This document shows, piece by piece, positions 1 through 64,000 of a stretch of 64,000 bases of DNA. A program made the translations under genes and the position numbers. Numbering within the stretch: the stretch's first letter is position 1; every line of letters starts with the position of its first letter. The notes beneath the pieces are model-generated. The model had not been told where the DNA came from. It did not search any database and was given only the letters and a program-made list of their open reading frames with translations. The stretch lies in the sequence record KY963424; one strand, given 5' to 3'. This DNA comes from Shigella phage SSP1.

Positions 1-933
1 CAGGATTGGTATAACATAACCCCTACTAAAGTTATTTGGTACGTTTTGAATTTAAGATACTCAAATGGTGGTATGAGTATCTCTGGTAATCCTTTTACTG
101 GTTCAGATATTCTTATATCTCCTTCTAATTTCATAATTAAAGGGGTTAGTCTTCCCAATACTGGATACAAGTTTATTAACCAAAACGCTTTCGGTAACTT
201 AGGTTATAGACCAGATATGGAATACATTGGAAATAACGCAGCATACACTGGGGCCTTTGGGGATACCACTGCAAGATGTGAACTTGTAGGTTCTAGTAAC
301 GGGAGTTTATGGTCTCCTGTAGACTATGGAGGGGCTAAGTCTCAAATTAGTATTTACAAATTCGGAGCTGGTAAGCAATGGTACGTAAACTCTAATGATA
401 ATACTATCGGTAATGAACACGGGGTTGTTTGGGGGCCTTCAGCAGTTCCACTACGACTTTTTAGCGGAAATGTTGGTAGTTCTTACATGGGGGATGATAT
501 TACTCCCAGCTATCCAGGAACTGGAGATAGATACGTTGGTTTATCAACTATTGGGCTAGGTATACCGGGTGGCAATGCTACAGTAATTCTTACCACTGAA
601 GTTATATCAGGTAATCTTAACTGTGCAGGTGTTCCTGCTAATACATGGAATAACGGTGTGTTTCAAGTGCAAGGAAGAAGAGCATATAGTTATAGTAATG
701 GAGACGCGATATTCCACCAGATTTTAACACTACCAGTAGGGTATTTAGTACCTTTTCATACTACATCTGCTTTTAGATACACACCTAACAATGCCCTAAG
801 TAGAAATAGTTTTATATACACTGCTAAAAATCTGGGGAACGGAAATGTAGAGTTAGGGGTAGTTATGCACGTAAGTTTAGGTAGTGCAGTTTTCCTACCT
901 AGATTAAGAGTAACAGTTCAACGCCTTACCTAA
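1..933 (+). CDS. Structural protein, C-terminal part (5' end lies outside the window); Gly/Asn/Ser/Thr/Tyr-rich, fibre/receptor-binding-like
   Basis: Frame 1 is open from base 1 to the stop at 931-933, so the six-frame start at 46 (TTG) is an artefact of the window edge. Composition is typical of beta-rich tail fibre/receptor-binding proteins. Lies directly upstream of the terminase genes. Identity (e.g. pb5-like receptor-binding protein) not established. Confidence 0.35.
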
Positions 934-943
934 AGGAGGAAAT

Positions 944-1426
944 ATGGCAAATGATGTATTAGTACCAGATCTTATGTCCCCTGAAGGGATGGATGTAATT
1001 GAAGCTTATTTACAGTGCGGTAGTGATGTGCCCTCTGCCGCACGTAGTCTCGGAATGTCAGAAATTGCTTTCCGAGATATTATGAATCGTAGTGAAGTTA
1101 AGAACTACTTAAATGATATTTTTATGGAGAGTGGATTCCGTAACAGAGATCGTTTATTTGGTGTTCTGGATGAAGTTATCAAGCGTAAACTAGAGGAGCT
1201 AGAAGAAACCGGCATGGGTTCTGATCAGGATATTATGGATATTCTCTGGAAAGCACATAAAATGAAAATGGAAGAAATGAAAATGATGGTAGAATTGGAG
1301 AAAGTGAAGGCAGCAGCCCGTACTCCAGCTAATCAGACTAATATCCAGAATAACATTATTGCTGGAGCTGGAGATCAAAACTACATGGATTTAATTACTT
1401 CCCTAGCTACTGGAGGTAAGAAGTAA
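944..1426 (+). CDS. Terminase small subunit (putative)
   Basis: 160 aa, immediately upstream of and overlapping (ATGA) the large terminase gene; AGGAGG Shine-Dalgarno 7 nt before ATG; N-terminal HTH-like region and charged C-terminus. Assignment is by position and composition. Confidence 0.5.
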
Positions 1427-2742
1427 TGGAAGTATCAAGACCCTATGTTAATACAGTAGATGTTATTGATTTCGGAATAGATAAGCGTTTCTTTCGTCTA
1501 CCTGTTTCGGGAATACTAGCGCAAGAAGGTATTACACCTAATGGCCCTCAAATAGCAATTATCAATGCCCTAGAAGACCCTAGACATCGTTTTGTAACGG
1601 CGTGTGTATCACGCCGTGTGGGTAAGTCCTTTATAGCATATACACTTGGGTTCCTAAAACTGCTGGAACCTAATGTGAAAGTACTAGTAGTTGCTCCTAA
1701 CTACTCACTGGCCAATATCGGATGGTCTCAGATTCGTGGTCTTATTAAAAAGTACGGCCTACAAACCGAACGTGAGAACGCTAAAGATAAAGAGATTGAG
1801 CTGGCAAACGGCTCACTGTTTAAACTAGCTTCCGCGGCGCAGGCTGACTCAGCAGTTGGACGTTCATATGATTTTATCATCTTTGATGAGGCGGCAATTT
1901 CTGATGTTGGTGGTGATGCCTTTAGAGTTCAGCTACGTCCTACCCTAGATAAACCTAATTCTAAGGCTCTATTTATCTCTACCCCTCGTGGAGGTAACTG
2001 GTTTAAGGAGTTTTATGCCTATGGATTTGATGATACATTACCTAACTGGGTATCTATTCATGGTACATATCGTGATAACCCACGTGCTGATCTGAATGAT
2101 ATCGAAGAAGCACGTCGTACAGTTAGTAAAAACTACTTCCGTCAGGAATATGAGGCTGACTTCTCTGTATTCGAAGGTCAGATCTTTGATACCTTTAATG
2201 CTATCGATCATGTTAAAGACCTCAAAGGTATGCGTCACTTCTTTAAAGATGATGAAGCATTCGAAACGTTGCTCGGTATTGACGTTGGTTATCGTGATCC
2301 TACAGCAGTTCTTACTATCAAGTATCACTATGATACGGATACTTACTATGTATTAGAAGAGTACCAGCAAGCGGAGAAAACCACAGCTCAGCATGCTGCT
2401 TACATTCAGCACTGTATAGATCGTTATAAAGTTGATCGTGTTTTTGTTGACTCTGCCGCAGCTCAGTTCCGTCAGGACTTAGCGTATGAACATGAGATTG
2501 CCTCTGCTCCTGCTAAGAAATCTGTCCTAGATGGCCTAGCATGTTTACAAGCACTATTCCAACAGGGTAAGATTATTGTAGATGCTTCATGTTCCTCATT
2601 AATTCATGCACTGCAGAACTATAAGTGGGATTTCCAAGAAGGTGAAGAAAAATTATCACGTGAAAAACCACGTCATGATGCTAACTCTCACCTTTGTGAT
2701 GCTCTGCGCTATGGAATTTACTCTATTTCCCGTGGTAAATAA
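1426..2742 (+). CDS. Terminase large subunit (ATPase + nuclease)
   Basis: 438 aa; Walker A-like SRRVGKS, Walker B-like FIIFDEAA, C-terminal RNase H-fold nuclease region (GIDVGYRDPTA ... VDSAAAQ). Size matches T5 terminase. Confidence 0.85.
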   Translation: MEVSRPYVNTVDVIDFGIDKRFFRLPVSGILAQEGITPNGPQIAIINALEDPRHRFVTACVSRRVGKSFIAYTLGFLKLLEPNVKVLVVAPNYSLANIGWSQIRGLIKKYGLQTERENAKDKEIELANGSLFKLASAAQADSAVGRSYDFIIFDEAAISDVGGDAFRVQLRPTLDKPNSKALFISTPRGGNWFKEFYAYGFDDTLPNWVSIHGTYRDNPRADLNDIEEARRTVSKNYFRQEYEADFSVFEGQIFDTFNAIDHVKDLKGMRHFFKDDEAFETLLGIDVGYRDPTAVLTIKYHYDTDTYYVLEEYQQAEKTTAQHAAYIQHCIDRYKVDRVFVDSAAAQFRQDLAYEHEIASAPAKKSVLDGLACLQALFQQGKIIVDASCSSLIHALQNYKWDFQEGEEKLSREKPRHDANSHLCDALRYGIYSISRGK

Positions 2743-2856
2743 ATAAGTATAGGATGGGATACTACTCAGTTGGTATCCCATCCCTGCATTTTAAAATCCC
2801 CTTTACAAATTCGATACGATTATGTATACTATATTCATACAGTTGAGGAGAACACT

Positions 2857-3294
2857 ATGGCAAGCAATGTAAAATATAAACGCGATGCTATATCCCTTAT
2901 GAGAGACGGAATAAAAAGTCAATATAAAAAAGACTCTCAATGTGCTATCTGCGGTTGTGCTGAAGAATTAGAGCTTCATCATTACCATACGGTGTCTCTA
3001 CTAGTTAAAAAATTTGCTAAAGAACTCCAATTGGATTTCACTGACGAAGAAATAGTCCTTTCAAATAGGACGGCATTCTATGATCGATATAGGCATGAGC
3101 TAGTAGAAGACACTGTTACCCTTTGTGTACACCATCACCAATTATTACATAAGGTTTACACAAAAGAACCTCCTTTATTTTCTGCTAATAAGCAAAAAGT
3201 GTGGGTTCAAAAGCAGAAAGACAAATTACAGAATCCTCAAGAAAAGACACAAGTCAAGACTGAAACAAAATCAGGATTCGCAAGGTTCTTATAA
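2857..3294 (+). CDS. HNH endonuclease-like protein (terminase-associated)
   Basis: Start moved to ATG 2857 (GAGGAG SD at 2845-2850); the six-frame start at 2770 falls inside the hairpin after terL. CxxC (CAICGC) ... LHHYH ... N ... CVHHHQLLH is consistent with a His-Me finger/HNH motif. Confidence 0.45.
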   Translation: MASNVKYKRDAISLMRDGIKSQYKKDSQCAICGCAEELELHHYHTVSLLVKKFAKELQLDFTDEEIVLSNRTAFYDRYRHELVEDTVTLCVHHHQLLHKVYTKEPPLFSANKQKVWVQKQKDKLQNPQEKTQVKTETKSGFARFL

Positions 3295-4511
3295 TGGGTT
3301 TTAAAAGCTGGATTACTGAAAAGCTAAATCCGGGTCAACGTATTATAAGAGACATGGAACCAGTTAGTCATCGCACTAACCGTAAGCCTTTTACCACTGG
3401 ACAAGCCTACAGTAAAATTGAGATTCTCAATAGAACTGCTAATATGGTTATAGATAGTGCGGCGGAGTGTTCTTATACTGTCGGAGATAAATATAATATT
3501 GTCACGTATGCCAATGGCATCAAGGCAAAGACTCTAGACACTCTCTTAAATGTACGACCTAATCCATTCATGGATATAAGCACATTCCGTAGACTTGTAG
3601 TCACTGACCTACTTTTTGAAGGTTGTGCATACATCTATTGGGATGGCACAGCACTTTATCATGTCCCTGCTGCACTTATGCAAGTAGAGGCAGATGCCAA
3701 TAAGTTTATCAAAAAATTTATATTTAATAATCAGATAGACTATCGCGTAGATGAGATTATCTTTATAAAGGATAACAGTTACGTGTGTGGCACAAATTCT
3801 CAAATTTCTGGACAATCTCGTGTTGCTACTGTTATTGATTCTCTTGAGAAGCGATCTAAGATGCTTAACTTTAAAGAGAAATTCCTCGATAACGGAACCG
3901 TGATTGGTCTTATTCTTGAGACGGATGAAATCCTGAACAAGAAATTGCGTGAGCGTAAACAAGAAGAATTACAACTAGATTATAATCCTAGTACTGGTCA
4001 GTCCTCTGTCCTGATTCTAGATGGTGGTATGAAAGCTAAACCGTACTCCCAAATATCCTCTTTTAAAGATCTAGACTTTAAGGAAGACATTGAAGGATTT
4101 AATAAATCCATCTGTCTAGCCTTTGGTGTTCCGCAAGTGTTACTTGATGGCGGTAATAATGCGAACATTCGACCAAATATCGAACTGTTCTATTACATGA
4201 CTATCATCCCTATGCTGAACAAACTGACTAGTTCTCTTACTTTCTTTTTTGGTTATAAGATTACTCCTAATACTAAGGAAGTAGCTGCGTTAACACCAGA
4301 CAAAGAAGCTGAGGCTAAACATTTAACCTCATTGGTTAATAATGGTATTATGACTGGTAATGAAGCTCGTTTAGAGCTGAACCTTGAACCTTTAGATGAT
4401 GAGCAGATGAATAAGATTCGTATTCCTGCTAACGTTGCTGGTTCTGCAACAGGCGTATCTGGTCAAGAAGGTGGTAGACCTCAAGGTTCCACCGAGGGAG
4501 ATAAAGAATGA
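3294..4511 (+). CDS. Portal protein
   Basis: 405 aa; position between terminase and protease/capsid; size matches T5 portal (pb7-like); start overlaps upstream stop (TAATG). Confidence 0.7.
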   Translation: MGFKSWITEKLNPGQRIIRDMEPVSHRTNRKPFTTGQAYSKIEILNRTANMVIDSAAECSYTVGDKYNIVTYANGIKAKTLDTLLNVRPNPFMDISTFRRLVVTDLLFEGCAYIYWDGTALYHVPAALMQVEADANKFIKKFIFNNQIDYRVDEIIFIKDNSYVCGTNSQISGQSRVATVIDSLEKRSKMLNFKEKFLDNGTVIGLILETDEILNKKLRERKQEELQLDYNPSTGQSSVLILDGGMKAKPYSQISSFKDLDFKEDIEGFNKSICLAFGVPQVLLDGGNNANIRPNIELFYYMTIIPMLNKLTSSLTFFFGYKITPNTKEVAALTPDKEAEAKHLTSLVNNGIMTGNEARLELNLEPLDDEQMNKIRIPANVAGSATGVSGQEGGRPQGSTEGDKE

Positions 4512-4990
4512 TTGATTATAATGGTCTAAAGACCATTTTTGGTGAAAAACTACCAGAATCTCATATCTTCTTTGCTACGGTTGCTGCGCATAAATATGTT
4601 CCTAGCTATGCTTTTCTACGTAGAGAACTAGGACTTTCATCTGCGCATACTAACCGTAAAGTATGGAAGAAATTTGTAGAGGCATATGGTAAAGCAGTTC
4701 CCCCTGCTCCACCATTAACTCTTTCTAAAGATTTAACTGCTAGTATGTCTATTACAGAAGGGGCAACATTAACACTTTCTGTTACTGCAACCGGTGGCAC
4801 CGGTCCTTATACTTACGCATGGACTAAAGATGGTTCTCCTATTCCAGGTGCTTCAGGAGCTACCTACACTAAGCCTGCAGCAGCTACTGATGATTCTGGA
4901 GTCTATAAAGCAACGGTTACAGATAGCAAGAAAGTTAGTAAACCTTCTACTGCATGTACAGTAACGGTTAATCCAGGTGTTGGAGGCTAA
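4508..4990 (+). CDS. Capsid decoration protein (pb10-like) with C-terminal Ig-like domain
   Basis: 160 aa; C-terminal ~90 aa (TLTLSVTATGGTGPYTYAWTKDGSPIPGASGATYTKPAAATDDSGVYKATVTD) looks like an Ig-like domain; T5 decoration protein has similar size and architecture. Confidence 0.55.
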   Translation: MIDYNGLKTIFGEKLPESHIFFATVAAHKYVPSYAFLRRELGLSSAHTNRKVWKKFVEAYGKAVPPAPPLTLSKDLTASMSITEGATLTLSVTATGGTGPYTYAWTKDGSPIPGASGATYTKPAAATDDSGVYKATVTDSKKVSKPSTACTVTVNPGVGG

Positions 4991-4993
4991 TAA

Positions 4994-5626
4994 ATGACAC
5001 AAGCTGCTATTGACTATAACAAGTTAAAATCAGCACCGGTTCATTTAGATGCTTATATTAAATCTATTGATAGCGAATCCAAAGAGGGTGTTGTAAAAAT
5101 CCGTGGATTCGCTAATACAATTAGTAAAGATCGCGCTGGTGATGTAATTCCTGCTTCGGCATGGAAAACATCTAATGCACTTGCTAACTACATGAAAAAC
5201 CCGATTATTCTTTTCGGACATGACCATCGTCGTCCAATCGGCAAGTGTATTGATCTTAACCCTACTGAAATGGGTCTCGAAATCGAATGCGAGATCTACG
5301 AAAGTTCTGATCCGGCTATCTTTTCACTAATTAAAAACGGTGTACTGAAAACTTTTAGTATCGGATTCCGCTGCCTAGATGCAGAGTGGGATGAAGCTAC
5401 TGATATATTTATTATTAAAGATTTAGAACTATACGAAGTCTCGGTAGTTTCTGTACCTTGTAATCAGGACTCAACATTCAACCTCGCTAAGAGCATGAAT
5501 GGTCATGATTATACTGAATGGCGTAAATCTTTTACTGCAATAAGTTCTAAAGCTGTCCCAGCTCAAGAACGTAATCTTTCTGAACTAGAAAAACTTGCGA
5601 TAGCTTTAGGCTACGTTAAAGAATAA
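4994..5626 (+). CDS. Prohead maturation protease
   Basis: 210 aa, immediately upstream of the major capsid gene; GGAGG SD; position and size match a prohead protease (T5 pb11-like). Confidence 0.6.
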   Translation: MTQAAIDYNKLKSAPVHLDAYIKSIDSESKEGVVKIRGFANTISKDRAGDVIPASAWKTSNALANYMKNPIILFGHDHRRPIGKCIDLNPTEMGLEIECEIYESSDPAIFSLIKNGVLKTFSIGFRCLDAEWDEATDIFIIKDLELYEVSVVSVPCNQDSTFNLAKSMNGHDYTEWRKSFTAISSKAVPAQERNLSELEKLAIALGYVKE

Positions 5627-5643
5627 CGGAGAATTATTTAAAA

Positions 5644-7020
5644 ATGACTATTGATATTAATAAGCTGAAAGAAGAACTTGGTCTGGGTGATCTGGCTAAA
5701 TCTCTGGAAGGTCTGACCGCTGCTCAGAAAGCTGCTGAAGCTGAACGTATGCGTAAAGAGCAGGAAGAAAAAGAACTGGCCCGTATGAATGACCTGGTTT
5801 CTAAAGCAGTTGGCGAAGATCGTCAGAAACTGGAAGAAGCTCTGACTCTGGTTAAGTCTCTGGACGAGAAATCCAAGAAGAGCGCAGAACTGTTTGCACA
5901 GACTGTAGAAAAACAGCAGGAAACTATTGTTGGTCTCCAGGATGAAATTAAATCTCTGCTGGCAGCTCGTGAAGGACGTTCCTTCGTCGGTGATAGCGTA
6001 GCTAAAGCACTGTACGGTACTCAGGAAAACTTTGAAGATGAAGTTGAAAAACTGGTTCTGTTATCTTATGTAATGGAAAAAGGCGTATTCGAGACCGAGC
6101 ACGGTCAGAGACACCTGAAAGCTGTAAACCAGTCCTCTTCAGTAGAAGTTTCTAGTGAAAGCTATGAAACTATTTTCTCCCAGCGTATTATTCGTGACCT
6201 GCAGAAAGAACTAGTAGTTGGTGCTCTGTTTGAAGAACTGCCAATGTCCAGCAAAATTCTTACTATGCTGGTTGAACCAGATGCTGGTAAAGCTACTTGG
6301 GTAGATGCTAATACATATGGTACTGATGCTACTACTGGTAACGAAGTTAAAGGTGCTCTGACTGAAATTCAGTTCAAAACCTATAAACTGGCTGCTAAGT
6401 CCTTCATTACTGATGAAACTGAAGAAGATGCAATCTTCTCCCTGCTACCATTGCTGCGTAAGCGTCTGATTGAAGCACACGCTGTTTCTATCGAAGAAGC
6501 GTTTATGACTGGTGACGGTACTGGTAAGCCTAAGGGTCTGCTGAAACTGGCTGAAGGCGATAGTGCTAAAGTTATTACTGAAGCTAAAGCTGATGGTTCT
6601 GTTCTAGTAACTGCTAAAACTATCTCTAAACTGCGTCGTAAACTGGGCCGTCATGGTCTGAAACTGAGCAAACTGGTACTTATCGTATCTATGGATGCTT
6701 ACTACGATCTGCTGGAAGATGAAGAATGGCAGGATGTTGCCCAGGTTGGTAATGATGCTGTTAAACTGCAAGGTCAGGTTGGTCGTATTTACGGTCTGCC
6801 GGTTGTAGTTTCTGAGTTCTTCCCGGCTAAAGCTAACTCTGCAGAGTTCGCAGTTATTGTTTATAAAGATAACTTCGTAATGCCGCGTCAGCGTGCTGTT
6901 ACTGTTGAACGTGAGCGCCAAGCTGGTAAACAGCGTGATGCGTACTACGTTACTCAGCGTGTTAACCTGCAACGTTACTTCGAAAACGGCGTTGTATCTG
7001 GTGCTTACGCTGCATCTTAA
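5644..7020 (+). CDS. Major capsid protein precursor (HK97 fold)
   Basis: 458 aa (same length as T5 pb8 precursor); coiled-coil N-terminal scaffolding-like region followed by capsid domain; strongly host-optimised codon usage (CTG, CGT, GGT, GCT, AAA, GAA), unlike neighbours; followed by a strong intrinsic terminator. Confidence 0.85.
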   Translation: MTIDINKLKEELGLGDLAKSLEGLTAAQKAAEAERMRKEQEEKELARMNDLVSKAVGEDRQKLEEALTLVKSLDEKSKKSAELFAQTVEKQQETIVGLQDEIKSLLAAREGRSFVGDSVAKALYGTQENFEDEVEKLVLLSYVMEKGVFETEHGQRHLKAVNQSSSVEVSSESYETIFSQRIIRDLQKELVVGALFEELPMSSKILTMLVEPDAGKATWVDANTYGTDATTGNEVKGALTEIQFKTYKLAAKSFITDETEEDAIFSLLPLLRKRLIEAHAVSIEEAFMTGDGTGKPKGLLKLAEGDSAKVITEAKADGSVLVTAKTISKLRRKLGRHGLKLSKLVLIVSMDAYYDLLEDEEWQDVAQVGNDAVKLQGQVGRIYGLPVVVSEFFPAKANSAEFAVIVYKDNFVMPRQRAVTVERERQAGKQRDAYYVTQRVNLQRYFENGVVSGAYAAS

Positions 7021-7040
7021 TACAGGCTTTTCAGCCGATA

Positions 7041-7065
7041 AGGAGAGCTTCGGCTCTCCTTTTTT
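7041..7065 (+). terminator. Rho-independent terminator after major capsid gene
   Basis: 8-bp GC-rich stem AGGAGAGC/GCTCTCCT with UUCG tetraloop followed by TTTTTT. Confidence 0.75.
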
Positions 7066-7079
7066 ATTGGGAAAAATAA

Positions 7080-7592
7080 ATGCAAATCATCACAGCCGAA
7101 GATTATAGATTATATGGTAGCTTAAAACGACCTGAATTAGAATCTGGTGTAGAAATGATGATTACTGCTGCCAATGCGCTGATCACGAGCCTTCTAGGCA
7201 TGGATGATGCTGATGCGGTAGACCAGTTAATCAATACAAAACCTACACGTAGGAAATATTTTCTGAGTTCACCATCTGCTACCTCCGTAACTAAAGTGAC
7301 GATTAATGATAATGAGATTGACCCAGAGCAGTATAAGCTATACTCTGACGGTATTATCCTTCTCAAATTTAATCCTCCAGAAGGTTATATGGATGTAGCA
7401 TATACACAAGGTGGATTTAATCCAGTGCCTGAAGATCTCAAACTTGCAGCGTGTATGCTAGTAGATCATTGGCATAAACAAGATTATCGCCAAGCTAAAA
7501 CAATTGGTGGTGAAACAGTAACCTTCAATAGCACTAAGTCTGGTATTCCAGAGCATATTCGTACTATTATTGAAGTATATAGGAGAGTATAA
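7080..7592 (+). CDS. Head completion / head-tail adaptor protein (p144-like)
   Basis: 170 aa, first gene after capsid terminator; position and size only. Confidence 0.4.
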   Translation: MQIITAEDYRLYGSLKRPELESGVEMMITAANALITSLLGMDDADAVDQLINTKPTRRKYFLSSPSATSVTKVTINDNEIDPEQYKLYSDGIILLKFNPPEGYMDVAYTQGGFNPVPEDLKLAACMLVDHWHKQDYRQAKTIGGETVTFNSTKSGIPEHIRTIIEVYRRV

Positions 7593-8359
7593 TGTCTCTT
7601 TCCGATCTAGCTAAACAAATTATTAAAGAGCAGCTAGATACTGCAGGACGATCTGAAAATAATAAGAATACTGTTGTGTACTCTGTTGAAACAGGGTTAA
7701 AAGATCCTACCAGAGATGGTACTATTGCTCAAGTATCTTTTAAGTTTTCAAAACCCGTATCACAAGATCTTCTTGATGTTAGAACAGCCTCCATACTAAA
7801 AGCTGTATCCTCTAGTTTAGATATTTCAGGAGATTTAGGTGCTCTAGAAAATTTAATACAAGCAACTGCTGGTAAAAAATCTGCTGTAGGTAAAAAACGT
7901 TCTACAGGCAGAGTACAGGTAAACTTTGGAGATCCTAAAGACGTAGAGGATGGATACTCAGGTGCAATAACAGGTGCTTCCGGACGTTTCGTGTCTAATA
8001 GCAATATGAAGGTTATATTAGAGATAGTTGCTAAAGAATACTTAATAAAGGATATGAAAAAGACAGGAGCGCCATTAAAATTTAGAACCGGTCGCTTTGC
8101 AAATTCTCTAAAAATTAAGGATGTTATGCTTAGAGACGCAGAGACTAGTAAAGGTTCTCCTGAATTGAACGTAACATATAATTATATGACTCGTCCATAT
8201 TCTGTGTTCAACCCCGCAGTATCTACATATAGAAGATTATCTCTACGACCTTATCCTGGCGCTAGAAACCCACAAAAACTTATTGGTGAGGCTATAGCAA
8301 AAGCTGCAAGAGACCTGATTCACTCCAGATATAAAATTAAGGTTAATCAAGGAACCTAA
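7592..8359 (+). CDS. Tail completion protein (p143-like, putative)
   Basis: 255 aa; position between adaptor and tail terminator; start overlaps upstream stop. Confidence 0.35.
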   Translation: MSLSDLAKQIIKEQLDTAGRSENNKNTVVYSVETGLKDPTRDGTIAQVSFKFSKPVSQDLLDVRTASILKAVSSSLDISGDLGALENLIQATAGKKSAVGKKRSTGRVQVNFGDPKDVEDGYSGAITGASGRFVSNSNMKVILEIVAKEYLIKDMKKTGAPLKFRTGRFANSLKIKDVMLRDAETSKGSPELNVTYNYMTRPYSVFNPAVSTYRRLSLRPYPGARNPQKLIGEAIAKAARDLIHSRYKIKVNQGT

Positions 8360-8362
8360 TAA

Positions 8363-8848
8363 ATGGACCATAGAACAAGTATTGCACAAGCTATGGTTGA
8401 CCGAATCTCTAAACAAATGGATGGTTCTCAACCTGACGAATATTTTAATAACCTATACGGAAACGTTTCTCGTCAAACTTATAAATTTGAGGAAATACGA
8501 GAGTTTCCTTATGTGGCAGTTCATATCGGAACTGAAACTGGGCAGTATCTTCCTTCAGGCCAACAGTGGATGTTTTTAGAACTTCCAATCCTGGTGTACG
8601 ATAAAGAGAAAACAGACATTCAAGAGCAACTTGAAAAACTCGTAGCGGATATAAAAACCGTTATTGACACAGGTGGAAATTTAGAATATACTGTTAGTAA
8701 ACCTAATGGATCGACCTTCCCATGTGAGGCAACTGATATGATCATTACATCAGTTAGTACAGATGAGGGTCTACTGGCCCCATATGGTTTAGCAGAAATA
8801 AATGTAACAGTGAGGTATCAGCCTCCACGTAGGTCACTTCGCAGATAA
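8363..8848 (+). CDS. Tail terminator protein (p142-like, putative)
   Basis: 161 aa immediately upstream of tail tube gene; position and size only. Confidence 0.35.
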   Translation: MDHRTSIAQAMVDRISKQMDGSQPDEYFNNLYGNVSRQTYKFEEIREFPYVAVHIGTETGQYLPSGQQWMFLELPILVYDKEKTDIQEQLEKLVADIKTVIDTGGNLEYTVSKPNGSTFPCEATDMIITSVSTDEGLLAPYGLAEINVTVRYQPPRRSLRR

Positions 8849-8874
8849 GTTACAGATTAGGAGAAAATAATTAA

Positions 8875-10281
8875 ATGTCTTTACAACTATTACGTAATAC
8901 TCGAATCTTCGTGTCTACGGTTAAGACCGGTCACAATAAGACCAACACGCAAGAGATTCTAGTTCAGGATGATATTTCTTGGGGTCAGGACAGTAACTCA
9001 ACAGATATTACTGTTAATGAAGCTGGTCCGCGTCCAACTCGTGGTTCTAAACGTTTTAATGACTCTTTAAACGCAGCTGAGTGGAGTTTCTCTACTTATA
9101 TCCTGCCATATAAAGATAAAACTACTAACAAACAGATTGTTCCTGACTATATGTTATGGCATGCACTTTCTAGTGGTAAAGCTCTTAACCTAGAAGGTGA
9201 TACAGGAGCACACAATAACGAAGCTAACTTTATGGTTAACTTCAAAGATAACTCTTATCACGAGTTAGCAATGTTACATATTTATATTCTGACCGATAAA
9301 GCATGGAGTTATATCGATTCCTGTCAGATTAATCAGGCAGAAGTTAACGTTGATATTGAAGATATTGGTCGTGTAACTTGGTCTGGTAATGGTAATCAGC
9401 TTATTCCTCTGGATGCTCAGCCATTTGATCCTGATACTGTAGGTATTGATGATGAAACTTATATGACTATTCAGAGTTCTTATATCAAGAACAAATTGAC
9501 TATCCTGAAAATTAAGGATATGGATTCTGATAAGGCATATGATATCCCTATTACTGGCGGTACTTTCACCATTAATAACAATATCACGTACCTAACCCCG
9601 AATATTATGTCCCGTGTAAATATTCCGATCGGTTCATTTACTGGTGCGTTTGAATTAACTGGTTCACTAACTGCCTATCTAAATGATAAATCTCTTGGTT
9701 CTATGGAGCTGTACAAAGATCTTATCAAGACTCTGAAGGTAGTTAACAAGTTTGAAATTGCACTTATCCTTGGTGGTGAGTATGATGATGAACGCCCGGC
9801 AGCTGTGTTAGTTGCTAAACAGGCGCATGTTAACATTCCTACTATTGAGACTGATGATGTACTTGGTACTTCAGTAGAGTTTAAAGCTATTCCTACAGAT
9901 CTGGATACTGGTGATGAAGGTTATCTTGGTTTCTCTAGCAAGTATACTAAAACCACTGTGGCTAATCTGATTGCTACAGGAGATGGCGCTAAAACTCCAC
10001 CAAAACTAGTTGAATCAATCACAGTTAAATCTGCTGGTAATGTCACTTCAGTAGCGAACAGTAATACTCTACAGATGTCTGTTGAAGTAACTCCGCCAGA
10101 TGCTACTAATAGTGCCGTAACCTGGTCTATTTCTAGTGGTGATGCAGCTACAATTGATCCAGAGTCTGGTCTATTAACTGCGGACACTACTAAGACAGGC
10201 TCTGTTACTGTCAAAGCTGTAGCTAAAGACGGTTCTGGTGTAGAAGGTACTAAGAGCATTACAGTTACTGCTGGTGGCTAA
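8875..10281 (+). CDS. Major tail tube protein (pb6-like) with C-terminal Ig-like (Big_2) domain
   Basis: 468 aa (T5 pb6 is about 464 aa); AGGAG SD; C-terminal ~100 aa (ITVKSAGNVTSVANSNTLQMSVEVTPPDATNSAVTWSISSGDAATIDPESGLLTADTTKTGSVTVKAVAKDGSG) is a clear bacterial Ig-like domain. Confidence 0.75.
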   Translation: MSLQLLRNTRIFVSTVKTGHNKTNTQEILVQDDISWGQDSNSTDITVNEAGPRPTRGSKRFNDSLNAAEWSFSTYILPYKDKTTNKQIVPDYMLWHALSSGKALNLEGDTGAHNNEANFMVNFKDNSYHELAMLHIYILTDKAWSYIDSCQINQAEVNVDIEDIGRVTWSGNGNQLIPLDAQPFDPDTVGIDDETYMTIQSSYIKNKLTILKIKDMDSDKAYDIPITGGTFTINNNITYLTPNIMSRVNIPIGSFTGAFELTGSLTAYLNDKSLGSMELYKDLIKTLKVVNKFEIALILGGEYDDERPAAVLVAKQAHVNIPTIETDDVLGTSVEFKAIPTDLDTGDEGYLGFSSKYTKTTVANLIATGDGAKTPPKLVESITVKSAGNVTSVANSNTLQMSVEVTPPDATNSAVTWSISSGDAATIDPESGLLTADTTKTGSVTVKAVAKDGSGVEGTKSITVTAGG

Positions 10282-10285
10282 TTAA

Positions 10286-11185
10286 ATGTACTACTCTCTA
10301 ATGAGAGAGTCAAAAGTTATAGTTGAGTATGATGGTAGGGCATTTCATTTTGATGCCCTATCAAACTATGATATACAGACTTCCTACGAGGAATTCAAGA
10401 CTCTTCGTAGGACTGTTCATCGTAGAACTAACTATGCAGACTCTATTATAAATGCTCAAACTCCCTCTTCTATCTCTCTAGCAGTAAATTTCAGTAATAC
10501 TCTTACTGAGGCTAACTTCTTTGAATGGTTAGGTTTTGATAGAAAAGGTAATACTTTCTTACTCCCACTATATAGTAGTAATATTGAACCTATTATGTTC
10601 AATATCTATATAGTAAATAAAGATAATAACTGTGTATATTTTGAAAACTGTTATGTATCTACGGTAGATTTTTCTTTAGATAAGAACATACCAATTCTTA
10701 ATGTTGGTATTGAGTCTGGGAAATTCTCAGAGGTATCTACCTATAGAGAAGCAGCTTCTATTATACAGGGTGAAGTAATGTCTTACAGCCCAGTAATAGC
10801 TTCTACTAATGGCAGCATCTTACCCGGTCTTATTTCTGCCTCTTTATCTTTCCAACAGCAGTGCTCCTGGAGAGAGGATAAGAGTGTTTTTGATATAAAT
10901 AAAATTTATAATAATAAAAGAGCCTATGTAACTGAAATGAATGCTTCGGCAACCATCTCTCTATACTACTTAAAACGTTTTGCAGGAGATATGGTTTATA
11001 ATATAGAACCGGAGATAGATATACCTTTAACGATAAGAAATAATAATATTTCTATAGATTTTCCTTCAGCACGTATTACAAAACGCCTAGAGTTCTCAGA
11101 TGTGTATAGAGTTGAGTGGGATATTATACCTACTGCTTCTTCAGACCCAGTGAGAATAGATTTCTTTGGAGAAATTAAAAAATGA
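10286..11185 (+). CDS. Tail structural protein (p140-like, putative)
   Basis: 299 aa; position after tail tube gene; assignment by synteny only. Confidence 0.35.
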   Translation: MYYSLMRESKVIVEYDGRAFHFDALSNYDIQTSYEEFKTLRRTVHRRTNYADSIINAQTPSSISLAVNFSNTLTEANFFEWLGFDRKGNTFLLPLYSSNIEPIMFNIYIVNKDNNCVYFENCYVSTVDFSLDKNIPILNVGIESGKFSEVSTYREAASIIQGEVMSYSPVIASTNGSILPGLISASLSFQQQCSWREDKSVFDINKIYNNKRAYVTEMNASATISLYYLKRFAGDMVYNIEPEIDIPLTIRNNNISIDFPSARITKRLEFSDVYRVEWDIIPTASSDPVRIDFFGEIKK

Positions 11186-11586
11186 TTAATTTAAAAGATA
11201 TTACTCTTGATACTCGTACTATTACTCTTTCCTACCCAGGTATGCCGAACTTTAAACTAGAACTTAACTATATGTCTCGTGCTACCTCTAAACGTGTTAT
11301 TTCTTCTGCTAAACGCGATGAATGGGTTAACGGTACTTTGATTCAGGTGCAGGATGATGATAAGTTCATTGAAGCCTTTGTTGACGCAGCTATTAAAGGC
11401 TGGACTGGCTTAACTGTTGGTGACGTTGAAAAACTGATGCTGATTGAAACAGACGCTGATCCTACTACTGAAGTTCCTTTTAGCCGCGATAATGCTGTAA
11501 TGCTCATGCAGAACTCTGCTGCGTTTGATTCTTGGATCAACCAGACAGTGTTCCACTTAGACACTTTTCGTAGCCCAAAAGCGTAA
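11182..11586 (+). CDS. Tail assembly chaperone (G-like, putative)
   Basis: 134 aa; position between tube and tape measure genes; 3' end overlaps an ORF open in the +1 frame. Confidence 0.4.
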   Translation: MINLKDITLDTRTITLSYPGMPNFKLELNYMSRATSKRVISSAKRDEWVNGTLIQVQDDDKFIEAFVDAAIKGWTGLTVGDVEKLMLIETDADPTTEVPFSRDNAVMLMQNSAAFDSWINQTVFHLDTFRSPKA

Positions 11587-11647
11587 AGAACTCCTAGATG
11601 CTGTTGCTGATTTTGCAGATAAATGTATTAAAAGCTCAGCATCTAAA

Positions 11648-12016
11648 ATGACCAAACAACAATATTTGATACTTTGTGAGTCAATGGGTATAGAACCTGA
11701 TCCTAAGGCTATGCCCGTTGAACTCGAAGATTTTCCACCTATTGTATCTATTAGTATGAATATTTATAACAGTCTGATTGACTGTTTCATACCTGGTGAC
11801 TTTCCTATTTTTATAGGTAAGGATAAGGCTGCATTAGGTGTTTTATTTGATATTTATGGGATTACTGATCCTATAGAAAAAGAATTTGTTCTACACATTA
11901 TCAATATATTTGATGCTAAAGCTGTAGATGCTGCACGTAAGCGTGCTGAGAAGCATAAACCGCAAAACGGAAGGATTCCTAACGTTAAGCCACATGCTAG
12001 ATCTCGTGCACGGTAA
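11648..12016 (+). CDS. Tail assembly chaperone second ORF (T-like); +1 frame is open from 11561
   Basis: 122 aa from ATG 11648 with no recognisable SD; same frame is open back to 11561, overlapping the last 26 nt of the upstream ORF. Confidence 0.35.
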   Translation: MTKQQYLILCESMGIEPDPKAMPVELEDFPPIVSISMNIYNSLIDCFIPGDFPIFIGKDKAALGVLFDIYGITDPIEKEFVLHIINIFDAKAVDAARKRAEKHKPQNGRIPNVKPHARSRAR

Positions 12017-12051
12017 AAGTTTCCTCCAATGGGCGTTCCACGATGAGGCTT

Positions 12052-12082
12052 GGCTCTGGGTGATTTGCCCAGAGCCTTTTTT
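12052..12082 (+). terminator. Rho-independent terminator upstream of tape measure gene
   Basis: 9-bp stem GGCTCTGGG/CCCAGAGCC, 7-nt loop, followed by TTTTTT. Confidence 0.75.
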
Positions 12083-12099
12083 ATTGGGAAAAATAAAAC

Positions 12100-15000
12100 A
12101 TGACTGATAAGCTAATACGAGAATTACTAATAGACGTTAAACAGAAGGGGGCAACTCGTACTGCAAAGTCTATTGAAAACGTATCTGATGCGTTGGAAAA
12201 TGCTGCTGCTGCTTCCGAACTGACAAATGAGCAGTTAGGTAAAATGCCCAAAACCCTTTACTCCATTGAGAGGGCAGCAGATAGAGCAGCGAAAAGTCTT
12301 ACTAAAATGCAAGCTAGTAGGGGTATGGCTGGTATCACTAAATCTATTAATGATATTGGTGATAAACTAGACTACCTAGCTATCCAACTTATTGAAGTAA
12401 CAGATAAACTAGAAATTGGATTCGATGGAGTTTCTAGATCTGTTAAAGCAATGGGTAATGATGTTGCAGCTGCAACAGAGAAAGTTCAAGATAGATTGTA
12501 TGATACTAATAGAGCATTAGGTGGCACAGCTAGAGGTTTTAATGACACTGCTGGTGCCGCTGGTAGAGCTTCTAGAGCTATTGGTAATACTTCTGGTTCA
12601 GCGCGTGGTGCAACTCGTGATTTTGCGGCAATGGCTAAGATCGGTGGTAGTCTACCTATTATGTACGCAGCTCTTGCTTCCAACATCTTCGTTTTGCAAT
12701 CAGCATTTGAACAACTTAAACTAGGTGATCAGCTAAATCGTCTAGAAAAATTTGGTGTTATAGTAGGTACTCAGACAGGTACTCCTGTTCAGACCCTTGC
12801 TAGATCACTACAAGAAGCTGCTGGATATGCTATTTCTTTTGAGGAAGCGATGAGACAGGCGTCTTCAGCATCTGCTTATGGATTTGATGCCGAACAACTT
12901 AATAAATTTGGTTTAGTAGCTCGTCGTGCTGCTGCTGTTCTTGGCGTTGATATGACTGATGCACTTAACCGTGTAATTAAGGGTGTATCTAAACAAGAAA
13001 TCGAACTTCTGGATGAACTTGGTGTCACCATCCGTCTTAATGATGCATACGCTGATTATGTTAAACAGTTAAATGCTGCAAACACAGGTATAACATATAA
13101 TGTTAATAATCTTACCACTTTCCAGAAGCAACAAGCATACGCTAACGCGGTAATTGCTGAATCTACTAAGCGTTTTGGCTACCTAGATGAAGTACTACGT
13201 GCAACTCCGTGGGAGCAATTTGCTGCTAATGCAGATGCTGCACTAAGAAAAATACAACAAGCTGCTGCTAAGTATTTAGGGCCAGTAATTGATGCTATCA
13301 ACACAGTATTTTATACATCTCAGGCTTCTATATCTGCTGAAGCAGCTAGAGCTCAAGAAAAAACTAATAGACAGATAGACCCTACCAACGTTGGTGCTGT
13401 TGCTTTAAGTTTAGCTGCTTCTGAAGAAGGCTATAATAAAGCTCTAGATATGTATAAGGAATCTCTTGATAAGCGTAATAAGCTAAAATCTGAGTTCGAT
13501 AAACGAATGGAACAAGCAGATTTCTATACAAAACTAGCTATACGTCAGGTTGGAGAAGGTATTCCTGTTGGTATTGCAGCAGCAGGTGCCTCGGAGGCCA
13601 ATAAGCAATTTGTAGCAGAAACTGCAGCTATGGGTCTACAAGTAACTAGACTTGGTAAGGAAGTAGAGGATTCTACAGAGAATCTCAATGCTTGGAAATC
13701 AGCGTATCAAGCTGCTGGGGCTGCTGCTGCAAAAGCTAATCCAGAGTTTCAGAAGCAAATTAATCTACAGAGAGATACTACTGATCCTGATGCTGTATAC
13801 GATTTTAACTCTACTGTATTAAAAGGACTAACTGAGCAGCAGAAAGCGTACAATCAGACTAAGAAAACTGCTAGTGACTTAGCTAATGATATACAGAACG
13901 TTGCTCAGAATACAGATACTGCTGCTAAAACTAGTGCTACTTTAGCAGATGCTATAAAAAACATAGAATCTCTATCTCTAGGTACTGGTAAGAGTGCTGA
14001 TGAATATGTTAAAAATCTTAACCTAGGCTACAATACTCTGTCTGAAATGAAAACTGCGTCTCAGGCCTTATCTGAGTATGTTAAACTAACTGGTAATGAA
14101 ACTAAAAATCAGTTAGCAGTTCAACAGAAGATAGCTGATGTATATAACCAAACTAAGGATAAAGAAAAAGCACAGGAAGCTGGTAGGCGTTTAGAACTCC
14201 AACAGTTAGAAGAGCAAGAAGCTGCTTTACGCCGTGTTCTTCAAACAAACCAGGGAAATAAAGCTGTTGAGAAAGAAATTGAAAAAATTCAGCTGGAGAA
14301 ACTTAAGCTTACCAATCAGGGCATGGAAGCTCAGAAGAAAGTTAAGGATTATACAGATAAAATTCTGGGTGTAGATCGTGAGATAGCTCTTCTGAATGAC
14401 CGTACTATGACTAGCACTCAGTATAGATTAGCACAGTTAAAGTTAGAACTAACCATAGAGGAGGAAAAATACGAGTGGTATTTAAAACAAGCGGATAAAC
14501 AAAAAGAGGCAGAACAGTCTAGACGTGCTCAAGCACAGATAAGTAGAGAGTTATGGGAAGCAGAGAAACAAGCTACTGCTACTCATGTATCCGCCCTTAT
14601 GGATGCCTTAGAGGTTAGCCAAACGCAGAGAAATGTCACTGGTCAGTCCCAGATTCTCACTGAAAGGTTATCTATTCTGCAGCAGCAGCTGGAGCTGTCT
14701 AAAGGTAATACTGAAGAAGAAATTAAATATCGTAATGAGATTTATAAAACTTCAGCAGCCTTAGAACAGCTTAGGAAACAGAGGGATAGCCAGATGCAGC
14801 AACAGGTAGGGTCTTCTGTAGGTGCTGTATATACTCCTACAACTGGACTATCTGGAGAAGATAAAGATTTTGCTGATATGCAAAATAGAATGGCTTCTTA
14901 TGACCAGGCAATCTCTAAATTATCTGAGCTAAACTCTGAAGCAACCGCTGTGGCTCAAAGTATGGGTAATCTAACTAATGCCATGATCCAGTTCTCCCAG

Positions 15001-15780
15001 GGATCTTTAGATACTACTTCCCTGATTGCTTCTGGTATGCAGACTGTGGCCTCTATGATTCAATATAGTACTAGTCAACAGGTTAGTGCAATTGATCAGG
15101 CTATTGCAGCAGAGCAAAAACGCGATGGTAAATCAGAAGCATCTAAAGCTAAGTTGAAGAAGCTGGAAGCTGAAAAGCTGAAGATTCAACAAGACGCAGC
15201 TAAGAAGCAGATTATCATCCAAACTGCAGTAGCTGTAATGCAGGCGGCAACAGCTGTTCCATACCCGTTCTCTATCCCTCTGATGGTAGCGGCAGGTTTA
15301 GCGGGTGCTCTGGCCCTCGCCCAAGCATCTTCTGCATCGAGTATGTCGAGTATTGCTGATTCGGGAGCTGATACAACTAGTTACTTAGCCTTAGGAGAGC
15401 GCCAAAAGAATATAGATGTGTCCATGTCTGCTAATGCAGGTGAACTATCTTATATCCGTGGCGATAAAGGCATAGGCGGTGCTAATTCTTTCGTTCCTCG
15501 TGCTGAGGGTGGTAACATGTACCCAGGGGTTAGCTATCAAATGGGTGAGCATGGTACAGAAGTAGTTACACCTATGGTTCCTATGAAAGCTACACCTAAT
15601 GATGAGCTAAAAACCTCATCTAACTCAACTTCAGGAAGACCCATCATCCTGAATATTAGTGCTATGGATGCTGCAAGTTTTAGAGAGTTTGCTTCTAGTA
15701 ATAGTAGTGCTCTAAGAGACGCAGTAGAATTAGCTCTGAATGAGAACGGTGCTAGTCTGAAAACATTAGGAAATTCTTAA
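12100..15780 (+). CDS. Tail tape measure protein (pb2-like)
   Basis: 1226 aa (T5 pb2 about 1219 aa); long Ala/Gln/Lys-rich coiled-coil, hydrophobic segment near C-terminus (VPYPFSIPLMVAAGLAGALALAQA). Confidence 0.85.
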   Translation: MTDKLIRELLIDVKQKGATRTAKSIENVSDALENAAAASELTNEQLGKMPKTLYSIERAADRAAKSLTKMQASRGMAGITKSINDIGDKLDYLAIQLIEVTDKLEIGFDGVSRSVKAMGNDVAAATEKVQDRLYDTNRALGGTARGFNDTAGAAGRASRAIGNTSGSARGATRDFAAMAKIGGSLPIMYAALASNIFVLQSAFEQLKLGDQLNRLEKFGVIVGTQTGTPVQTLARSLQEAAGYAISFEEAMRQASSASAYGFDAEQLNKFGLVARRAAAVLGVDMTDALNRVIKGVSKQEIELLDELGVTIRLNDAYADYVKQLNAANTGITYNVNNLTTFQKQQAYANAVIAESTKRFGYLDEVLRATPWEQFAANADAALRKIQQAAAKYLGPVIDAINTVFYTSQASISAEAARAQEKTNRQIDPTNVGAVALSLAASEEGYNKALDMYKESLDKRNKLKSEFDKRMEQADFYTKLAIRQVGEGIPVGIAAAGASEANKQFVAETAAMGLQVTRLGKEVEDSTENLNAWKSAYQAAGAAAAKANPEFQKQINLQRDTTDPDAVYDFNSTVLKGLTEQQKAYNQTKKTASDLANDIQNVAQNTDTAAKTSATLADAIKNIESLSLGTGKSADEYVKNLNLGYNTLSEMKTASQALSEYVKLTGNETKNQLAVQQKIADVYNQTKDKEKAQEAGRRLELQQLEEQEAALRRVLQTNQGNKAVEKEIEKIQLEKLKLTNQGMEAQKKVKDYTDKILGVDREIALLNDRTMTSTQYRLAQLKLELTIEEEKYEWYLKQADKQKEAEQSRRAQAQISRELWEAEKQATATHVSALMDALEVSQTQRNVTGQSQILTERLSILQQQLELSKGNTEEEIKYRNEIYKTSAALEQLRKQRDSQMQQQVGSSVGAVYTPTTGLSGEDKDFADMQNRMASYDQAISKLSELNSEATAVAQSMGNLTNAMIQFSQGSLDTTSLIASGMQTVASMIQYSTSQQVSAIDQAIAAEQKRDGKSEASKAKLKKLEAEKLKIQQDAAKKQIIIQTAVAVMQAATAVPYPFSIPLMVAAGLAGALALAQASSASSMSSIADSGADTTSYLALGERQKNIDVSMSANAGELSYIRGDKGIGGANSFVPRAEGGNMYPGVSYQMGEHGTEVVTPMVPMKATPNDELKTSSNSTSGRPIILNISAMDAASFREFASSNSSALRDAVELALNENGASLKTLGNS

Positions 15781-15787
15781 AACTGGA

Positions 15788-15814
15788 GGAGGACTTTGAG
15801 TCCTCCTTTTCTTT
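15788..15814 (+). terminator. Rho-independent terminator after tape measure gene
   Basis: 7-bp stem GGAGGAC/GTCCTCC, loop TTTGA, followed by TTTTCTTT. Confidence 0.65.
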
Positions 15815-15833
15815 ATGGAAAAATAAAAATTTC

Positions 15834-15862
15834 TTGATAAAATTTTCTAATACTATTATAAT
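15834..15862 (+). promoter_or_regulatory. sigma70-type promoter upstream of distal tail protein gene
   Basis: TTGATA - 17 bp - TATAAT; followed by AGAGGAG SD and ATG at 15890. Confidence 0.5.
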
Positions 15863-15889
15863 ATTGTTATTAAAGAGGAGAAATTAACT

Positions 15890-16504
15890 ATGAGATTACC
15901 AGACCCATACACGAATCCGGAACTTTCAGGCTTAGGATTCGAAAGTGTTAACCTGATTGATAATGACCCAGTAATTCGTGATGAGTTACCAAATGGTAAA
16001 GTTAACGAAGTTAAGGTATCCGCTCAATACTGGGGTATAAATATTTCTTACCCAGAATTATTTCCAGATGAATATAGTGTTCTAGATGCTTTTATTCTAG
16101 AATACAAAAGGACTGGTGGTTATATAGATGTTATATTACCACAATACGAAGCTTTTAGAGTTAGAGGTAATACTAGTCTAGTAAATATACCTGCTGGACA
16201 GAAGGGTTCTAATATAACTATGGATACAAAAGGACTTCTTACAGGTACTCCAAAACCGGGGGATCTATTTAAGCTGTCTAACCACCCAAAAGTATATAAA
16301 ATAACATCATTTAACAAATCAGGTAATACATGGTCCATAAACCTATACCCTGATTTATTTATAACTACTACTGGAGCGGAGAAGCCAGTATTTAATGGAA
16401 TACTATTTAGAACAAAACTCATGAATGGTGATGCTTTTGGATCTACACTAAATAATAACGGAACATACTCCAACATCTCATTAAATTTACGGGAAAGTCT
16501 ATGA
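15890..16504 (+). CDS. Distal tail protein (pb9-like)
   Basis: 204 aa, identical in length to T5 pb9; first gene after tape measure. Confidence 0.6.
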   Translation: MRLPDPYTNPELSGLGFESVNLIDNDPVIRDELPNGKVNEVKVSAQYWGINISYPELFPDEYSVLDAFILEYKRTGGYIDVILPQYEAFRVRGNTSLVNIPAGQKGSNITMDTKGLLTGTPKPGDLFKLSNHPKVYKITSFNKSGNTWSINLYPDLFITTTGAEKPVFNGILFRTKLMNGDAFGSTLNNNGTYSNISLNLRESL

Positions 16505-19350
16505 AAAAAATATTAGATAGTGCTAGAAACTACTTAAAAAATAATAGCAGAATAAAAACTGCTAGTCTAATTTCTCTAGAGTTGCCTAGCTCTACTGGTA
16601 CTAGTACTGCTTTTATTTATTTAACTGATTATTTTAGAGATGTACTATATAATGGTATTTTGTATCAGGCTGGTAAAGTTAAATCTATTAGCGCACATAA
16701 ACAAAACAGAGATTTATCTATTGGCAGTCTATCTTTTACTATTACGGGTACAGCGCAGGATGAAGTACTGAAATTAGTGCAGAATGGTGTGTCCTTTTTA
16801 GATAGAACAGTATCAATCCACCAAGCAATTATTACAGAGGATGGTTCTATTTTACCTGTAGACCCAGACACAAACGGGCCTTTATTATACTTTAGAGGTA
16901 GAATTACTGGTGGAGGTATTAAGGATAATATTAGTACTTCGGGAGTTGGAACCTCCACAATTACTTGGAATTGTTCTAACCAATTCTATGATTTTGATAG
17001 GGTTAATGGTAGATTTACTGATGATGCTTCTCATAGAGGGCTTGAAGTTGTAGCAGGGCAATTACTTCCATCTAACGGGGCTAAAAGACTTGAGTACCAA
17101 GAAGACTACGGTTTCTTTCACGCCAATAAAAGTATCTCTATTCTAGCAAAGTATCAGGTACAGGAGGAAAGATACAAGCTAAAGTCTAAGAAAAAGCTAT
17201 TTGGACTATCCAGAAGTTATAGTCTTAAAAAGTATTATGAGACTGTTACTAAAGAAGTAGATATAGATTTTAACCTTGCTGCTAAATATATACCAGTAGT
17301 TTATGGTGTGCAGAAAATACCTGGAATACCTATTTTTGCGGATACGGAATTACATAATCCTAATATAGTTTACGTAGTATATGCTTTTGCTGAAGGAGAG
17401 ATAGACGGTTTTCTTGACTTTTCCTTTGGTGATAATCCTATGATTTGTATGGACTCTAATGATAGCTCTGCTAGAACCTGCTTCGGTGTTAAAAAAGTAG
17501 CAGGAGACACCATGCAAAGAATAGCATCAGGAATATCTTCTAGTAGTCCTTCTGTGCATGGCCAGGAATATAAATATAACGATGGTAATGGTGATATAAG
17601 GATTTGGACTTATCATGGAAAAGCCGATCAAACTGCTTCTGAAGTATTAGTAAATATAGCGAAGGAGCGTGGGTTCTATCTCCAAAGTATGAACGGTAAT
17701 GGACCTGAGTACTGGGATGCTAGATATAAACTATTAGATACTGCATACGCGGTAGTACGCTTTACTATTAATGAAAATAGAACTGAGATCCCAGAAGTTA
17801 GTGCTGAGATTCAGGGTAAGAAGATAAAAATCTACCATTCTGATGGTAGAGTAACTGCTAATAGTACTAGTTTAAATGGTATTTGGCAAACACTTGACTA
17901 CTTAACTTCAGATAGGTATGGTGCAAACATTGCTATTGATCAGTTCCCTCTCCAACAATTGGTACAAGAAGCTGCTATCTTAGATATTATAGATGAATCT
18001 TACCAGGTATCTTGGCAGCCATACTGGAGATATGTTGGGTGGACTGATCCATTAGCAGAAAATAGGCAAATAGTACAAATGAATACTATTCTAGATACAT
18101 CTGAATCAGTATTTAAAAACGTGCAAGGTTTGCTAGAGTCCTACGGTGGGGCTATTAACAACTTATCTGGTCAATATAGGATTACTGTAGAAAAATATTC
18201 TAATACTCCATTAGAGATTAATTTTCTGGATACTTATGGTGATTTAGAGCTATCAGATACTACTGGTAGAAATAAATTCAACTCAGTTCAAGCATCCATC
18301 GTAGACCCAGCTCTTAGCTGGAAAACTAACTCTATTACCTTTTACAACTCTAAATATAAAGAGCAAGATAAAAATTTAGACAAAAAATTACAATTATCTT
18401 TTGCAAATATAACTAACTACTATACTGCTAGAAGTTTTGCAGACAGAGAGCTTAAAAAATCTAGGTATTCTAGAACCCTCTCATTTTCTTTACCATACCA
18501 ATTCATTGGTATTGAGCCTAACGATGCTATTGCATTTACATACGACCGTTATGGATGGGATAAGAAATACTTTTTAGTAGATGAAGTCGAAAACTCTAGA
18601 GAAGGAAAGATAAATGTTACTCTACAAGAGTATGGGGAAGATGTATTTATCAACTCTGATCAAGTAGATAATAGTGGTAATGATATACCAGATATTAGTA
18701 ACAATGTTCTTCCTCCTAGAGATTTTAAATATACCCCTACACCCGGTGGTTTAGTTGGTTCTATAGGAAAAAATGGTGAGCTATCTTGGCTTCCAAGTTT
18801 AACTAATAACGTAGTTTATTACTCTATCATGCATTCAGGTCATGCTGAACCCTATATCGTACAGCAACTAGAAACAAATCCCAATGAACGCATGATCCAA
18901 GAGATAATTGGAGAGCCTGCAGGTTTAGCAATATTTGAAATAAGGGCCGTGGATATAAACGGTAGAAGAAGTTCTCCAGTAACATTATCTATAGAACTTA
19001 ACTCTGCTAAAAACCTAAGTGTAGTATCTAATTTTAGGGTAACTAATACGGCTTCTGGGGATGTAACTGAGTTTGTAGGCCCAGATGTAAAACTAGCTTG
19101 GGATAGGATACCAGAAGAAGATATAATAGAAAGTATATTCTATACTCTGGAGATCTATGATTCTCAGAATAGAATGCTAAGAAGTGTACGTATTGAAAAT
19201 CAGTATACTTATGACTATTTATTAATGTATAATAAGGCAGATTTTGCTCTTCATAACAGCGATGCTCTAGGAATCAATAGAAAACTATATTTTCGTATTA
19301 GAGCAGAAGGAGATGATGGAGAACAGTCTGTGGAGTGGGCATCCATTTAA
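16501..19350 (+). CDS. Baseplate hub protein (pb3-like)
   Basis: 949 aa, identical in length to T5 pb3; position after distal tail protein gene; ATGA start overlap. Confidence 0.65.
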   Translation: MKKILDSARNYLKNNSRIKTASLISLELPSSTGTSTAFIYLTDYFRDVLYNGILYQAGKVKSISAHKQNRDLSIGSLSFTITGTAQDEVLKLVQNGVSFLDRTVSIHQAIITEDGSILPVDPDTNGPLLYFRGRITGGGIKDNISTSGVGTSTITWNCSNQFYDFDRVNGRFTDDASHRGLEVVAGQLLPSNGAKRLEYQEDYGFFHANKSISILAKYQVQEERYKLKSKKKLFGLSRSYSLKKYYETVTKEVDIDFNLAAKYIPVVYGVQKIPGIPIFADTELHNPNIVYVVYAFAEGEIDGFLDFSFGDNPMICMDSNDSSARTCFGVKKVAGDTMQRIASGISSSSPSVHGQEYKYNDGNGDIRIWTYHGKADQTASEVLVNIAKERGFYLQSMNGNGPEYWDARYKLLDTAYAVVRFTINENRTEIPEVSAEIQGKKIKIYHSDGRVTANSTSLNGIWQTLDYLTSDRYGANIAIDQFPLQQLVQEAAILDIIDESYQVSWQPYWRYVGWTDPLAENRQIVQMNTILDTSESVFKNVQGLLESYGGAINNLSGQYRITVEKYSNTPLEINFLDTYGDLELSDTTGRNKFNSVQASIVDPALSWKTNSITFYNSKYKEQDKNLDKKLQLSFANITNYYTARSFADRELKKSRYSRTLSFSLPYQFIGIEPNDAIAFTYDRYGWDKKYFLVDEVENSREGKINVTLQEYGEDVFINSDQVDNSGNDIPDISNNVLPPRDFKYTPTPGGLVGSIGKNGELSWLPSLTNNVVYYSIMHSGHAEPYIVQQLETNPNERMIQEIIGEPAGLAIFEIRAVDINGRRSSPVTLSIELNSAKNLSVVSNFRVTNTASGDVTEFVGPDVKLAWDRIPEEDIIESIFYTLEIYDSQNRMLRSVRIENQYTYDYLLMYNKADFALHNSDALGINRKLYFRIRAEGDDGEQSVEWASI

Positions 19351-21407
19351 TGATTTCGAATAATGCACCAGCCAAAATGGTCTTAAATAGTATAATGACT
19401 GGATATACAATGGCATATGTCCAGCACTCTATATATACTGACTATGACGTTATTGGCAGATCTTTTTGGTTAAAGACAGGAGAAAGTGTAGATAGACGTG
19501 ATTATACTGGTATAGATACTTTCTTCGTAATGATTAATAATCTGACCCCTTCAACCTCTTATGAGATTCAAGGGGCTTTCTACGACTCTATTATTGATTC
19601 TGAACTGTTAGAGGCTAAGATTGGTATCAATCTCTCTAATGAGACTAACTTTAGGACAAAAGAGAAGCCAACAATTGTTGCAGCAAGATCTGAATCAGAA
19701 CCTGTGGATGTTGGGGTAGGTGCACCGATAGTTATCGTAGAAACAACTGGTGAAGCAAGCTACTGTACTATTGAGTTAAAAAGTACAGCTACTGAAGACA
19801 GTCCTTGGACTAAGTATTACATTGGTGCTTTAGGTTCTACTATTAAATTTGGTGGAGTTCCTATCGGAGATTACAAGATCAGAATATCTGGTCAAGTAAC
19901 TATGCCTGATGGTGTTACAGTTGATTCTTCTGGGTATTATGAATTCCCTAATATTTTAACTGTAGCGTATAATTTTGTTCCTCCTACTGCACCTATCAAT
20001 ATTGTTTTTAAAGCTGCACGAATTGCTGATGGTAAAGAACGCTATGATGTTAGAATTGAGTGGGATTGGGAACGCGGTGGCGGTGCTAATGTTCGTGAGT
20101 TCTTGGTTACTTATATAAACTCTGAAGAATACGGTAAGACTGGCTGGGCTAAAGCCCAAAAGATAAACGTTGGTGCTGCTAGAGCTGCAACAATTATATC
20201 CTTTCCATGGAAAGTTGAGCATACTTTTAAGGTATCATCAATTGCCTGGGGACCAAATAAGCAGGATATAACAGAATCAGCTCCTGTAACATTTATATTG
20301 AATGAAGATACTCCTCTAGACAACAGCTTTGTCAATGAGACGGGTATTGATGTTAACTATGCCTTTATTAAAGGCAGCATGAAAGATGGAGAAATCTGGA
20401 GACAGACATTCTTAATCGATGCAGCTACTGGTGCTATTAACATCGGTCTGCTAGATGAAGAGGGAAAAGCACCTATTTCTTTTGATCCTATAAACCGTGT
20501 TGTTAACGTTGATGGTAAAGTAATTACTAGAGATATTAATGCTGCGAATTTTATCATGACTAACTTATCCGGTAAGGATAATCCAGCAATTTATACTCAA
20601 GGTAAATCTTGGGGAGATAATAACTCCGGTATTTGGATGGGCATGGATAATACCTCTGCCAAAGCTAAGTTAGACATTGGTAATGCCACACAGTGGATTC
20701 GTTATGATGGTGATGTGCTACGTATCTCTAGTGGTGTAGTAATTGGGACACCAAATGGCGATGTAGATATTGGTACTGGGATGCAGGGTAAACAAACAGT
20801 ATTTGTTTATAAGTTAGCAACATCTCTACCCGCTAAACCACTAGAACAAGATTACCCGCCTCCTGGTTGGTCAAAAACTCCACCTAACCGTACAGATATG
20901 ACACAAAATATCTATGCAACTACGGGTACACTTGATCCGGTTACTAACAAACTTCTTGAAGGTACTAGCTGGTCTGATGTAGTTCAGTGGAGTGGTACTG
21001 AAGGTACTATTGGTGCAGATGGTCAAAGGGGGCCTGGCATGTATTCCTTAGGTATTCCAGGTCTTGGAGGCTGGGATGATGGACAAGCTAATGCCTTCTT
21101 CCAGAATAACTTTGGTAGTCCACCAGTTAGATATGATGTATTGACTGAGTTTAATAGTAATGCTCCGCAATCTGCATTTACTCGTCAATGGAATGGTTCC
21201 GGTTGGATTAACCCTGCAATGGTTCTTCATGGCAACATGATTGTTAATGGAACTGTGACTGCTGATAAGATTGTGGCAGGAAATGCCTTCTTATCACAAA
21301 TCGGTGTTAATATAATCTATGATAGAAATGCTGCGTTATCAGGGAACCCTGAAGCATACTATAAGATGAAGATAGACCTAAATAGTGGGTATATCCATAT
21401 AAGGTAA
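19350..21407 (+). CDS. Central/straight fibre protein (pb4-like)
   Basis: About 685 aa from ATG 19350 (overlaps pb3 stop as TAATG; six-frame track starts at GTG 19335). T5 pb4 is about 688 aa. Confidence 0.6.
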
Positions 21408-21411
21408 AATA

Positions 21412-21834
21412 ATGAGTACAGAAAATAGAGTAATTGATATTGTTGTTGATGAGAAAGTACCTTATGGTCTTGTCATGCAGTTTATGGATGTTGATGATAG
21501 TGTCTACCCTCCCTCTGAAATACCTGTTAACCTAACAGGTTACTCACTTCGTGGAACTATTAAAGCAAGTCTTGATGAAGATGCAGAAACTTTAGCTACT
21601 TTTAAAACTCGTATAATCGATGCGGCTCAAGGAGCTGCTGCTATTAGCCTTAGTGTTGGAGATGTTAATAATATTGGTATTAAGGCATCCAAAGAGCGTG
21701 ATAAATATAACCCAAGACAACGTTTTGCAGGCTATTACGATATTCTAATGACCCGCGATGTTATTGGTTCAGAAGTCAGTTCTTTCCGTATTATGGAAGG
21801 AAAGGTTTATGTGAGTGATGGGGTAACTCAATAA
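21412..21834 (+). CDS. Tail collar protein (p132-like)
   Basis: 140 aa, same length as T5 p132; lies between pb4-like and fibre genes. Confidence 0.5.
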
Positions 21835-24800
21835 TGGCACTTAAAACTAAAATTATTGTACAGCAGATTCTGAACATAGATGACACTACAACTACTGCTA
21901 GTAAGTACCCTAAATATACAGTAGTTTTAGGAAATTCTATTAGCTCTATTACTGCTGGTGAATTAACTTCTGCTGTAGAAGCCTCCGCTGCTTCTGCGGC
22001 AGCAGCAAAAGGTTCTGAAATTGCTGCTAAAGATTCTGAGAATAAAGCAAAAGACTCCGAAATTATGGCGGGTATCTATGCAGATTCTTCCCAAACATCA
22101 GCTACTCAATCCGCAGCTTCAGCAGCAGAATCTGAGAAACAAGCTAGATTATCTCAGAAGAGTGCAGATGCTTCTGCTACATCAGCGGAAGAGTCTAAAG
22201 GATTTAGAGATTCTGCTGAACTAGCTGCTCAGAATGCTGAGAACAGTCGTAGACTTGCTGAACAAGCTAAGTCTGCTGCGCAAGCTGCTCAAACAGCGGC
22301 TGAAACTGCTAAGACTGGTGCTGAAACAGCAAAAGCTGGAGCAGATGCTGCTGCTACAACTGCTGGAGAACACGCTGCTGCTGCGAAACAATCAGAATTA
22401 AATGCTAAAACTTCTGAGACTAATGCTGCTAGCTCTGCTACAGAAGCGGGGGACAAAGCTATTGATGCTACTACTGAAGCAGATCGTGCTAAAGCTGAAG
22501 CAGATCGTGCAACTCAGATTGTTGATAGTAAACTTGATAAGGTAGATATTTCTGGTTTCATCAAAGTTTATAAGACTAAAGCAGAAGCCGATGCGGATGT
22601 TGGAAGTCGTGTACTAGGGGAGAAGATCCTAGTATGGAATCAAACTGATTCAAAATATGGGTGGTATAAGGTCACTGGTACTGCCGAAGCTCCTGTTCTA
22701 GAATTAGCAGAAATAGAGCAAAAGCTAGTTTCTATTAATAACGTTCGTGCAGATGACGCGGGTAACGTACAGATTACTCTTCCTGGTGGTAACCCCTCTT
22801 TATGGCTAGGTGAAGTTACTTGGTTCCCTTATGATAAAGATTCAGGTGTTGGCTATCCCGGTGTTCTGCCTGCCGATGGCCGTGAAGTCCTTCGTGTAGA
22901 CTACCCAGACACTTGGGAAGCCATCGAAGCTGGTCTAATTCCTTCTGTATCAGAAGCTGAATGGCAGGCTGGTGCAATACTCTACTTCTCCACTGGTGAT
23001 GGTTCTACAACCTTCCGTTTACCAGATATGATGCAAGGGCAGGCTTTCCGTGCACCAACTAAAGGTGAAGAAAATGCTGGTGCTATCAAAGAACAAATTC
23101 CTTATATCACCACTGTGAATGGAATTAGTCCTGCTGACGATACTGGAGCTATTAAGCTCCCTTACGTGGCGATGGTTAATGGAACTATTATACCAGATGA
23201 GAATGGAAACCTAGCACTAGGTAACGTTGTTACTAAGAATGTTTGGAATGGTACTGATGGAGAAGTTCTACTTCGTGGTGCTTTTGGTTTAGGTGGTGCT
23301 GGTATTGCGTTAAATGAACCTGATATAGTATCATTTTTTAAGGCTATGAGAGCTTTTGGCTCTGGGTATTATCGCAATGATACGGGATTTGATGGCTTGC
23401 CTGCATACGCTGCAGGTTTCTACTCCAGGGTAGCAGATACTAACTCGTTTATCTGCCCATCGTATGGTAGTGCTTCAGTATTTGTAGCTGCAATCAATGA
23501 TGCTGGTTTAGATAGTGAAAACCCTATTGTTCATACTAATATTCTTTATGGTACTGTTAATAAGCCAGATCTAAATGGTGATACTAATGGAGTTCTTAGT
23601 GTTGGTAAAGGCGGTACTGGAGCTACCACAGTTAGTGCTGCTAAGAAAGCTTTAGAAGTTGGTGGAGTTTTCTGTAATGATAGCCCAGCTGATGCTGCTT
23701 TCAACTCTCTCCAGAGCCCTGCTGGTATTCATGAGTTTAGACTAACTAATGAGGGGTTATGGGGTGTATGGAAGAAGGGGGAAGAAACGGTAGCTGCGTT
23801 GCCTATAGGCTCTGGTGGTACAGGAGCTACTGATAAAGTTGCTGCACGTGATAACTTTGAATTGGGGTATCATAATACTCCTAGATTTACTGGGGTAGAT
23901 CTATCTAATCCCGAAAGCATACCCTATAGTGGTATCCTTAATCTAAACAGGCTAAAGGAATCTGATCAAAATGTTATTACTCAGGGTAGAATCTATCATG
24001 AGATGCAATCAGATTTGGCTAAAATTACCCTTCATATTAACAATACTTTAAATGGTGCAAACCGTTATATACAGTTTGTAGAAAATGGTGATTTAACTGG
24101 GCTACAGAATGTACATGCAGTTAACTACCTTGCAAGTGGTTATGTTACAGCCCAGGGATGGATCAAAGGCGGGGAAAAAATCTATATACAGCAAACAGGT
24201 GGGGGCAACAGGGAAATTAGTATGGCTGTACCTACTCCTAATAATGACCCTGGTGCTGGTTCTTGGGTTAACTTACTACAGGGTAACTGGTATAACGGTT
24301 ACTGGCAAGTAGGTGGTATCCGTGGTAGTGGACCGGACTTAGACTGCCTCCGTATTGGAGTTAACAACTCTGGTACAGATTGGAAGGAATTCAATTTCTA
24401 CAACTCCTATGGTGGCCATATAACTGCTCCAAAAGGTTTTCGTGGTCAGTGTACTCAAGGATATTGGGGCTTAGAGTGGGATTACATGGGCGCCCCATTT
24501 CATGCAGAGTCTGTAGCAAATAATGATGGTGGTTGGTCTCCTATAGTATCGGGAGGTTCTTTATCCGCTGGTGGATATCATTTAAGAATAGGCCTTGGCT
24601 GTATCTCTAATGGTAACGCTGCATGGCCTGACGCTGCTCTTAAGTTAAATGGGGATGGCCAGTTCCACCGTTCATTCAACTTTAGAACAAACGGTAGCGT
24701 GTATACTTGGGGTAATGATCCTTGGGGAGGTAACTATGACTTTGCTATGAACCCTTCTTCAGATAGAGATATCAAAAGAGATATTAATTATGATGATGGG

Positions 24801-25184
24801 TTAGCCTCCTATGAGAATATAAAGCAATTTAAACCTACCACATTTATCTATAAACTAGATAAGTATAATCGTGTACGCCGTGGTGTTATTGCTCAAGATC
24901 TTTATAAAATTGACCCTGAGTACGTAAAACTGGTTCCTGGTTCCCCTATCATAGAAACTCCAGAACATCATTGCTGTGACGAAAAAACTGAGAACGTAGA
25001 AAGTAAGATCATTGACTATGAGGATGATACTTTAGCTCTGGATATTAACCCGATCGCTATTGATACGGCATTAGCAGTTCGTTACTTGTCTCTAAAGTTC
25101 GAAGAGTCCCAGGAAGAACTGAAGTCCGTTAAGGCAGAACTGGCAGAGTTAAAAGCTCTAGTAGCCACTCTGGTAAATAAGTAA
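21834..25184 (+). CDS. L-shaped (lateral) tail fibre protein A with C-terminal S74 intramolecular chaperone domain
   Basis: 1116 aa; N-terminal Ala/Ser/Glu-rich coiled-coil; two GGTGAT...A(A/K)K.LEV-type fibre repeats; C-terminal ~150 aa (SSDRDIKRDINYDDGLASYENIKQFKPTTFIYK ... AELKALVATL) has the hallmarks of the self-cleaving S74 chaperone domain. Confidence 0.8.
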   Translation: MALKTKIIVQQILNIDDTTTTASKYPKYTVVLGNSISSITAGELTSAVEASAASAAAAKGSEIAAKDSENKAKDSEIMAGIYADSSQTSATQSAASAAESEKQARLSQKSADASATSAEESKGFRDSAELAAQNAENSRRLAEQAKSAAQAAQTAAETAKTGAETAKAGADAAATTAGEHAAAAKQSELNAKTSETNAASSATEAGDKAIDATTEADRAKAEADRATQIVDSKLDKVDISGFIKVYKTKAEADADVGSRVLGEKILVWNQTDSKYGWYKVTGTAEAPVLELAEIEQKLVSINNVRADDAGNVQITLPGGNPSLWLGEVTWFPYDKDSGVGYPGVLPADGREVLRVDYPDTWEAIEAGLIPSVSEAEWQAGAILYFSTGDGSTTFRLPDMMQGQAFRAPTKGEENAGAIKEQIPYITTVNGISPADDTGAIKLPYVAMVNGTIIPDENGNLALGNVVTKNVWNGTDGEVLLRGAFGLGGAGIALNEPDIVSFFKAMRAFGSGYYRNDTGFDGLPAYAAGFYSRVADTNSFICPSYGSASVFVAAINDAGLDSENPIVHTNILYGTVNKPDLNGDTNGVLSVGKGGTGATTVSAAKKALEVGGVFCNDSPADAAFNSLQSPAGIHEFRLTNEGLWGVWKKGEETVAALPIGSGGTGATDKVAARDNFELGYHNTPRFTGVDLSNPESIPYSGILNLNRLKESDQNVITQGRIYHEMQSDLAKITLHINNTLNGANRYIQFVENGDLTGLQNVHAVNYLASGYVTAQGWIKGGEKIYIQQTGGGNREISMAVPTPNNDPGAGSWVNLLQGNWYNGYWQVGGIRGSGPDLDCLRIGVNNSGTDWKEFNFYNSYGGHITAPKGFRGQCTQGYWGLEWDYMGAPFHAESVANNDGGWSPIVSGGSLSAGGYHLRIGLGCISNGNAAWPDAALKLNGDGQFHRSFNFRTNGSVYTWGNDPWGGNYDFAMNPSSDRDIKRDINYDDGLASYENIKQFKPTTFIYKLDKYNRVRRGVIAQDLYKIDPEYVKLVPGSPIIETPEHHCCDEKTENVESKIIDYEDDTLALDINPIAIDTALAVRYLSLKFEESQEELKSVKAELAELKALVATLVNK

Positions 25185-25189
25185 GAGTA

Positions 25190-25214
25190 TAGGGGAGTAA
25201 TTCTCCCCTATTTA
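25190..25214 (+). terminator. Hairpin between the two fibre genes (possible attenuator)
   Basis: 8-bp stem TAGGGGAG/CTCCCCTA, loop TAATT, followed by a weak TTTA tract. Confidence 0.3.
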
Positions 25215-25227
25215 CTAAGGAAATACT

Positions 25228-27315
25228 ATGTCACGTAATTTAATGCCTAAATCTGGCGCAATGGCGCCTTACGTAGTAGTTAACAGAGACGCTGCAGTTG
25301 CTGGTGTTTTCTCTGTCGATGGAGAGGCTGGTGCTGTTGTACTAACTTCCAAATATCTACAAATTACAAAATATACTACTGATAAAGCTGCTACTGATGC
25401 ATCTATTAATAGTATTAATGAATCAATTGGTAATATTAATACTGCATTAGGTGGTATTAATACTACTTTAGGTACTAAAGCTGCTAAAGGTGCTAATAAC
25501 GATATTACAGAATTAAATGCACTGACTAAAGCTATTACTATTGCTCAGGGTGGTACTGGTGCTACTACGTTAGAGGGTGCTAAGAAGGCCTTACAAGTTG
25601 AGCGCCTTCGCCAACAGAGTAATGGAACTTTTATTGTATCTCCTAATGAGAAATATTCTTTATTTATATATGATAGTGGAGATTTTGGTCTACTTGATAA
25701 TTCTACCGCAGCAGTACAAGCATTAAAAGTTGCATTTGGTGGTACTGGAGGAACTACTCCAAAAGCAGCAAGAAAAAATCTTAATGTTCCGGTTGGCGCC
25801 TCGGCTGAAAAAATTGCTGATGGGGAAGATGTTCTAAACTATATTGCGGTTGCAGGTCAAAGTGGATACTATTCATCTGGTGAATTAATAGTTAATGGGC
25901 CTCCTAAGCAAGAAGGTTGGTGGGCCTATAACTTCCACTGTCATGGTGTGGATATTAACGGAGCTGCTCAGTATGGTACACTAAAAGCTACAGGAGCACT
26001 TGGAAGTACTTGGATCAATATTCTAGATGGTACAGACAACTGGAGAGGATGGAAAGAGCAATTTAATACCCAGTCTATCATACAGTTTTCAAATGGGGGT
26101 ACTGGTGCTACTTCTAAAGATGGTGCAAGAACTAACCTGGATATTGACAGATTCAAACAAAGTGCTACTGAGACTATGGTATATGCTCCCGGAAGTGGAT
26201 TTAGAATCACTGCTAGGCCTAATGGGGAATGGGGTACATGGAGAGATGATACCGGTACTTGGGTTCCTTTGGCTATTACAGCCGGGGGTACAGGAGCTAA
26301 TTCTGCCGACCAAGCTAGAAAAAATCTAGAGTTAACAGAGTGGAACCTCTTATCCTCTATGGATGGTAAATACCCTAATGGGTTTAATTTTGACACTCTT
26401 GCTGTAAATAGTAAGTTTACTGTTCCACCTACTGGAGGAAATATTGTTGGTACCCGACCATACCAACAAATAAACGGGTTGGAAGACGCTTGGTTTTTCC
26501 TAGAGACTCTAGTACACCCAGATCCTAACTATAGAATGCAAAGAGCCACCACGTTTACAGGAACTTGGAAAGGTTCAGTAAGCGTACGTATTATGGAGAA
26601 TGGTACTTGGGGTGTATGGCAACAAGCTCATGGGGCTTTGGGGCAATTAGTTAATGCAATCTCTAACCGAGGTGCCATTAGAGTACAGGGGGCTGCAAGT
26701 GGGGAATCTGGGTCACTAATAAGTGGTGCTATTACTGGTGGTTCATTTACTGATTGGAGATCAAGACCTACAGGAGTACTAGTAGAACATACTGGATTGG
26801 ATTCTGCATCTTCTGTATTTAAAAGCGTAATGTGGGGTGTAGACTGGTTAGCCGGTATGGATGTAGTAGGCTGGAGTGCCGGCGGTGCACAGTTAAACAT
26901 GTATTGCAGGGGGGCTGAGTTTCGTTTTGATAGCGCTGGTAATGCTGTTGGTGGTAACTGGGTAAGCAGTTCTGATATTCGCATGAAAGCCAATCTTAAG
27001 GAAATTGAGAATGCTCGTGATAAGGTTAAGTCTCTAGTAGGCTATACATACTACAAGAGAAATACTCTAGCAGAAGAAAGAGATACCGTGTACAGTACTG
27101 AGGCTGGTGTTATCGCTCAAGATGTGCAATCTGTTCTCCCAGAAGCAGTGTACAAGATTGAGCCACAAAAAGAAGACAGTATGCTTGGTGTCTCCCATGC
27201 AGGTGTCAATGCTCTTCTAGTTAATGCTTTTAATGAACTTAACGAAGTTGTTGAAAAGCAGCAACAAGAGATTGATGAGCTTAAGAAACTGGTAAAACAG
27301 TTACTTGATAAATAA
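25228..27315 (+). CDS. L-shaped (lateral) tail fibre protein B with C-terminal S74 intramolecular chaperone domain
   Basis: 695 aa; six copies of the GGTGA(T/N)...AR.NL.(L/V) fibre repeat; C-terminus (SSSDIRMKANLKEIENARDKVKSLVGYTYYKR ... IDELKKLVKQLLDK) is an S74 chaperone domain. Confidence 0.8.
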   Translation: MSRNLMPKSGAMAPYVVVNRDAAVAGVFSVDGEAGAVVLTSKYLQITKYTTDKAATDASINSINESIGNINTALGGINTTLGTKAAKGANNDITELNALTKAITIAQGGTGATTLEGAKKALQVERLRQQSNGTFIVSPNEKYSLFIYDSGDFGLLDNSTAAVQALKVAFGGTGGTTPKAARKNLNVPVGASAEKIADGEDVLNYIAVAGQSGYYSSGELIVNGPPKQEGWWAYNFHCHGVDINGAAQYGTLKATGALGSTWINILDGTDNWRGWKEQFNTQSIIQFSNGGTGATSKDGARTNLDIDRFKQSATETMVYAPGSGFRITARPNGEWGTWRDDTGTWVPLAITAGGTGANSADQARKNLELTEWNLLSSMDGKYPNGFNFDTLAVNSKFTVPPTGGNIVGTRPYQQINGLEDAWFFLETLVHPDPNYRMQRATTFTGTWKGSVSVRIMENGTWGVWQQAHGALGQLVNAISNRGAIRVQGAASGESGSLISGAITGGSFTDWRSRPTGVLVEHTGLDSASSVFKSVMWGVDWLAGMDVVGWSAGGAQLNMYCRGAEFRFDSAGNAVGGNWVSSSDIRMKANLKEIENARDKVKSLVGYTYYKRNTLAEERDTVYSTEAGVIAQDVQSVLPEAVYKIEPQKEDSMLGVSHAGVNALLVNAFNELNEVVEKQQQEIDELKKLVKQLLDK

Positions 27316-27321
27316 AAGAAA

Positions 27322-27346
27322 ACCCCAGTGGATTGCCCACTGGGGT
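27322..27346. terminator. Bidirectional rho-independent terminator between convergent late and early modules
   Basis: 10-bp stem ACCCCAGTGG/CCACTGGGGT with 5-nt loop, flanked by AAAAGAAA upstream and TTATTATT downstream, so it is U-tract-competent on both strands. Confidence 0.75.
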
Positions 27347-27352
27347 TTATTA

Positions 27353-27619
27353 TTACCTGCTACCAGCAATAATACCTAAATTAAACACTGCTAACATAGC
27401 TCGAAGAGTAGGATCTTCTGAATTACTACATAGTTCGATAAAAGCCTCCTCATCCCAATGGATTACATTGCCTTCACGATCTACTTTGAGAACTACGTTA
27501 TTCATGTCTGGTTCTGCTACCATAACATGATGATATGTAGCGGGATGTTCAAATGATCCTACCATATTAGGATCAACAAAATTATTTACTTCCTGAACTT
27601 CCAAATCCACCTTCTCCAC
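27353..27619 (-). CDS. Hypothetical protein
   Basis: 88-aa ORF, last gene of the leftward operon; real start may be an internal Met, which would remove the overlap with dut. Confidence 0.35.
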   Translation of the reverse strand: MEKVDLEVQEVNNFVDPNMVGSFEHPATYHHVMVAEPDMNNVVLKVDREGNVIHWDEEAFIELCSNSEDPTLRAMLAVFNLGIIAGSR

Positions 27620-28028
27620 GATTAGTCTCCTCTAGTTCGTCAACGATTTTAAAATTATGGGTTGAGTAGTGTGGTACTATCACCAACTGACAAAGTCTTT
27701 CGAAATTTTCTAATGTTTGTATTTCAGAACCGTAGTTAAATAGATTCATCTTAATAGTTCCACGATAGTCTGAGTCAATCACTCCTGCGGTGTTTGCGAT
27801 CATCAGATGACGCTTACCTAAAGAGCTGCGAGGAACTACCAAACCGAACCAACCTCGCGGAATTTCCACCGCGACACCGGTGTCAATCATTAAGGATTTG
27901 CCTGGTGCAATAGCACGTAAATCTGCGGCAGGGTTAGTACCAAAGAACGCTCGTAAATCCATACCTGCGGCATCTTCGGAACCAATCTTAGGCATACAAT
28001 CTGGATGAGTTAATTTAATTTTAATCAT
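27582..28028 (-). CDS. dut: dUTP diphosphatase (dUTPase)
   Basis: 148 aa with all five trimeric dUTPase motifs: AAGMDL, PRSSL, GVIDSDYRG, RLCQLVI, RGEGGFGSSG. Confidence 0.95.
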   Translation of the reverse strand: MIKIKLTHPDCMPKIGSEDAAGMDLRAFFGTNPAADLRAIAPGKSLMIDTGVAVEIPRGWFGLVVPRSSLGKRHLMIANTAGVIDSDYRGTIKMNLFNYGSEIQTLENFERLCQLVIVPHYSTHNFKIVDELEETNRGEGGFGSSGSK

Positions 28029-28900
28029 TGTTCTGCAATCTCCAAAATATCTTTTGTAAACTTATCTAATACATCTTGACCTACAGCAGCAATAGCATCT
28101 ACACAGTAGGTAGGTAAATCAACCAGAATTAAGTTTCGGTAAAGCAATTCTTCCGAAGCATTTAAATTCTGTATATATTTCTGTTTTCCAGGTAGTGGAA
28201 GCTGATCAATAATATCCAGAACGTTACCAAATTCACGAATAATATTATACCCGCGTTTTGCCCCAATACCTTCAACACCACGGATATTATCCCCTAAATC
28301 ACCCATAATTGCTTTCAGAGAGATAAACTGCTCTACATCGTCAACATTATGATGCTCATACATATCACGAAGATGGTATTCGCGACGTGTTGTAAAAGAG
28401 AAGCGAGAAACTTTATCAGTTAATAAAGTATCCCAGTCACCATCAGTAGAAATCAACCAAACGTGATCATACAGATGTCCAATGAGTTTAACGATATAAG
28501 CCGCCATATCATCTGCTTCTACACCACGAATAGTGAATGTTGGGAATGTAGTTTCACATAGTTCGAAAGCATCTTTCAAATACTCGAAGAACTGCTCATC
28601 TAACGCTTTCTCCTCTTCCGTACGCTGCGAGTATTTCTCATCTCGATTCCCTTTATACTCAGGGAGATGCTCTAAGCGGAATGCAGACTTCCCTTTATCT
28701 CCTAAAACTATTGTAGTTCTAGCGGAATAAGATTTTGCTAGAGACTGAATAGTGGAAACATAACTTGAGGCAAATGGTTTTTTACTGTTATTATGCTTGA
28801 AGCGAAAGCCTAAGTTAGTTCCATCAACAATCATTAGGTTACGACGGGAAGCCATTTCAGCTTCCTCTTCTTCAATAAATTTTCCCCAGGATTTACTCAT
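28025..28900 (-). CDS. 5'-3' exonuclease / flap endonuclease (T5 D15-like)
   Basis: 291 aa (same as T5 D15); N-terminal acidic metal-binding residues and helix-3-turn-helix region typical of FEN/5'-nuclease family. Confidence 0.85.
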   Translation of the reverse strand: MSKSWGKFIEEEEAEMASRRNLMIVDGTNLGFRFKHNNSKKPFASSYVSTIQSLAKSYSARTTIVLGDKGKSAFRLEHLPEYKGNRDEKYSQRTEEEKALDEQFFEYLKDAFELCETTFPTFTIRGVEADDMAAYIVKLIGHLYDHVWLISTDGDWDTLLTDKVSRFSFTTRREYHLRDMYEHHNVDDVEQFISLKAIMGDLGDNIRGVEGIGAKRGYNIIREFGNVLDIIDQLPLPGKQKYIQNLNASEELLYRNLILVDLPTYCVDAIAAVGQDVLDKFTKDILEIAEQ

Positions 28901-29382
28901 TATTTAATTAAGTCCTCAACAGATGCATGATGTAGCCACGGCTCAAATAAACCAATTACGATTTCCATGTCTTTCTTATTTAACACCATATGGGTACGAC
29001 TCATTAAGTTGTCAACCATCGGGTCTGAGCTATCCAAAGCTATTAACCACTGTCCTCTGTCTTTCTTGAATATTAATGCAGGTTTGGAGTTCATCTGCTC
29101 ACCTTCACGTGAGCACTGCTGCCACCACTTCTCTAGAGTGGATTCACCAACATTAAATAAATTACTTGATATATTATCATCTTTATACCACTTAACTTCG
29201 AAGCAGTATTTACTAATGTGTCCGCTTTGTGGTGGAAGGTAGATGTCACCCTTCAATCCGTGGCTCTGGCCAAAAGCACCAGAACCAGGAACACGTTCCC
29301 ACTCAAGACCTGTACGTTCACGTAAAATATCTCTTACCTGATATTCACCACGTTTACCCTTCTCTCTACTATCTACAGCCAT
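28900..29382 (-). CDS. Putative PD-(D/E)xK nuclease, Hjc-like resolvase fold (T5 D14 position)
   Basis: 160 aa; GEYQVRDIL ... GSG ... GDIYLP ... FEVK pattern resembles archaeal Holliday junction resolvase-type PD-(D/E)xK nucleases. Confidence 0.4.
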   Translation of the reverse strand: MAVDSREKGKRGEYQVRDILRERTGLEWERVPGSGAFGQSHGLKGDIYLPPQSGHISKYCFEVKWYKDDNISSNLFNVGESTLEKWWQQCSREGEQMNSKPALIFKKDRGQWLIALDSSDPMVDNLMSRTHMVLNKKDMEIVIGLFEPWLHHASVEDLIK

Positions 29383-29385
29383 GTT

Positions 29386-31224
29386 TTATTCTAAGTAGGA
29401 AAATCCTTCTGCATCTTTTTTGACAGTAATCTTATGGGCCAATGGATGCGTATGCCCATGAGAAACAATGATAGAATTTAGACTTTCTTCCTCATTTAAT
29501 AATTCAACAAGGGTGTCAAGTCCTTTAGTATCAATAAAGCTAATTACTTCATCAAGGAATAGAAGATTAATATTAACTTTACTAATAGATGTTAGTAGCA
29601 TTCGAATAGCTAACAGAGTTGCTAGGTTGATTCTACTTTGCTGACCAGTAGAGCAGTTCTCCATACTGGTACGGTTTCCATCATTGAAGATTACTACTTG
29701 TAATTTCGTTTCATCAAGCTCAAATCCAAGTGCGAACTTACCGCCAGTCATAATAGAAAGGTATTTATTGATAAGCTCTTCAAATACTTTCACACTATGC
29801 TCTAGTTTATACCCTACCAGATTTTTCAATGCGGCGATCAGAATATCGAGATCAGCAACAGCTTCTGATACTCCATCTAGTTTGGAAGTAATCTCAGACA
29901 TTTCTGCCTCAGCTTTCTCAATCTGTTCTAGTTTCGCTCTATATTTTGCATTGGCTAATTCAACATTTGCATTATGCTCTTTGGCAATTGCAACCTTAGA
30001 ACGTCCGTCAGCGATTTCCTGTTCTAGTTGTCGGATTTGCACCTGTAGGTTTTGCACATTGAGTTCTTCAAAAGAGGCATCACTCATTGAATTTTTGAAC
30101 TCGTCTCTAGCTGCTACTGCTTTATCCAAAGCATCCTTTGCTCTGATATACGTAGTGTACTCAAGTTGTTCTTTCTTCAGCTGTTCTAGCTTGGTTTCAA
30201 GAGATTGCTTCTCTTTGAACAGAGGATCATATTCTGTTCTAGCCATATCCATTGCTTTTTGAGCAGCAGTTATATCCAGATGAGTACCACAAGTAGGACA
30301 TTCAGTATTTGAAGCCTCTTGCTTGAACTTCTGATAACGTTTCTTGACTTCGCCCGCACGTGAGGTCACAATTGTTAGGTCACGCGTAACACTCGAGATC
30401 TCTTCATTTTGGTCGGTGGGCGCAGGTAAATTTTTGAAAGGCTCGAAAGATTGTTCGGCAACTTGTACAGCTTTGTCCAAATTACGCAATTTAGTAATAT
30501 TAGCCTCTTGAGACTTGGCTAATGCCGCCTTAATTTTCGATTCAGTAAGTTCTTGTGCTAAGGGTTCTTCGTCAAACTCAGGCACTTCGACTGGTTCCTG
30601 CAAAGTTCCCAGATTATTCTTTCCATTAAGGATTTTCGTAATTACAGCCATTTGGCCCTGCAAATTATTCAAGGTATTTGCTATTTCTTTACGGTCGGCC
30701 TTAATAGTTTCTGACATTTCTTTGTACTGTTCTTGATTGAACAAGTTAACAAGAAAAGCCTTACGTGTTGCATCTGTTGCTTTTAGAAAATCTAGGTTGG
30801 AACCCACTGATTGATAAATTAGTTTGGTGAATGTTTGGAAGTCACCACCCATAATCTCTTCAATCATCTTGTATGTTTGAGTTGCCGTGTGGCCACTAAT
30901 ATCTTCTCCATTCTTAATAAGAGTTACTTTAGCAGTTGATTTAACTACTTTATGCAATTCATACTCATCTTCATCTTTTGAGAAGTAAGCGTGCATATCA
31001 TACTCTTTTTTCGGAGAAGACCAGGAGAACAGAGCATCCTTCTTAATACCACGTGAGTTCTTATTATAAAATAGTTCTTCAATAACAGTAGCAATAGTGG
31101 ATTTTCCTAACCCATTGCCACCAATTAGTTGGGTAACTGGATTCTTATCGAAATGAATTACGATGTCCTTACCGTAAGACATAACGTTACTAAATTTTAG
31201 TGTCTTAATTGTAATCTTTGACAT
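29386..31224 (-). CDS. SbcC/Rad50-like recombination ATPase (T5 D13 position)
   Basis: Walker A GGNGLGKST, long coiled-coil with CPTCG zinc hook, ABC signature STGQQSR, Walker B LLFLDEV. Start set at ATG 31222-31224 (MSKITIK...); the longer six-frame ORF to 31305 overlaps the upstream gene by 100 nt. Confidence 0.85.
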   Translation of the reverse strand: MSKITIKTLKFSNVMSYGKDIVIHFDKNPVTQLIGGNGLGKSTIATVIEELFYNKNSRGIKKDALFSWSSPKKEYDMHAYFSKDEDEYELHKVVKSTAKVTLIKNGEDISGHTATQTYKMIEEIMGGDFQTFTKLIYQSVGSNLDFLKATDATRKAFLVNLFNQEQYKEMSETIKADRKEIANTLNNLQGQMAVITKILNGKNNLGTLQEPVEVPEFDEEPLAQELTESKIKAALAKSQEANITKLRNLDKAVQVAEQSFEPFKNLPAPTDQNEEISSVTRDLTIVTSRAGEVKKRYQKFKQEASNTECPTCGTHLDITAAQKAMDMARTEYDPLFKEKQSLETKLEQLKKEQLEYTTYIRAKDALDKAVAARDEFKNSMSDASFEELNVQNLQVQIRQLEQEIADGRSKVAIAKEHNANVELANAKYRAKLEQIEKAEAEMSEITSKLDGVSEAVADLDILIAALKNLVGYKLEHSVKVFEELINKYLSIMTGGKFALGFELDETKLQVVIFNDGNRTSMENCSTGQQSRINLATLLAIRMLLTSISKVNINLLFLDEVISFIDTKGLDTLVELLNEEESLNSIIVSHGHTHPLAHKITVKKDAEGFSYLE

Positions 31225-32182
31225 ATTTCGCAGCTCTAGCCAAGATTCTATCAATGTCACCTTGAGATAGCTTCTCAACTTCACGGAAGTAAAGTTCAAG
31301 TTCACCTAACATATCAAGATCAACAAGATTTAACTTAGCGTCTTTAGTAACTCGATGATTAATCTTCTTATCTAATAAATCAGAGTCTTTGATAGACTTT
31401 AATTGAACAACGTCACCAGTAACTTCATAGACTACACGATCATAATCACTAGGTTCCATCTCTTCACCAGCTCCGATTGTTTTACGAATCAGTTGTGGTA
31501 AATCACCGAGTTCAATCCATTCTACTTTTAATGTATCGGTATCAATGATAAAGCAACCATTTGTACCTTTTGTGCGTTCTCTATGGAACGATGTAGTTAA
31601 TGGAGACCCTGGGTAGAGGAGTCTAGTAGATCCGATAGTCTGGCTATTAGTATAAGAATGTAAATCGCCAGCAATTACAGTATCATAACAGTTGTACTTA
31701 GTTAGATCAATTTCTGGTTTTACATGTGGAGGGATTTCACCACGAACATGCGTGAAACATAGTTTTGATTCAGATGGTTTCCACTTAGACTTATGGATCT
31801 CATCATACGGAACAATATCAAATTCAGGGGAACGATATGGTTTGGTAATTACTTCCCACTTCCCACTCGTTACTTTATTAATAACTCCCGCATAATGATA
31901 TAGGCATGAAATAGTTTTAGTTAACATTTCATGATTTCCAGTAAAGATTTTGCCCGGATGGTCAAGTCTTGACATGAACTGTTCAAGCAGTTCTATTTCT
32001 TCTGACGACGGGTCGGCAACATCAAGTATATCACCACCAGCAATATGAAGATCACAGTTATGATTATGGAATATATCATTTAACCGTTCTCCTAGCATCA
32101 GGAAGCGACGCTTCTGCCATTCCTTTGGAACTTTATCTTGTCCTAGTTTGATATGATGATCAGCACTAAATAATATTCTCAT
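31205..32182 (-). CDS. SbcD/Mre11-like nuclease (T5 D12 position)
   Basis: 325 aa; calcineurin-like phosphoesterase motifs: SADHH, GGDILD, GNHE, GDLH. Confidence 0.85.
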   Translation of the reverse strand: MRILFSADHHIKLGQDKVPKEWQKRRFLMLGERLNDIFHNHNCDLHIAGGDILDVADPSSEEIELLEQFMSRLDHPGKIFTGNHEMLTKTISCLYHYAGVINKVTSGKWEVITKPYRSPEFDIVPYDEIHKSKWKPSESKLCFTHVRGEIPPHVKPEIDLTKYNCYDTVIAGDLHSYTNSQTIGSTRLLYPGSPLTTSFHRERTKGTNGCFIIDTDTLKVEWIELGDLPQLIRKTIGAGEEMEPSDYDRVVYEVTGDVVQLKSIKDSDLLDKKINHRVTKDAKLNLVDLDMLGELELYFREVEKLSQGDIDRILARAAKYVKDYN

Positions 32183-32184
32183 TG

Positions 32185-32211
32185 GTTAAAAAGAAAGGGG
32201 CCGAAGCCCCT
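32185..32211 (-). terminator. Intra-operon hairpin/terminator between the D11-like and SbcD-like genes
   Basis: On the - strand: 6-bp GC stem (AGGGGC/GCCCCT) with 4-nt loop followed by TTCTTTTT; the SbcD-like start 3 nt downstream has no SD. Confidence 0.45.
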
Positions 32212-32218
32212 CTATTTA

Positions 32219-32992
32219 TTAGTCGTCCAGATCGCTTGCAGCTTCTGTGTCAATACCTTTCTGGGAGCCTGCATTGCTATTACCAGATTTGGCATCATCA
32301 TCTTTATTCTCACGACCCTCCATGAAGGCTTGAATTGCTTCTTTCTGCTCTTCATAGGTAGGAACCGGATAGGTTTGTTCCAGAGAAGGAACTTTTTCGA
32401 ACTTAATGATGTCGCCATCTTCATCACACATAGCTTCACCGATCAGATCTACGTCTGCAGCATATTGCTTAGATTCTGCACTGTTAGGATCTTGCAGCTT
32501 AATCTGGAACTGCATAGCAGCAATCTGCTGTACATCATACTCAGTATCGAAACCTTTACCTTTTTTCTCGATAGAAATATCAATATCAAACGGAGTTGCC
32601 AGATTCAACTGCTTCATGATAGACTGGATGCCTTTCAGAATCGTAGCCTTGACTTCCATTACTTTCAGTTTGTTATCAGAACGGTCGATAACAAAAGCGA
32701 TATAGTTTTTCTTCGGTTTCAGCGGAACACGATTACCATCTTTATCCAGCTCTTTCTCGAAGAAGCCCATCTCATGAACCGGATCAGCTTTACCACGAAC
32801 AAAGCTCTCTTTGTCACGGTTAAAACGGAGGCATTCGAAAGGAGCTACGTTACCCTCTTTATTAGTCAGCCAATAGACATAACGTGGAAGAACACCAGAA
32901 ACGATACGAACACGAGTGATACCGTTGTTGAACTTCAGGAATTCGATTTTATCGTTAGAACCGCCAGTAGTTTCGCCCCAAGACTTAGCCAT
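32219..32992 (-). CDS. Hypothetical protein (T5 D11 position); possible ssDNA-binding protein with acidic C-terminus
   Basis: 257 aa; acidic C-terminal tail (...EAASDLDD) as in phage SSBs. Function is inferred only. Confidence 0.3.
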   Translation of the reverse strand: MAKSWGETTGGSNDKIEFLKFNNGITRVRIVSGVLPRYVYWLTNKEGNVAPFECLRFNRDKESFVRGKADPVHEMGFFEKELDKDGNRVPLKPKKNYIAFVIDRSDNKLKVMEVKATILKGIQSIMKQLNLATPFDIDISIEKKGKGFDTEYDVQQIAAMQFQIKLQDPNSAESKQYAADVDLIGEAMCDEDGDIIKFEKVPSLEQTYPVPTYEEQKEAIQAFMEGRENKDDDAKSGNSNAGSQKGIDTEAASDLDD

Positions 32993-33269
32993 ATTTTATT
33001 TCCTCTTTAAAGATTAATTTCGATTTGTTAATTGCGATTAGTGGGTTAGTGTCGATTACTAAACGTGGTATCCATACTGGAACATATTGTATGTCCAAAC
33101 TAGGATCGTTTGTAAACTTGTATTCGGCATAATTTCGTAGACTTAAAATCCCTAGATATTCTGCCAGTTGTCTATTAGACAATTTATTTGGATTATCAAC
33201 TATTGTTGATTCATTCAAAATGAATGAGGAACCGACCAATAATTGGTGAGCATCAGGCTCTGTAAGCAT
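32985..33269 (-). CDS. Hypothetical protein
   Basis: 94-aa ORF downstream of tandem promoters; no motif recognised. Confidence 0.35.
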   Translation of the reverse strand: MLTEPDAHQLLVGSSFILNESTIVDNPNKLSNRQLAEYLGILSLRNYAEYKFTNDPSLDIQYVPVWIPRLVIDTNPLIAINKSKLIFKEEIKYG

Positions 33270-33376
33270 TCTTTTGAATAGCTTAATAATTAGGTCGGAA
33301 TTTCCTCTAGCTAGTAAGTATAGCTTTTCATAATCGAAGAATTTAATTTTTGTTTTCTCCTCGAATTTATGTATAT

Positions 33377-33406
33377 ATTATACTAGATTTCGAGAGAATT
33401 TAGCAA
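33377..33406 (-). promoter_or_regulatory. sigma70 early promoter (downstream copy of tandem pair)
   Basis: - strand: TTGCTA - 18 bp - TATAAT with AT-rich upstream (AAAATTTTAG). Confidence 0.6.
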
Positions 33407-33477
33407 CTAAAATTTTTATTTTTCTGCTTCGGACTTTCTTATCAAACCGAAACTTTCTCTCTCAAATTTATGTATAT

Positions 33478-33506
33478 ATTATACATCATTTATGAGCTAT
33501 TGCCAA
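33478..33506 (-). promoter_or_regulatory. sigma70 early promoter (upstream copy of tandem pair; overlaps 3' end of helicase gene)
   Basis: - strand: TTGGCA - 17 bp - TATAAT; the -10 and following 14 nt are identical to the copy 101 bp downstream. Confidence 0.6.
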
Positions 33507-34842
33507 ATGCAATTTTAGCTAATTGAACTGCTTTCTCCGGAGTCATAGTAATAGTTTTCCACCCGTTATTACGATATACTGCCATACGTCCAGAAGCCTG
33601 TCTTAGTCCAGTACCACCTTTCATAATTAGATCTACAACAATAGGATCGAGTTTACCCTTGACAATACGTTGAACACGGCCTGCAAGCTGTTCAATGAGA
33701 GATTCATTATTAATAAGACTTCCCATTATTAAACAAGACAGCTCATTAAGGGAAATACCTTCAGAGAAGATACTTTGAGCGGCTGCGAGTACACAAGGTC
33801 CACCTTTTGCTATATCTTCCTGAATTTTTAATCGATCATCTAAGTGGGTTGCCCCTATAATTTCATATGTTGTAACACCACGCTGTGCAAGAGCTTCTAG
33901 TACTGTTTGGATTAACTCTGTTCTGTCACTTACAATGAGTACTTTATGCCCCATATTCACATATAAATGTGCTAGATTTATAATAGTCTCTCGATATTCA
34001 GGATGGTTGTACACATCATTAGCACGTAATGCCCATGGCACATTCTGATTTCCTGATAACTCAACAGGCACGGAGTACCTATGGATTGTAGGTGCAATAG
34101 TATTATTAACCGGCGGGCTAAAGATCTTATATCCAAAGAAATCTTTGAACATAACTTGTAGACCATCTTTTCTTTTTAATGTTCCAGATAGCCCGATTTT
34201 ATAGCGAGCACATGATATTTCTAGGAAGTTAGTGAAAGTTGTAGCCACACAATGGTGAACTTCATCAACTATAACAGTACCGAATACTTTAGAAAGATTA
34301 TTCGCATGTTTATTCACTGTTTGAATATTACTGACCACAATTGGTGGGTCAATATTGTATTTCCCGGAACCTATGATGCCTGGTTCAAACCCAAACCATT
34401 TACGAACTTCTGCCGCCCACATTTCACGAATAGATGTGTTGGTACAAATTACCAAAGTTTTCTGGCCAAATTTATACGCAAGCGCAAGGGCTAGGATAGT
34501 TTTACCAAATCCAGGCTTACCATTAATAATACAGGTATCATCGCATTCTTCGTATATTGGAAGCTGGTCTTCTTCACGCAGCTTGAACTTAGGTTTTGGT
34601 ATATCTACCGGAGCTAATGTGCGTTTATCAACTAATTCGTATTTTACTCCTTTAGCATCTAGTAAGTCTAGACGTGTAATAGGAATCCACTTAATCTCTT
34701 TGGCAACAACACCACTATTCTTATACATAATAGGGTATTTACTAGTCATTGTCTCAATGTGATAAGTGGTTTGCTTACTACAATAATCCCAAAGTTCATC
34801 ATCGGGCTTGAAATAGGCTTTATTAGATATAACAACCTTCAT
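33490..34842 (-). CDS. SF2 DNA helicase (DEAH-type; T5 D10 position)
   Basis: 450 aa; Walker A GKPGFGKT, Walker B VIVDEVHH, motif III SGT, C-terminal helicase domain with QLAGRVQR arginine-finger motif. Confidence 0.8.
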   Translation of the reverse strand: MKVVISNKAYFKPDDELWDYCSKQTTYHIETMTSKYPIMYKNSGVVAKEIKWIPITRLDLLDAKGVKYELVDKRTLAPVDIPKPKFKLREEDQLPIYEECDDTCIINGKPGFGKTILALALAYKFGQKTLVICTNTSIREMWAAEVRKWFGFEPGIIGSGKYNIDPPIVVSNIQTVNKHANNLSKVFGTVIVDEVHHCVATTFTNFLEISCARYKIGLSGTLKRKDGLQVMFKDFFGYKIFSPPVNNTIAPTIHRYSVPVELSGNQNVPWALRANDVYNHPEYRETIINLAHLYVNMGHKVLIVSDRTELIQTVLEALAQRGVTTYEIIGATHLDDRLKIQEDIAKGGPCVLAAAQSIFSEGISLNELSCLIMGSLINNESLIEQLAGRVQRIVKGKLDPIVVDLIMKGGTGLRQASGRMAVYRNNGWKTITMTPEKAVQLAKIAFGNSS

Positions 34843-35336
34843 AATTTTATTCTAAGTCTAGGAATTTCAGGCTCCTCTTGATGGACTTGATAAATAACAG
34901 GGCTATTATTTACCAGAATATAGCTTATATAAGCTGGAACATAGGATAATACAAATGGATATGGAACCTTAGCTACATAGCATTGGTATTTTCCGTTATA
35001 AATTCTAGCTGAATGCAAAACTTTAGAGGTGACAACATCATAGAACGTAGTTTTCTTCCAGTTAATAAGATTTCCATCAGAATCTATAAATTGGCTACGC
35101 TTTGACCCAACTAATTGAGACAACATTGATATTCTACCTCTAATAGGGTAGAGCTTGTATGGTAATTCTTTCCGTTTCTCAAATAGAATAAGCCTACGTT
35201 GAGAAAACGTGCCAGGCAACTTCCTGTTATCTAGCACATATTTATTATATCTTGTTGTAATTACGGAATAATCACCTTCTTGCTCAATTGATACAAATGC
35301 CCGTAAAGCATATACGGGCAATTTGAAATCAAGCAC
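34839..35336 (-). CDS. Hypothetical protein
   Basis: 165-aa ORF between DNA polymerase and SF2 helicase genes; overlaps both by a few nt. Confidence 0.4.
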   Translation of the reverse strand: MLDFKLPVYALRAFVSIEQEGDYSVITTRYNKYVLDNRKLPGTFSQRRLILFEKRKELPYKLYPIRGRISMLSQLVGSKRSQFIDSDGNLINWKKTTFYDVVTSKVLHSARIYNGKYQCYVAKVPYPFVLSYVPAYISYILVNNSPVIYQVHQEEPEIPRLRIKL

Positions 35337-37896
35337 CGAGAATCCTTCTCACGTTATCCAAATCTTTACATACAGCAATAAACTTATCATCCTTGTATTT
35401 GCTATGATCTGGATGCTCTTTATCCATTGCAGCTAGTTTCTTATACTCGAACTCTGCATCAAGTAATACACCCTTAACATAACGAGTATATTCATCATCA
35501 TCAATACAAGCGATTGATGGGTGCTGTTTCTTCATCTTACCACAAGAATAGTCACGAGAACCTCCAGCTTCAGAATCTGAATCAATACCAATCGGACAGC
35601 CAGGAATACTGATACCACGGTCTTTTTGAATATTACGAATCAGGATTTCATTGTATTGGTCGATCAAATCCTCACGAACAATAGCAACTACGGAGTCGTG
35701 AACCAGCATAACAATCTTCATCTCTTGTTCTAGGCCAAGAGAGATGATCTCATTATCTGCATCTACAGCCCCTAAAAGGAGACTATCAGAAGAAGCAGAC
35801 TGAATGATTGCGTTAAATCCAGAACGGATTTCTTCACCCTGAACACCACGGTCTTCGGAGTGGATATTATGCAGACGACGTTTACGACCAAAGTGACTAT
35901 AGATAAATCCATGATTCTTGATCTGATCGTGGCACTTATCAATCCAACGCTTAAGCTGTGGGAACTGACCGAAGTAAGTTTCAATGTACTCTTTAGCATC
36001 TGCAACAGTACACTCTACAAACGGTTCACCTGTCTTAGCAGCCTGTTCCAGAAGAGCTTCGTTAACAGAATGAGCTACTTTAGCTGGGCCAGAACCATAC
36101 AGAATACCAAAGGTGATTGCTTTAGCTGCTTGACGCAGAGCTGGGAATAGCTTTTTAACATCACGAGGCTCGCATTGGAGTTTAAATACCATGTGTGCGA
36201 TGTTAGAGTGGAAGTCAGGGTATTTATCTGGTTCATTTCTCATGTTGATAAATACTTGTTGCATATTTCTATCGCCAGATAGAACAGCAGCATAATAAAC
36301 TTCCGCAGTTGTTAAGTCCCATGCAATTACACGGTATCCTACAGGGGCTACTACACAACCCTTGATAATGGATTCATCACGTGGTAACTGTTGCAGGTTC
36401 AGTTTACCAGAAGAACTCAGACGACCAGAAGTAGTCATATGTTCATGGAAGCCAGTACGAATGCAACCATCAGCATCAATACTCAGAAGAATTTTCTCAA
36501 CGTAAGTAGAGATCAGCTTAGTCAGCTTACGAATCTCTAGTAGAGTCTTAGCAATTGGATGCTGCGTAGACAATTCGTTCAGAGCTTCTGCATCTGTAGA
36601 GTCTGCTCCAGTATCCGTCAATTTACCTGTTGGAGTTAACCCAACATAATCAAACAGAAGAACACGGAGTTGTTTAACAGAGTTTGGGTTAAACGCTTCG
36701 TTCTGATCTTTCTCTAGCTGAACGACTTCTGGGTAAGTATACAGCTTCTCACGGGCTTTATTCAGATTATGAGTTAACTGATACTGAGCTTCTTTCAAGC
36801 GATCAATAGAAATTGGTACACCACGATCCTCAACACGCTGGAGAAATACACAACCAGGCATTAGGACATCATAATACAGGCTGCAAAGTTTTTCATTCTT
36901 CTCAATTTTTGGTAAGAAGAAGTTGTGCAAACGTAGTGTGGCATCAGTATCTTTTGCAGCGTAAGGCCACATAATATCAAACGGAATTAAATCATAGGTG
37001 AAATCTTCTTTCTTGATTTTATGTGCTTTGCAGTAATCCTCCTTGAACTTATCTAGTTCAAAGTCATAGTCACCCATATCGGTATACTTCATTGCTAGAG
37101 ATTTCAAGCCATGAGTACCACGACGCTCATCTAGAACATAATGCTGCAACATTGTATCATGGAGCCTGCGTTCTTTATGTGCTTTATCAAAAGTAAGTCC
37201 CAGATGGTACTTATAAAAGTGCATATCAAACTTCAAGTTGTGAAAAACAATAGTGTGGTTTTCACTATCTAGAATTTTCTGGAGATAATATACTGCAACC
37301 TCTGTGAGACAATCAGAATCGATATACACACCCTGATACTCTTGGTGAGACATAGAAACACCAAGCAGATAACCATCTCGACAGTATAGTGCTGAGGTTT
37401 CGGAGTCGAATGCGACAGGTCCGATAACCATATTATACACCATCTTGATATATTCTTCCGCCTCGTCAGGGTCAGTAATAGGACGGTAATCACCAGCTTT
37501 TGCAATCTTCTCACGACCATTGATAATATCGTGGATATTTTCTACTGTTGCATCGAAAACTGGTTTCATTTCAGGCTTAAAGTGTAACTGGGCTGGGCTG
37601 ATACTCGCAATCCAGTTAGCATATCCATTATACTCTACACGTTTACCAGTATAGTCACCAATGCCTTTCTTACCTGCGAAATACAGGAAAGGTTCAGCAC
37701 CTACTAGTATAACAAAATCGTAATCATTCGGATCAAATGGGTTTTCTGGTGTTCCAATAGTAATGTGCTTTTTAAGCAAACGACCGGATAACTTTTCGTT
37801 ACACATATGGAATACATCAACTTTCTCGCCGTATAGCTGGAAATGTTTATCGTAACGAGTGTTATTTAGAGCTTTATCAACTACTGCTATTTTCAA
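35329..37896 (-). CDS. DNA polymerase, family A, with 3'-5' exonuclease domain (T5 DNA polymerase-like)
   Basis: 855 aa (same length as T5 DNA polymerase); exo motif FDSETS; pol motif A-like DLTTAEVY, motif B RQAAKAITFGILYG, motif C MLVHDS. Starts with TTG at 37894-37896, 7 nt after GAGGAG. Confidence 0.95.
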   Translation of the reverse strand: MKIAVVDKALNNTRYDKHFQLYGEKVDVFHMCNEKLSGRLLKKHITIGTPENPFDPNDYDFVILVGAEPFLYFAGKKGIGDYTGKRVEYNGYANWIASISPAQLHFKPEMKPVFDATVENIHDIINGREKIAKAGDYRPITDPDEAEEYIKMVYNMVIGPVAFDSETSALYCRDGYLLGVSMSHQEYQGVYIDSDCLTEVAVYYLQKILDSENHTIVFHNLKFDMHFYKYHLGLTFDKAHKERRLHDTMLQHYVLDERRGTHGLKSLAMKYTDMGDYDFELDKFKEDYCKAHKIKKEDFTYDLIPFDIMWPYAAKDTDATLRLHNFFLPKIEKNEKLCSLYYDVLMPGCVFLQRVEDRGVPISIDRLKEAQYQLTHNLNKAREKLYTYPEVVQLEKDQNEAFNPNSVKQLRVLLFDYVGLTPTGKLTDTGADSTDAEALNELSTQHPIAKTLLEIRKLTKLISTYVEKILLSIDADGCIRTGFHEHMTTSGRLSSSGKLNLQQLPRDESIIKGCVVAPVGYRVIAWDLTTAEVYYAAVLSGDRNMQQVFINMRNEPDKYPDFHSNIAHMVFKLQCEPRDVKKLFPALRQAAKAITFGILYGSGPAKVAHSVNEALLEQAAKTGEPFVECTVADAKEYIETYFGQFPQLKRWIDKCHDQIKNHGFIYSHFGRKRRLHNIHSEDRGVQGEEIRSGFNAIIQSASSDSLLLGAVDADNEIISLGLEQEMKIVMLVHDSVVAIVREDLIDQYNEILIRNIQKDRGISIPGCPIGIDSDSEAGGSRDYSCGKMKKQHPSIACIDDDEYTRYVKGVLLDAEFEYKKLAAMDKEHPDHSKYKDDKFIAVCKDLDNVRRILGA

Positions 37897-37957
37897 ATTT
37901 AATCTCCTCTTGGTAAGTAAGTATAACTTCAGTGTTTCTTCTCTAACTTACCAATAT

Positions 37958-37987
37958 ATTATACCAAATCTTTAAGCGATTCAGCAA
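37958..37987 (-). promoter_or_regulatory. sigma70 early promoter for DNA polymerase gene (overlaps primase stop)
   Basis: - strand: TTGCTG - 18 bp - TATAAT, AT-rich upstream; transcript leader contains a 9-bp inverted repeat (TTGGTAAGT/ACTTACCAA) just upstream of the SD. Confidence 0.55.
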
Positions 37988-38849
37988 CTAAAATTTCAAT
38001 ACGTTTTGCTAACATATCAATTTCATCTTTGTTTAAGTCACCTGGATCTTTGCCTTCTGGTAGAAGAAAGTTAGCAACTACAGGTGTTAAACGCGTTTTT
38101 GTACGAATTAATTTGGCCAATGCTTGTGCAGCTTTATTACCAGAAGCATCATTATCTAGTAAGATAACAACAACTTTAACACCAGCAATAATATAAGGAC
38201 TGAACTTATCTGCAATGTTATCTGGAGTGAACTGATGTGTACCAAAGCAGCAAGAAGCATAGTCTATACCATTATCCTCTAGGTTCAGCATATCAAAGAT
38301 ACCTTCAACTAGGATAAGAACTGGAGTATTATATCGTACAGGGAAAATCGGTGGTGAAACTTGTTTTGGTTTTACTAAGTATTTAGGAGGGGCAGAACTG
38401 TTTATAGAACGACCCAAAAATAGGATATTGCGTCCAACAGCATCTGTGATTGGGAATACAATTCTGCCTTCCCAGTCTGCTTGGTGTTGGAAAGCAAAAT
38501 ATTTCTTCAAGGTCTTAGAACTTATACCTCGGAAATCACCTTCGAAAAGGTAAGCAGATTCAGGAATTGCAAGATTCGTAGATCCATTCCTAATCTCTGA
38601 AATCTTTTTACGTACCTGCGATAGTCTTGGGGACTGTCGGTACTGAGTCTCATTAAAATAATGGTAAATGCTCGGTATACCTTTACCGAAGCCACAACTC
38701 AAGCAGTGCATAATACCTGTTTCAGGATCAATACGCAAACTTGGGTGTTTATCGTCATGATCTGGATTGAGACAACAGATGAGGATGTCCCCACCTGTGT
38801 CTTTATATTCAATGCCTTTCAGATCAAGTAGTTCTGTTATTCTACTCAT
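37959..38849 (-). CDS. DNA primase (DnaG-like: zinc-binding + TOPRIM)
   Basis: 296 aa; CHC2 zinc finger (CCLNPDHDDKHPSLRI ... CLSCGFGKG); TOPRIM acidic residues (LVEGIFDMLNLEDNGID, ILLDNDASG). Confidence 0.8.
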   Translation of the reverse strand: MSRITELLDLKGIEYKDTGGDILICCLNPDHDDKHPSLRIDPETGIMHCLSCGFGKGIPSIYHYFNETQYRQSPRLSQVRKKISEIRNGSTNLAIPESAYLFEGDFRGISSKTLKKYFAFQHQADWEGRIVFPITDAVGRNILFLGRSINSSAPPKYLVKPKQVSPPIFPVRYNTPVLILVEGIFDMLNLEDNGIDYASCCFGTHQFTPDNIADKFSPYIIAGVKVVVILLDNDASGNKAAQALAKLIRTKTRLTPVVANFLLPEGKDPGDLNKDEIDMLAKRIEILVAESLKDLV

Positions 38850-40369
38850 ATATCGCTGGCCTGTTCACCTGTTGAATTTTCAGCTTTGTCTTTCTTAGCA
38901 CGTTTAGGTTGAGCCGGCTTATCCTTCTCAATAGGGATAACGAACTCAGCTTCCATTTGAGATATATCTTCCATTGCTAGGTTGGTAGTGTTATCCATTC
39001 GCAGAGTTTCCCAGTTCATTTTAGGCATAAACTTCACGCTATCAGAAGAACGAGTCTTAACGAAGTCAAACATAATAGCACCTTGACCATTATCAGCTTT
39101 TGCAGCATTAAGATTAGCAGCCATGTCTGCGGAATCAAGAATCCCCTTTGACATACGTGTTCTACCATCTTGATCGATCTGGTAAGGAGCTACACCAGCC
39201 ACGTTATGTTTCTGGCAGATAGATTTGAAAGACGAGCTGACAACCATCTGTTCTTTCCAGTCATACATATCAATGGTTTTAGAGTCTGGAAGTCGGGTTT
39301 GGTTAATATAGTCCAGTAAAGCTACTGTAACTTTATCACCATATCTAGCAACTAATTTATTTAGTTCTACGTCAACTGTTGTAATGGACAGTTCAGGATC
39401 ATAAACAATAATCATAGGAGTATGTAGCTCATACCCTTCTATTAGTTTACTCTCCATATCGTAGAAATCACTCATCTTAGCCATTGTGTACTGTTTAACG
39501 AAGCTATCGAAAAGCTCTTCACCACCATTAAACATTCTAGCTCTAGTTCTGGCTAATCTCAACAGAGCTGCACCTTCTAGAGTATTATTACGCATTGCTA
39601 GTGCTGATACACCTGCTAACATGGCTAAATTACGCCTAAATACTTCATGTTCTTTCATCTCAATTGAGAAGTATGGAGCAATATCCCCATTCAAATATTG
39701 CTGAACCTGTATGTTTGAACAGATAATGGATTTACCAGTACCACGCCAACCACCAAGCAGTAACGTTTCTGTGCGAGCTAAACCAATTTGAGCGTCGAAC
39801 TCATTACAAATACCAAGAGCGATTAAGTTCAGTTTGGTATCTTCTTCTCTCTGGAAAATACGCATGTTATCTGCGTTGAATACTTTTCCAGTATTCGTTA
39901 CTTTCTCTTCTAATTTTAAGTGAAGGGAGGCAACTCGGTTGAGAATTTCTCCCTGATCCAGCATTGTTAAATCTTGAAGCACGTCTGTTTCTAGAAGCTT
40001 CAGGAATAAATCCTGTGTATATTCGGCTTCTAGGACTTCAAGTGCCTGTTCCATGCTCACTTCTGGAATTTGAGTGTTAGCTAAGACGACTAGAGCTTGA
40101 GAAAGGCGGGCGTTCCTATTAGCTTCAAGCATAAGTGCGTCAATGGACGGCATTGTGTTATATTTTTTATAATAATTCTGGACGGCTTGGTAAATTGAGG
40201 AGAAAGCGTCATTAAAATGATCTTTATGCAGTTTTGAGAATGTTTCCAATGCTATTTGCTTCTGTTCGGAAGCTAGAAGCATCTTCAACACTACAGCTTG
40301 CACGTTAAACAAGGTCATTCTCCTTTGCACGCTTTCGTGCCTTCTAAATGCAAAAAGGGGAAGGAGCAT
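38846..40369 (-). CDS. Replicative DNA helicase (DnaB-like)
   Basis: Walker A GGWRGTGKS, H1a FSIEM, Walker B VALLDYINQ, H4-like APYQIDQDGR. Start ambiguous: ATG 40367-40369 (inside a hairpin loop, preceded by GGGGAGG) or ATG 40316-40318. Confidence 0.7.
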   Translation of the reverse strand: MLLPLFAFRRHESVQRRMTLFNVQAVVLKMLLASEQKQIALETFSKLHKDHFNDAFSSIYQAVQNYYKKYNTMPSIDALMLEANRNARLSQALVVLANTQIPEVSMEQALEVLEAEYTQDLFLKLLETDVLQDLTMLDQGEILNRVASLHLKLEEKVTNTGKVFNADNMRIFQREEDTKLNLIALGICNEFDAQIGLARTETLLLGGWRGTGKSIICSNIQVQQYLNGDIAPYFSIEMKEHEVFRRNLAMLAGVSALAMRNNTLEGAALLRLARTRARMFNGGEELFDSFVKQYTMAKMSDFYDMESKLIEGYELHTPMIIVYDPELSITTVDVELNKLVARYGDKVTVALLDYINQTRLPDSKTIDMYDWKEQMVVSSSFKSICQKHNVAGVAPYQIDQDGRTRMSKGILDSADMAANLNAAKADNGQGAIMFDFVKTRSSDSVKFMPKMNWETLRMDNTTNLAMEDISQMEAEFVIPIEKDKPAQPKRAKKDKAENSTGEQASDI

Positions 40370-40383
40370 AGCCCCCTCCCCTT
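40346..40383 (-). terminator. Hairpin/terminator after the 4xHTH protein gene, overlapping the helicase translation start
   Basis: - strand: 12-bp stem (AAGGGGAGGGGG / CTCCTTCCCCTT, two G-U pairs) with loop CTATG containing an ATG, followed by TTTTGCATTT. Confidence 0.5.
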
Positions 40384-40400
40384 AGGTTTAATTTACCAGA

Positions 40401-41168
40401 TTATTCAGCAGCCGCAGCTTTTGCATCCAGTTTAGCACGCTTAGCGGCACCATCATAGTCCTTAGCAACCAGACCACGACGAGACAGCATAGATTTAACA
40501 CCACGCTCAGACTTACCAGTTTTCTCAGCGATCTCAGCAACAGTCATGTTAACCAGATCCAGACCTTCTAACAGATCTTCACGAGTTTTAGCACTTGAAG
40601 TTTCCTGTACCGGCATAGCAGCGATACGACCTTCACGAAGCAGGCTCAGAGCTTTACCACGGATCTGCTTAATATTGCGGCCGAAGTGAGCAGCGATAGC
40701 TTCAATAGTAGCACCAGCAACAACCTGATTAACAAAATCAGTTTCTTCATCCGGAGTGAAGGAACGAACAGCAGCAGCTTTTTCAGTTGGCTTAACAGAA
40801 GCGGTCATTTCCAGGCTCAGAATCTTACCCTGTACCTGCTTAGCACCGAACTGACCACCAGCTACAGCAGCAGCGATTTCAGCATAGGTATACTGACCAG
40901 CATGAGCGTTCAGGAAATCAACCAGTTCAGCTTCCTGCTCAGGAGTCCACGGGGATTTCTGTACTTCGTTAGCTTTCTGTACTTCAAAACCTTCTTTACG
41001 CAGTTTAGAGCCAACAGAGCGAGCAGTAACGTCTTTGCCAGTTTCAGCAGCCAGTTCAGTAGCGATAGCAGCTACTTGTTCTTGAGAGATTACAGCAACA
41101 CCCAGAGCAGTGGCTTTTGCTTTCAGAGACTCGGTTACACCTTCTACGTTCCAGTTCAGTTTAGACAT
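40401..41168 (-). CDS. DNA-binding protein with four tandem HTH-like repeats (T5 D5-like position, putative)
   Basis: 255 aa; four repeats resembling sigma70 region-4-type HTH (e.g. TIEAIAAHFGRNIKQIRGKALSLLREG; MTVAEIAEKTGKSERGVKSMLSRRGL); host-optimised codon usage. Confidence 0.45.
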   Translation of the reverse strand: MSKLNWNVEGVTESLKAKATALGVAVISQEQVAAIATELAAETGKDVTARSVGSKLRKEGFEVQKANEVQKSPWTPEQEAELVDFLNAHAGQYTYAEIAAAVAGGQFGAKQVQGKILSLEMTASVKPTEKAAAVRSFTPDEETDFVNQVVAGATIEAIAAHFGRNIKQIRGKALSLLREGRIAAMPVQETSSAKTREDLLEGLDLVNMTVAEIAEKTGKSERGVKSMLSRRGLVAKDYDGAAKRAKLDAKAAAAE

Positions 41169-41940
41169 TATTATTTTTCTCCAATAGTTCTTTAATCGAC
41201 AGGATTTCTATCCCATTCGTTTCGGCTTTCTTATAAGATGAGGAAGAACGTTTTGATTCATCCTCACAGATTAGGTATTTGACGTCTTTAGTAACGGATT
41301 TCTTAACCGTATACCCTAGACTTTCTAAATAGTTTGTTGCATCCGTTCTATTTGCAAAATCTTGCAAAGATCCGGTAATACATACCGCGATTCCGTTTGG
41401 CTGGGCAACTAATTCATCTGTAATTATGATATTAGCTTTTGCACCTCTGATACCAGTTGAGAATTTCCACGGTAGTTCGATAACATCCTTGCCTTGTGGG
41501 GAATTTAGCCAGGCTCTATAGTTTTCTCCAGCCTTGCCGTCAGCCTTCACATCGTGGAAGCTAGTGCAATTTTGGGATAATTTCTTTGCTGCAACCTCTC
41601 CAATTAGAGGGATTCCTAAAGAACCGAGAACTGAATCAAAGTCAATGTCTCCGCGAACTTTAGTATTTAATTCGCTAATTAACTTAGCGGCAACCTTGCT
41701 ACCCACGGCTCTAACCAAATCTTCTTCGGTTAGGTAAAACAGTTCTGAAATCTTCGTCAGCTCCAGCTTCTCAATAGTTTTTGGGCCAAAGCCCTTTAAC
41801 TTCATTTTTGTACAGAAGTTCTCAATTAACTTACTTGATTGCGCTGGACAGTTGGACTTATTCCGACAGAATAATTGTCCGTTGACAAGATCTAGCTTAG
41901 AACCACAAGAGGGACATTGTGTTGGAATTTCGATTTTCAT
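41161..41940 (-). CDS. lig: NAD-dependent DNA ligase, C-terminal part (Zn finger, HhH, BRCT) - separate ORF
   Basis: About 259 aa from ATG 41938-41940 (AAGGAAG SD); C4 zinc finger CPSCGSKLDLVNGQLFCRNKSNCPAQ, HhH region, BRCT-like C-terminus. Confidence 0.75.
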   Translation of the reverse strand: MKIEIPTQCPSCGSKLDLVNGQLFCRNKSNCPAQSSKLIENFCTKMKLKGFGPKTIEKLELTKISELFYLTEEDLVRAVGSKVAAKLISELNTKVRGDIDFDSVLGSLGIPLIGEVAAKKLSQNCTSFHDVKADGKAGENYRAWLNSPQGKDVIELPWKFSTGIRGAKANIIITDELVAQPNGIAVCITGSLQDFANRTDATNYLESLGYTVKKSVTKDVKYLICEDESKRSSSSYKKAETNGIEILSIKELLEKNNNV

Positions 41941-41970
41941 CAAATTTCTTCCTTATCAATTTATATAAAT

Positions 41971-41999
41971 ATTATAGCAAGTATTTAAGCATTTAGCAA
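41971..41999 (-). promoter_or_regulatory. sigma70 early promoter inside the gap between the two ligase ORFs
   Basis: - strand: TTGCTA - 17 bp - TATAAT with AT-rich upstream. Confidence 0.6.
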
Positions 42000-42142
42000 C
42001 TACAATTTTAACTAACTTTGCTTACCCTCGCCATAACTTTCTATCCCTCAACTGAATGATAATAGTATATACCTAAGCGGCGAAAATGTCAATAACCACT
42101 TTATAATTCCGATATGGTAGATGGGTAGCAAAGGGTTATGTA

Positions 42143-43114
42143 TTAATCGTATACTCGCTCTACTATGCACGGGATTACACCACCAGCACGAATTACTCGA
42201 ATCTGGCAACCGATCTCTAGATCAAGAGAGTTAATATAATCAACGTTATTAAGAGTCGCTTTAACAATTGTAGCATCATCAATAATTACCGGTTCGAAAT
42301 AACCAACTGGAGTTACTTTACCAGAAGCCCCTACCTGCCACTCAACTTTAGTAAGAGTTGTAATCTCGCCTTCTTCATCCTCTTTAATAGCGAATGCTCC
42401 ACGAGGGAATTTATTAGTCCAGCCTTCTCGGAAGAATTTGTTGTTGTCATTAATACGAACAACTTTACCGTCCGTCGGAATCCATTTAAAGAAGGAACGC
42501 ACATTAACAACTGTTAAGAAATCTTCATTCTCTAGCCAGAGCATATCTTTTAAATATGATTCTGTAATACCTACAGATTCAGCAGAACACTGGATACCAT
42601 ATGCAACGAAGATTAAACCACCTTCCCCGATACGTTGTACGAAATCATCGCTATCTTTGAGGTTAATAGCGCCAGAGGCAAAGTTACGTTTATTTTCTAC
42701 TTCTTTTGTAATTAGAACTTCACCAGTGATTTGAGTAGGTACTTTTTGGGAAATCTTTTGAGGGATATTTAGCAATCTTACGTTGCTTGTGACATCATTC
42801 CCTAGAATACCATTACCACGAGTTAGTGCTTGAACAAAATCTCCATTAATATATAACAGAGAAATCGCACAACCATCTAACTTATCAGTTTCTACCTGAC
42901 CTAATGGATTAAATGGAGGTTTATCTCCACGATTATAATAAACTTTCTGTAAAGAATACATACGATACAGATGTGGAATATCACCTTTAGGCCCGATCTC
43001 TTCTTCTAACGGAAATCTTTTAATCAGACGATCATATTCTTCGTCAGAGATTAAAGACATTCCCTGGTAATATGCTTCTTGACAACGTTTAATAAAGTCT
43101 TTTACATTAGTCAT
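42143..43114 (-). CDS. lig: NAD-dependent DNA ligase, N-terminal part (adenylation + OB domains) - separate ORF
   Basis: 323 aa; adenylation KxDG motif (KLDGCAISLLY) and following nucleotidyltransferase/OB-fold region typical of LigA; ends at a stop codon 199 bp upstream of the C-terminal ORF. Confidence 0.75.
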   Translation of the reverse strand: MTNVKDFIKRCQEAYYQGMSLISDEEYDRLIKRFPLEEEIGPKGDIPHLYRMYSLQKVYYNRGDKPPFNPLGQVETDKLDGCAISLLYINGDFVQALTRGNGILGNDVTSNVRLLNIPQKISQKVPTQITGEVLITKEVENKRNFASGAINLKDSDDFVQRIGEGGLIFVAYGIQCSAESVGITESYLKDMLWLENEDFLTVVNVRSFFKWIPTDGKVVRINDNNKFFREGWTNKFPRGAFAIKEDEEGEITTLTKVEWQVGASGKVTPVGYFEPVIIDDATIVKATLNNVDYINSLDLEIGCQIRVIRAGGVIPCIVERVYD

Positions 43115-43295
43115 TCATTTCTACCTGTAGTTCTTTATTATACTGAGTAGTGAGATCGGCTAACTCTTGCGCTTCTTTCAACCACGCATCTTTGTACGCT
43201 TTATCGTTGATTCCACCAAAGTTATCTAGATAGTTATTTCTAGCAGTTGATACTAGGTTTAACTTTGCTTGAATTTTTGGAAGTGTTATGTTCAT
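43107..43295 (-). CDS. Hypothetical small protein
   Basis: About 62 aa from ATG 43293-43295 (GAGAGGA SD); overlaps ligase start by 8 nt. Confidence 0.35.
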   Translation of the reverse strand: MNITLPKIQAKLNLVSTARNNYLDNFGGINDKAYKDAWLKEAQELADLTTQYNKELQVEMND

Positions 43296-43324
43296 AATTG
43301 ATCCTCTCATCAATTTATATAAAT

Positions 43325-43353
43325 ATTATATAACAAAACTGAGTTGAAAGCAA
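43325..43353 (-). promoter_or_regulatory. sigma70 early promoter
   Basis: - strand: TTGCTT - 17 bp - TATAAT; ATTTGCTTTCA -35 context; followed by GAGAGGA SD. Confidence 0.65.
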
Positions 43354-43360
43354 ATACATT

Positions 43361-43397
43361 TATAAAGAAAAAGCCAAGAACTAGGCATTCTTGGCTT
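43361..43397 (-). terminator. Rho-independent terminator after PC4-like gene
   Basis: - strand: 10-bp stem AAGCCAAGAA/TTCTTGGCTT, 7-nt loop, followed by TTTCTTTATA. Confidence 0.6.
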
Positions 43398-43689
43398 TTA
43401 GTTCTTCAGCTCGTTTCTGTACTTCATGTAAAACCTCAGATTCGCTAAGAATCTGTGTAAACGCATAGAAAAGCTGTGATGTTGTTTCTAGGGTGTAAGG
43501 AAAAGAGAAGCCAGATTTCGTTGGAAACCATTCATCATTAATATCAAGAAGCCAGTAACGAATACCCATGTATAGATTCCCACGAAATTCAGATACTGTT
43601 AATCTTACTTGTTCTCCCTCCTTCTCCCAAAGTATGATGGACTGGTCATCAACGTGTCCTTCATAGTTTTGATTTACCTGTTCGCTCAT
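43381..43689 (-). CDS. PC4-like ssDNA-binding protein (putative)
   Basis: 102 aa; pattern IILWEKEGEQVRLTVSEFRGNLYMGIRYW matches the PC4/YdbC-type fold signature; a PC4-like protein is known in T5. Confidence 0.5.
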   Translation of the reverse strand: MSEQVNQNYEGHVDDQSIILWEKEGEQVRLTVSEFRGNLYMGIRYWLLDINDEWFPTKSGFSFPYTLETTSQLFYAFTQILSESEVLHEVQKRAEELKAKNA

Positions 43690-43705
43690 TTACATATCCC
43701 AAATA

Positions 43706-43729
43706 CACAAAAAGCCCCATATAGGGGCT
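43706..43729 (-). terminator. Hairpin/terminator after hypothetical gene 43740-44036
   Basis: - strand: 6-bp GC stem (AGCCCC/GGGGCT) with 5-nt loop followed by TTTTGTG. Confidence 0.4.
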
Positions 43730-43739
43730 AATTGGTTTC

Positions 43740-44036
43740 TTATCGGCCTACTGGAGAAGCACGATCTAACTCTGATTGGAGGCTAGTCACACGACGGACT
43801 TTCTCGACAGGAATAAAACGGAAGCTATCATTAGTACGAGAGAAGACAAGGATCTCATCATCTTTCGCTTTACGAATACGTTCACGTTTAATACGCTCAG
43901 CCAGATATTTATCTTGGGCTGGATCAAATTCCATCGTACCCTGAAGGTACGTGGTTCCTTTCTGACGAAGTTTCTCGTAATGAAGATAAAACTCACCAAA
44001 TTTTTCACATTGTGCGATAATTTCAGCTTTGGTCAT
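43740..44036 (-). CDS. Hypothetical protein
   Basis: 98-aa ORF with AAGGAAT SD. Confidence 0.45.
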   Translation of the reverse strand: MTKAEIIAQCEKFGEFYLHYEKLRQKGTTYLQGTMEFDPAQDKYLAERIKRERIRKAKDDEILVFSRTNDSFRFIPVEKVRRVTSLQSELDRASPVGR

Positions 44037-44072
44037 AACTGTATTCCTTTTGTTGGTGGATTTATCTAAAAA

Positions 44073-44483
44073 TTACTTAGTGATAGCTCGGATTGCTTCT
44101 GCCAGATGAGCAGCTGCTTTACCGGTCAGTTTGTCGATAATTGCATCATCCAGAAAATCTGGTGCTAGGCCAGCATCAGAGAATGCTGAACGAAGATCGG
44201 CATGAGCTTGGGCTTTGGAAGTACGAGAACCACCAGAGGCTTTTTCTCCAGTAGATGCGCTAGATTTAGAAGCAGAGCCAGCAGCTTTCTTGATATACAA
44301 ACCTGCTTTAGTCAGCTTCATACGAAAACCGTTCGGAGTTACACCATTTTCCTGGGCAATTTCGCTAACAATTTCCATGCTAACACCGGGACGTTCATCC
44401 TCTGGGAATTGCTCCATACGAGCAACGTATTCGGAAGACATTTTTTCGAACAGTTCATCAGTCCACTGAGTTGGAGTAGTCAT
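44073..44483 (-). CDS. Putative DNA-binding protein (HTH-like repeats), highly expressed
   Basis: 136 aa; two HTH-like segments similar to the repeats in the 40401-41168 protein; host-optimised codon usage; AAGGAAAT SD. Confidence 0.4.
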   Translation of the reverse strand: MTTPTQWTDELFEKMSSEYVARMEQFPEDERPGVSMEIVSEIAQENGVTPNGFRMKLTKAGLYIKKAAGSASKSSASTGEKASGGSRTSKAQAHADLRSAFSDAGLAPDFLDDAIIDKLTGKAAAHLAEAIRAITK

Positions 44484-44540
44484 ATTTTATATTTCCTTAA
44501 TTAAGAATTAAACAGAATAGTTCTTTCAAACTATGAGAAT

Positions 44541-44569
44541 ATTATATCAAGAATTATAGAATTAAGCAA
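44541..44569 (-). promoter_or_regulatory. sigma70 early promoter
   Basis: - strand: TTGCTT - 17 bp - TATAAT with AT-rich upstream (AAAATTTCAG). Confidence 0.6.
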
Positions 44570-44589
44570 CTGAAATTTTTCGGTAATTG

Positions 44590-44844
44590 CTACACATCTA
44601 GTTCAACAATCTCCCAATCATCAGCCAGAGCCTCGTCTAGGGTAAGGTTTACTTGACGGATAAGCGGGGATTCCATACCGTTCTCCCACACATGTTCAGT
44701 CACTGTACCCTGCTCTACGTTAAATTCTAAAACCACTGTAAAGTGTTTATTGTTTTCCCAGCAATCTCGCTGGAGATATTTTACGTCCCCAGCTTTCAGC
44801 AAATCTGTTAGCTTACTCACGGCGTTTTCCTTTTTCTTTATCAA
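44590..44844 (-). CDS. Hypothetical protein
   Basis: 84-aa ORF. Confidence 0.35.
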   Translation of the reverse strand: MIKKKENAVSKLTDLLKAGDVKYLQRDCWENNKHFTVVLEFNVEQGTVTEHVWENGMESPLIRQVNLTLDEALADDWEIVELDV

Positions 44845-45517
44845 GTTTCAGGGCAGCCTTAACAGCTTCGTTAATCAACGTAATAATTTCTTCACGAGTC
44901 CATTTATATCCCAGAGATTTTACGTCAACCCCTAGCTTTTCCAGGTGTTTAACAGAAGCCAGCTCGTAATTCATATAATGGACGTTCTGTTGTTTGCCTT
45001 CTGATAGAAGCCATACACGGTAGCAACCAACAGGATTATCCATTGCTTTTTTGATTTCACCGATACACTGGTATCCAGGAACCCAAACAAGCTCACCAAC
45101 TGCAAATTCTTCTGCTACAGCATCATCAGGAATAATTGGAGGATTCAATGGATCTACAATATCGTTCAAACGAAGTAAAGCACCATAGCGTTCCAAAACT
45201 GATTTGACCATTGCTACAGAGCGATAATTACGATCAGCAATTTCTTCAAAAGAATCACCAGATAAATACTGCTCAATAACGTTAGCTAACTCAATGCCTT
45301 CAATGAGTGTGCCACGTTTCTTTTTCTTCATTTCGGCAACTTGGATCTGGCGGTCTTGCCATTCTTCAATCATCCTTTCCATAGTTGGATTGGATGATAC
45401 GCCGAGCATTTCACATGCTGCTTTCTTAGTACCACCGTTCTCCAGATGCTCTATAACTTTTTTAAAGACTTCATCCGGGATTTCATGGATATGTTTCTTT
45501 CTACGAGAACCAGCCAT
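44813..45517 (-). CDS. Putative HTH DNA-binding/regulatory protein
   Basis: 234 aa; N-terminal HTH-like segment (GGTKKAACEMLGVSSNPTMERMIEEW); GAGAGGAG SD. Confidence 0.4.
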   Translation of the reverse strand: MAGSRRKKHIHEIPDEVFKKVIEHLENGGTKKAACEMLGVSSNPTMERMIEEWQDRQIQVAEMKKKKRGTLIEGIELANVIEQYLSGDSFEEIADRNYRSVAMVKSVLERYGALLRLNDIVDPLNPPIIPDDAVAEEFAVGELVWVPGYQCIGEIKKAMDNPVGCYRVWLLSEGKQQNVHYMNYELASVKHLEKLGVDVKSLGYKWTREEIITLINEAVKAALKLDKEKGKRRE

Positions 45518-45548
45518 ATTTAAACTCCTCTCTCAAATTTATGAATCT

Positions 45549-45577
45549 ATTATACAGAAAAATTTTCCTGAAAGCAA
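45549..45577 (-). promoter_or_regulatory. Strong sigma70 early promoter (closely resembles classical T5 promoters)
   Basis: - strand reads AAAAATTTATTTGCTTTCAGGAAAATTTTTCTGTATAATAGATTCATAAATTTGAGAGAGGAG: TTGCTT - 17 bp - TATAAT, A/T-rich UP element, strong SD. Confidence 0.75.
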
Positions 45578-45585
45578 ATAAATTT

Positions 45586-45828
45586 TTACGATTCCTTGAG
45601 CAAAGAAGCAAGTTCAGCATAGACTTTATCTAACTCAAAGCCGATGCGAAGAGACACGTTTGTTTTCCGTTGTTTAAGTAACCACTCGGATATGTTAGGG
45701 ATGCCAGCTAATCTATGCGGTACCACCCTACATAGCTTTTCCGAAGTGTCGTAAACAGGAACTTTACGTTCTTTTACTGGGAACTTCCTTGTTTCCCATT
45801 TTTTATTCTTCACTGTCATTTCTAGCAC
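45586..45828 (-). CDS. Hypothetical protein
   Basis: 80-aa ORF overlapping the 3' end of the large helicase gene. Confidence 0.35.
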   Translation of the reverse strand: MLEMTVKNKKWETRKFPVKERKVPVYDTSEKLCRVVPHRLAGIPNISEWLLKQRKTNVSLRIGFELDKVYAELASLLKES

Positions 45829-48592
45829 CTAGCTCTGCCATTGCTTCATCATGCATATGTTTCTCCTCGTCAGTCATAAACTTATATGGGATTGGCATAC
45901 ACTCGATTTTACAATAAGTTCTGTACCAGTCTACAATATTCTCCGTATTCATATCCTTACCAATACCCATCATACCAAGATACATTCTCGCATATTTTGG
46001 GTTAGCACTCTGACCTGTTTTAAGGAAGAAATCTTTCTTTTTACCTTTCAGAGCTTCTATGAATGGTTTGATAGTGACATTTGAACACTTCTTAATATCT
46101 TCCCAGAACATCTCGTGCATTTTATGGAAAAATGCCGCTCGATCATTCGGTTTATCCTTGATATATTGTTCAACATGCTCAACTGTTACATCTTTAATAG
46201 ACTCAAGATGATAGTAGCGAACAAGAAGTAGTTTAGCTTCATACGCATCTGCATGGCGTGGAGCACAATAATCAGGAGTTGAATACAAAATAGCTTTGAT
46301 TCGCTCTTCCGTATATTCCTTCCCAGCACCTTCGATAGTTCCCCAGCTTTCACTGAAAATATCAATAGTTGCACCCTGATCAAGCAAGTAATAACGTAAA
46401 GTACTAGTATAGTTCCTAGATTCCAGCTCCCTACGACGTGCGTATAATTGCTGTGCTAACTCCAGCCAACCTTCATCAATGTTATATTGCTCAGAACCTG
46501 CGGAGAATCCACTCGTAGATTTATCAATAAAATAATAAATGTTCTGAGCGCCACGGTCGCGCCTGATTGCTTGAAAACGCATGTTTGGCGCTTGGTTGCT
46601 GGTTCTAGTAATAACGAATACGTTATCAAAATAGTTGAAGTCAACACCACTAGTTACTGATGGACTACATAATAAGCAATCAATTTGTTGGTCAATTAGC
46701 TCATTAGTTGTGTAATCCAGAATACGTCTAATATCTACATCAGACGTAGAGTTTGAGTGGATTTCCTTAACTAACGCACCCGTATTACGACGCAACGCCA
46801 TGCCCTTCTCATTCAGTTCATCTGGACCACAGTCAGATACTAGGATAGATTTCTCACCCATCTCTAGAGAAGTCTGAAGTGCAACCCAAATACTGGATTC
46901 ATCAGGGAACTCATAAGCATGAGCTTTTGACAGCATTTTACGGTGGTGATTATAAAATGCAACCGGTTTATCAAAATCAATTAGAGAACCGTAGGCTTCA
47001 ATAGTCTCAGCACTAATATCACCATCGGATAAGATTACAGTTTTAGCTGTCATGAGGATGTCACGTAGAACTTGAATACACTCGCGACGTTGTTTAACAA
47101 CTGGGGCGAATAATAGATCATTCATTACAGCGTCACATTCATCAATAAAGATGGTGTCTATTTGACCAATAAAACTTTTGAACTTATGCAAAGAGTGAAT
47201 AGTTGTGGACATACGATCAATAGCTCCACGTTTAAAGTTGAGCATATCTACAGACTTATCATATTGTCCTGCGCTAAATTTCTTAGCGTTTGAAGATACC
47301 AGCGCTCTAGTATTTGTAACTGCTAAAAAGTTGCCAGGAAGAACCCCTGCGTCCAGCCATTTAGTTACTGCCGTAGTTTTACCAGTACCAAGACTTGCCT
47401 TAACAAATGTTATATGGCCCTTTGGGGGCACAATGTTAATCTTCAGGTATGGAACTTCTGGTGGAGAATCCACTTCTAATTTCTTGAGTGGAACACCCTT
47501 CAGATTTAATGGAATCTCACGTTTAGAATTATTAACAAACGCTTTGAGAGCCTGCTTACGACCGTTATTAAAGTAATCTTGAATATTACGACTGTTATCT
47601 TTAGTTGCAATATATTCAGATAAAGCGGGTTTAATCTCACGTTCTAGCCATGCGAAATCAACACCATCCTCTAATGCTCTATGGTATAGTTTGGGGATAA
47701 TACGCAAGTACACCCCATCATCAGCTTCTTCCAATTCGCTGATGGTTTCTTCTACTTTATCAGAAGCAATCTTTTTGCCTTTAATTTGATCAAGTAAAGA
47801 ATAAAACTCTTCCTTAAACTCCCCTCTAGTTGTTTCATAGTCAACCAGATTATTAGGCAAATTTACCTTCGAACCTTTAACATACACCAGACGTGGCTTA
47901 CTCTCCGCTTTAAACGGATCAACAATACCATCGCTAAATAAAGGGTCGGCAAAATAGTGAAGCTGGACAGATGAATAATAAGCTAAGTCGGCAATATCAA
48001 AACCGAATTTTTGCTTACTACTATCATTGATAGACGTAAATAGGAACTTTAACTGACCTTGAGTTACCTTGACGTTAGATTCTAGCATTAAGTGCATTCG
48101 GATACCTGGTTTTAGGCCAGCCGAAGACGATGCATGAGCAATAAACCCTGCATCAAGAGGAAACATGTCCTCACTAATACTATTCAACATCTTAATAATG
48201 TGGCGGGCCATACCTACAAGATTAAACTTGTCGTACCCACCGGTATCTATGATACCATCCACGTCCATAGCAATAATATTGCTAGGGTTGGATACATTAA
48301 AGTTACCTTTCTTACGTCGCACATTATTTTTAGGTGCAAGACATCGACCTCGTACCGCAACGATATGAGGGTCAGACGTTAAACGTCTCATAAGTGGTAA
48401 CATTTCGGCAAGGCTTTGCGGGTCATGCTCTTCTATTACATCAAATTTGAAGGGCATAGAAGCTGGTTTACCTTCTGGATGCTCTTTCGAGAATCGTTTG
48501 GCAAAGGTATAATCTTCCGCTTTGATTTCTCGCCAAATACCTGTTGCTAAATCACGAGAAAATCCGGCGTGACCTTGGAGGATAGAAAACAC
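45803..48592 (-). CDS. Large replication protein: N-terminal primase-polymerase-like region fused to an SF2 helicase-type ATPase (origin-binding-protein-like)
   Basis: 929 aa; GTG start 48590-48592 after CAGGAG SD; acidic MDVDGIIDTGG segment; Walker A ASLGTGKTT, Walker B IFIDECD, further helicase motifs (SDGD, TSGVD, QAIRRDRG). Confidence 0.55.
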   Translation of the reverse strand: MFSILQGHAGFSRDLATGIWREIKAEDYTFAKRFSKEHPEGKPASMPFKFDVIEEHDPQSLAEMLPLMRRLTSDPHIVAVRGRCLAPKNNVRRKKGNFNVSNPSNIIAMDVDGIIDTGGYDKFNLVGMARHIIKMLNSISEDMFPLDAGFIAHASSSAGLKPGIRMHLMLESNVKVTQGQLKFLFTSINDSSKQKFGFDIADLAYYSSVQLHYFADPLFSDGIVDPFKAESKPRLVYVKGSKVNLPNNLVDYETTRGEFKEEFYSLLDQIKGKKIASDKVEETISELEEADDGVYLRIIPKLYHRALEDGVDFAWLEREIKPALSEYIATKDNSRNIQDYFNNGRKQALKAFVNNSKREIPLNLKGVPLKKLEVDSPPEVPYLKINIVPPKGHITFVKASLGTGKTTAVTKWLDAGVLPGNFLAVTNTRALVSSNAKKFSAGQYDKSVDMLNFKRGAIDRMSTTIHSLHKFKSFIGQIDTIFIDECDAVMNDLLFAPVVKQRRECIQVLRDILMTAKTVILSDGDISAETIEAYGSLIDFDKPVAFYNHHRKMLSKAHAYEFPDESSIWVALQTSLEMGEKSILVSDCGPDELNEKGMALRRNTGALVKEIHSNSTSDVDIRRILDYTTNELIDQQIDCLLCSPSVTSGVDFNYFDNVFVITRTSNQAPNMRFQAIRRDRGAQNIYYFIDKSTSGFSAGSEQYNIDEGWLELAQQLYARRRELESRNYTSTLRYYLLDQGATIDIFSESWGTIEGAGKEYTEERIKAILYSTPDYCAPRHADAYEAKLLLVRYYHLESIKDVTVEHVEQYIKDKPNDRAAFFHKMHEMFWEDIKKCSNVTIKPFIEALKGKKKDFFLKTGQSANPKYARMYLGMMGIGKDMNTENIVDWYRTYCKIECMPIPYKFMTDEEKHMHDEAMAELGARNDSEE

Positions 48593-49089
48593 AACAATAC
48601 TCCTGTATTGATTAATCGAAATCTTTTCTTTAGGACTATTCAGAAAGAATAGAACAACTATTACTACTATTTACGTAAACATCAATTATCATCAAACAAT
48701 ATGAATAAGTTATCATATCTCAGTGCTGTGCTCTCTTCGCTCATATACAGAATAGAACCTAGGTCATTGGCCGCTAAGCCGATTCTATTTGTCCTCACTA
48801 TCCTATTGGTAGGTGACTACTGTACGTGCCGCCATTCGCTGCTCTTTTCGTTCGCACCCCCATATAAAGCTCTGCCTATATAACGAGCTAAATATGCACG
48901 GTTTGGATTTACCTTTCCGAATTCAGGGTACACAGATCACTTAATTGAAGATTAACTAATGCAATATAAACACTAGTAATAGTTAAAACAACCCTTAATG
49001 GGGCAGCCTAACTGTTCCGTATCGCGGATTGTAAACAAGAAAAATTAGCAAAATCAATTTTTACTAATGTCTCTCAATTCAATATAAAT

Positions 49090-49118
49090 ATTATATCAAG
49101 ATTTTGGGCATCCTGCAA
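49090..49118 (-). promoter_or_regulatory. sigma70 promoter about 500 nt upstream of the large replication protein gene
   Basis: - strand: TTGCAG - 17 bp - TATAAT followed by ATTTATATTGAATTGAGAGA, like other early promoter leaders. Confidence 0.5.
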
Positions 49119-49212
49119 GTAAAATTTTCCGGATGGTGCTATCATTGGTCTTGAGTACGGGTAAAACCGAGCCAAAATGACTCGGTAATCAGAGTTCAGC
49201 CAATAAAAATCA

Positions 49213-49602
49213 TTAGTCATTTAATCCCGGAACATAGATCCCAACACGGTTTAATTGTTCTTTAGCTTCTTTGAGAATATCTGGAGTGTACTCCCAAATA
49301 TCATCTTCCACCTGTAAAAGATGGGGCGAACAACCGTCATCCGGCACACGGCATATGGCCAAACCACGTGGGTGGAACAAAGAGAAATTTAGGGCAACAA
49401 TTAAACCCATAGCAGACAATTCATTCCAATCCAATTCCCATTCCCCCGCGTAGCCGGATAGGAAAACACCAACACAGGGATCATCTATTTGCTGCTCCGG
49501 AAAAGTGAAGGAGGCTTGTCTTACCCCCAACCAACGTTGTAGCAGCTTCTCCGCACGTTTCACCAAACTAGGATCAATCTGACGCCAATATACTTGTTCC
49601 AT
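49213..49602 (-). CDS. Hypothetical protein, paralog 1 of tandem pair
   Basis: 129 aa; shares collinear motifs with the adjacent 142-aa ORF (IDD.PC.G ... W.EL..MGL..ALN..LF.P ... Y.P ... G...PGL). Confidence 0.5.
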   Translation of the reverse strand: MEQVYWRQIDPSLVKRAEKLLQRWLGVRQASFTFPEQQIDDPCVGVFLSGYAGEWELDWNELSAMGLIVALNFSLFHPRGLAICRVPDDGCSPHLLQVEDDIWEYTPDILKEAKEQLNRVGIYVPGLND

Positions 49603-49611
49603 TGTGCCCCC

Positions 49612-50040
49612 TTAGGCAGTTAAACCTGGGATCATATACCCGAAACGTCGAAGTTTCTGAATCCCCTCATTTACTTCTTCCGGTGAGTAAGACCAACCAT
49701 AACGTTCATTAACCTGAAAACCAGGAGATTCACTAGTTTTATAGTTAACAACGAGGCGATGCTTAGCAGGCATAAACAGCTTATAGTTTAACGCAAAAAC
49801 TAAGCCCATTTCATCTAACTCTTTCCAGCCGACAATCTCTTCAAGACCCTCCTCTACCTGAACAATTAAACCAATACAGGGAGCCTCATCAATATCATCT
49901 TTAAAAGCAAAGGAGATTTCGTTATTCTCACACCATATTTTCAAAGAGTTAATAGCCTCATTATACAGGCTAGCTGGGAGAGTACGCCAAAAGTTAACCA
50001 AAATTGGATTAGCTTCTTTAGAGAATACATTATTGAACAT
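49612..50040 (-). CDS. Hypothetical protein, paralog 2 of tandem pair
   Basis: 142 aa; see paralog 1. Confidence 0.5.
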   Translation of the reverse strand: MFNNVFSKEANPILVNFWRTLPASLYNEAINSLKIWCENNEISFAFKDDIDEAPCIGLIVQVEEGLEEIVGWKELDEMGLVFALNYKLFMPAKHRLVVNYKTSESPGFQVNERYGWSYSPEEVNEGIQKLRRFGYMIPGLTA

Positions 50041-50042
50041 AT

Positions 50043-50555
50043 TTACACCTTAAATTGTTGTAGGGCTTTACACATTTCAAGATCTGGACTAAATTCTAAC
50101 ATATAGCTAACAGCTCTTAAATCTTGAAGATTTATCCCAGTTCTACCATTGACTATAACTGTTGGATACTGATACATCATAGCACCGGCATCATCCAGCA
50201 CACACCAATGTTTGAGCCTATGCTTTTCAACGAAGCGAAGAACAGAATTACCCCTAGATAATCCACCCCCAGTAAAATCCGTTGTACCAAGAAAACGATC
50301 GATAAGGCCTAATCCGGTCATAATCTGAACGTTCTCCATCTCATTTCTGACAGAGAACCAAGATGATACTCCAACAATCATTATCGGAGAAGGACGAATA
50401 AAGTCCTGAAAAGCCTTGAGAAGCGGTTTGAAAACCCAGTCACTTCCAAAGAAAATCTTTTCATCATCAGGTGCATGATGGTGGGAGATGCTCGAATTGA
50501 GCACCCCATCAATGTCTAGAAAAATAATTGGAATATTACTTATTTCCTGACACAT
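50043..50555 (-). CDS. HAD-superfamily phosphatase (nucleotidase-like)
   Basis: 170 aa; HAD motif I FLDIDGVLN, motif II-like VGVSSW, motif III/IV K ... VLDDAG. Confidence 0.6.
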   Translation of the reverse strand: MCQEISNIPIIFLDIDGVLNSSISHHHAPDDEKIFFGSDWVFKPLLKAFQDFIRPSPIMIVGVSSWFSVRNEMENVQIMTGLGLIDRFLGTTDFTGGGLSRGNSVLRFVEKHRLKHWCVLDDAGAMMYQYPTVIVNGRTGINLQDLRAVSYMLEFSPDLEMCKALQQFKV

Positions 50556-51351
50556 AAGGTCTACCCCCTAAATGAGCTTCTACACGAGCAATAAAATCAG
50601 TATCACTGAAAGCATCTACCGCACCTTTACTCCAGTAAGGGATACCGCGTTCTTCCAGCTGGTACATCTCACTACGAGTCATACCTTGATAGCTCGGTTC
50701 CGCCGCTAGTACACTATCATAGTAGTTAACAACCATAAGTTTCGCAGCAGTCAAATTAAGAACAGGAAATAATTCCCAATAGAAGTTAATTACTTGGTTA
50801 GAGCAACCAACCACAATGATCATATCTTGACTAGTAATACCATCAAAAACATTATACATTTCTGCATACGCTGGAGCATGCTCCCCAAAGAAGACTACAT
50901 TAGGTTTAACCCATTTATAATCATCTGGGTCAATAGAATTGTATCCTACATCAATAATCCGTTTATTGCTACTATTGTAGCTATCAGCTACAACAACCTC
51001 TTTTAAATATCCGTGAATGTGCAGAATGTCACTATGTGGAACGCCAGCACGCTCAATAAGGTCATCAACGTTGGTAGTCAAGTTTACTACTTGACCTGGG
51101 TATTGTTTATACCATTCACCAATACGCAAATGCGCAAGATTGGGTTCAACAGTTTTTAGCTCTTCACGACGCTTGTTGTAAAACATATGGGTTTTATGGT
51201 AAAAATTACCACGAAAGGCATGAATATTACACACTTCTTCTAGATCATAATCATCCCACAATGCTTTACCACTAGCAGTATCAGTACGAAAAGCTCGTAC
51301 ACCACTTTCAACACTCAAACCTGCACCGCTAATAATAATTAACCTACGCAC
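50536..51351 (-). CDS. SIR2-family (sirtuin-like) NAD-binding protein lacking the zinc ribbon
   Basis: 271 aa; ISGAGLSVESGVRAFR (sirtuin GAGIS.ESGIP.FR), TTNVDDLIERAG ... HIHG (TQNID.L ... HG), NVVFFGE, IIVVGCSNQV (VVGTS-like); no CxxC pairs. Confidence 0.7.
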   Translation of the reverse strand: MRRLIIISGAGLSVESGVRAFRTDTASGKALWDDYDLEEVCNIHAFRGNFYHKTHMFYNKRREELKTVEPNLAHLRIGEWYKQYPGQVVNLTTNVDDLIERAGVPHSDILHIHGYLKEVVVADSYNSSNKRIIDVGYNSIDPDDYKWVKPNVVFFGEHAPAYAEMYNVFDGITSQDMIIVVGCSNQVINFYWELFPVLNLTAAKLMVVNYYDSVLAAEPSYQGMTRSEMYQLEERGIPYWSKGAVDAFSDTDFIARVEAHLGGRPYVSGNK

Positions 51352-51545
51352 TATACGATTCCTCGCTTAAATCCTTCGATAATATTTCGGAGTAAAATTG
51401 CTTCCTCCGGGCGTACCTTTTCTTGCTTAATAAGCATATCCAATCCAGCAATACAACTAGCTACACCAGCATTATAACCAGAGTTCCATTGCTCAATAAG
51501 CATGTTTTCTAGATTACTTTTTAGACTCTGATTCAAGAAGTCCAT
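51351..51545 (-). CDS. Hypothetical small protein
   Basis: 64-aa ORF. Confidence 0.3.
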   Translation of the reverse strand: MDFLNQSLKSNLENMLIEQWNSGYNAGVASCIAGLDMLIKQEKVRPEEAILLRNIIEGFKRGIV

Positions 51546-51717
51546 AAAGTTTCTCCTCTAGTTCCATAACACGATTTTCATAAGAAGCACGCAACTTTTC
51601 AATTGCCAGCGCACGCACTGTAACCTCATTAGAATTAATAGCTAACTGGGCCAGGTCTTCTGTTTCCATACGTCCGTTGTAAATTAAGCGATATTTAAGA
51701 TGTTTTACGTTTTTCAT
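51514..51717 (-). CDS. Hypothetical small protein
   Basis: 67-aa ORF. Confidence 0.3.
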   Translation of the reverse strand: MKNVKHLKYRLIYNGRMETEDLAQLAINSNEVTVRALAIEKLRASYENRVMELEEKLYGLLESESKK

Positions 51718-51726
51718 TCTTGTTCC

Positions 51727-52008
51727 TTAGTTCTGTACTGTAAACTCATTCTTATCACAGTGAGCATAATAATACCCATACATACGATAAATTTTCACAG
51801 CCTTAGTAGACCCCTTCGATTCTTCATAATCAATCCAGAGCCACTTGTCTTTACCTACATAATGTACCCGAAACTTCTTAACTTTCTTATCATTCCATGT
51901 TGCAACAACACGACGATAATCAAATCCACCCAACCAATCTAGAGCCTTACGTTCTTCACTAGGCTCTCCAAGATGGGAGACATCTACTTTAGGAAGCAAC
52001 TCGCTCAT
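51727..52008 (-). CDS. Hypothetical protein
   Basis: 93-aa ORF with GAGGAG SD, directly downstream of an early promoter. Confidence 0.45.
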   Translation of the reverse strand: MSELLPKVDVSHLGEPSEERKALDWLGGFDYRRVVATWNDKKVKKFRVHYVGKDKWLWIDYEESKGSTKAVKIYRMYGYYYAHCDKNEFTVQN

Positions 52009-52036
52009 AGCTTTCTCCTCTCAAATTTATAAATCA

Positions 52037-52065
52037 ATTATACATAAATTTTTGGCTGAAAGCAA
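52037..52065 (-). promoter_or_regulatory. sigma70 early promoter
   Basis: - strand: TTATTTGCTTTCAGCC ... TTGCTT - 17 bp - TATAAT, then GAGAGGAG SD. Confidence 0.65.
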
Positions 52066-52066
52066 A

Positions 52067-52100
52067 TAAAATAAAAGCCAGGTCGACTAGCAACCCGGCT
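52067..52100 (-). terminator. Rho-independent terminator after nrdD
   Basis: - strand: 8-bp stem (AGCCGGGT/ACCTGGCT, one G-U pair) with 9-nt loop followed by TTTTATTTT. Confidence 0.55.
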
Positions 52101-52107
52101 GATTAGC

Positions 52108-53982
52108 TTATTTAGCTCGAATATCCTGATGTTTCACTCTGCCCATAACCTCGTGCTGTTTGCCGGGGTTAAATGGACGAGCACCCGGATTTCCAAGATA
52201 CCCACAAACTCGACGAGTTACCTCAAGAGTTTCGGGGTCATGATTACCACAGATAGGGCACTTAAATCCATCTTCGGATGCTATTGTTTCACCTAAGAAT
52301 CCACATTTACCGCAAGAATCCACTGGAGTATTAATACCGAAGTAATGAACTTTACTAGCAGCATAATTAATAACCCATTCCAGTGCATCTGGGAATCGTT
52401 TCATATCTGGTAGTTCTACATAGGAAATGCACCCACCAGAAGCAATCGGAGTGAAATTAGATTCATAATCAAATTTCACGTTAGGAGCAACTTTACGTTC
52501 TACATCAAGGTGGTGAGAGTTAGTGTAGTATCCTTTGGACAGAATATCTTCATGCTCCGGGAAATATTCGCGGTCTAGACGACAAAAACGGTCACATAGG
52601 GATTCTGATGGTGTAGCATACAGGCTATAACCTAATTTAGTTTCTTCCTTCTTCTGATCGACTCTATCCCGCATGTACTGCAATACACGCTGAACAAACT
52701 TGATGCAGGTCTCGGACATTGTGTCTACATCTTTGCCAAACATAAACTGTAGCATTTCATGGCAACCAATATACCCTAGAGATACAGAAGCACGGTTATA
52801 GAAATGATCGAATACATACTCATCCGGCTCCAAGCGTAACCCAAAGGCTCCTGACATATAGAGGATGGGTGCAGCTTTAGCTTGAATGTATTTTAAGCGA
52901 TCAACTCTCCACTCCAATGCTTTTAACGCTGTATCCACACGTAGCTCAAGCAAATCAAAGAATAGATCAATATTTCCTTCAGCTTCGATAGCAATTCTAG
53001 GCAAGTTTACAGAAACAACACCTAAGTTATTACGACCGGCAGTTTCACCATCTTCTGTAGCAGCTAGGAATGAACGGCAGCCCATAGAAACTTTATAGTC
53101 ACCAGTAACTTCCACAACCTTATCATAGCTGATATAATCTGGATACATACGTTCAGCAGTACATTTCATAGCTAACTTCTTGATGTCATAATTAACATCT
53201 CCTGGTTTCATATTTACGCCATCACGAAGTACAAATACCAGTTTCGGGAAGATAGCTGTACGTTTATTGATACCTAAACCATCCATGCGTACTTTCAGTA
53301 TTGCTTTCTGTACTAGACGTGCTTCCCAAGAAGTTCCTAGACCAAAACCAAAGGTAATAAATGGACTCTGCCCATTAGAGTTGAACATGGTATTGATTTC
53401 ATATTCTAAACCCTGACAAGCGTCATAGACTTCTTTTTCAGTCATCTCCGTAGCCATTACGGATGCTTTGGCTTCATCCTTAGTCCAACGTTTTGCAAAC
53501 GCATGATTTTTGTCATAGGATTTACGAACATAAGGGGCTAATACTTCATCAAGGCGATCTACAGAAGTACCACCATACTGATGGGAGCTAACCTGAGTGA
53601 TAATCTGAGCAGTAATAGCCGCCGCAGTAGTGATAGAGTTTGGAGTGCTAATTTCAGCATTACCAACCTTCATGCCATTCTTCAACATATCTTCCAGGGC
53701 CACCAGACAACAGTTAGTCATGCCTAATGCAGCATAATCAGCATCATGGAAATGAATATCCCCAATCATATGAGCATTTCGAATCTGAATTGGCATTTCT
53801 TCTAGAATTAGATACTTACTCAACTCACCTGCAAGCATATCCCTTTGTGTAGGGAAACGTTCTGAGGGTTTATTGGCATTATTAAATAGCAGTTCTTCAT
53901 CTGCTGACCCTTCGATAATCTCTTTGCAGTTTCTAATTAACGCCTGCATTTCTTTATACTTTAGTTCTTCATTACGATTCAT
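52108..53982 (-). CDS. nrdD: Anaerobic ribonucleoside-triphosphate reductase (class III RNR)
   Basis: 624 aa; C-terminal glycyl-radical motif RVCGYLG, zinc-ribbon cysteines (CGKCGF ... CPICG); GAAGGAGGG SD. Confidence 0.9.
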   Translation of the reverse strand: MNRNEELKYKEMQALIRNCKEIIEGSADEELLFNNANKPSERFPTQRDMLAGELSKYLILEEMPIQIRNAHMIGDIHFHDADYAALGMTNCCLVALEDMLKNGMKVGNAEISTPNSITTAAAITAQIITQVSSHQYGGTSVDRLDEVLAPYVRKSYDKNHAFAKRWTKDEAKASVMATEMTEKEVYDACQGLEYEINTMFNSNGQSPFITFGFGLGTSWEARLVQKAILKVRMDGLGINKRTAIFPKLVFVLRDGVNMKPGDVNYDIKKLAMKCTAERMYPDYISYDKVVEVTGDYKVSMGCRSFLAATEDGETAGRNNLGVVSVNLPRIAIEAEGNIDLFFDLLELRVDTALKALEWRVDRLKYIQAKAAPILYMSGAFGLRLEPDEYVFDHFYNRASVSLGYIGCHEMLQFMFGKDVDTMSETCIKFVQRVLQYMRDRVDQKKEETKLGYSLYATPSESLCDRFCRLDREYFPEHEDILSKGYYTNSHHLDVERKVAPNVKFDYESNFTPIASGGCISYVELPDMKRFPDALEWVINYAASKVHYFGINTPVDSCGKCGFLGETIASEDGFKCPICGNHDPETLEVTRRVCGYLGNPGARPFNPGKQHEVMGRVKHQDIRAK

Positions 53983-54011
53983 TACACCCTCCTTCTCTAA
54001 CTAAGACTACT

Positions 54012-54040
54012 ATTATAACTCATTCGAGGGCGGATGTCAA
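54012..54040 (-). promoter_or_regulatory. Consensus sigma70 promoter for nrdD
   Basis: - strand: TTGACA - 17 bp - TATAAT (perfect consensus hexamers). Confidence 0.65.
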
Positions 54041-54109
54041 TATAATTTTTCTCTTAGATATCGTATTTTGATCTGTGCTAAGAAACTTGATCAGAGTGTC
54101 AAAATTTTA

Positions 54110-54138
54110 TTGACACCACCGTAACTTTTGTATAAGAT
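54110..54138 (+). promoter_or_regulatory. Putative divergent promoter for HNH endonuclease gene
   Basis: TTGACA at 54110-54115 with TATAAG/TAAGAT 15-17 bp downstream; weaker -10. Confidence 0.35.
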
Positions 54139-54175
54139 ATACACATAATTTAAGAAATTTGACAAGGAAATAAAA

Positions 54176-54667
54176 ATGAACACTGAAATAACACAAGACC
54201 TACTAAGAACTTACTTTGACTATAAAGATGGAGAATTGTTTTACAAACCAACTTATAAAACCCCTGCAGGAAGAATATCCAAAAAAGCAGGTAAATCCGC
54301 CAGACTAACTCCGAGTAACGGGTACTATCGTATAAATGTACCAAGAATAGGTGTACAGAAAGAACATAGGATGATTTTCCTATATCATGAAGGATACCTA
54401 CCAGAAGTAGTAGATCATATTGATAGGGATAAGGAAAATAATAGGATAGAGAACCTTAGGGCATCTAATCTTCAGGACAACGCTATTAATCGCTCCATAA
54501 GTAAGAGTAACACCTCTGGCATTGTGGGTGTCCATTATGATGAATCGTATGGTAAGTGGGTTGTAACGTATAGGGGTAAGTACTTTGGAAGATTTGATAC
54601 CAAAGAAGAAGCTGCCGAAGTTAATGCTAATGTTCGTGCCCTTGATCAAACCCGTATAAATAGTTGA
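54176..54667 (+). CDS. HNH homing endonuclease with AP2-type DNA-binding domain
   Basis: 163 aa; HNH_3-type motif (YLPEVVDHIDRDKENNRIENLRASNLQDN) followed by AP2-like segment (GIVGVHYDESYGKWVVTYRGKYFGRFDTKEEAA). Confidence 0.7.
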   Translation: MNTEITQDLLRTYFDYKDGELFYKPTYKTPAGRISKKAGKSARLTPSNGYYRINVPRIGVQKEHRMIFLYHEGYLPEVVDHIDRDKENNRIENLRASNLQDNAINRSISKSNTSGIVGVHYDESYGKWVVTYRGKYFGRFDTKEEAAEVNANVRALDQTRINS

Positions 54668-54750
54668 TTATCTAGTATCACACATCTCCCGTTAAAAGCA
54701 AGCAAATTTTTTATTTAAATGCAATATCATAGGCTTATTTAAAATTGTAG

Positions 54751-54779
54751 TTGCTTTTTACTGTATATATTGGTATAAT
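54751..54779 (+). promoter_or_regulatory. sigma70 early promoter for phoH
   Basis: AAAATTGTAGTTGCTT: TTGCTT - 17 bp - TATAAT. Confidence 0.65.
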
Positions 54780-54852
54780 ATATTTGTAAGTTGATAAACA
54801 AGATCTTTTTGTTGATCCTCTGTTAGCGAAGTACACTATAGGAGTGTTATTT

Positions 54853-55605
54853 ATGGGAAAAGCACGTCAAAAAAGAGAGAACCGCAATGGTTCAAGAAAG
54901 CGTGGCAACAAATATGAGAACAACGTAATTCAGGCTGATTTTTCTAATGATTACGCTAATCCAGTTGCTAAATCCCTAGTAGGTAAAAACCGCGAGCAAA
55001 AATCATATATCAATATGATCAAGAACAACACAGTGACTGTGGGTATCGGTGAGCCAGGTACTGGTAAAACCTTTATTCCGTCCGTTCTTGCAGCTCAGGA
55101 ACTCGTAGACATTCACTCAGATATTGAGCAAGTGATCCTCGTACGTCCTAATGAACCTCTAGGTAAGTCTCTTGGTATGCTTCCTGGTGATCTAGCGGAA
55201 AAGCTAGAGCCTTGGTTAGAGCCAATAGCTGATGGTATGAAATGGGCCATCGGCGATCATGCGTATAAAGGATATGTCGAACGTCAGAAAATTAAATTTT
55301 TGGCTGTCGAACATGCTCGTGGCAGAACTTTCAACAACTCCTATGTAATTGTCGATGAAGCTCAGAATATTTCCGTTGAGGCAATGATTTGTCTCCTAAC
55401 TCGTGTAGGACAAGACTGCCGTTTAATTATCTGCGGAGATATAGCTCAGAAAGACATTAAAGGTGACTCAGGTCTAGCACTCCTTATGGAAGTCTATGAA
55501 AAATACGAAAATGCCCCATTCTCAATGATCGAATTGATTGATAACGTTCGTTCTGTTGAGTCTAAAGCATTCTATGATATTTTTAAAGACATGGGGAAGG
55601 TGTAA
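54853..55605 (+). CDS. phoH: PhoH-like ATPase
   Basis: About 250 aa from ATG 54853 (TAGGAG SD); Walker A GEPGTGKTF, Walker B YVIVDEAQN. Confidence 0.8.
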   Translation: MGKARQKRENRNGSRKRGNKYENNVIQADFSNDYANPVAKSLVGKNREQKSYINMIKNNTVTVGIGEPGTGKTFIPSVLAAQELVDIHSDIEQVILVRPNEPLGKSLGMLPGDLAEKLEPWLEPIADGMKWAIGDHAYKGYVERQKIKFLAVEHARGRTFNNSYVIVDEAQNISVEAMICLLTRVGQDCRLIICGDIAQKDIKGDSGLALLMEVYEKYENAPFSMIELIDNVRSVESKAFYDIFKDMGKV

Positions 55606-55606
55606 T

Positions 55607-55849
55607 ATGGGAAACGTCGTTCATCTGAGCCGTAAAACTAAAATACATCGTACTTCACTGAGTGCTGCTAATATGATTACACGTAAGGAAGGGGAAGAAA
55701 GTCCTAAGACAACCCTAGCGTGGAAAATTGTAACCTCAAATCCAAATAAACCATTCAATTATAACGAGTTGAGCACCTCCATAGATATTCTATTAAAAGA
55801 GGCAGCTAGAGCTAAAGTAATTGAACAAGCTAAAAAGCTAGACTGGTAA
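55607..55849 (+). CDS. Hypothetical protein
   Basis: 80 aa from ATG 55607 (overlaps phoH stop); the longer six-frame ORF from 55538 lies inside phoH. Confidence 0.4.
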   Translation: MGNVVHLSRKTKIHRTSLSAANMITRKEGEESPKTTLAWKIVTSNPNKPFNYNELSTSIDILLKEAARAKVIEQAKKLDW

Positions 55850-55854
55850 TATAC

Positions 55855-55888
55855 AGGGCCTGGGTATGAAAATACTCGGGCCTTTTCT
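55855..55888 (+). terminator. Rho-independent terminator upstream of nrdA
   Basis: About 13-bp stem (with G-U pairs) closed by a GAAA tetraloop, followed by TTTTCT. Confidence 0.5.
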
Positions 55889-55903
55889 ATCAGAAAATTT
55901 TAT

Positions 55904-55932
55904 TTGCCTAATGACCGATAATAAAGTAGAAT
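55904..55932 (+). promoter_or_regulatory. Putative sigma70 promoter for nrdA
   Basis: TTGCCT - 17 bp - TAGAAT with AT-rich upstream (AAAATTTTAT). Confidence 0.45.
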
Positions 55933-55970
55933 ATTCCTTAAATCCTGATAACTATAAAAAGGAAAGCCAA

Positions 55971-58301
55971 ATGAGTCATCGCATTGAAAAAGTAATTAAA
56001 CGTGACGGTACTGTAGAAGACTTTGCTCCTGAAAAAATCAATGGTTGGGCAGAGTATGGTTGCAAAACAGTTGATGTAAGTTGGTCAGCCATTACTATGG
56101 CTGCTCAAAAAACTCTGCCTAAAGGGGTTGTAGATTCCGACACTCTGATGGATGCATTAATTAAAGCTGCTGAAAGTCTTATTAAAGATAATCCAGCATA
56201 TGATGTGCCAGCAAAGGAATTACGTCTTGCGCAAATGCGTAAACGCCTTTATGATTCTTTCGAACCACCTTCTCTACGCTTCTTCCATGATCACATGGTT
56301 AGCGTAGGTGCATGGGAAGACATGAGTGCATGGATTACCGATGAGCAATTTGAAGCTCTGAATCAGGTTATCGACCATGATCGTGACCGTCTTTTTACTA
56401 GTGGTGGGCTGAAGCAGTTCTTTGATAAGTATTCCCGTCGTAACATAGCCACTGGTGAAATCTATGAAACTCCGCAGTTTGCCTACATGGGTATGGCAAT
56501 GGCGATGTTATCTCAACCTAACTGGACAATTCTAGATGCAATCGACCTCTACAACGCAATGTCACTCCACAAAATCAACGTTCCTACGCCGCCACTGGTT
56601 GGTCTGCGCTCTAGTGACCGTGGATTTGCTAGTTGCTGCCTCGTGGATTCCACTGACACGTTGGATTCAATCGACACCGCCGAGCACATCGTCTTCAAAA
56701 TGGTCGCAGCCAGAGCGGGAATCGGGTATCATCTTGAAAGCCGATCAATTGCTGATCCGGTGCGAAATGGGGCATTCCCGCATTCCGGAAAACTGCCATA
56801 TTATCGACACATTGACCGCTCAGTAAAGGCCAATACTCAGCAAACTCGTGGTGGTTCTGCTACAGTGTCTTATCCGTACTTCGACCCTGAAATCATTCAA
56901 TTGATGCAGGTTAAGCAGCAACGTGCTACAGATGAGAATAAAATCGATAAGATGGATTATTCTCTGAGCTTTAACAATCTTTTGTTAAAACGTTATCTTA
57001 AAAACGAAGATATTACGCTAATGTCATACTTCTATGCTCCAGAAGTTCATGAAGCGTTTTATAGTGATGACGAGGCTAAATTTGAAGAAATCTACGTGGC
57101 AGCGGAGAAACGTGTGGCATCTCTTACAAAGATCGACCACGAAGGAAAAACAGTTCCAGCAGCTCCTAAAGTCTCTGCAAAAGAAATCCTAGATACTTGG
57201 CTACGTATCCGAATGGAAACAGGACGTATGTATGCTCATCACATCGGGGAATCTAATCGTCACGGTAACTTCCTTGATCCGATCCGTATGACAAACCTTT
57301 GTGTTGAAATTACTCAGCCTACACGCCCATTCCATCATATCACGGAACTGTATAAAACAAAAGAACAACTTGATCAAATGAAGCCGGAGGATATTGGTGA
57401 AGTATCTCTGTGTAACTTAGGTGGTGTTGTACTTGGACGCATGGAATCTCTGGCCGAGTGGGAAAAAACTTGCTACATCCTCCTGAAATTCGTTGATACA
57501 ATTATTGAAATTCAGGATTATCCGTTCCCAACTATGGAATATACGGCTAAGAAACGTCGTAATGTTGGTATTGGCCTGATGAACGCAGCAGGTGCAATGG
57601 CAGCAGAAGGTCTGGCTTATGAAGGTATTGAAGCCCGTAACTGGATTCACCGTGAGGCTGAAAAACTGTCTTACTTCCTGCATAAAGCCTCTGTACGCCT
57701 AGCTAAAGAACAGGGCGCATGTGAGTGGTTTGATCGTACTAAACCATCTAAAGGAATTCTGGTAATCGACACGTACAAGAAAACTGTTGATGAACTGGTA
57801 TCCGTAGGTCTAGAAATGGATTGGGAGTCTCTACGTGCAGATATTCTGAAATATGGTATGCGTAACTCTGTTCTGACTGCTCAGATGCCGGGAGAAAGTT
57901 CTTCTGTTCTGTTAGGTGTTACTAACTCTATCGAACCACCTCGTAAGATTGTATCTATCAAGGGTAGTGCAGTTAATAAAGTAATTGCAATTGCTCCAGG
58001 TGCAACCGATTGGGAAACGTTAATGAGCTATAAACTGGCTTATGATGTAGATCGTATCGAGTGGATCAAGTGGGTAGCAACTATGCAGAAATTCTTCAGT
58101 CAGTCTATCAGTACGAATATGTACTATGACTACACCAAGTTTGAGAATGAAATCATTCCTGGCCCAGTAGTAGTTCGTGATTTCATGACTGCTGTTAAGT
58201 ATGGGTGGAAAACTTGGTATTATGCTAACTTCAATACCGCAAATGGTGGAGGTGCTGGAGAAGAAGCAGCCGGTTGTGCATCCGGCGGTTGTACTATTTA
58301 A
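55971..58301 (+). CDS. nrdA: Ribonucleoside-diphosphate reductase alpha subunit (class Ia)
   Basis: About 776 aa from ATG 55971 (AAGGAAAG SD); N-terminal ATP-cone (HRIEKVIKRDGTVEDF), catalytic core and C-terminal redox cysteine pair (CASGGC). Confidence 0.9.
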   Translation: MSHRIEKVIKRDGTVEDFAPEKINGWAEYGCKTVDVSWSAITMAAQKTLPKGVVDSDTLMDALIKAAESLIKDNPAYDVPAKELRLAQMRKRLYDSFEPPSLRFFHDHMVSVGAWEDMSAWITDEQFEALNQVIDHDRDRLFTSGGLKQFFDKYSRRNIATGEIYETPQFAYMGMAMAMLSQPNWTILDAIDLYNAMSLHKINVPTPPLVGLRSSDRGFASCCLVDSTDTLDSIDTAEHIVFKMVAARAGIGYHLESRSIADPVRNGAFPHSGKLPYYRHIDRSVKANTQQTRGGSATVSYPYFDPEIIQLMQVKQQRATDENKIDKMDYSLSFNNLLLKRYLKNEDITLMSYFYAPEVHEAFYSDDEAKFEEIYVAAEKRVASLTKIDHEGKTVPAAPKVSAKEILDTWLRIRMETGRMYAHHIGESNRHGNFLDPIRMTNLCVEITQPTRPFHHITELYKTKEQLDQMKPEDIGEVSLCNLGGVVLGRMESLAEWEKTCYILLKFVDTIIEIQDYPFPTMEYTAKKRRNVGIGLMNAAGAMAAEGLAYEGIEARNWIHREAEKLSYFLHKASVRLAKEQGACEWFDRTKPSKGILVIDTYKKTVDELVSVGLEMDWESLRADILKYGMRNSVLTAQMPGESSSVLLGVTNSIEPPRKIVSIKGSAVNKVIAIAPGATDWETLMSYKLAYDVDRIEWIKWVATMQKFFSQSISTNMYYDYTKFENEIIPGPVVVRDFMTAVKYGWKTWYYANFNTANGGGAGEEAAGCASGGCTI

Positions 58302-58309
58302 TAAAAACA

Positions 58310-58334
58310 AGGAGATCTTCGGGTCTCCTTTTTC
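58310..58334 (+). terminator. Rho-independent terminator after nrdA
   Basis: 8-bp stem AGGAGATC/GGTCTCCT (one G-U) with UUCG tetraloop, followed by TTTTC. Confidence 0.7.
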
Positions 58335-58347
58335 TTTGAAATTTTAC

Positions 58348-58376
58348 TTGCTAATCGCTACCAGATTTGCTATAAT
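58348..58376 (+). promoter_or_regulatory. sigma70 early promoter for nrdB-frd-thyA operon
   Basis: GAAATTTTACTTGCTA: TTGCTA - 17 bp - TATAAT. Confidence 0.65.
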
Positions 58377-58407
58377 ATTCCTGAAATAGTGAGAAAGAGG
58401 AAAATCA

Positions 58408-59553
58408 ATGACTACTTTACTAAACCTGAACTGGGATCATACTAACGCTGACCTTTTCCTGGGAGATTCTCTCGGTATCGCAGATTATGTACGTGTAGCA
58501 CATCCAGAACTAGAACGTCTGGCACTTCTGCAACGCTCTCAATTTTGGACTGAAACTGAAATCAGTCTGGAAGCAGATAAGAAACAATGGCCTAATCTCC
58601 CGCGTGAAATTCAGGAAATTACACTCCTGAACTTAGCATGGCAGACTCAAACAGATTCCTTTATCAGTCGTGCTCCTGAAGCAGCTATTATGCCGCTTGT
58701 AAGTCGTCCAGAATTGGAAGGTATGCTCAAGCAGTGGAGCTACTTCGAAGATCTACATAGTCGTGCTTATAGCAATATTATTCGTAATGTGCTAACTGAT
58801 CCAGCAGAATTTATTGATTCTGTAACCAAAAACCAAGAAGCATTCGCACGCATCGCTGATTCTGTTGAACTATTCGATGAACTGTACCAGTTAGGTCAGT
58901 ATTTCATCGCAGTACGCGATCATCGTGGCGACAATACATATCCAGAAACTGAGTTCCCTGAAGTTAAACGTGAAACTCAGGCTAAACTATTAGACGCTTA
59001 CTTTGCGATCTATGGTCTGGAAGCAATGCAGTTTTACGCATCCTTTGCATGTACCTTTGCATTAGCAGAGAACGATATTCTGCAAGGTATTGCTAAAAAT
59101 CTGCAATTAATCGCTAAAGATGAAGCTCTGCACACTCAGATGTCCAAAGCAATCATCCAGATTATGTTCCAGCAGTTTGACAAAGACCTGGTGGATGAAG
59201 CAGTGGCTAAAGCACCAGCACAGCTCCTGAAAACTCTGAAAACTGAAATTGAATGGGGTCACTTCATTTTCAAAGGTCGTAGTCTGATTGGCTTGAATGC
59301 AGAACTTCTAGAAGAATATCTGTACTTTGTGGGGCGTAATGCATTTATGCACATCGGTGTAGAATGGCCAAGTAACCTGCCGGTAATCACCAAGAACCCT
59401 ATTCCATGGATCATGAACTGGTTGGATACCACTTCTTTACAGCCTGCTCCACAAGAAATCCAGATTGGTGCAGCATATCGTGTAGGTCAGGTAACTGAGA
59501 CCTCTACTGATACTCTGAAAGATCTGGGCAATGAATTTGGAGATTTCTTATGA
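58408..59553 (+). CDS. nrdB: Ribonucleoside-diphosphate reductase beta subunit (class Ia)
   Basis: 381 aa; ferritin-like fold with di-iron ligand pattern (E ... H) and radical tyrosine region; immediately followed by frd with 4-nt overlap. Confidence 0.9.
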   Translation: MTTLLNLNWDHTNADLFLGDSLGIADYVRVAHPELERLALLQRSQFWTETEISLEADKKQWPNLPREIQEITLLNLAWQTQTDSFISRAPEAAIMPLVSRPELEGMLKQWSYFEDLHSRAYSNIIRNVLTDPAEFIDSVTKNQEAFARIADSVELFDELYQLGQYFIAVRDHRGDNTYPETEFPEVKRETQAKLLDAYFAIYGLEAMQFYASFACTFALAENDILQGIAKNLQLIAKDEALHTQMSKAIIQIMFQQFDKDLVDEAVAKAPAQLLKTLKTEIEWGHFIFKGRSLIGLNAELLEEYLYFVGRNAFMHIGVEWPSNLPVITKNPIPWIMNWLDTTSLQPAPQEIQIGAAYRVGQVTETSTDTLKDLGNEFGDFL

Positions 59554-60083
59554 TAACGGCATTATATGCAGTTGGGCCGAATGGGGAGTTCGGCCTCCGA
59601 GGTAAACTCCCCTGGGGTTCCTTCAAAGAAGAACTAGATGCTTTCTACTCTCAACTGGACGTGTTGAACCCAGATAACATCATCATTGGTGCGGGCACTT
59701 ATTTAGCACTTCCAGAAGTTGTTCGGCAACGTATGATTGGAGAATCTGACCTCTTTATTCGTGCGGATCGTCCTCTGCCTGATGATATTAAACATGGTAT
59801 TTACACTCCAATTTCTAAGATTGGGGATACATTACCTACGTTCTTAAAAGATCAACAGACAGTGGTTTTAGGTGGTGCAACATTACTGTACGAAATGTAT
59901 ATTCATGGACATATTGAAAGTGCTTTTGTATCAACAATCTTTAGTAATCAAAAACTAGAGGCAGATGTACATCTGGATAATATGATTCTAGATTACAACT
60001 ATGAATCTACTCGTTTAGTTTACGCAACTGGCGCAAACAGTGATAACAGCCTGCGATTTGTACAGGAATTGGTTACTTATTAA
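59550..60083 (+). CDS. frd: Dihydrofolate reductase
   Basis: 177 aa; N-terminal MITALYAVGPNGEFG ... LPW pattern typical of DHFR; sits between nrdB and thyA. Confidence 0.8.
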   Translation: MITALYAVGPNGEFGLRGKLPWGSFKEELDAFYSQLDVLNPDNIIIGAGTYLALPEVVRQRMIGESDLFIRADRPLPDDIKHGIYTPISKIGDTLPTFLKDQQTVVLGGATLLYEMYIHGHIESAFVSTIFSNQKLEADVHLDNMILDYNYESTRLVYATGANSDNSLRFVQELVTY

Positions 60084-60922
60084 TGCAACAATATTTAAAA
60101 ATTCTAACAGATGTAATTCTACTAGGTGAACCACGTAACGATCGTACAGGAACAGGCACAGTTTCAATTTTTGATTCCTATGCTAAGTTCGACCTACGTG
60201 AAGGATTCCCTGCCGTAACCACTAAACGTCTAGCTTGGAAATCGGTAGTTGGAGAACTCTTATGGTTTTTATCTGGATCTACAAATCTCCATGATCTGCG
60301 AGTATTCACATTTGGGCGTGACGAAGGACAGTGGACTATCTGGACTCCAAATTATGAAGACCAAGCCATAAGCATGGGTTATGACAGGGGTAATCTGGGG
60401 CCAGTATATGGTAAACAATGGCGCAACTTTGGTGGACGAGATCAGATCCTAGAACTCATTGAGGGTCTTAAGAATAATCCACATGGTCGTAGACACCTAG
60501 TATCTGCATGGAACGTTGCCGAACTAGATAAGATGGCACTACCACCATGTCACTATGGTTTCCAGTGTTACGTAAGTAATGATGGATACTTAGATCTTAA
60601 ATGGACACAACGTTCTGTAGACTGTTTTCTAGGTCTGCCTTTTAATATTGCTAGCTATGCTTTATTAACACATATCCTGGCAAAACTGACTGGATTAAAA
60701 CCTCGTTATCTCATCTTTAGTGGTGGAGATACACATATTTACAGTGATCATATAGAGCAAGTAGAGGAGCAAATGAAACGTAAACCACGTCCTTTGCCAA
60801 CTCTAGTAATGCCAGAGTTTGTAGATCTCTATGATTTATTAGAGAATAATACTGCGGCTTGGTCCTTCCAACTTGAAGGATATGATCCACATCCCGCTCT
60901 TAAAGCTAAAATGTCCTCTTAA
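60083..60922 (+). CDS. thyA: Thymidylate synthase
   Basis: 279 aa; catalytic LPPCHYGFQCYV motif and folate-binding residues. Confidence 0.9.
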   Translation: MQQYLKILTDVILLGEPRNDRTGTGTVSIFDSYAKFDLREGFPAVTTKRLAWKSVVGELLWFLSGSTNLHDLRVFTFGRDEGQWTIWTPNYEDQAISMGYDRGNLGPVYGKQWRNFGGRDQILELIEGLKNNPHGRRHLVSAWNVAELDKMALPPCHYGFQCYVSNDGYLDLKWTQRSVDCFLGLPFNIASYALLTHILAKLTGLKPRYLIFSGGDTHIYSDHIEQVEEQMKRKPRPLPTLVMPEFVDLYDLLENNTAAWSFQLEGYDPHPALKAKMSS

Positions 60923-60929
60923 CTTAAGT

Positions 60930-60944
60930 AGCCCTTCGGGGCTA
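60930..60944 (+). terminator. Short GC hairpin after thyA (weak terminator)
   Basis: AGCCC-TTCG-GGGCT hairpin followed by A/T-rich sequence without a clean U-tract. Confidence 0.3.
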
Positions 60945-60962
60945 TTATATTTGAAATTGTAC

Positions 60963-60992
60963 TTGCTTATTAAGTACAATTTCAAATATAAT
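60963..60992 (+). promoter_or_regulatory. sigma70 early promoter embedded in a 22-bp perfect inverted repeat
   Basis: TTGCTT - 18 bp - TATAAT; arms of the inverted repeat at 60943-60964 and 60972-60993. Confidence 0.6.
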
Positions 60993-61021
60993 ATACTCAA
61001 TAAGTACAAAAGGATAATAAA

Positions 61022-61405
61022 ATGAGTAAAGAAATTGAATTAGAACAAGCCCTTCTGAATTACTCCAATTACTTGCAGGGTGATAAAGAAACTATTACTA
61101 AGGAACAGGTATTATTAATACTAGACTCTATCACTTCTAAATTCAGGACTTTAGAAGACTACTACTCTGTAGGCAATGGAGATGAGAAGGTAGAGTTATG
61201 TCTAAATCTCCTAGAAGATATGGGTTGGGATGAGGAAGATCAAGTAGGGTATTTAGGTATATCTACAGAAATTCTAGAAAATACAGAGCATGAAAATATA
61301 CTTGAAGTAAAGAGCAGAAGTGCTATTCGATATAATACTTATGGTACAGGTATTACAGGAATAAAAGCATTACTTAGTATAGACATAGGATGGTTAGATG
61401 AGTAA
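61022..61405 (+). CDS. Hypothetical acidic protein
   Basis: 127-aa ORF downstream of the palindromic promoter. Confidence 0.45.
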   Translation: MSKEIELEQALLNYSNYLQGDKETITKEQVLLILDSITSKFRTLEDYYSVGNGDEKVELCLNLLEDMGWDEEDQVGYLGISTEILENTEHENILEVKSRSAIRYNTYGTGITGIKALLSIDIGWLDE

Positions 61406-61946
61406 AAAGTTACCTAGCCAAGAAAGATTAAAAGAAATACTAATCTATGATCCAGATACTGGTATATTTACTAATAAGGTAAGTCGTGGTAGGGGAGGAA
61501 AAGCAGGTTCGCCAGCTGGATACCTAAGAAAAGATGGCTATATAACTATTAAGATAGATAAAATAGATTATTTAGCGCATAGGTTAGCCTTTCTATACAT
61601 GACAGGATCAATACCTGATTTAATAGACCACAAAAATAGAATTAGGTCAGATAATAGGTGGATAAATCTAAGAGAAGCTACAAGCCAGTCTAATAACAGA
61701 AATTGTACCGCATCGAGTAAATCTGGATATCTAGGTGTACACTGGAACAAACAACTACAGAAATGGCAAGTACAGGTGATTGATAATAATGGTAAAAATA
61801 TTTACGGGGGTGTTTTTGATTACTTAGACCTAGAAAGTGCGGTCATAAAGGCTAATGAACTAAGAAAAACACTTCATGGTAGCGAAGCAGTTATAGAAGA
61901 TTTCTATACCAACTATTACCCACCAATAGAGGAACTTAATAAGTGA
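61398..61946 (+). CDS. HNH homing endonuclease with AP2-type DNA-binding domain
   Basis: 182 aa; HNH_3-type motif (HRLAFLYMTGSIPDLIDHKNRIRSDNRWINLREATSQSNNRN) followed by AP2-like segment (GYLGVHWNKQLQKWQVQVIDNNGKNIYGGVFDYLDLESA). Confidence 0.7.
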   Translation: MSKKLPSQERLKEILIYDPDTGIFTNKVSRGRGGKAGSPAGYLRKDGYITIKIDKIDYLAHRLAFLYMTGSIPDLIDHKNRIRSDNRWINLREATSQSNNRNCTASSKSGYLGVHWNKQLQKWQVQVIDNNGKNIYGGVFDYLDLESAVIKANELRKTLHGSEAVIEDFYTNYYPPIEELNK

Positions 61947-62419
61947 GCGTTTTCCACATTTACACAGATGGTGCTTGTAAGTCTAACCCAGGTCCAGGTG
62001 CTTGGGGTTTTATTGTTTATGATGATAACGACGATCGTTTAGGTTCTAAATCTGGTTATAATCCTAAAACTACAAATAATGAGATGGAACTCACAGCTAT
62101 TGTAGAAGCTTTACGTTGGTCTGTTAAAAAAGATAATAGACCAATTGCTATCTATACTGACTCTGCTTATTGCAAAAATGGCATGGAAAGTTGGATGTTT
62201 TCTTGGCAAAGGAAAGGCTGGAAGAAAGCAGATGGTGAAGTTCCTCTTAATCTAGAACTTTGGCAGGAAGCATTTAAATTAACACAGCAGTATATCAACT
62301 TTCATAATACTAATCCTACCTTTATTAAGGTTAAAGGACATTCTGGTATTAGTGGTAATGAAGCTGTAGATGCATTGTGTAATACTGTTATTACTGAAGC
62401 TGAAATGGCTGAGATGTAA
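61943..62419 (+). CDS. rnh: Ribonuclease H
   Basis: 158 aa; RNase HI pattern (IYTDGACKSNPGPGAWG ... NNEMELTA ... IYTDS ... KGHSG ... NE.VD.L). Confidence 0.85.
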   Translation: MSVFHIYTDGACKSNPGPGAWGFIVYDDNDDRLGSKSGYNPKTTNNEMELTAIVEALRWSVKKDNRPIAIYTDSAYCKNGMESWMFSWQRKGWKKADGEVPLNLELWQEAFKLTQQYINFHNTNPTFIKVKGHSGISGNEAVDALCNTVITEAEMAEM

Positions 62420-62439
62420 TAAATAAATTAAAAATTCAC

Positions 62440-62468
62440 TTGCTTAAAGCCCTCTAATTTAGTATAAT
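62440..62468 (+). promoter_or_regulatory. sigma70 early promoter
   Basis: AAATTAAAAATTCACTTGCTT: TTGCTT - 17 bp - TATAAT, then GAGGAGGG SD. Confidence 0.65.
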
Positions 62469-62495
62469 ATTCGTATTGAAAGTGAGGAGGGCTTT

Positions 62496-62780
62496 ATGCG
62501 GATTTATAACTCAAATTCATTAGGATTTAAGCCATTGAGAAAACGTGCACAATCACCTCGTCAAATAAGAAAGGCTAATATTGGTGAGCCAGAAACACGT
62601 CTTCCACCTCCTCCAGAGCAACGTTTAGTTTATCTGGACGAAGAGTTAGCTGAACGCGAAAGAAAAGCTCAAGAAGAGATTGAGCGTAAGAAAATGTGTA
62701 CTGCTCCAGCCTACTCCAAAGGGGCTTATCAGTATATCTATACAGCCGAGGAGGCTAAAGATGCGGGGCGTAAAAAATGA
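62496..62780 (+). CDS. Hypothetical protein
   Basis: 94-aa ORF with strong SD. Confidence 0.45.
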   Translation: MRIYNSNSLGFKPLRKRAQSPRQIRKANIGEPETRLPPPPEQRLVYLDEELAERERKAQEEIERKKMCTAPAYSKGAYQYIYTAEEAKDAGRKK

Positions 62781-63226
62781 AGATTACCGAATTTAAAGGT
62801 ACTTATAGTTTCTTATCTAACTTTTATTTATCACCAATTACTTTCGAATACCTAAACGAGATATGGCATGCTGATACTGTAGAACATGCTTTTCAGGCTA
62901 TGAAATCCGACCAAAAAGATGATGTAGCTCATGTACTGCGCTCCCTAAATGCAGGTGTTGCCAAACGTAGAGGACGTAAATTAACTCTGCGCTCTGACTG
63001 GGATAAGGTAAAAGATGATGTAATGCTAGAGCTTTTACGGTTAAAGTTTGCAATCCCTGATTTGAGAGACAAACTGTTAGCAACAAAAAATGCAACTTTG
63101 ATCGAAGGAAATACCTGGGGAGATACATATTGGGGTGTTTGCCGAGGAATCGGGGATAATACTTTAGGAGTTCTTTTGATGCAGGTAAGGTCTGAAATTA
63201 AAAGAAGCTTACAGTTAATAAATTAA
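62777..63226 (+). CDS. NADAR-domain (YbiA-like, DUF1768) protein
   Basis: 149 aa; YSFLSNFY ... VEHAFQAMK ... W ... NTWGDTYWG ... GDNTLGVLLMQVR matches the NADAR signature well. Confidence 0.7.
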   Translation: MKITEFKGTYSFLSNFYLSPITFEYLNEIWHADTVEHAFQAMKSDQKDDVAHVLRSLNAGVAKRRGRKLTLRSDWDKVKDDVMLELLRLKFAIPDLRDKLLATKNATLIEGNTWGDTYWGVCRGIGDNTLGVLLMQVRSEIKRSLQLIN

Positions 63227-63234
63227 AAATTCAT

Positions 63235-63263
63235 TTGCTAAACGCTTCAAATTCTCGTATAAT
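63235..63263 (+). promoter_or_regulatory. sigma70 early promoter
   Basis: AAATTAAAAATTCATTTGCTA: TTGCTA - 17 bp - TATAAT. Confidence 0.65.
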
Positions 63264-63301
63264 ATACTTCATAAATTGATAAACAAAAAGGAAAACAAAT
63301 A

Positions 63302-63817
63302 ATGGCTAAGCAGAAAAACGCAAAAACTCAAGCAGCTCCGGCAGTTAAAACTTTCCCGAAGACTGAGGCTAATCGCAAAGCTCGTCTGGAACGTCACCTG
63401 CGTAAGCATCCTACCGATGCTCAGGCTGCGCAAGCACTGAATAATCCGGCTCCGATTCGTCAGAAGCCTAAAGCTAAAAATGCCACCCGTAAATCCTACA
63501 AAATGGTTATGTATGTAGAAAATTACGGCCACAAATCTGTCCCAGTTTCCCTGAGCTTCAACGCCGGGGCTGAATTGTTCTCTCGTAATGGCATGGCTAT
63601 GAAAGACTATGAGAAAGCAGTTAACCAAAAACGTAAACCAACGGCAGACGTACTACGTGATGCTCGTGGACAGTTTGGTTCTGTTAAGCCAAATATCTTT
63701 GGCGTAGAGTATAGTAAAGATAACGTTCGCGCTCTGTGTTACGGCGTAGGTATTAAGTTCACGGGTGATTCTGCTCGTAAATCTGCTAAACCAGCTCGTA
63801 AGCGTAAAGCGAAGTAA
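63302..63817 (+). CDS. Hypothetical basic (Lys/Arg-rich) protein, probably highly expressed
   Basis: 171 aa; strong promoter; host-optimised codons (CTG, CGT, GGT, AAA); pI clearly basic. Confidence 0.5.
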   Translation: MAKQKNAKTQAAPAVKTFPKTEANRKARLERHLRKHPTDAQAAQALNNPAPIRQKPKAKNATRKSYKMVMYVENYGHKSVPVSLSFNAGAELFSRNGMAMKDYEKAVNQKRKPTADVLRDARGQFGSVKPNIFGVEYSKDNVRALCYGVGIKFTGDSARKSAKPARKRKAK

Positions 63818-63881
63818 TAGATAAATAGGGGCTTCTGCCCCTACAATCTACTAATTCTCTAACTAATCAAGGATATTTTTT

Positions 63882-64000
63882 ATGTTCTCTAAGAAACCAC
63901 GTTCCGTTACTGAAATCGTTGCTTCCTTTACCACTATCACTGATGAGCTTCAAGCCCGTATTGAAGCTGATCAAAAAATTGCTGCGGATATTCAGAAACA
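63882..64000 (+). CDS. Hypothetical protein, N-terminal part (3' end lies outside the window)
   Basis: ATG at 63882 after AAGGA; frame open to window end (MFSKKPRSVTEIVASFTTITDELQARIEADQKIAADIQK). Confidence 0.35.
   Translation, partial: MFSKKPRSVTEIVASFTTITDELQARIEADQKIAADIQK

Follow-up and report, generated by a model that had tools for sequence, protein, structure and literature searches.

Our analysis suggests that the 21-base motif repeated in the late module of Shigella phage SSP1 (KY963424) is probably a composite of ordinary signals and not a single or new control element. At its first two occurrences (sites 1 and 2), the motif would combine the tail of an intrinsic terminator with a weak Shine-Dalgarno (SD) sequence, and at the third (site 3) it would be the upstream part of the late promoter P-G25; we regard this as the likely explanation. 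The window, by which we mean the whole 64,000-nt stretch of DNA that was analysed, belongs to a Tequintavirus with about 96% identity to the Salmonella phages STP-SP2 and SPC35. The finding is ordinary overall, and the strong conservation of the junctions across the family is mildly notable.

The same 21-mer, TTTTTTATTGGGAAAAATAAA, is read at both 7060-7080 (site 1) and 12077-12097 (site 2), and the site-3 string at 15807-15829 is TTTTCTTTATGGAAAAATAAAAA. On re-reading, the coordinates and strings that the preliminary description gave for all three copies are correct, as are its observations that a hairpin precedes every copy and that sites 1 and 2 have a start codon 0-2 nt further on. In particular, the site-1 ATG at 7080 shares the final A of the motif, and the site-2 ATG at 12100 comes after the motif and the two bases AC. 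The 11-mer core, GGAAAAATAAA, has three exact copies against 0.09 expected on both strands of the 64-kb window (128 kb), a count reached in 0 of 100 shuffles. A repeat finder independently recovers all three sites as one family (D8), and each copy of the core lies shortly 3' of one of the three strongest internal hairpins of the late module. A motif search across the genome and its relatives, with distant relatives reached by tblastn against a phage collection, returned only these three copies in the window and showed that the junctions are kept in seven Demerecviridae lineages. For the approximately 48 kb beyond the window, the complete STP-SP2 genome (96% identical) served as a proxy and held no extra exact copy. 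Searches of the literature for a T5 transcriptome or for the motif strings yielded nothing. The features at the three sites are as follows.

7025-7036, plus strand: small predicted GGCU/AGCC hairpin, 3' of the capsid stop codon (7018-7020) and 5' of the site-1 terminator (MFE folds)
7040-7061, plus strand: predicted site-1 intrinsic-terminator hairpin AAGGAGAGC-UUCG-GCUCUCCUU, 3' of the major capsid gene (5644-7020); z = -3.8
7060-7068, plus strand: predicted site-1 terminator U-tract T6ATT, adjoining the stem on its 3' side and making up nt 1-9 of the 21-mer
7069-7072, plus strand: putative weak SD GGGA of the adaptor gene; -4.2 kcal/mol for the duplex with ACCUCCUUA, 7 nt before the ATG
7073-7079, plus strand: A-rich spacer AAAATAA from SD to start codon (sequence reading)
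7080-7592, plus strand: head-tail adaptor/head completion gene (T5 p144 homologue), 170 aa (ORF)
12020-12051, plus strand: TTTCCTCCAATGGGCGTTCCACGATGAGGCTT, a conserved block outside coding sequence, 5' of the site-2 terminator
12052-12076, plus strand: predicted site-2 intrinsic-terminator hairpin GGCUCUGGG...CCCAGAGCC, 3' of the tail chaperone-like gene (11648-12016); z = -4.95
12077-12085, plus strand: predicted site-2 terminator U-tract T6ATT
12086-12089, plus strand: putative weak SD GGGA of the tape measure gene; -4.2 kcal/mol, 10 nt before the ATG
12090-12099, plus strand: A-rich spacer AAAATAAAAC (sequence reading)
12100-15780, plus strand: tape measure/pore-forming tail tip gene (T5 pb2 homologue; ORF)
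15785-15809, plus strand: predicted site-3 intrinsic-terminator hairpin, 3' of the tape measure gene (fold and terminator scan)
15812-15833, plus strand: A/T-rich segment upstream of the P-G25 -35 hexamer, in the position of an UP element; contains the third copy of the core (15817-15827)
15834-15862, plus strand: P-G25 core, TTGATA, 17 nt, TATAAT; 11 of 12 consensus matches
15875-15892, plus strand: strong SD GAGGAG (-9.1 kcal/mol) with the start codon of the pb9 homologue (distal tail protein; gene at 15890-16504)

The hairpin stems with their U-runs mark sites 1 to 3 as predicted intrinsic terminators, with compensatory changes in the stems of sites 1 and 2. The three stems have 9-11 pairs, are followed by T6ATT or T4CTTTAT, and give fold z-scores of -3.4 to -4.95. 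In a terminator scan, the 40 nt before each T-tract fold with MFEs of -19.4, -20.3 and -15.2 kcal/mol at sites 1, 2 and 3, which are the sole plus-strand sites below -15 kcal/mol in the late module (1-27,300) if the bidirectional terminator at its end (about 27,320-27,350) is set aside. Across the family, the site-1 hairpin hardly changes in sequence; two of its 11 pairs show compensatory changes, and Vibrio phage phi3 has a different stem in that place. The T5-6ATT tract after the hairpin is retained in all seven lineages. The site-2 stem has compensatory changes in 5 of 9 pairs among relatives. The position homologous to site 1 is annotated as a rho-independent terminator in T5 (AY587007), BF23 and Slocum, and those homologous to sites 2 and 3 are annotated as terminators in T5, BF23, Slocum and PR1, the annotations in these relatives being computational. 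A bidirectional terminator at the motif hairpins was rejected, as no T-run follows the hairpin on the minus strand.

The preliminary description held that sites 1 and 2 have no SD sequence, which is contradicted by the GGGA that directly follows each U-tract. This tetramer pairs with the 3' end of 16S rRNA through 4 bp, including one G-U pair, at both sites, and its spacing to the ATG (7 and 10 nt) lies within the 5-10 nt expected of an SD. It would be a weak one, ranking about 38th among 50 T5 genes (median -6.15), in the lower quarter. In all seven Demerecviridae lineages, a G-rich, SD-like tetramer follows the U-tract, and the natural variants TTGGAAAAATAAATG and TTAGGAAAAATAAATG preserve the GG. 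At the site-1 position, My1 has GGAG, Vibrio phi3 has GGAGG, and RP7 and the Klebsiella phages have GGGT; the Slocum record marks GGA there as a ribosome-binding site (RBS). At the site-2 position, relatives have GGAA, GGGT, GGTG, GAGG or AGGAG, 6-10 nt before the ATG. My1 and Vibrio phi3 carry canonical GGAG, GAGG, GGAGG or AGGAG after the U-tract. The conserved GG is restricted to sites followed by an ATG and is lost at site 3 in Slocum, RP7, PR1, My1 and Vibrio phi3. The same layout occurs in an unrelated Pseudomonas Pakpunavirus, which has a UUCG hairpin, TTTTTCATT, GGAG, ATAAAAAA and ATG. From this pattern we infer that GGGA would act as a functional SD at sites 1 and 2.

For p144, PDB chains 8hqo_R and 9ilp_a are 170 aa long and begin MQIITAEDY, and all 170 residues were modelled by cryo-EM in the T5 virion (PMC11313276); this 170-residue model confirms the start of p144. 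The p144 N-terminus is kept even at 29-30% overall amino acid identity. For the pb2 product, N-terminal sequencing is stated in record AY692264. At site 1 the spacer between SD and ATG is A-rich yet variable in relatives and can pair weakly with the U-tract, exposing a GGGAAA loop, and at site 2 its length differs among relatives (for example, AAAATAA in L025, L027 and L028).

An SD-independent A-rich initiation region coupled to partial termination had also been proposed for these sites. The A-rich initiation region with partial termination comes close to what we find, but independence from an SD fails, as does leaderless initiation, because GGGA is present and is conserved as a G-rich tetramer. 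Elsewhere in the window, the D12/SbcD-like gene (ATG at 32182, minus strand) has a terminator-to-ATG junction without any G-rich SD. SD-independent initiation beside a terminator thus occurs here, and GGGA may matter less than assumed.

At site 3, the motif copy is, by its sequence, the upstream part of a sigma-70 late promoter that was already known. The segment 15812-15833 falls in the AY692264 feature ‘promoter P-G 25’, which starts TATGGAAAAATAAAAATTTC, and the window differs from this 75-nt feature at one base. P-G25 transcripts accumulate late in T5 infection in vivo, and an UP element in T5 promoters is mentioned in the legend to Figure S5 of the same study (PMC7472727). The A-rich block fits a putative UP element in position and composition, and relatives retain an A/T-rich ...ATAAAAWWTTC right before the -35 hexamer. 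P-G25 (AY692264; T5P39 in AY587007) and site 3 have in common the hexamers, the strong RBS AGAGGAG and an A-rich block further upstream. They differ in host-range lineage only, the window coming from a Salmonella/E. coli Tequintavirus and not from T5 itself. The earlier suggestion that the motif is a late promoter therefore holds for site 3 as promoter DNA, although that promoter is the known P-G25, and is not supported at sites 1 and 2, where the scan found no sigma-70-like hexamer pair. The 11-mer core has another role at site 3, and it counts against our explanation that only convergence on A-rich sequence, or chance within one lineage, would account for the sharing.

We also considered whether sites 1 and 2 resemble each other through recent duplication or gene conversion. 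This was rejected, as the two sites differ in the Klebsiella-phage lineage (GGGTAAAAT versus GGAAAAAATC) and their stems are unrelated. The likeness between them would instead be old, partial and not concerted.

We propose that sites 1 and 2 would be compact junctions in which a terminator is followed at once by an RBS. At each, a strong intrinsic terminator would close the transcript of abundant proteins (the capsid protein for site 1, the tail tube protein and chaperones for site 2). Its U6AUU tract would run straight into the weak SD GGGA, which an A-rich spacer separates from the AUG of a low-copy protein (p144 and pb2, respectively). Because the ATG lies within 0-2 nt of the motif, a promoter cannot fit between motif and gene, and this lack of room means that the p144 and pb2 genes would be transcribed only by terminator read-through. 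This gene layout suggests that the terminators at sites 1 and 2 are leaky, or partial. Termination and a weak SD together would lower expression by one to two orders of magnitude, which would fit the stoichiometry of the virion. The T5 virion has 775 copies of pb8, 12 of p144 and 40 trimeric tail-tube rings (PMC11313276). We infer that the junctions step expression down for dosage control, as from the 775 copies of the capsid protein to the 12 of the adaptor. At site 3, the A-rich words would lie upstream of the P-G25 -35 hexamer, where transcription would restart, with a strong SD after it.

Both halves of this design have known counterparts. Internal attenuators are found in phage late operons, the leaky terminator after T7 gene 10 being an example. 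As in those systems, a GC-rich hairpin and U-tract follow the most abundant structural gene, and the downstream genes are predicted to have no promoter of their own and to depend on read-through. Unlike in those systems, the RBS of the next gene begins on the base right after the U-tract, and the junction design is used twice and is conserved nearly base for base across the family. In E. coli, there are initiation regions with a weak SD and A/U-rich surroundings, and U-rich or A-rich leaders give S1-dependent enhancement. Sites 1 and 2 likewise have a short SD, set 7-10 nt before the AUG between a U-run and an A-rich spacer, but here the U-run doubles as the terminator tail.

An important caveat to the proposed composite is that the conservation of site 1 far exceeds what a generic terminator and a weak RBS need, and this counts against our main explanation. 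Providencia phage PR1 has exactly the same 45 nt in front of the site-1 ATG, with only 29% identity in the adaptor protein. More broadly, the junctions are near base-identical from E. coli/Salmonella phages to Providencia/Proteus phages, with neighbouring proteins only about 30% identical. The unusual conservation of primary sequence at site 1 counts in favour of a rival reading, in which the hairpin, U-tract and GGGAAAAAUAAA would form a dedicated cis-regulatory RNA or DNA site, at which a trans-factor tunes read-through or translation of the low-copy structural genes. Candidates for this factor would be a phage late regulator or host Hfq, CsrA or ribosomal protein S1. A hairpin with a U-tail followed by A-R-N triplets resembles Hfq-binding features, a GGA in a loop resembles CsrA sites, and in an MFE fold the 21-mer can form a small A-U hairpin with GGGAAA in the loop.

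Further conserved sequence precedes both terminators and also favours such a site. The GGC...GCC hairpin at 7025-7036 is present in 6 of 7 aligned Demerecviridae lineages, the exception being Vibrio phi3, with variable loops and with GGCA...UGCC in PR1 where the window has GGCU...AGCC. The block at 12020-12051 is kept in seven lineages, next to a chaperone C-terminus that is not conserved. Against a coding role for this block stand a 1-nt indel in the Klebsiella-phage lineage and a phase that varies with respect to the upstream stop codon. For the same kind of reason we rejected, as the source of the conservation, a frameshifted chaperone extension (ORF 11928-12107, crossing terminator and motif), whose phase depends on the lineage and whose peptide is broken by the indel in the Klebsiella phages. 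An Rfam search of 6900-16000 gave chance-level matches only and none for 12020-12051, and a target search that used this anti-SD-like block as a small RNA seed found just chance 10-mers. Among the matches listed in a metagenome scan with the block pattern, nearly all were chance; two were T5-like contigs, which added no diversity.

Natural variation speaks against a dedicated cis-regulatory site, which we consider improbable. Natural variants differ in the G-run, in the spacer and in how long the T-run is, and the G-rich tetramer drifts just as an SD would. Sites 1 and 2 differ from each other in distant lineages, so there is no co-variation between them. T5 has lost the site-2 motif entirely: a mobile ORF sits right after TTTTTTATT, and the pb2 leader there has another weak SD, CAGGAAAACATTAGATG, scoring -4.3. 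The exact 21-mer is therefore dispensable. No candidate trans-factor is known. A broader version, in which the junctions together with 7025-7036 and 12020-12051 form a family-specific regulatory RNA module that sets the dose of low-copy virion proteins, seems to us similarly unlikely; it could be read by a trans-acting factor, or by a small RNA that derives from the 3' UTR and ends at the site-2 terminator, and the junctions would then do more than terminate passively before a weak RBS.

We give an equally low chance to the motif being a site of RNA processing or stability, at which RNase E would cut the U/A-rich single strand after the hairpin. The products would be a capsid or tail-tube mRNA with a protective 3' hairpin and a separate mRNA starting a few nt before the SD. 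An AU-rich single-stranded stretch does adjoin a stable hairpin, an arrangement that suits RNase E, and the stem-loop with its cUUCGg tetraloop is strongly conserved. Nothing in the sequence demands RNase E, however, and intrinsic termination gives the same 3' end. Processing would also be compatible with a terminator tail joined to a weak SD, and does not exclude it.

The least probable of these alternatives, and one that we doubt strongly, is that sites 1 and 2 are themselves late promoters with the motif as UP element, as in P-G25. The ‘putative late promoter T5P40’ annotated in AY587007 spans the site-1 hairpin and motif and runs 41 nt into the ORF, BF23 has a Sigma70Pred prediction at site 1, and the Tequintavirus lineage has weak hexamers there (TGCAAA, 17 nt, TATAGA). 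In addition, P-G25 at site 3 is a real promoter that includes the same 11-mer. The T5P40 hexamers, however, fall within the coding sequence of p144, whose 170-residue product is the virion form; a T5P40 transcript could not encode p144, because its start would lie inside the gene, and AY587007 made room for T5P40 only through a shortened ORF137. In a consensus scan of 7060-7130 and 12077-12150, no hexamer pair reaches 9 of 12 matches. The Klebsiella, Slocum, RP7 and PR1 lineages keep the terminator and SD but lack the candidate -10 TATAGA, and the register relative to the 11-mer differs from that in P-G25. T5P40 covers the site-1 hairpin and motif, but it is unsupported here, with a core that would lie inside p144 and is not conserved; we advise regarding both T5P40 and the shortened ORF137 as annotation errors. 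A T4-type late promoter is rejected outright, as the word TATAAATA is absent from the motif.

With terminator tails and weak SDs at sites 1 and 2 and P-G25 at site 3, the late module seems to consist of transcription units, with internal terminators that fall where the number of protein copies required drops sharply. This matters little beyond annotation. Given measurements of read-through and translation, the compact, highly conserved junction could be a natural step-down part for phage engineering.

A sequence search with bases 6500-16000 found about 550 matching T5-like phage records, the best being the Salmonella phages STP-SP2 and SPC35 (96% identity; genus Tequintavirus, family Demerecviridae). 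The motif sites belong to the + strand late structural module; its gene order, given below, combines the ORF list with the annotation of SPC35.

Genes of the late structural module around the motif sites
5644-7020, + strand: major capsid protein
7080-7592, + strand: head-tail adaptor (p144 homologue)
Between the adaptor and major tail protein genes, + strand: tail completion and tail terminator proteins
8875-10281, + strand: major tail protein
Ending at 12016, + strand: baseplate tube protein, then two small chaperone-like genes
12100-15780, + strand: tape measure protein (pb2 homologue)
15890-16504, + strand: distal tail protein (pb9 homologue)

Ahead of its start, the second chaperone-like gene (11648-12016) has an open frame back to about 11561, which at 11561-11586 (+) overlaps, in the +1 frame, the 3' end of the first such gene (11182-11586); a frameshift fusion of the two, analogous to lambda G/GT, would require a +1 or -2 shift.

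Re-reading the sequence bore out the 21-nt motif at site 1 (7060-7080) and site 2 (12077-12097) and its variant at site 3 (15807-15829) exactly as first described, each preceded by a strong hairpin and T-run (7040-7061, 12052-12076 and 15785-15809). The repeat is real and not a product of chance, since the exact 11-mer GGAAAAATAAA has three copies in the window, all at these sites, against 0.09 expected, a number reached in 0 of 100 shuffles, and a repeat finder groups the sites as one family, D8. In the remaining part of a complete genome that is 96% identical, no other exact copy of the 11-mer turned up.

The third copy belongs to a known promoter. By its sequence, it is the A/T-rich segment directly upstream of the -35 hexamer of P-G25, in the position of an UP element.

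Features downstream of the third motif copy
15834-15862, + strand: promoter TTGATA-17 nt-TATAAT, 11 of 12 consensus matches
Downstream of that promoter, + strand: strong ribosome site GAGGAG, then ATG at 15890

In the T5 record AY692264, a 75-nt feature opening TATGGAAAAATAAAAATTTCTTGATA is annotated as 'promoter P-G 25' between pb2 and pb9; it takes in the third copy and differs from the window at one base, which identifies this copy as the upstream part of P-G25. AY587007 names the same promoter 'putative late promoter T5P39'. The leader ATTAAAGAGGAGAAATTAACTATGAGA at 15871-15895 (+), downstream of P-G25, appears to match the ribosome-binding site 'RBSII' of the pDS/pQE expression vectors. 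In six other Demerecviridae lineages, too, the terminator is followed here by an A/T-rich run and then by -35 and -10 hexamers. Conservation is limited to ...ATAAAAWWTTC adjoining the -35, and the GG of the motif is missing in Slocum, RP7, PR1, My1 and Vibrio phi3. The late promoters of T5 are sigma-70 promoters, and in T5 infection transcripts from P-G25 appear at 30 min and build up from then on (PMC7472727).

At sites 1 and 2, a late promoter, one of the roles proposed for the motif, has no place. The start codon does follow within 0-2 nt: the ATG overlaps the last base of the motif at site 1 and comes 2 nt after it at site 2, so that no room is left for a promoter of the downstream gene. 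A promoter has nevertheless been annotated at site 1: in AY587007 (T5 ATCC 11303-B5), 'putative late promoter T5P40' (9952-10041) takes in hairpin and motif as well as the first 41 nt beyond the ATG, and ORF137 (10079-10513) starts 78 nt further downstream. That ORF start is wrong, since PDB entries hold a 170-residue protein starting MQIITAEDY, all 170 residues of p144 were built in the virion by cryo-EM (PMC11313276), and even distant relatives keep the p144 N-terminus in their protein sequence; the shortened ORF137 and T5P40 both conflict with this 170-residue form from cryo-EM. The core of such a promoter would sit inside the gene, unable to express p144, and its candidate hexamers (TGCAAA-17 nt-TATAGA) are weak and absent from other lineages.

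Instead, the 21-mer divides into ordinary parts. Its T6ATT portion is the terminator U-tract, its GGGA pairs over 4 bp with the 3' end of 16S rRNA (-4.2 kcal/mol) 7 nt (site 1) or 10 nt (site 2) before the ATG, and its A-rich run is the spacer. The preliminary description saw no Shine-Dalgarno (SD) sequence here; GGGA is weak, ranking about 38th among 50 annotated T5 genes (median -6.15 kcal/mol), but not absent. We compared seven lineages (the window's own, Klebsiella phages, Serratia Slocum, Proteus RP7, Providencia PR1, Pectobacterium My1 and Vibrio phi3), and all seven have at both sites a hairpin, T5-6AT(T/A), a G-rich tetramer, 5-10 mainly A/T bases and ATG. The tetramer reads GGGA, GGGT, GGAA or GGTG in some lineages, My1 and Vibrio phi3 have canonical GGAG, GAGG, GGAGG or AGGAG in its place, natural variants in close relatives (TTGGAAAAATAAATG, TTAGGAAAAATAAATG) keep the GG, and the Slocum record annotates GGA here as a ribosome-binding site. 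The same layout separates two genes of an unrelated Pseudomonas Pakpunavirus (AAGGGGAGC-TTCG-GCTCCCTT, TTTCATT, GGAG, ATAAAAAA, ATG). This comparative evidence identifies sites 1 and 2 as terminator-to-ribosome-site junctions of generic design, not a T5-specific signal. An initiation region coupled to termination thus fits, whereas its supposed SD-independence does not, GGGA being present and the G-rich tetramer kept. Nor does a new control element fit. The parts are ordinary, and public T5-family records annotate most of them already. That site 3 shares the exact 11-mer in this lineage may reflect no more than a preference of both contexts for A-rich sequence.

Stem comparisons gave compensatory changes in 5 of 9 pairs at site 2 and 2 of 11 at site 1, where Vibrio phi3 has a different stem in the same position. 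Four public records annotate the hairpins as rho-independent terminators, all by prediction; a literature search for a T5 transcriptome found none.

T5 itself gives reason to regard the exact 21-mer as dispensable: at its site 2, a mobile ORF (CapR and zinc-finger DUF4379 domains) is inserted directly after TTTTTTATT, and pb2 is then preceded by another weak SD, CAGGAAAACATTAGATG (-4.3 kcal/mol).

Extra ORFs at the junctions in relatives
L006 9376-9948, also L009 and L024 (relatives' loci): site 1, upstream of the terminator
L023 (T5) 15020-15766, T5p137: site 2, directly after TTTTTTATT
L045 (Vibrio phi3) 15048-15803: site 2

Both scanned inserts, L006 and T5, contain CapR; the former also matches T5orf172, barely above the cut-off, and the latter DUF4379. 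No Pfam match was found for the Vibrio phi3 ORF. The CapR-carrying inserts look like mobile nuclease-type genes, and inserted ORFs seem to land preferentially at the terminator junctions.

Site 1 is far more conserved than its neighbours, which would also suit a role in factor binding or processing. The 45 nt before its ATG are identical in Providencia phage PR1, whose adaptor protein is 29% identical; 7041-7071 is the most conserved stretch in a six-lineage alignment, and a 55-nt query has at least 99% identity in 355 phage records. One reason may be that the junction is very highly expressed and under strong selection, single stem mutations being harmful. The 21-mer is also predicted to fold as a weak A-U hairpin (UUUUAUU/AAUAAAA, GGGAAA in the loop), to which we give little weight because any U-tract plus A-rich spacer would form one.

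Other elements lie nearby. The gap separating the site-1 terminator from the capsid stop codon contains a small hairpin, GGCU-UUUC-AGCC (7025-7036, +), which keeps GGC...GCC with differing loops in six of seven aligned lineages (not Vibrio phi3); PR1 has GGCA...UGCC, an apparent compensatory change, and in Proteus phage RP7 the capsid stop codon falls in the loop. Between the chaperone-like stop codon and the site-2 terminator, the 32-nt non-coding block TTTCCTCCAATGGGCGTTCCACGATGAGGCTT (12020-12051, +) is conserved in all seven lineages, next to a freely variable protein C-terminus. Within it, a CCUCC resembling an anti-SD can pair with a GAGG resembling an SD; the block shows no covariation because it is invariant, and has no Rfam match and no consistent reading frame across the seven lineages. 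One idea is that it forms part of a 3'-UTR-derived small RNA ending at the site-2 terminator.

Elsewhere, the motif is absent after a strong predicted bidirectional terminator (27318-27347, about -20 kcal/mol per strand) where the + late module meets - early genes. Repeat families D1, D2, D5 and D6 are T5-type strong promoter arrays (e.g. AAATTTTACTTGCT...TATAATAT; 54733-63265, +; 33354-52070, -); several of these promoters lie directly 3' of terminator hairpins (e.g. 58331, 60945), one of which, AAGGAGATC-TTCG-GGTCTCCTT, closely resembles the site-1 stem. A third terminator-to-start-codon junction lies at about 32182-32213 (- strand), where a terminator-like hairpin (GAGGGGC-UUCG-GCCCCUU) with its T-run stands 5 nt (AACCA) ahead of the start codon of a D12/SbcD-like nuclease gene (MRILFSADHH...). 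Its leader has no G-rich SD, and the homologous T5 leader reaches only -1.7 kcal/mol, making this junction, by its sequence, a genuine candidate for SD-independent initiation beside a terminator.

Since no promoter separates the start codons of the adaptor and tape measure genes from the terminator before each, these genes must be transcribed by read-through. Within the tail-terminator gene, ahead of the major tail protein gene, TTGACA-17 nt-TATACT (8664-8692, +) is the counterpart of the T5 late promoter annotated as P-J5 (AY692264), and the transcription unit ending at the site-2 terminator probably starts there. Sites 1 and 2 are placed where the needed copy number falls sharply: the virion has 775 capsid subunits and 12 adaptor subunits, and the tape measure protein occupies the lumen of a tube of 40 trimeric rings (PMC11313276). 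Beyond this anatomy, we infer that, most likely, the terminators are leaky and the junctions act as a step-down. Polymerase reading through would reach both genes, and a terminator that stops most polymerases, combined with a weak SD, would lower their expression simply, in two steps. Past the tape measure gene, the third terminator gives way to a strong new promoter and a strong SD, which serve the tail-tip genes.

Follow-up and report, generated by a model that had tools for sequence, protein, structure and literature searches.

[quoted passage not shown]

The two tail assembly chaperone ORFs found in the window, the 64,000-nt stretch of Shigella phage SSP1 DNA analysed here (KY963424), are probably one recoded pair, in which a +1 slip at UUU_CGU (11566..11571; this and all other features lie on the + strand) would produce the T5-group counterpart of lambda gpG/gpGT. 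A preliminary description of this DNA had already proposed that the two ORFs are joined by +1 recoding, and the comparative evidence strongly supports that core idea. The shift had been placed, however, at CCA_AAA_GCG_TAA, with no correct site given; these codons are not conserved, and the site indicated by the comparison of relatives lies 9 nt further upstream.

Organization of the chaperone locus

The window and Salmonella phage SPC35/Th1, a T5-like Tequintavirus, are 100% identical in sequence, and SPC35 represents the locus in the comparisons. The gene order major tail protein, p140, ORF1, ORF2 and tape measure protein is shared by SPC35, T5 and eight other genera, in all of which the chaperone pair is flanked by the tail tube gene(s) on one side and the tape measure gene on the other. 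ORF1 (11182..11586) begins with an ATG that shares bases with the stop codon of the p140 baseplate-tube gene (ATGA), ends with ...AGC CCA AAA GCG TAA and yields by standard decoding a predicted gpG-like tail assembly chaperone of 134 aa, an assignment based on its PHROG 313 match and its position between p140 and the tape measure gene. The downstream ORF lies in the +1 frame relative to ORF1, since (11648-11182) mod 3 = 1, and this frame opens at 11561, just after a TAG at 11558-11560, so that any shift must fall in the 26 nt between the opening of the +1 frame and the end of the ORF1 stop codon (11561..11586). On re-checking the sequence, the limits and 3' end of ORF1, the frame of the next ORF and the length of the overlap all agreed with the preliminary description.

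Only 2 of the 26 overlap columns are variable among 30 close relatives, compared with 31% of the columns in the body of ORF1. Related loci were sought with a four-sequence alignment and single queries; the overlaps of these relatives range from 14 to 122 nt, and an identical +1 offset occurs in 15 deeply diverged lineages, with protein identities of 23-58%. Judged from these sequence comparisons, the two-ORF arrangement with its +1 offset is not a matter of chance.

A single PHROG chaperone profile accounts for both halves. ORF1 matches PHROG 313 'tail assembly chaperone' (E = 8.9e-34, profile positions 12-139 of 258), the extended ORF2 covers positions 170-258, and residues 1-262 of the conceptual fusion match positions 12-258 of 258 uninterrupted (E = 1.5e-53). 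The matches to PHROG 313 and to PHROG 3914 'tail assembly chaperone' are strong, while in Pfam no family was found for ORF1, ORF2 or the SPC35 fusion, with no TAC family above threshold, and relatives matched Phage_TAC_5 or Phage_YdaY only weakly. A sequence search of the PDB gave no match, a homologous-protein search with the fusion as query returned nothing at E <= 1e-3, and a single-sequence AlphaFold prediction for ORF1 was too poor to use (pLDDT 34). By tblastn, the two halves appeared as two same-strand pieces in 60 of the 60 records listed, of 908 matching, and none of the 147 T-domain cluster representatives was a natural in-frame fusion. Two long T-domain matches resembling natural fusions (P0006 and P0147) were low-complexity artefacts.

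Coding status of the annotated intergenic stretch

The 61-nt stretch that separates the ORF1 stop codon from the annotated start of the second gene (11587..11647) is 'intergenic' in public records, and its variation pattern is that of a coding sequence. Read in the +1 frame, in which it would specify residues ~136-155 of the fusion, the variants are 17 synonymous, 7 non-synonymous and 0 stop, against 1, 21 and 2, respectively, in the ORF1 frame and 3, 21 and 0 in the -1 frame. Variable columns are distributed 5/1/15 over the three +1 codon positions (chi-square p = 0.001), the variants include a serine double change AGC->TCC, and the encoded peptide is conserved across genera. The stretch evolves as coding sequence under purifying selection in the +1 frame only.

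The ATG that follows (11648..11650) is the first ATG/GTG/TTG of the +1 frame, and all annotated records of close relatives that were inspected begin the second gene there. As had been stated before, it has no Shine-Dalgarno sequence; no SD-like element occurs at -18..-4 (aaaagctcagcatct). Moreover, Klebsiella phage Shiner has ATT in its place and Pantoea phage AAS21 has GTT, and the ATG is missing in others too; in AAS21, 48 codons past the shift site contain no ATG, GTG or TTG at all. The start codon of the downstream ORF is hence neither conserved nor always there, and the ORF lacks a conserved start or ribosome-binding site of its own, as in gpG/gpGT-type pairs. ATG 11648 is most likely an internal codon, Met156 of the predicted fusion, which in SPC35 may also be used for independent initiation alongside it.

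These observations bear directly on the reading in which the two ORFs are independent genes that yield no fusion, ORF2 having its own start at ATG 11648 or at some non-canonical codon farther upstream. Separate CDSs are given for the two chaperone genes in all 12 annotated records inspected, none of which joins them, ATG 11648 is kept in 30 of 30 close relatives, and a conserved hairpin ending 3 nt 5' of this ATG could affect initiation. In addition, according to the Sugarland genome announcement, no frameshift signal is predicted for the T5 chaperones (PMC6256483, citing Zivanovic 2014). The preliminary description had named independent initiation at ATG 11648 as an outcome that would overturn frameshifting. 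Such initiation is nevertheless contradicted by the loss of this codon in Shiner, AAS21 and other phages in which the upstream peptide is kept, as well as by the absence of an SD-like element and by the +1-frame coding behaviour of the preceding 61 nt. Nor would a fixed +1 offset, an overlap and a UUU_CGN pair be expected to persist across 23-58% identity in two unconnected genes, or canonical -1 heptamers to occupy the homologous column in relatives. We therefore consider two independent genes unlikely.

The proposed shift site and other possible events in the overlap

The proposed site is identified by its conserved position. TTTCGT is unchanged in 30 of 30 unique close relatives, and all 15 divergent +1-offset lineages have an in-frame UUU_CGN at a single invariant Phe column, while X_XXY_YYZ heptamers take its place in 7 of 7 -1-offset loci, so that both classes carry a conserved slippery sequence within the overlap, although the lineages share descent and these counts are not independent trials. 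Throughout the +1-offset lineages the A-site codon is CGU, CGA or CGC and never AGR, and the P-site Phe codon is TTT, never TTC, both there and in all the close relatives. Since a C (11569) comes directly after TTT (11566-11568), tRNA-Phe can re-pair on UUC. The ORF1 tails after the Arg codon are wholly different in other genera, and the overlaps of just 14 nt in Vibrio phage D28 and 17 nt in locus L043 hold essentially nothing besides AAC_TTT_CGN, which pins the shift site. The hexamer alone is not unique, since the ORFs of the window contain 7 more in-frame TTT_CGN, and it is the conserved position that carries the argument. CGU is the commonest Arg codon in the phage (412/844), so a slow A-site codon cannot account for the shift. 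The E-site codon, ACU in the window, is not conserved across lineages, and the full UCC_UUU_CGU, with the UCC that acts as enhancer in influenza, was found in Pectobacterium phage DU_PP_V and metagenomic locus L090 only.

The -1-offset loci belong to the same protein family, and their canonical heptamers lie at the homologous column: G_GGA_AAC in L078-L088 and L092, A_AAU_UUU in L044 and L091, and A_AAU_UUC in L046. In this class the 0-frame codon after the Phe column is never Arg. The fusions of the +1 and -1 classes align with no gap at the junction and fit a single PHROG chaperone profile over its whole length, and the conceptual fusions from 20 lineages align colinearly.

When 60-90 nt downstream and 60 nt upstream of the site were folded in nine lineages, the z-scores of most lineages were close to 0; an Rfam search had no match, and GGTGGG occurs upstream of the shift site in phi3 only. 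The SPC35 hairpin at 11595-11645 was rejected as a stimulator, since it begins 26 nt past the P-site codon and is not conserved beyond the genus group. Across lineages the 0-frame stop lies 0-12 codons past the A-site CGN; being a sense codon, the latter sets the site apart from the prfB type, in which the shift codon abuts a stop codon and is accompanied by an SD-like stimulator.

The same frame could be reached by another event in the overlap, either a +1 slip of tRNA-Lys at AAA_G (11578-11581) or a -2 slip, though we regard this as very unlikely. Re-pairing of tRNA-Lys from AAA to AAG is possible, inside the 26-nt overlap and near the codons quoted in the preliminary description, and a -2 slip is known for phage Mu gpGT (PMC3498833). 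However, AAA_G is missing from most lineages (AAS21, Cilsick, RP7, D51, D28, L047 and L043), a -2 slip would in most of them offer no complementary codon for re-pairing of tRNA-Phe or tRNA-Arg, and the D28 and L043 overlaps leave AAC_UUU_CGN as the sole possibility.

Even less probable is a -1 slip at C_CCA_AAA (11574..11580), which would give ORF1 a short alternative C terminus (...SPKSVKNS) and leave the downstream ORF unrelated to it. This heptamer, noted in the preliminary description, fits X_XXY_YYZ and is in the -1 register, but the -1 frame runs through ...SVKNS into a stop codon, in agreement with the early termination described there, and the frame of the downstream ORF is +1, not -1. 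The product would differ from ORF1 by a few residues only, and the coding status of 11587-11647 would be left unexplained. Comparison of the overlap in related genomes, which had been suggested as a check, separates the two signals: the +1 offset is kept and UUU_CGN is conserved, whereas the ORF1 tail and C_CCA_AAA vary, the latter reading CCCAAAA in 17 of the 30 close relatives and CTCAAAA in 13 (11575 being C or T) and occurring in no other genus. Finally, transcriptional slippage, in which RNA polymerase would omit a single U while copying the T run (11565-11568) and bring a minority mRNA in frame, is scarcely credible, given that SPC35 has four consecutive T (ACTTTTC) but many lineages just three (ACC TTT C, AAC TTT C, TCC TTT C, GGG TTT C), that known transcriptional slippage requires runs of ~6-9 and that the conserved CGN would go unexplained.

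Predicted fusion and comparison with known systems

Under +1 slippage at UUU_CGU, most ribosomes would reach the ORF1 TAA and yield the 134-aa chaperone, and a small fraction would slip while the P site holds tRNA-Phe (anticodon GAA) on UUU (11566-11568) and the A site presents CGU. This tRNA would re-pair from UUU to UUC (11567-11569), its wobble G:U becoming G:C, and decoding would resume in the +1 frame at GUA (11570-11572) and continue to 12016. The predicted fusion CDS is join(11182..11568,11570..12016), 277 aa reading ...HLDTF-VAQKRKELL... across the junction, with a G-like domain at the N terminus and, in the +1-frame segment (11570..12016, 148 aa plus stop), a T-like C-terminal domain assigned from the match of the conceptual fusion to PHROG 313. 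Its junction peptides would be DTFVAQKRKELL with Asp-N for the UUU_C site and DNAVMLMQNSAAFDSWINQTVFHLDTFVAQK with trypsin; the AAA_G site would predict the Asp-N peptide DTFRSPKRKELL. An efficiency of about one to a few per cent, like that of influenza PA-X, would fit a lambda-like G:GT ratio of ~30:1, and since neither a conserved stimulatory RNA structure nor an upstream SD-like element was found, it is probably low, possibly very low.

Should the fusion exist, the current annotation of the second gene would be in error, with a wrong start and without 27 +1-frame codons (11570-11650) and the whole G domain. The error would extend to the matching GenBank genomes (908 records) and would matter for the engineering of T5-like tails, which requires a correct chaperone gene model. 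T5 is a classical model phage. The one literature statement that we found denies it a predicted chaperone frameshift signal (PMC6256483), and a literature search of limited coverage turned up no description of +1 frameshifting in the chaperone genes of T5-like phages. The UUU_CGN class will escape frameshift predictors built around rare A-site codons or heptamers.

In a wider sense, we lean slightly towards the view that UUU_CGN is a ribosome-intrinsic +1 signal on both bacterial and eukaryotic ribosomes, used by the whole T5 family, with -1 and +1 recoding switched in sister lineages. The family would here comprise the Demerecviridae and metagenomic relatives, its use of the motif having gone unrecognised and its product being a gpGT-type chaperone; the switch between sister lineages of one protein family would take place at one homologous Phe codon. 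This would be a natural and deeply conserved bacterial use of the influenza PA-X and amalgavirus motif, and would argue for a signal acting on the ribosome itself. The conservation of CGN in hosts rich in CGU would rule out tRNA scarcity as the source of the A-site preference. The origin of this preference is a question left open by Firth et al. 2012 and Nibert et al. 2016, for which the common CGU of this phage would provide an easy E. coli system. A single junction in one protein family, served by either -1 heptamers or a +1 site, constitutes a natural experiment on the evolution of recoding direction with the product fixed.

A tail-assembly-chaperone frameshift is conserved in long-tailed phages, including lambda gpG/gpGT (Levin 1993; Xu, Hendrix, Duda 2004; as cited in PMC5009743). 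Like the lambda pair, the locus consists of two overlapping ORFs that follow the tail tube gene(s) and precede the tape measure gene, the latter ORF without its own start, with a short standard product and a predicted minor recoded fusion, and relatives within its protein family use the lambda-like G_GGA_AAC at the homologous codon. It departs from lambda in direction, +1 instead of -1, in having a P-site tetranucleotide plus A-site CGN instead of a tandem-slippage heptamer, in that the SPC35 proteins fall below threshold for every Pfam TAC family, and in that its fusion is predicted from sequence.

UUU_CGN is a +1 site established by experiment: in influenza PA-X, the junction peptide has been sequenced, the efficiency is ~1% and the change UUU_CGU->UUC_AGA abolished the shift (PMC3498833). 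[quoted passage not shown] The window shares with PA-X (UCC_UUU_CGU) and the amalgaviruses the 0-frame hexanucleotide UUU_CGN, a downstream ORF in the +1 frame, the lack of an obvious stimulatory structure and an A-site CGN preference that tRNA scarcity does not explain. It differs from them in its bacterial hosts with 70S ribosomes, its DNA genome and its tail-assembly function, and from influenza also in that the E-site codon (ACU) is not conserved and that CGU is common in the phage and rare in birds and mammals (PMC3498833).

Bacterial and phage recoding includes E. coli prfB (CUU_UGA), the tail/capsid +1 sites of Listeria phage PSA and SPP1 and the -2 shift of Mu gpGT (PMC5009743, PMC3498833), and UUU_Ynn is reported to be especially +1-prone in bacteria (PMC5009743). 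UUU sites have been described for ICEMlSym FseA and Yersinia YopN-TyeA, although mutagenesis did not confirm the UUU_UGG site of YopN (PMC5009743, PMC3498833, PMC3789692). The predicted fusion resembles the +1 cases in being a +1-frame product in bacteria, and phage Mu illustrates that a gpGT fusion can arise without a -1 shift. Unlike the window, PSA and SPP1 shift at a proline codon by a stop codon or a pseudoknot and make structural proteins, whereas the UUU_CGU site would serve a tail assembly chaperone.

Two chaperone ORFs and their neighbourhood

The studied region is 100% identical to that of Salmonella phages SPC35 and Th1 (Tequintavirus, Demerecviridae), and 443 phage records match it at 80% nucleotide identity or more. 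Its two tail assembly chaperone ORFs lie on the plus strand, ORF1 at 11182-11586, ending ...AGC CCA AAA GCG TAA, and ORF2, in the +1 frame relative to ORF1, from ATG 11648 to 12016, within the order major tail protein, p140 baseplate-tube protein, ORF1, ORF2 and tape measure protein. The preliminary description had given this ORF1 end and an ORF2 frame open from 11561 with a 26-nt overlap, and both hold on the sequence. In T5 the counterparts T5.143 and T5.142 are separate entries, each annotated 'tail assembly chaperone', and a joined annotation is absent from all 12 annotated records compared.

ORF1 matches positions 12-139 of PHROG 313 ('tail assembly chaperone', 258 positions), ORF2 extended upstream matches positions 170-258, and the conceptual fusion covers positions 12-258 in a single stretch (E = 1.5e-53). 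By these matches ORF1 and ORF2 are two halves of one protein family, and the pair is predicted to be functionally a chaperone of the gpG/gpGT type described in lambda. T-domain homologues, sampled as 147 cluster representatives, included no natural in-frame fusion; two long T-domain matches were rejected as low-complexity artefacts. PDB and Pfam gave no match for the SPC35 chaperone proteins, and the AlphaFold model of ORF1, too poor to show a TAC fold, had a pLDDT of 34.

At 11182-11185 (ATGA) the start codon of ORF1 shares bases with the TGA that ends the p140 gene, a hint that translation of the chaperone is coupled to that of p140. A strong intrinsic-terminator-like hairpin (12052-12085; 11 pairs, 7 of them G-C, then a T run) separates the chaperone genes from the tape measure gene, and a terminator is annotated at the homologous place in T5, where the HNH endonuclease gene T5.141, missing from the window, is inserted before pb2. 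Escherichia phage vB_EcoS_I14 (PP892525.1), assigned in GenBank to Ounavirinae/Felixounavirus, yet 98% identical to T5-like phages in this region, has a 33-aa 'hypothetical protein' annotated across the terminator region. Salmonella phage SP3 (MG387042.1 / NC_048001.1) matches window 11000-12200 in two pieces spanning 1436 nt and its record holds two 'tape measure' CDSs, suggesting an insertion or split near the start of that gene.

A conserved TTT_CGN at the junction

Junctions were gathered from eight GenBank genera, IMG/VR loci and metagenomic contigs carrying distant T-domain homologues (full HMMER scan). ORF2 lies in the +1 frame in 15 lineages sharing only 23-58% protein identity (the SPC35/T5 group, Shiner/L076/L077, AAS21, phi3, Cilsick/L040-L043, RP7, D51, D28, DU_PP_V, L045, L047, L049, L050, L089 and L090). 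The comparison of overlaps in related genomes, named as a check in the preliminary description, finds an in-frame TTT_CGN (CGT, CGA or CGC) in 15/15 of them, at a single, invariant Phe column close to the ORF1 end, although these lineages are related by descent and the counts are not independent samples. Beyond the Arg codon the ORF1 tail has 0 to 12 residues, unrelated between lineages, and since the overlap is 14 nt in Vibrio phage D28 (A ACA ACT TTC GTT AA) and 17 nt in L043, the shift must fall within AAC_TTT_CGN. Phe is always TTT and Arg always CGN, despite TTC making up 42% of Phe codons and AGR 33% of Arg codons in the SPC35 phage, so the constraint lies at the nucleotide level. TTT_CGN occurs in frame seven further times in the window (1492, 19291, 24438 and 26920 on the plus strand; 28807, 43587 and 44327 on the minus strand).

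The +1 recoding that had been proposed is well supported as a kind of event, but its site is a different one. The C_CCA_AAA heptamer pointed to earlier occurs in only 17/30 close relatives and nowhere else. The best model, join(11182..11568,11570..12016) via a +1 slip at UUU_CGU, is in our judgement very probable. The P-site tRNA-Phe would slip from UUU to UUC, GNN (Val, Glu or Ala) being decoded next; on comparative grounds this is the only re-pairing compatible with all lineages.

A purine directly follows CGN (window position 11572) in 16/18 +1-class sequences (the window and loci L004-L011, L043, L045, L047, L049, L050, L076, L077, L089 and L090), so that the first +1-frame codon is GUR, GAR or GCG, codons for which enterobacteria have abundant U34-modified tRNAs. 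The signal may include this purine. Searches across the lineages examined gave neither a conserved structure downstream nor a conserved SD-like element upstream, and Rfam gave no match.

The stretch 11587-11647 and other routes to ORF2

Among 30 unique close relatives (IMG/VR loci L013-L039, L001-L003 and T5), variable columns of the 61-nt 'intergenic' stretch 11587-11647 are distributed 5/1/15 over codon positions 1/2/3 of the +1 frame (chi-square p = 0.001), compared with 26/4/87 in the ORF1 body and 18/12/74 in ORF2. Its 24 nucleotide variants comprise 17 synonymous, 7 non-synonymous (2 of them from an AGC->TCC paired serine switch) and 0 stop changes in the +1 frame, against 1/21/2 in the 0 frame and 3/21/0 in the -1 frame. 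By this substitution pattern the stretch is coding in the +1 frame. It also contains a hairpin (11595-11645; MFE z = -3.5 in SPC35) ending 3 nt before ATG 11648, whose 9-bp outer stem (11595-11603 with 11637-11645) is kept in 30/30 close relatives, where the pair 11602/11638 switches once from TA to CG (a double compensatory change) and one pair becomes G-U; the hairpin is absent from DU_PP_V and other genera, and at 26 nt from the shift site it is too distant for a classical stimulator.

In SPC35, ATG 11648 may serve as an independent start in addition to the fusion. This codon is the first ATG/GTG/TTG in the ORF2 frame and, as previously noted, nothing SD-like precedes it. Klebsiella phage Shiner has ATT and Pantoea phage AAS21 has GTT in its place, and the upstream peptide (...LLxxVxxFAxxxxxxxxSK.T...) is conserved despite loss of the Met; AAS21 has no ATG/GTG/TTG over 48 codons after the overlap, and in other lineages the first start codons stand at differing places within conserved sequence. 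Across these lineages ORF2 has no conserved start. Transcriptional slippage was rejected, many lineages having only three T residues; a -2 slip and a slip at AAA_G fail the comparative test across lineages, and a -1 slip at C_CCA_AAA meets a stop after a few codons, as had been stated.

A probable switch of direction and known +1 sites

ORF2 lies in the -1 frame in seven loci of the same family (~4 deep lineages), each carrying, at the equivalent column, a canonical X_XXY_YYZ heptamer, namely G_GGA_AAC (L078-L086, L087, L088, L092), A_AAT_TTT (L044, L091) or A_AAT_TTC (L046); the codon after Phe is Arg in 0/7. Fusions of both classes, each built with the appropriate shift, align colinearly with a gap-free junction, and the heptamers sit at homologous Phe/Asn codons, which indicates that recoding direction switched within one protein family. 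Frame offset and signal type are perfectly associated (22/22), with a naive probability, uncorrected for phylogeny, of 1/3876 when only four -1 lineages are counted.

In all long ORFs of the window (55 ORFs, 57 kb) TTT is depleted before pyrimidine-initial codons (TTT-CNN 46 observed vs 72 expected; TTT-TNN 38 vs 72) and with TTC the trend is the opposite; this accords with an avoidance, across the genome, of UUU_Y sites prone to +1 shifts. By analogy, a site of low efficiency would suit the lambda G:GT ratio of ~30:1 (PMC5009743). Our literature full-text search retrieved no report of such a +1 site in T5-like phages, and an earlier description elsewhere is possible.

In amalgaviruses UUU_CGN forms the +1 consensus motif (PMC5052127), and it is proven in influenza A PA-X, whose site is UCC_UUU_CGU; for that site a sequenced junction peptide, an efficiency of ~1% and abolition of the shift by UUU_CGU->UUC_AGA are on record (PMC3498833). 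The A-site CGN preference was noted without explanation in both systems (PMC3498833, PMC5052127); CGT being the commonest Arg codon in the SPC35 phage, tRNA scarcity cannot explain it here. The full UCC_UUU_CGU also occurs in phage DU_PP_V and locus L090, and the T5-type chaperone site, predicted here by sequence comparison, would mechanistically be a PA-X-like +1 site.

Follow-up and report, generated by a model that had tools for sequence, protein, structure and literature searches.

The window analysed here, a stretch of 64,000 nucleotides, very probably encodes the lateral (L-shaped) tail fibres of a T5-like Salmonella phage of the DT57C / SPC35 / vB_Sen-E22 type (Demerecviridae, Markadamsvirinae), at a locus whose two fibre proteins would together form a branched, two-tipped fibre. 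A two-protein side-fibre locus of this kind (LtfC, LtfA, LtfB) is ordinary and already published, and is not a discovery: SPC35, with a 96% identical locus, was named as a two-ltf phage in the 2016 DT57C paper (Golomidova 2016, PMC4728585), so the two-gene locus was already known, and fibres of one or two proteins were noted by Maffei 2021. What is new is that this locus is a mosaic of the phages vB_Sen-E22 (E22) and Th1 with a 2-kb swap in the distal half of LtfA, and that the hairpin between the two fibre genes lacks conservation among relatives. The features of the locus, in window coordinates, are as follows.

21412..21834, + strand: ltfC, 140-aa collar protein, anchor of the lateral fibre on the tail (Pfam PF23926 LtfC, E 1.7e-14)
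21834..25184, + strand: ltfA, proximal fibre protein, 1116 aa, ATG start
21834..22499, + strand: LtfA aa 1-222, N-terminal strands inserting into the LtfC ring, then an Ala-rich trimeric coiled coil
22500..23159, + strand: LtfA aa 223-442, domain like phiEco32 gp14 / SU10 gp12, proposed LtfB docking site
23160..24758, + strand: LtfA aa 443-975, variable distal shaft and predicted receptor-binding tip
23486..25550, + strand: recombinant cassette identical to phage Th1 (distal LtfA half, hairpin and conserved 5' end of ltfB)
24759..25181, + strand: LtfA aa 976-1116, S74 intramolecular chaperone
25189..25211, no strand: intergenic hairpin, after the ltfA stop codon and ahead of the ltfB ribosome-binding site
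25228..27315, + strand: ltfB, second fibre protein, 695 aa, ATG start
25228..25362, + strand: LtfB aa 1-45, phiEco32 gp15-like N-terminal module, proposed plug attaching LtfB to LtfA
25534..26337, + strand: LtfB aa 103-370, beta-sandwich domain (aa about 190-280) with a paired-motif cassette on either side (aa 103-190 and 285-370)
26338..26970, + strand: LtfB aa 371-581, predicted distal receptor-binding tip
26971..27312, + strand: LtfB aa 582-695, S74 intramolecular chaperone (Pfam PF13884)
27320..27348, no strand: strong bidirectional terminator with a 13-bp stem, separating ltfB from the convergent early genes

The two consecutive fibre genes lie exactly where the original prediction had placed them. 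The gene order (pb3, pb4, ltfC, ltfA, ltfB and a convergent dut) is the same as in DT57C, the stop codon of ltfC overlaps the start of ltfA (TAATG), and T5 has at the position of the downstream terminator an annotated 'efficient bidirectional rho-independent transcription terminator'. Coverage of the locus reaches 80% or more in 34 phage records, led by vB_Sen-E22, whose 99.0% identity across the whole region is the highest in the collection, and SPC35 at 96.3%. Nucleotide identity to vB_Sen-E22 (MT311645), NR01, Th1 and SPC35 (HQ406778) is 96 to 99% across 6.3 kb; E22 and Th1, the two that were checked, have the same open reading frame lengths (140, 1116 and 695 aa), and the ltfB product is the same protein sequence as its E22 homologue. 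Both fibre proteins gave full-length matches to PHROG tail-fibre families at E = 0 (phrog_5481 and phrog_12321).

Every sequence-level feature of a DT57C-type two-protein fibre that was tested (LtfC, LtfA aa 1-442, the gp14- and gp15-like modules, S74) supports the type originally proposed. LtfC is 93% identical to that of DT57C, and LtfA aa 1-442, which comprises the tail-attachment region, the coiled coil and the gp14-like domain, is 88% identical to DT57C LtfA, whose chain 8hqz_d is also the top PDB sequence match (E 9.6e-245); DT57C and DT571/2 are described in PMC4728585 and PMC10713586 (PDB 8hqz). The structural role given to LtfA aa 1-222 is taken from Ayala 2023 (PMC10713586). The first 230 residues are 48% identical to the T5 L-shaped tail fibre pb1 (Ltf), a product of 1396 aa, in keeping with the expected 1400 or so. 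T5 Ltf occupies the same genomic position and ends in an S74 chaperone, but it is a single polypeptide with neither a gp14-like docking domain nor a second fibre gene beside it, and LtfB has no detectable similarity to it.

The two modules that distinguish the locus from that of T5 resemble the fibre pairs of the Kuravirus podoviruses phiEco32 (gp14/gp15) and SU10 (gp12/gp13), in which the gene order is shared. LtfA aa 223-442 is 43% identical to aa 239-461 of phiEco32 gp14 (E 6.5e-46) and matches the SU10 fibre 7z47_D (E 4.3e-41); its proposed role in docking LtfB follows Golomidova 2016 (PMC4728585). The first 45 residues of LtfB are 71% identical to phiEco32 and SU10 (tblastn), the identity to phiEco32 gp15 being 66% over 56 aa by BLASTP, and they align with DT57C LtfB, of which the first 45 to 50 aa are near-identical. 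This module is disordered in the AF2 monomer model, and an N-terminus of its type was found in no solved structure. The podovirus fibres differ in attaching to the podovirus adaptor, not to an LtfC collar, and phiEco32 gp14 lacks an S74 motif.

Alignment to LtfA and LtfB of DT57C, which had been suggested as a check, finds the proximal parts conserved and the distal parts unrelated. LtfA aa 443-975 and LtfB past about aa 175, its tip included, have no sequence relationship to their DT57C counterparts, and receptor specificity should therefore differ. In addition, the coiled region of LtfB is 28 aa shorter than in DT57C, the chaperone modules share only about 27% identity, and the long direct repeats between ltfA and ltfB that destabilise the DT57C locus are absent. 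The distal halves of LtfA and LtfB are also unrelated to each other. In AF2 models the distal part of LtfA is beta-rich with no confident match among solved structures; LtfB reaches a pLDDT of 80-91 across aa 120-280 and 300-370, and the whole chain, as modelled, is similar to the R1 pyocin fibre (E 7.3e-5), to T4 gp34 and to phage K gp144. The monomer models of both tips are of moderate confidence only, with no informative structural neighbours, and neither Pfam searches nor structure comparison of the models found an enzymatic domain or fold in the distal part of either protein. A repeated motif, GGTG(A/G)(T/N)...A(R/K)xxL, occurs twice in LtfA (aa 593 and 661), within a single paired-motif cassette at aa 588-677 (nt 23595-23864), and four times in LtfB (aa 108, 171, 290 and 353); the predicted count of two for LtfA is right, whereas the six ascribed to LtfB is the total for the locus.

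Each fibre gene has its own S74 domain, as the original prediction had it. Against a Pfam gathering score of 22 bits for PF13884 (Peptidase_S74), LtfA aa 976-1032 scores 39.2 bits (E 8.7e-10) and LtfB aa 582-642 scores 50.9 bits (E 1.9e-13). The catalytic Ser-x4-Lys pair is intact in both (S976/K981 in LtfA, S582/K587 in LtfB), so that neither chaperone appears defective; the pairs are invariant or near-invariant, those of LtfB being invariant in 64 homologues, and align with S1264/K1269 of T5, and both DT57C proteins likewise end in an S74 chaperone with such a pair. Comparison of the AF2 model confirmed the chaperone fold for LtfA, and for LtfB there are sequence matches to S16 gp37 (6f45, E 1.4e-11) and to the MyRF ICA domain (7dc3). 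Cleavage is predicted before S976 in LtfA, which would give a 975-aa mature fibre and a 141-aa released module, and before S582 in LtfB, which would give 581 and 114 aa.

Homology shows that LtfC makes a collar on the tail and that the first 40 or so residues of LtfA insert into it, followed by the coiled coil. An LtfB trimer would dock onto the LtfA mid-domain, as DT57C genetics and cryo-EM suggest, so that the fibre branches and carries two distal tips that differ from each other. The chaperone of each protein would aid the folding of its trimer and then cleave itself off. By analogy, both tips may reversibly bind surface polysaccharide, probably the Salmonella O-antigen given the habits of relatives, and so hold the virion at the cell until the pb5-type protein of the central fibre could reach its receptor in the outer membrane, which is probably BtuB; a pb5 fragment, at window positions 1-933, is 74% identical to the BtuB-binding protein of DT57C.

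It is unlikely that one or both tips instead bind another target, whether LPS core, enterobacterial common antigen, capsule or protein. The tips here are unrelated to those of known O-antigen specificity, and about 78% of the queried LtfA stretch (aa 443-1116) is common, at 45-50% identity, to fibres of T1-like phages isolated on E. coli K-12 lacking O-antigen. The best structural neighbour of LtfB, the R1 pyocin fibre, belongs to a class that binds LPS core sugars. Against this, T5-like lateral fibres characteristically bind O-antigen, and for SPC35, with its 96% identical locus, a passage in PMC12541327 cites protection of Salmonella by O-antigen glucosylation.

The weak hairpin foreseen between the genes is present in the 43-nt spacer, with a 9-bp stem (25189-25197 / 25203-25211, five G-C pairs), a loop of TAATT (5 nt), a centroid energy of -10.7 kcal/mol and a z-score of -2.2 for the whole region, upstream of the ltfB ribosome-binding site AAGGAAA (25217-25223). 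It had been proposed to tune the stoichiometry of the two proteins, and an attenuator setting the LtfA:LtfB ratio might be read into a G+C-rich stem at this position, the more so as relatives with a spacer, including SU10 and phiEco32 (gp14-gp15), also have a stable hairpin, albeit of unrelated sequence. In HdH2, KKP_3711, Sw2 and KPP2018, however, the counterparts of ltfA and ltfB overlap (TAATG) with zero spacer, and the regulatory role is therefore unsupported; only TTTACT follows the stem, with no proper U-tract, and a branched fibre built from a single trimer of each protein would require LtfA and LtfB at 1:1. Terminator-like sites are not enriched in the region (5 found, 4.2 expected in shuffled sequence). 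Such attenuation is accordingly quite doubtful, and a hairpin that moves with the ltfA 3' cassette fits a terminator or stabiliser remnant that came along with a horizontally acquired module.

A serial, elbowed fibre is less credible still. LtfB would here be the distal half-fibre, and LtfA beyond its docking domain would be structural with no second tip, much as in SU10, whose homologous gp12/gp13 pair is termed the 'proximal' and 'distal' long tail fibre proteins, forming a single fibre with one elbow and not explicitly described as a branch. Moreover, the LtfA-LtfB contact is resolved in no structure, DT57C included: Ayala 2023 showed the LtfA-LtfC interface but saw no density for LtfB at the tail core, and the only densities, which were weak, were taken for LtfB folded back (PMC10713586). 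But LtfA continues for 530 aa past the docking domain to a chaperone-matured tip of its own, which is the protein's most variable and most recombined part, as expected of a receptor-binding end, and which also occurs in T1-like phage fibres; in DT57C and DT571/2, exchange of the LtfA distal region switches host specificity, and genetic evidence for branching comes from the same study (Golomidova 2016, PMC4728585). That the two reading frames are one fibre gene broken by a frameshift or sequencing error is refuted for practical purposes, even though they are adjacent on one strand and deletions in DT57C relatives can join ltfA to ltfB in the laboratory: LtfA closes with a complete S74 module, terminal helix and stop codon, LtfB has its own Met1, ribosome-binding site and independent gp15-type N-terminal module, and at least 34 independently sequenced phages have both genes.

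The locus is a mosaic: compared with the closest published relative, a 2-kb cassette carrying the distal half of LtfA has been exchanged. The cassette (2065 nt) shows no difference from Th1 and 63 from E22, whereas its flanks resemble E22, from which each has a single difference, against 102 and 64 from Th1; differences between LtfA and its E22 homologue concentrate at aa 800-1000. The LtfB tip likewise has a mosaic distribution among phages, and ECOP18 shares the distal part of LtfA at 92% but not that of LtfB. Sequence comparison thus indicates that the distal parts of both proteins are exchangeable cassettes and, from ECOP18 and the E22/Th1 mosaic, that they assort independently, and the locus is useful for host-range prediction.

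Two lateral fibre genes lie in tandem on the plus strand at exactly the coordinates originally proposed, and both products match PHROG tail-fibre families over their full length (E = 0). Gene order is pb3, pb4, ltfC, ltfA, ltfB and then a convergent dut, identical to the order in DT57C, the reference T5-like phage for a branched lateral fibre built from LtfC, LtfA and LtfB.

Features of the lateral fibre locus (window positions)
21412-21834, plus strand: ltfC, collar protein, 140 aa
21834-25184, plus strand: ltfA, first fibre protein, 1116 aa
23595-23864, within ltfA: motif cassette, LtfA aa 588-677, one copy
25189-25211: hairpin in the ltfA/ltfB spacer
25228-27315, plus strand: ltfB, second fibre protein, 695 aa
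25534-25797 and 26080-26337, within ltfB: motif cassettes, LtfB aa 103-190 and 285-370, two copies
27320-27348: bidirectional terminator, 13-bp palindromic stem with T/A runs on either side, between the late fibre operon and the convergent early genes

The region 5' of the locus carries a T5-like set of genes for terminase, portal, capsid, tail tube, tape measure, distal tail protein, pb3 and pb4, the last of these containing each of the four PB4 Pfam domains, and the stop codon of ltfC overlaps the start of ltfA (TAATG). The mechanical open reading frame call for pb4 begins at a GTG at 19335 (690 aa) and overlaps pb3, while published annotations of DT57C and of Salmonella phage vB_Sen-E22 (hereafter E22) use the ATG at 19350 (685 aa). 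Downstream of the terminator come early genes in convergent orientation (dut, flap endonuclease, D14 and SbcCD); in T5, the equivalent position is annotated as an 'efficient bidirectional rho-independent transcription terminator'. The 3' end of dut shares 38 nt with a conserved 88-aa open reading frame of unknown function (27353-27619, minus strand; phrog_5592), which corresponds to T5.132. Scans of the whole 64-kb window found no tRNA genes and no Rfam matches, so the tRNA cluster present elsewhere in T5-like genomes lies outside the window.

That the locus encodes a two-protein fibre of the DT57C type is borne out by gene order and by homology along the proximal part of each protein. LtfC belongs to Pfam family PF23926 (E 1.7e-14) and is 93% identical to its DT57C counterpart. 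LtfA is 88% identical to DT57C LtfA over aa 1-442, the latter also being its top PDB match (8hqz_d, E 9.6e-245), and over aa 1-230 it shares 48% identity with the tail-attachment region of the single T5 fibre protein, Ltf (pb1). LtfA aa 223-442 match gp14 of the podovirus phiEco32 (its aa 239-461, 43% identity, E 6.5e-46) and the SU10 fibre 7z47_D (E 4.3e-41), with boundaries essentially those given for the gp14-like domain of DT57C by Golomidova et al. 2016. The first 45 residues of LtfB are nearly identical to those of DT57C LtfB and share 71% identity with gp15 of phiEco32 and with the SU10 homologue; BLASTP found no similarity between LtfB and T5 Ltf. Further out, LtfA aa 443-975 and LtfB from about aa 175 onward diverge completely from DT57C, with similarity only at the level of motifs, and what LtfA and LtfB have in common with one another is limited to their motif cassettes and a weak resemblance between their chaperone modules.

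A single-polypeptide fibre of the T5 type does not describe this locus: T5 has one ltf gene, whose product of 1396 aa agrees with the roughly 1400 aa originally cited, whereas here there are two genes that each possess a separate start codon, chaperone module and stop codon. Nor are these fragments of one gene split by a frameshift, given complete S74 modules in both products, an N-terminus of phiEco32 gp15 type on LtfB, and recurrence of the layout in relatives.

The intramolecular chaperone expected in each protein is present, with Peptidase_S74 (PF13884) detected above the cut-off of 22 bits in LtfA (aa 976-1032, 39.2 bits) and LtfB (aa 582-642, 50.9 bits), and a chaperone fold that terminates in a long C-terminal helix was found as well. 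S976/K981 of LtfA and S582/K587 of LtfB align with S1264/K1269 of T5 Ltf and with the corresponding residues of both DT57C proteins and phiEco32 gp15; the serine and the lysine five residues downstream are invariant or nearly so among 63 to 64 homologues. S1264 and K1269 are reported to be catalytic in T5 pb1. phiEco32 gp14 differs in having no S74 Ser/Lys motif. Cleavage at the aligned serines is predicted to yield a 975-aa LtfA with a freed module of 141 aa, and a 581-aa LtfB with a freed module of 114 aa. Within the LtfA module there is also a variable acidic insert containing 'PEHHCC' (24945-25010, aa ~1038-1059; AF2 confidence below 50), which is common to the closest relatives only, other homologues having unrelated sequence there, and which is a possible metal site.

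GGTGAT...A(R/K)xxL motifs had been counted as two in LtfA and six in LtfB. The motifs are real, and there are indeed two in LtfA (aa 593 and 661), but LtfB contains four (aa 108, 171, 290 and 353), six being the total across the locus. They occur in pairs flanking a beta module of ~45 aa (consensus ...G-WG...), so that the repeated unit is a cassette of ~85-90 aa, and in the AF2 model each motif forms a loop that leads into a short helix. The paired-motif cassette is found in DT57C LtfB and phiEco32 gp14 as well. In relatives of DT57C, long direct repeats between ltfA and ltfB cause deletions; a search for such repeats here returned only short motif repeats of 32-44 nt at 61-81% identity.

The hairpin noted between the two genes also exists, with a 9-bp stem (five G-C pairs) and a 5-nt loop inside a 43-nt spacer, but the proposal that it tunes fibre stoichiometry, while conceivable, has nothing to support it. 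It is followed only by TTTACT, without a U-tract, and ends six bases upstream of the AAGGAAA ribosome-binding site of ltfB. Junctions in relatives are either overlaps or unrelated hairpins, too heterogeneous to be aligned for signs of conservation or covariation. In HdH2, KKP_3711, Sw2 and KPP2018 the two genes overlap by 1 nt (TAATG) and there is no spacer at all; in DT57C, IrmaTschudi, TrudiGerster and phiEco32 (gp14-gp15) spacers of 38-112 nt each hold a stable G+C-rich hairpin, several of these spacer hairpins having UUCG-type loops, and the sequences are mutually unrelated; in YZU-L1 the spacer reaches 400 nt. The hairpin of the window is common only to relatives with the same ltfA 3' end. 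Together with the overlapping genes of other relatives, this indicates that it is dispensable for the two-fibre design, and most plausibly it is a remnant, either a weak terminator or an RNA-stabilising element, that travels with the ltfA 3' cassette.

The 6.3-kb locus matches 379 phage records, 34 of which cover at least 80% of it, the closest being Salmonella phages with the same two-gene arrangement: E22 (99.0% nucleotide identity), NR01 (98.1%), Th1 (96.4%) and SPC35 (96.3%). Three of the matched records with enterobacterial T5-like or T1-like fibre loci, PQ773600 ('Corynebacterium phage CPphiVTCCBPA_418'; 95% coverage of this region, 82.8% identity), MG065642 and MG065657 ('Campylobacter phage A148/C4'), have host labels that look doubtful and may reflect contamination or mislabelling. 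Differences from E22 and Th1 are partitioned sharply along the locus, which is a mosaic in three pieces of these two published alleles.

Nucleotide differences from E22 and Th1 along the fibre locus
21400-23485, left flank: E22 1, Th1 102
23486-25550, middle segment (2065 nt): E22 63, Th1 0
25551-27315, right flank: E22 1, Th1 64

The first breakpoint falls at about codon 551-557 of ltfA and the second between 25049 and 25551, the latter being the first Th1 difference to the right of the middle segment and lying inside the first GGTGAT motif of LtfB. Mismatches to E22 within the middle segment cluster at 24386-24701 (LtfA aa ~851-956), which holds 44 of the 63. Since this segment is identical to Th1 while its flanks are E22-like, the distal half of LtfA has been swapped as one block, separately from the tip of LtfB. 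The LtfA chaperone travels with this block, as do the hairpin and the conserved 5' end of ltfB.

No Pfam domain was found in the distal parts of LtfA and LtfB, and both tips are unrelated in sequence to tips of known O-antigen specificity. The searches gave neither a sequence nor a fold match to the receptor-binding tip of T5 pb1, and a hidden depolymerase or esterase can be set aside, none having been found in either fibre by Pfam or PDB sequence search; glycosidase, porin and teneurin matches in AF2 fold searches were taken to be spurious (low probability or very large rmsd). The LtfB model (mean pLDDT 71.9; above 80 at aa 120-280, 300-370 and 540-695) has non-enzymatic neighbours, namely the R1 pyocin fibre 6cl5 (E 7.3e-5), T4 gp34 and the receptor-binding proteins of phages K and phi812. 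The LtfA tip model is beta-rich (pLDDT 80-90 at segment positions 240-320 and 370-410), and a fold search with it returned no meaningful neighbour among solved structures. Roughly 78% of the LtfA segment used as query (aa 443-1116) is 45-50% identical to ~890-aa fibres of many ~50-kb phages, the named ones (egaa, FritzSarasin) being T1-like Drexlerviridae, and ECOP18 has the distal part of LtfA in common at 92% but not that of LtfB. It is conceivable, though we think it improbable, that the LtfA tip (aa ~690-975) is an uncharacterised receptor-binding fold whose target is a surface glycan conserved across enterobacteria, not a serotype-specific O-antigen; if so, it might help account for the wide host range that phages like E22 are reported to have. 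The Ltf of phage Phi37 looks LtfA-like at its N-terminus (A56 and A97 match) but differs at residue 468, and its host-range mutations are at Ltf residues 468-556.

By analogy with DT57C, LtfA trimers would lock into the LtfC ring and LtfB trimers would dock on the gp14-like domain of LtfA to form a branched fibre, the exact geometry of which is a proposal; no solved structure includes an LtfB-type N-terminus, whether docked on its partner or not. For the homologous pair, the SU10 paper gives an elbowed fibre made of one proximal and one distal protein, and the SU10 model covers only residues 1-90 of the long fibre. Self-cleaving chaperones would then mature both tips, which may bind O-polysaccharide reversibly, with LtfA and LtfB putatively each recognising its own O-antigen type; this would let the pb5-type protein of the central fibre reach its outer-membrane receptor. 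O-antigen glucosylation protects Salmonella against SPC35, according to a citation in PMC12541327. The window begins inside the pb5-type gene (1-933, plus strand), of which it holds a 310-aa C-terminal fragment, 74% identical to the BtuB-binding protein of DT57C and 33% identical to the FhuA-binding pb5 of T5; its greater similarity to the former suggests BtuB as the terminal receptor.

Two-protein loci are already known and routinely annotated in T5-like phages. The branched arrangement was described by Golomidova 2016, who named SPC35 among phages with two ltf genes, and was refined by cryo-EM work in 2023; Maffei 2021 reports T5-like lateral fibres of one or two proteins, and homologues already carry the annotation 'L-shaped tail fiber protein A/B'. 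The only new item here is the particular combination of E22 and Th1 alleles. In practice, which O-antigen-bearing Salmonella or E. coli strains the phage can reach probably depends mainly on ltfA and ltfB. The module boundaries (tail anchor, putative LtfB dock, paired-motif cassettes, tips and predicted cleavage sites) aid host-range prediction and fibre-swap engineering, and the recombination breakpoints at ~23486 and 25550 are further boundaries useful for such swaps.

Follow-up and report, generated by a model that had tools for sequence, protein, structure and literature searches.

Promoters of the sigma-70 type that lie about 100-130 bp apart in front of one transcription unit and give high output are well known from phage T7 (A1/A2/A3) and from E. 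coli (rrn P1/P2), and in both cases the promoters differ in sequence within the set and are differentially regulated. For T5-like phages a promoter consensus has been described that consists of TTGCTw, a spacer of 17-18 nt and TATAATA, with an AT-rich tract at -43 (AAAAATT) and TAAATT at +1 (PMC3326045). An ATATT-like discriminator is reported to be common to all known T5 early promoters, and gpT5.026 to weaken the contacts between RNA polymerase and the discriminator and to lower early transcripts (Klimuk et al. 2020, PMC7472727).

In the T5 reference genome (NC_005859.1) two neighbouring promoters are annotated, promoter P31A (75467-75541) over the stop codon of the D10 helicase gene and promoter P31B (75568-75642) ahead of T5.125. 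In another T5 record (AY587007) P31B is named putative early promoter T5P38, and the core of P31A is labelled repeat c copy 7. Klimuk et al. 2020 (PMC7472727) give no promoter names in their supplement. Since a search of the full-text literature, with the primary T5 promoter papers outside its reach, found no 5'-end evidence for P31A or P31B, their annotation in T5 may be predictive. Here we describe the corresponding locus in a 64,000-nucleotide stretch of DNA (the window), for which an earlier note, made from the letters alone, had proposed a tandemly duplicated early promoter.

Identity and anatomy of the promoter pair

The window belongs to a T5-like phage (Tequintavirus). Its promoter locus was 99% identical to that of Tequintavirus phages, with 440 phage records matching, and the window, a Tequintavirus isolate different from T5, was 99% identical to phage DaisyDussoix. 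Among the records that were 89-99% identical to the locus were also OR847785 (Listeria phage LM 4-11-1) and MG065642 (Campylobacter phage A148); the Listeria and Campylobacter host labels of these T5-like records look doubtful.

The window could be aligned at the T5 coordinates of both P31A and P31B, with D10 upstream and T5.125 and D11 downstream, and over the aligned promoter stretch it differed from T5 by two substitutions. Judged by its sequence, the window pair is orthologous to T5 P31A and P31B and is thus a known, already annotated and ordinary feature. We therefore use the T5 names below, and the P31A/P31B annotation can be transferred from T5 to the window phage. The coordinates of the elements are collected in Table 1.

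Table 1. Features of the P31A/P31B locus, in window coordinates
Feature	Position	Strand	Remarks
D10 SF2 helicase gene, 450 aa	33490..34842	-	3' end carries the P31A -35
P31A, TTGGCA-17 nt-TATAAT	33506..33478	-	11/12 in consensus scan
P31A -35, TTGGCA	33501..33506	-	within last helicase D10 codons (F-G-N); T5 annotation P31A
P31A -10, TATAAT	33478..33483	-	17-nt spacer; begins 7 nt past helicase stop
Upstream 20-nt block	33465..33484	-	-10, discriminator ATATAC, first transcribed bases ATAAATT
P31A-leader hairpin	33426..33453	-	GTTTCGG, 14-nt loop, CCGAAGC; 10-bp stem in T5
A/T-rich UP-element-like tract AGAAAAATAAAAATTTTAG	33407..33425	-	5' of P31B -35
P31B, TTGCTA-18 nt-TATAAT	33406..33377	-	10/12 in consensus scan
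P31B -35, TTGCTA	33401..33406	-	consensus scan; T5 annotation
P31B -10, TATAAT	33377..33382	-	18-nt spacer; consensus scan; T5 annotation
Downstream 20-nt block	33364..33383	-	repeat search
Shine-Dalgarno, GAGGAG	33357..33362	-	9 nt 5' of ATT codon
T5.125 homologue, 120 codons	32985..33347	-	read from ATT 33347-33345
D11 SSB gene	32219..32992	-	phrog_1607, E 6.6e-106
Intrinsic terminator after D11	32194..32213	-	8-bp stem, 5 G-C pairs, T-run; annotated in T5

The 20-nt block GTATAATATATACATAAATT (- strand), on which the earlier note was based, was present in two exact copies with 0 mismatches at a spacing of 101 nt, and each copy had a -35 hexamer of its own, as the note had stated. When up to three mismatches were allowed the window contained 5 matches to the block, compared to 0.01 expected from shuffles, and in the repeat search the pair stretched to 31 nt with 87% identity at the same spacing. 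The proposed overlap of the upstream copy with the helicase gene was right for the -35 hexamer and some of the spacer, which lie over the last five codons (F-G-N-S-S), but not for the 20-nt block itself, which is located downstream of the stop codon (TAA, 33492-33490, -). Both promoters have hexamers near TTGACA and TATAAT with a spacer of 16-18 nt, as used here to define sigma-70 promoters, and they gave two of the top three promoter scores of the consensus scan between 31000 and 36000. Their reading as tandem early promoters of the sigma-70 type agrees with the annotation of the orthologous pair in the T5 reference and with the conservation of both cores in 28 genomes (see below). It also confirms that annotated T5 promoters can be recovered by reading the sequence without tools.

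The -10 hexamer, the discriminator and the initial transcribed bases are identical in P31A and P31B. The discriminator, ATATAC, agrees with ATATT at 4/5 positions and consists of A/T except for the C at -1. The upstream regions are different, with a strong A-tract at P31B (33425-33407) and none at P31A. P31B fits all elements of the T5-like consensus (PMC3326045), and P31A fits it except for the -35 hexamer (TTGGCA), its tract at -43 (TAAAATT) also being weaker. P31A could be much weaker than P31B, because it lacks a strong A-tract and has TTGGCA instead of the TTGCTw of the family. The AAAAATAAAAATTT motif of the UP-like tract of P31B recurs upstream of a promoter at 15857 (+), and in total 18 near-consensus T5-type promoters were found in the window. 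Additionally, a promoter-like sequence (TTCACA-17-TATAAT, 11/12) was observed in antisense orientation inside the helicase gene (33956-33984, +); it has neither the upstream nor the +1 motif of the T5 type and could easily have arisen by chance.

Genes downstream and proposed transcription

The T5.125 homologue was always found directly upstream of the SSB gene D11, and in the window the D11 start and the T5.125 stop share an overlap of 8 nt. The terminator behind D11 is strong, looks bidirectional and occupies the entire D11-D12 intergenic space. Past it follow D12/D13 (SbcCD-like), D14, D15 (flap endonuclease) and dut. Thus, downstream of the promoters, where the earlier note had placed a recombination operon, the T5.125 homologue and D11 come first and the terminator intervenes before D12/D13. 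In this corrected operon picture T5.125 and SSB D11 are served first and the terminator gates the recombination genes. From 33377 down to the next strong terminator, at 27348-27320, the - strand showed no other promoter of at least 10/12, and the terminator scan gave no terminator between D10 and P31A. Expression of D12-D15 and dut would seem to rely on read-through, since the terminator after D11 is not followed by a strong promoter.

Most likely, host RNA polymerase would initiate at both P31A and P31B, with A33471 and A33370 as the +1 positions predicted by analogy with other T5 promoters, and transcripts from P31A, P31B and read-through from pol-D10 (Ppol) would add up, so that the T5.125 homologue and SSB D11 are transcribed at a high level early on. 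SSB would be needed in stoichiometric amounts, hence its high early expression, and the terminator would lower the flow into the enzyme genes D12-D15 and dut. We infer the firing of both promoters in vivo and their start sites, and from the gene order we consider an additive boost for SSB and T5.125 most likely. The best explanation of the locus is therefore, with a probability of about 0.75, that the pair represents the P31A/P31B orthologues with a family-consensus core, both of which fire and boost T5.125 and D11.

Differential timing by the two promoters, also suggested previously, found no support in the sequence, since their -10 hexamers, discriminators and initial transcribed bases are identical. 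For the same reason a factor that acts on the discriminator, such as gpT5.026 (PMC7472727), would treat P31A and P31B alike.

Conservation of the locus and a slot between two promoters

Conservation was assessed in 28 Markadamsvirinae loci from IMG/VR. The -10 hexamers and the spacing were kept at both promoters in 28/28 loci, and so were the -35 hexamers, except for a genus-level change from TTGCTA to TTGTCA at P31B. In a comparison of the window with one Epseptimavirus genome, both promoters showed 100% identity over the discriminator and the first transcribed bases, whereas identity was 94% in the inter-promoter interval, approximately 88% in the flanking genes, and 70% in the stretch from -35 to -10 of P31B (hexamers and spacer). 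In most genomes the P31A -35 also codes for helicase, which confounds its conservation. In some Epseptimaviruses, however, an HNH homing endonuclease gene displaces the D10 3' end just upstream of the P31A -35 and replaces the last helicase codons (2114-2644 in locus L002, phage GreteKellenberger; also L029 and L034), and the P31A region in these genomes is unchanged compared to insert-free genomes. As the insert has displaced the helicase 3' end, P31A is conserved there without helicase coding.

Small deviations in length were seen in single loci, namely an extra TATA within the discriminator of P31B (L028, an IMG/VR Tequintavirus), a GA insertion in the initial transcribed GAGAGAG run of P31A (L019), and a 1-nt shift in the spacing between Shine-Dalgarno sequence and ATT (L018 and L023).

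A promoter at the D10 stop together with one ahead of T5.125 was found in Tequinta-, Epseptima-, Sugarland-, Novosib-, Priuna- and Cetovirus. Sugarlandvirus has three promoters, at spacings of 92 and 100 nt, Novosibvirus has two at 95 nt, and two other uncultivated lineages carry pairs that are 98-105 nt apart. Between the two promoters, Providencia phage PR1 has an ORF of 84 aa (L006, 579-833) and Vibrio phage Ceto one of 134 aa (L007, 439-843), and no homology between these two ORFs was found (BLASTP E = 1.4). With this distribution the arrangement is old, and it behaves like a variable accessory-gene slot bounded by two promoters. If this is true, accessory genes that are unrelated to one another, or a third promoter, would come and go, and an empty slot would have a spacing of about 92-105 nt. 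In two Klebsiella Sugarlandvirus loci (L004 and L036) the last of the three -10 hexamers ends 4 nt before the ATG of the T5.125 homologue, which suggests that the proximal promoter would give a leaderless mRNA.

The start codon of T5.125

In public records T5.125 starts at the ATG at 33269 and encodes 94 aa (32985-33269). The reading frame is open as far as the ATT at 33347-33345, and the predicted P31B leader to this ATT would be 23 nt, like other T5 promoter-RBS cassettes. Epseptimavirus has an ATG at the codon that matches the Tequintavirus ATT, and the CDS of the T5.125 homologue, as annotated in four distant genera, begins exactly at the aligned ATG. ATT was present in 22/22 Tequintavirus loci and ATG in all other lineages, except for two distant loci in which the alignment start was offset. 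The phrog_4258 profile covers T5.125 positions 1-120/120. In the lineage with ATT, 4 of the 26 additional codons varied by synonymous changes only and 1 varied with an amino-acid change; for the rest of T5.125 these numbers were 17 and 7, respectively. Between the window and Epseptimavirus the region of the Shine-Dalgarno sequence was the least conserved segment (44%), GAGGAG with ATT being replaced by GATGAGAGAC with ATG. Hence, as far as comparative sequence evidence goes, Tequintavirus T5.125 is probably a protein of 120 aa that is initiated at AUU and has been annotated 26 codons too short.

If so, Tequintavirus would combine a strong GAGGAG Shine-Dalgarno sequence with a weak AUU start, in comparison to a weak Shine-Dalgarno sequence with AUG in Epseptimavirus, and T5.125 would be a rare natural AUU-initiated gene that is mis-annotated in hundreds of genomes. 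The mis-annotated start matters for the design of expression or knock-out experiments at the locus and is of more practical value than the promoters. No sequence match to T5.125 was obtained in Pfam, NCBIfam or PDB, phrog_4258, a family without assigned function, being the sole match. A difference in accessibility of the Shine-Dalgarno sequence between the P31A and P31B transcripts was considered and rejected, as the predicted stem that contains it lies wholly 3' of the P31B +1 and is common to both. That a Demerecviridae slot with two promoters and no duplication exists and that the AUU-initiated Tequintavirus T5.125 is annotated 26 codons short has, as a joint statement, about an even chance of being correct.

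Alternative explanations

Alternatively, the identity beyond the -10 may be kept because the 20-nt block is the target of a phage-encoded regulator of early transcription, for instance gpT5.026 acting on the discriminator or a shut-off factor, and the pair would then be a regulatory site in the first place. We consider this unlikely. gpT5.026 is reported to act on the ATATT-like discriminator of T5 early promoters (PMC7472727), and conservation of P31A and P31B is highest over the discriminator and positions +1 to +7. However, the motif is family-wide and so accounts for the conservation but not for the tandem arrangement, and the discriminator of both promoters is ATATAC and not ATATT.

It is quite unlikely that only P31B matters and that P31A, as an orphan promoter-RBS cassette left behind where other genera carry an accessory gene in a variable slot, contributes little transcription in T5-like phages. 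Such a role would be consistent with the unrelated ORFs that PR1 and Ceto carry between their promoters, with the degenerate Shine-Dalgarno-like GAGAGAGAAAG that follows P31A without any gene behind it, and with P31A having no strong UP-like tract. On the other hand, between genera that have 88% coding identity P31A keeps its non-coding -10, discriminator and initial transcribed bases to 100%, and these are invariant in 28 genomes, which would not be expected for a dead relic.

We also evaluated whether the inter-promoter interval encodes a functional RNA element that acts, in transcripts from P31A or from further upstream, as an attenuator or as a hairpin for RNA processing or stability, and regard this as very unlikely. 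The P31A leader folds better than shuffled sequences (-26.2 kcal/mol, z = -2.9), and its hairpin is enclosed by UUUGAGAGA pairing with the P31B spacer. The identity of the interval between genera exceeds that of the coding flanks (94% compared to 88%), and the 23-nt hairpin motif (AGTCCGAAGCAGAAAAATAAAAA region) is single-copy per genome. From Tequintavirus to Sugarlandvirus the 3' arm and the following A-tract (AGTCCGAAGCAGAAAAATAAAAA) are kept, and in Sugarlandvirus the stem is retained in spite of a different and shorter loop. Nevertheless, no covariation was found in the stem among 30 genomes, in which all changes were one-sided or stem-breaking; two loci (L012 and L023) have substitutions that break the stem, and in the window it is reduced from the 10 pairs of T5 to 7. 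The stem is not followed by a U-run, and Rfam gave no meaningful match, the best being SprD with 18.9 bits compared to a gathering score of 100. Moreover, half of the conserved stretch is accounted for by the UP-like tract of P31B.

Two other functions for the same interval were tried and rejected. The hairpin does not qualify as an intrinsic terminator of the helicase gene, as the stem is followed by AGAAAAAUAAAAA (-) and the terminator scan reported none. A mini-ORF of 9 codons after P31A (TTG ATA AGA AAG TCC GAA GCA GAA AAA TAA) does not explain the conservation, which is not of a coding type, since the sole ORF available in Sugarlandvirus reads the conserved AAAGTCCGAAGCAGAAAAATAAAAA in another frame.

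Lastly, we compared nine annotated 75-nt promoter features of T5 (60-90 kb) with respect to the word duplicated, by which the pair had been described. P31A and P31B were identical at 42/75 positions (56%), which is within the range of non-adjacent pairs (19-50/75) and leaves P31B as near to Ppol (50/75) and P31A as near to P-N25 (46/75) as they are to each other. Only in the core from -10 to +8 did they stand out, with 24/27 identical positions compared to at most 21 in other pairs; the -35 hexamer, the spacer (17 and 18 nt) and the upstream region all differ. Because the overall identity of P31A and P31B is no higher than that of unrelated T5 promoters, a recent segmental duplication is not indicated, and a local duplication as the origin of the pair did not hold. 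On this comparison, the 20-nt identity is that of a conserved functional family core, in which TATAAT is followed by an A/T discriminator and then by ATAAATT (+1 to +7). A recent tandem duplication of one promoter cassette is highly improbable: the cores are identical at 20/20 positions and nearer to each other than to any other window promoter (next best 2 mismatches), and a distant uncultivated relative (L050) does seem to have a true duplication at this locus, its two promoters agreeing at 66/80 positions with the spacer and upstream tract counted, which shows that duplications can occur here, but Epseptimavirus has the same arrangement and core and four further genera have equivalents, so that any duplication of P31A and P31B would be ancient.

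Comparison with known promoter systems

The reading of the pair as P31A/P31B orthologues with a family-consensus core can be set against other promoters of T5. P-N25, the classic strong T5 promoter, has the initial transcribed sequence CATAAATTTGAGAGAG in common with P31A and is identical to it at 46/75 positions overall. Unlike P31A, it is solitary, with TTGCTT and a strong A-tract, and the RBS of gene D2 is provided by its GAGAGAGGAG, whereas the equivalent GAGAGAGAAAG after P31A has no gene. P-K28b and P-K28a (at approximately 42069 and 41976 of the window, -) are likewise a tandem sigma-70 pair in the same orientation, 93 nt apart and located before the early replication gene ligB. In contrast to P31A and P31B, P-K28b has TTGACA and TATACT and another initial transcribed sequence, and the P-K28b/P-K28a pair shares no long identical block, with only 13/27 identical positions in the core. 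The upstream member, P-K28b, is followed by a Shine-Dalgarno sequence and an ORF of 8 codons (MARVSKVS). T5 holds another close promoter pair, with a distance of 138 nt.

In comparison to T7 A1/A2/A3 and rrn P1/P2, P31A and P31B differ in having identical cores and are not known to be differentially regulated. With the T5 pair P31A/P31B the window pair has in common the position from the D10 3' end to T5.125, the hexamers and the 101-nt spacing; nothing of substance differs, and the window isolate has one substitution in the hairpin.
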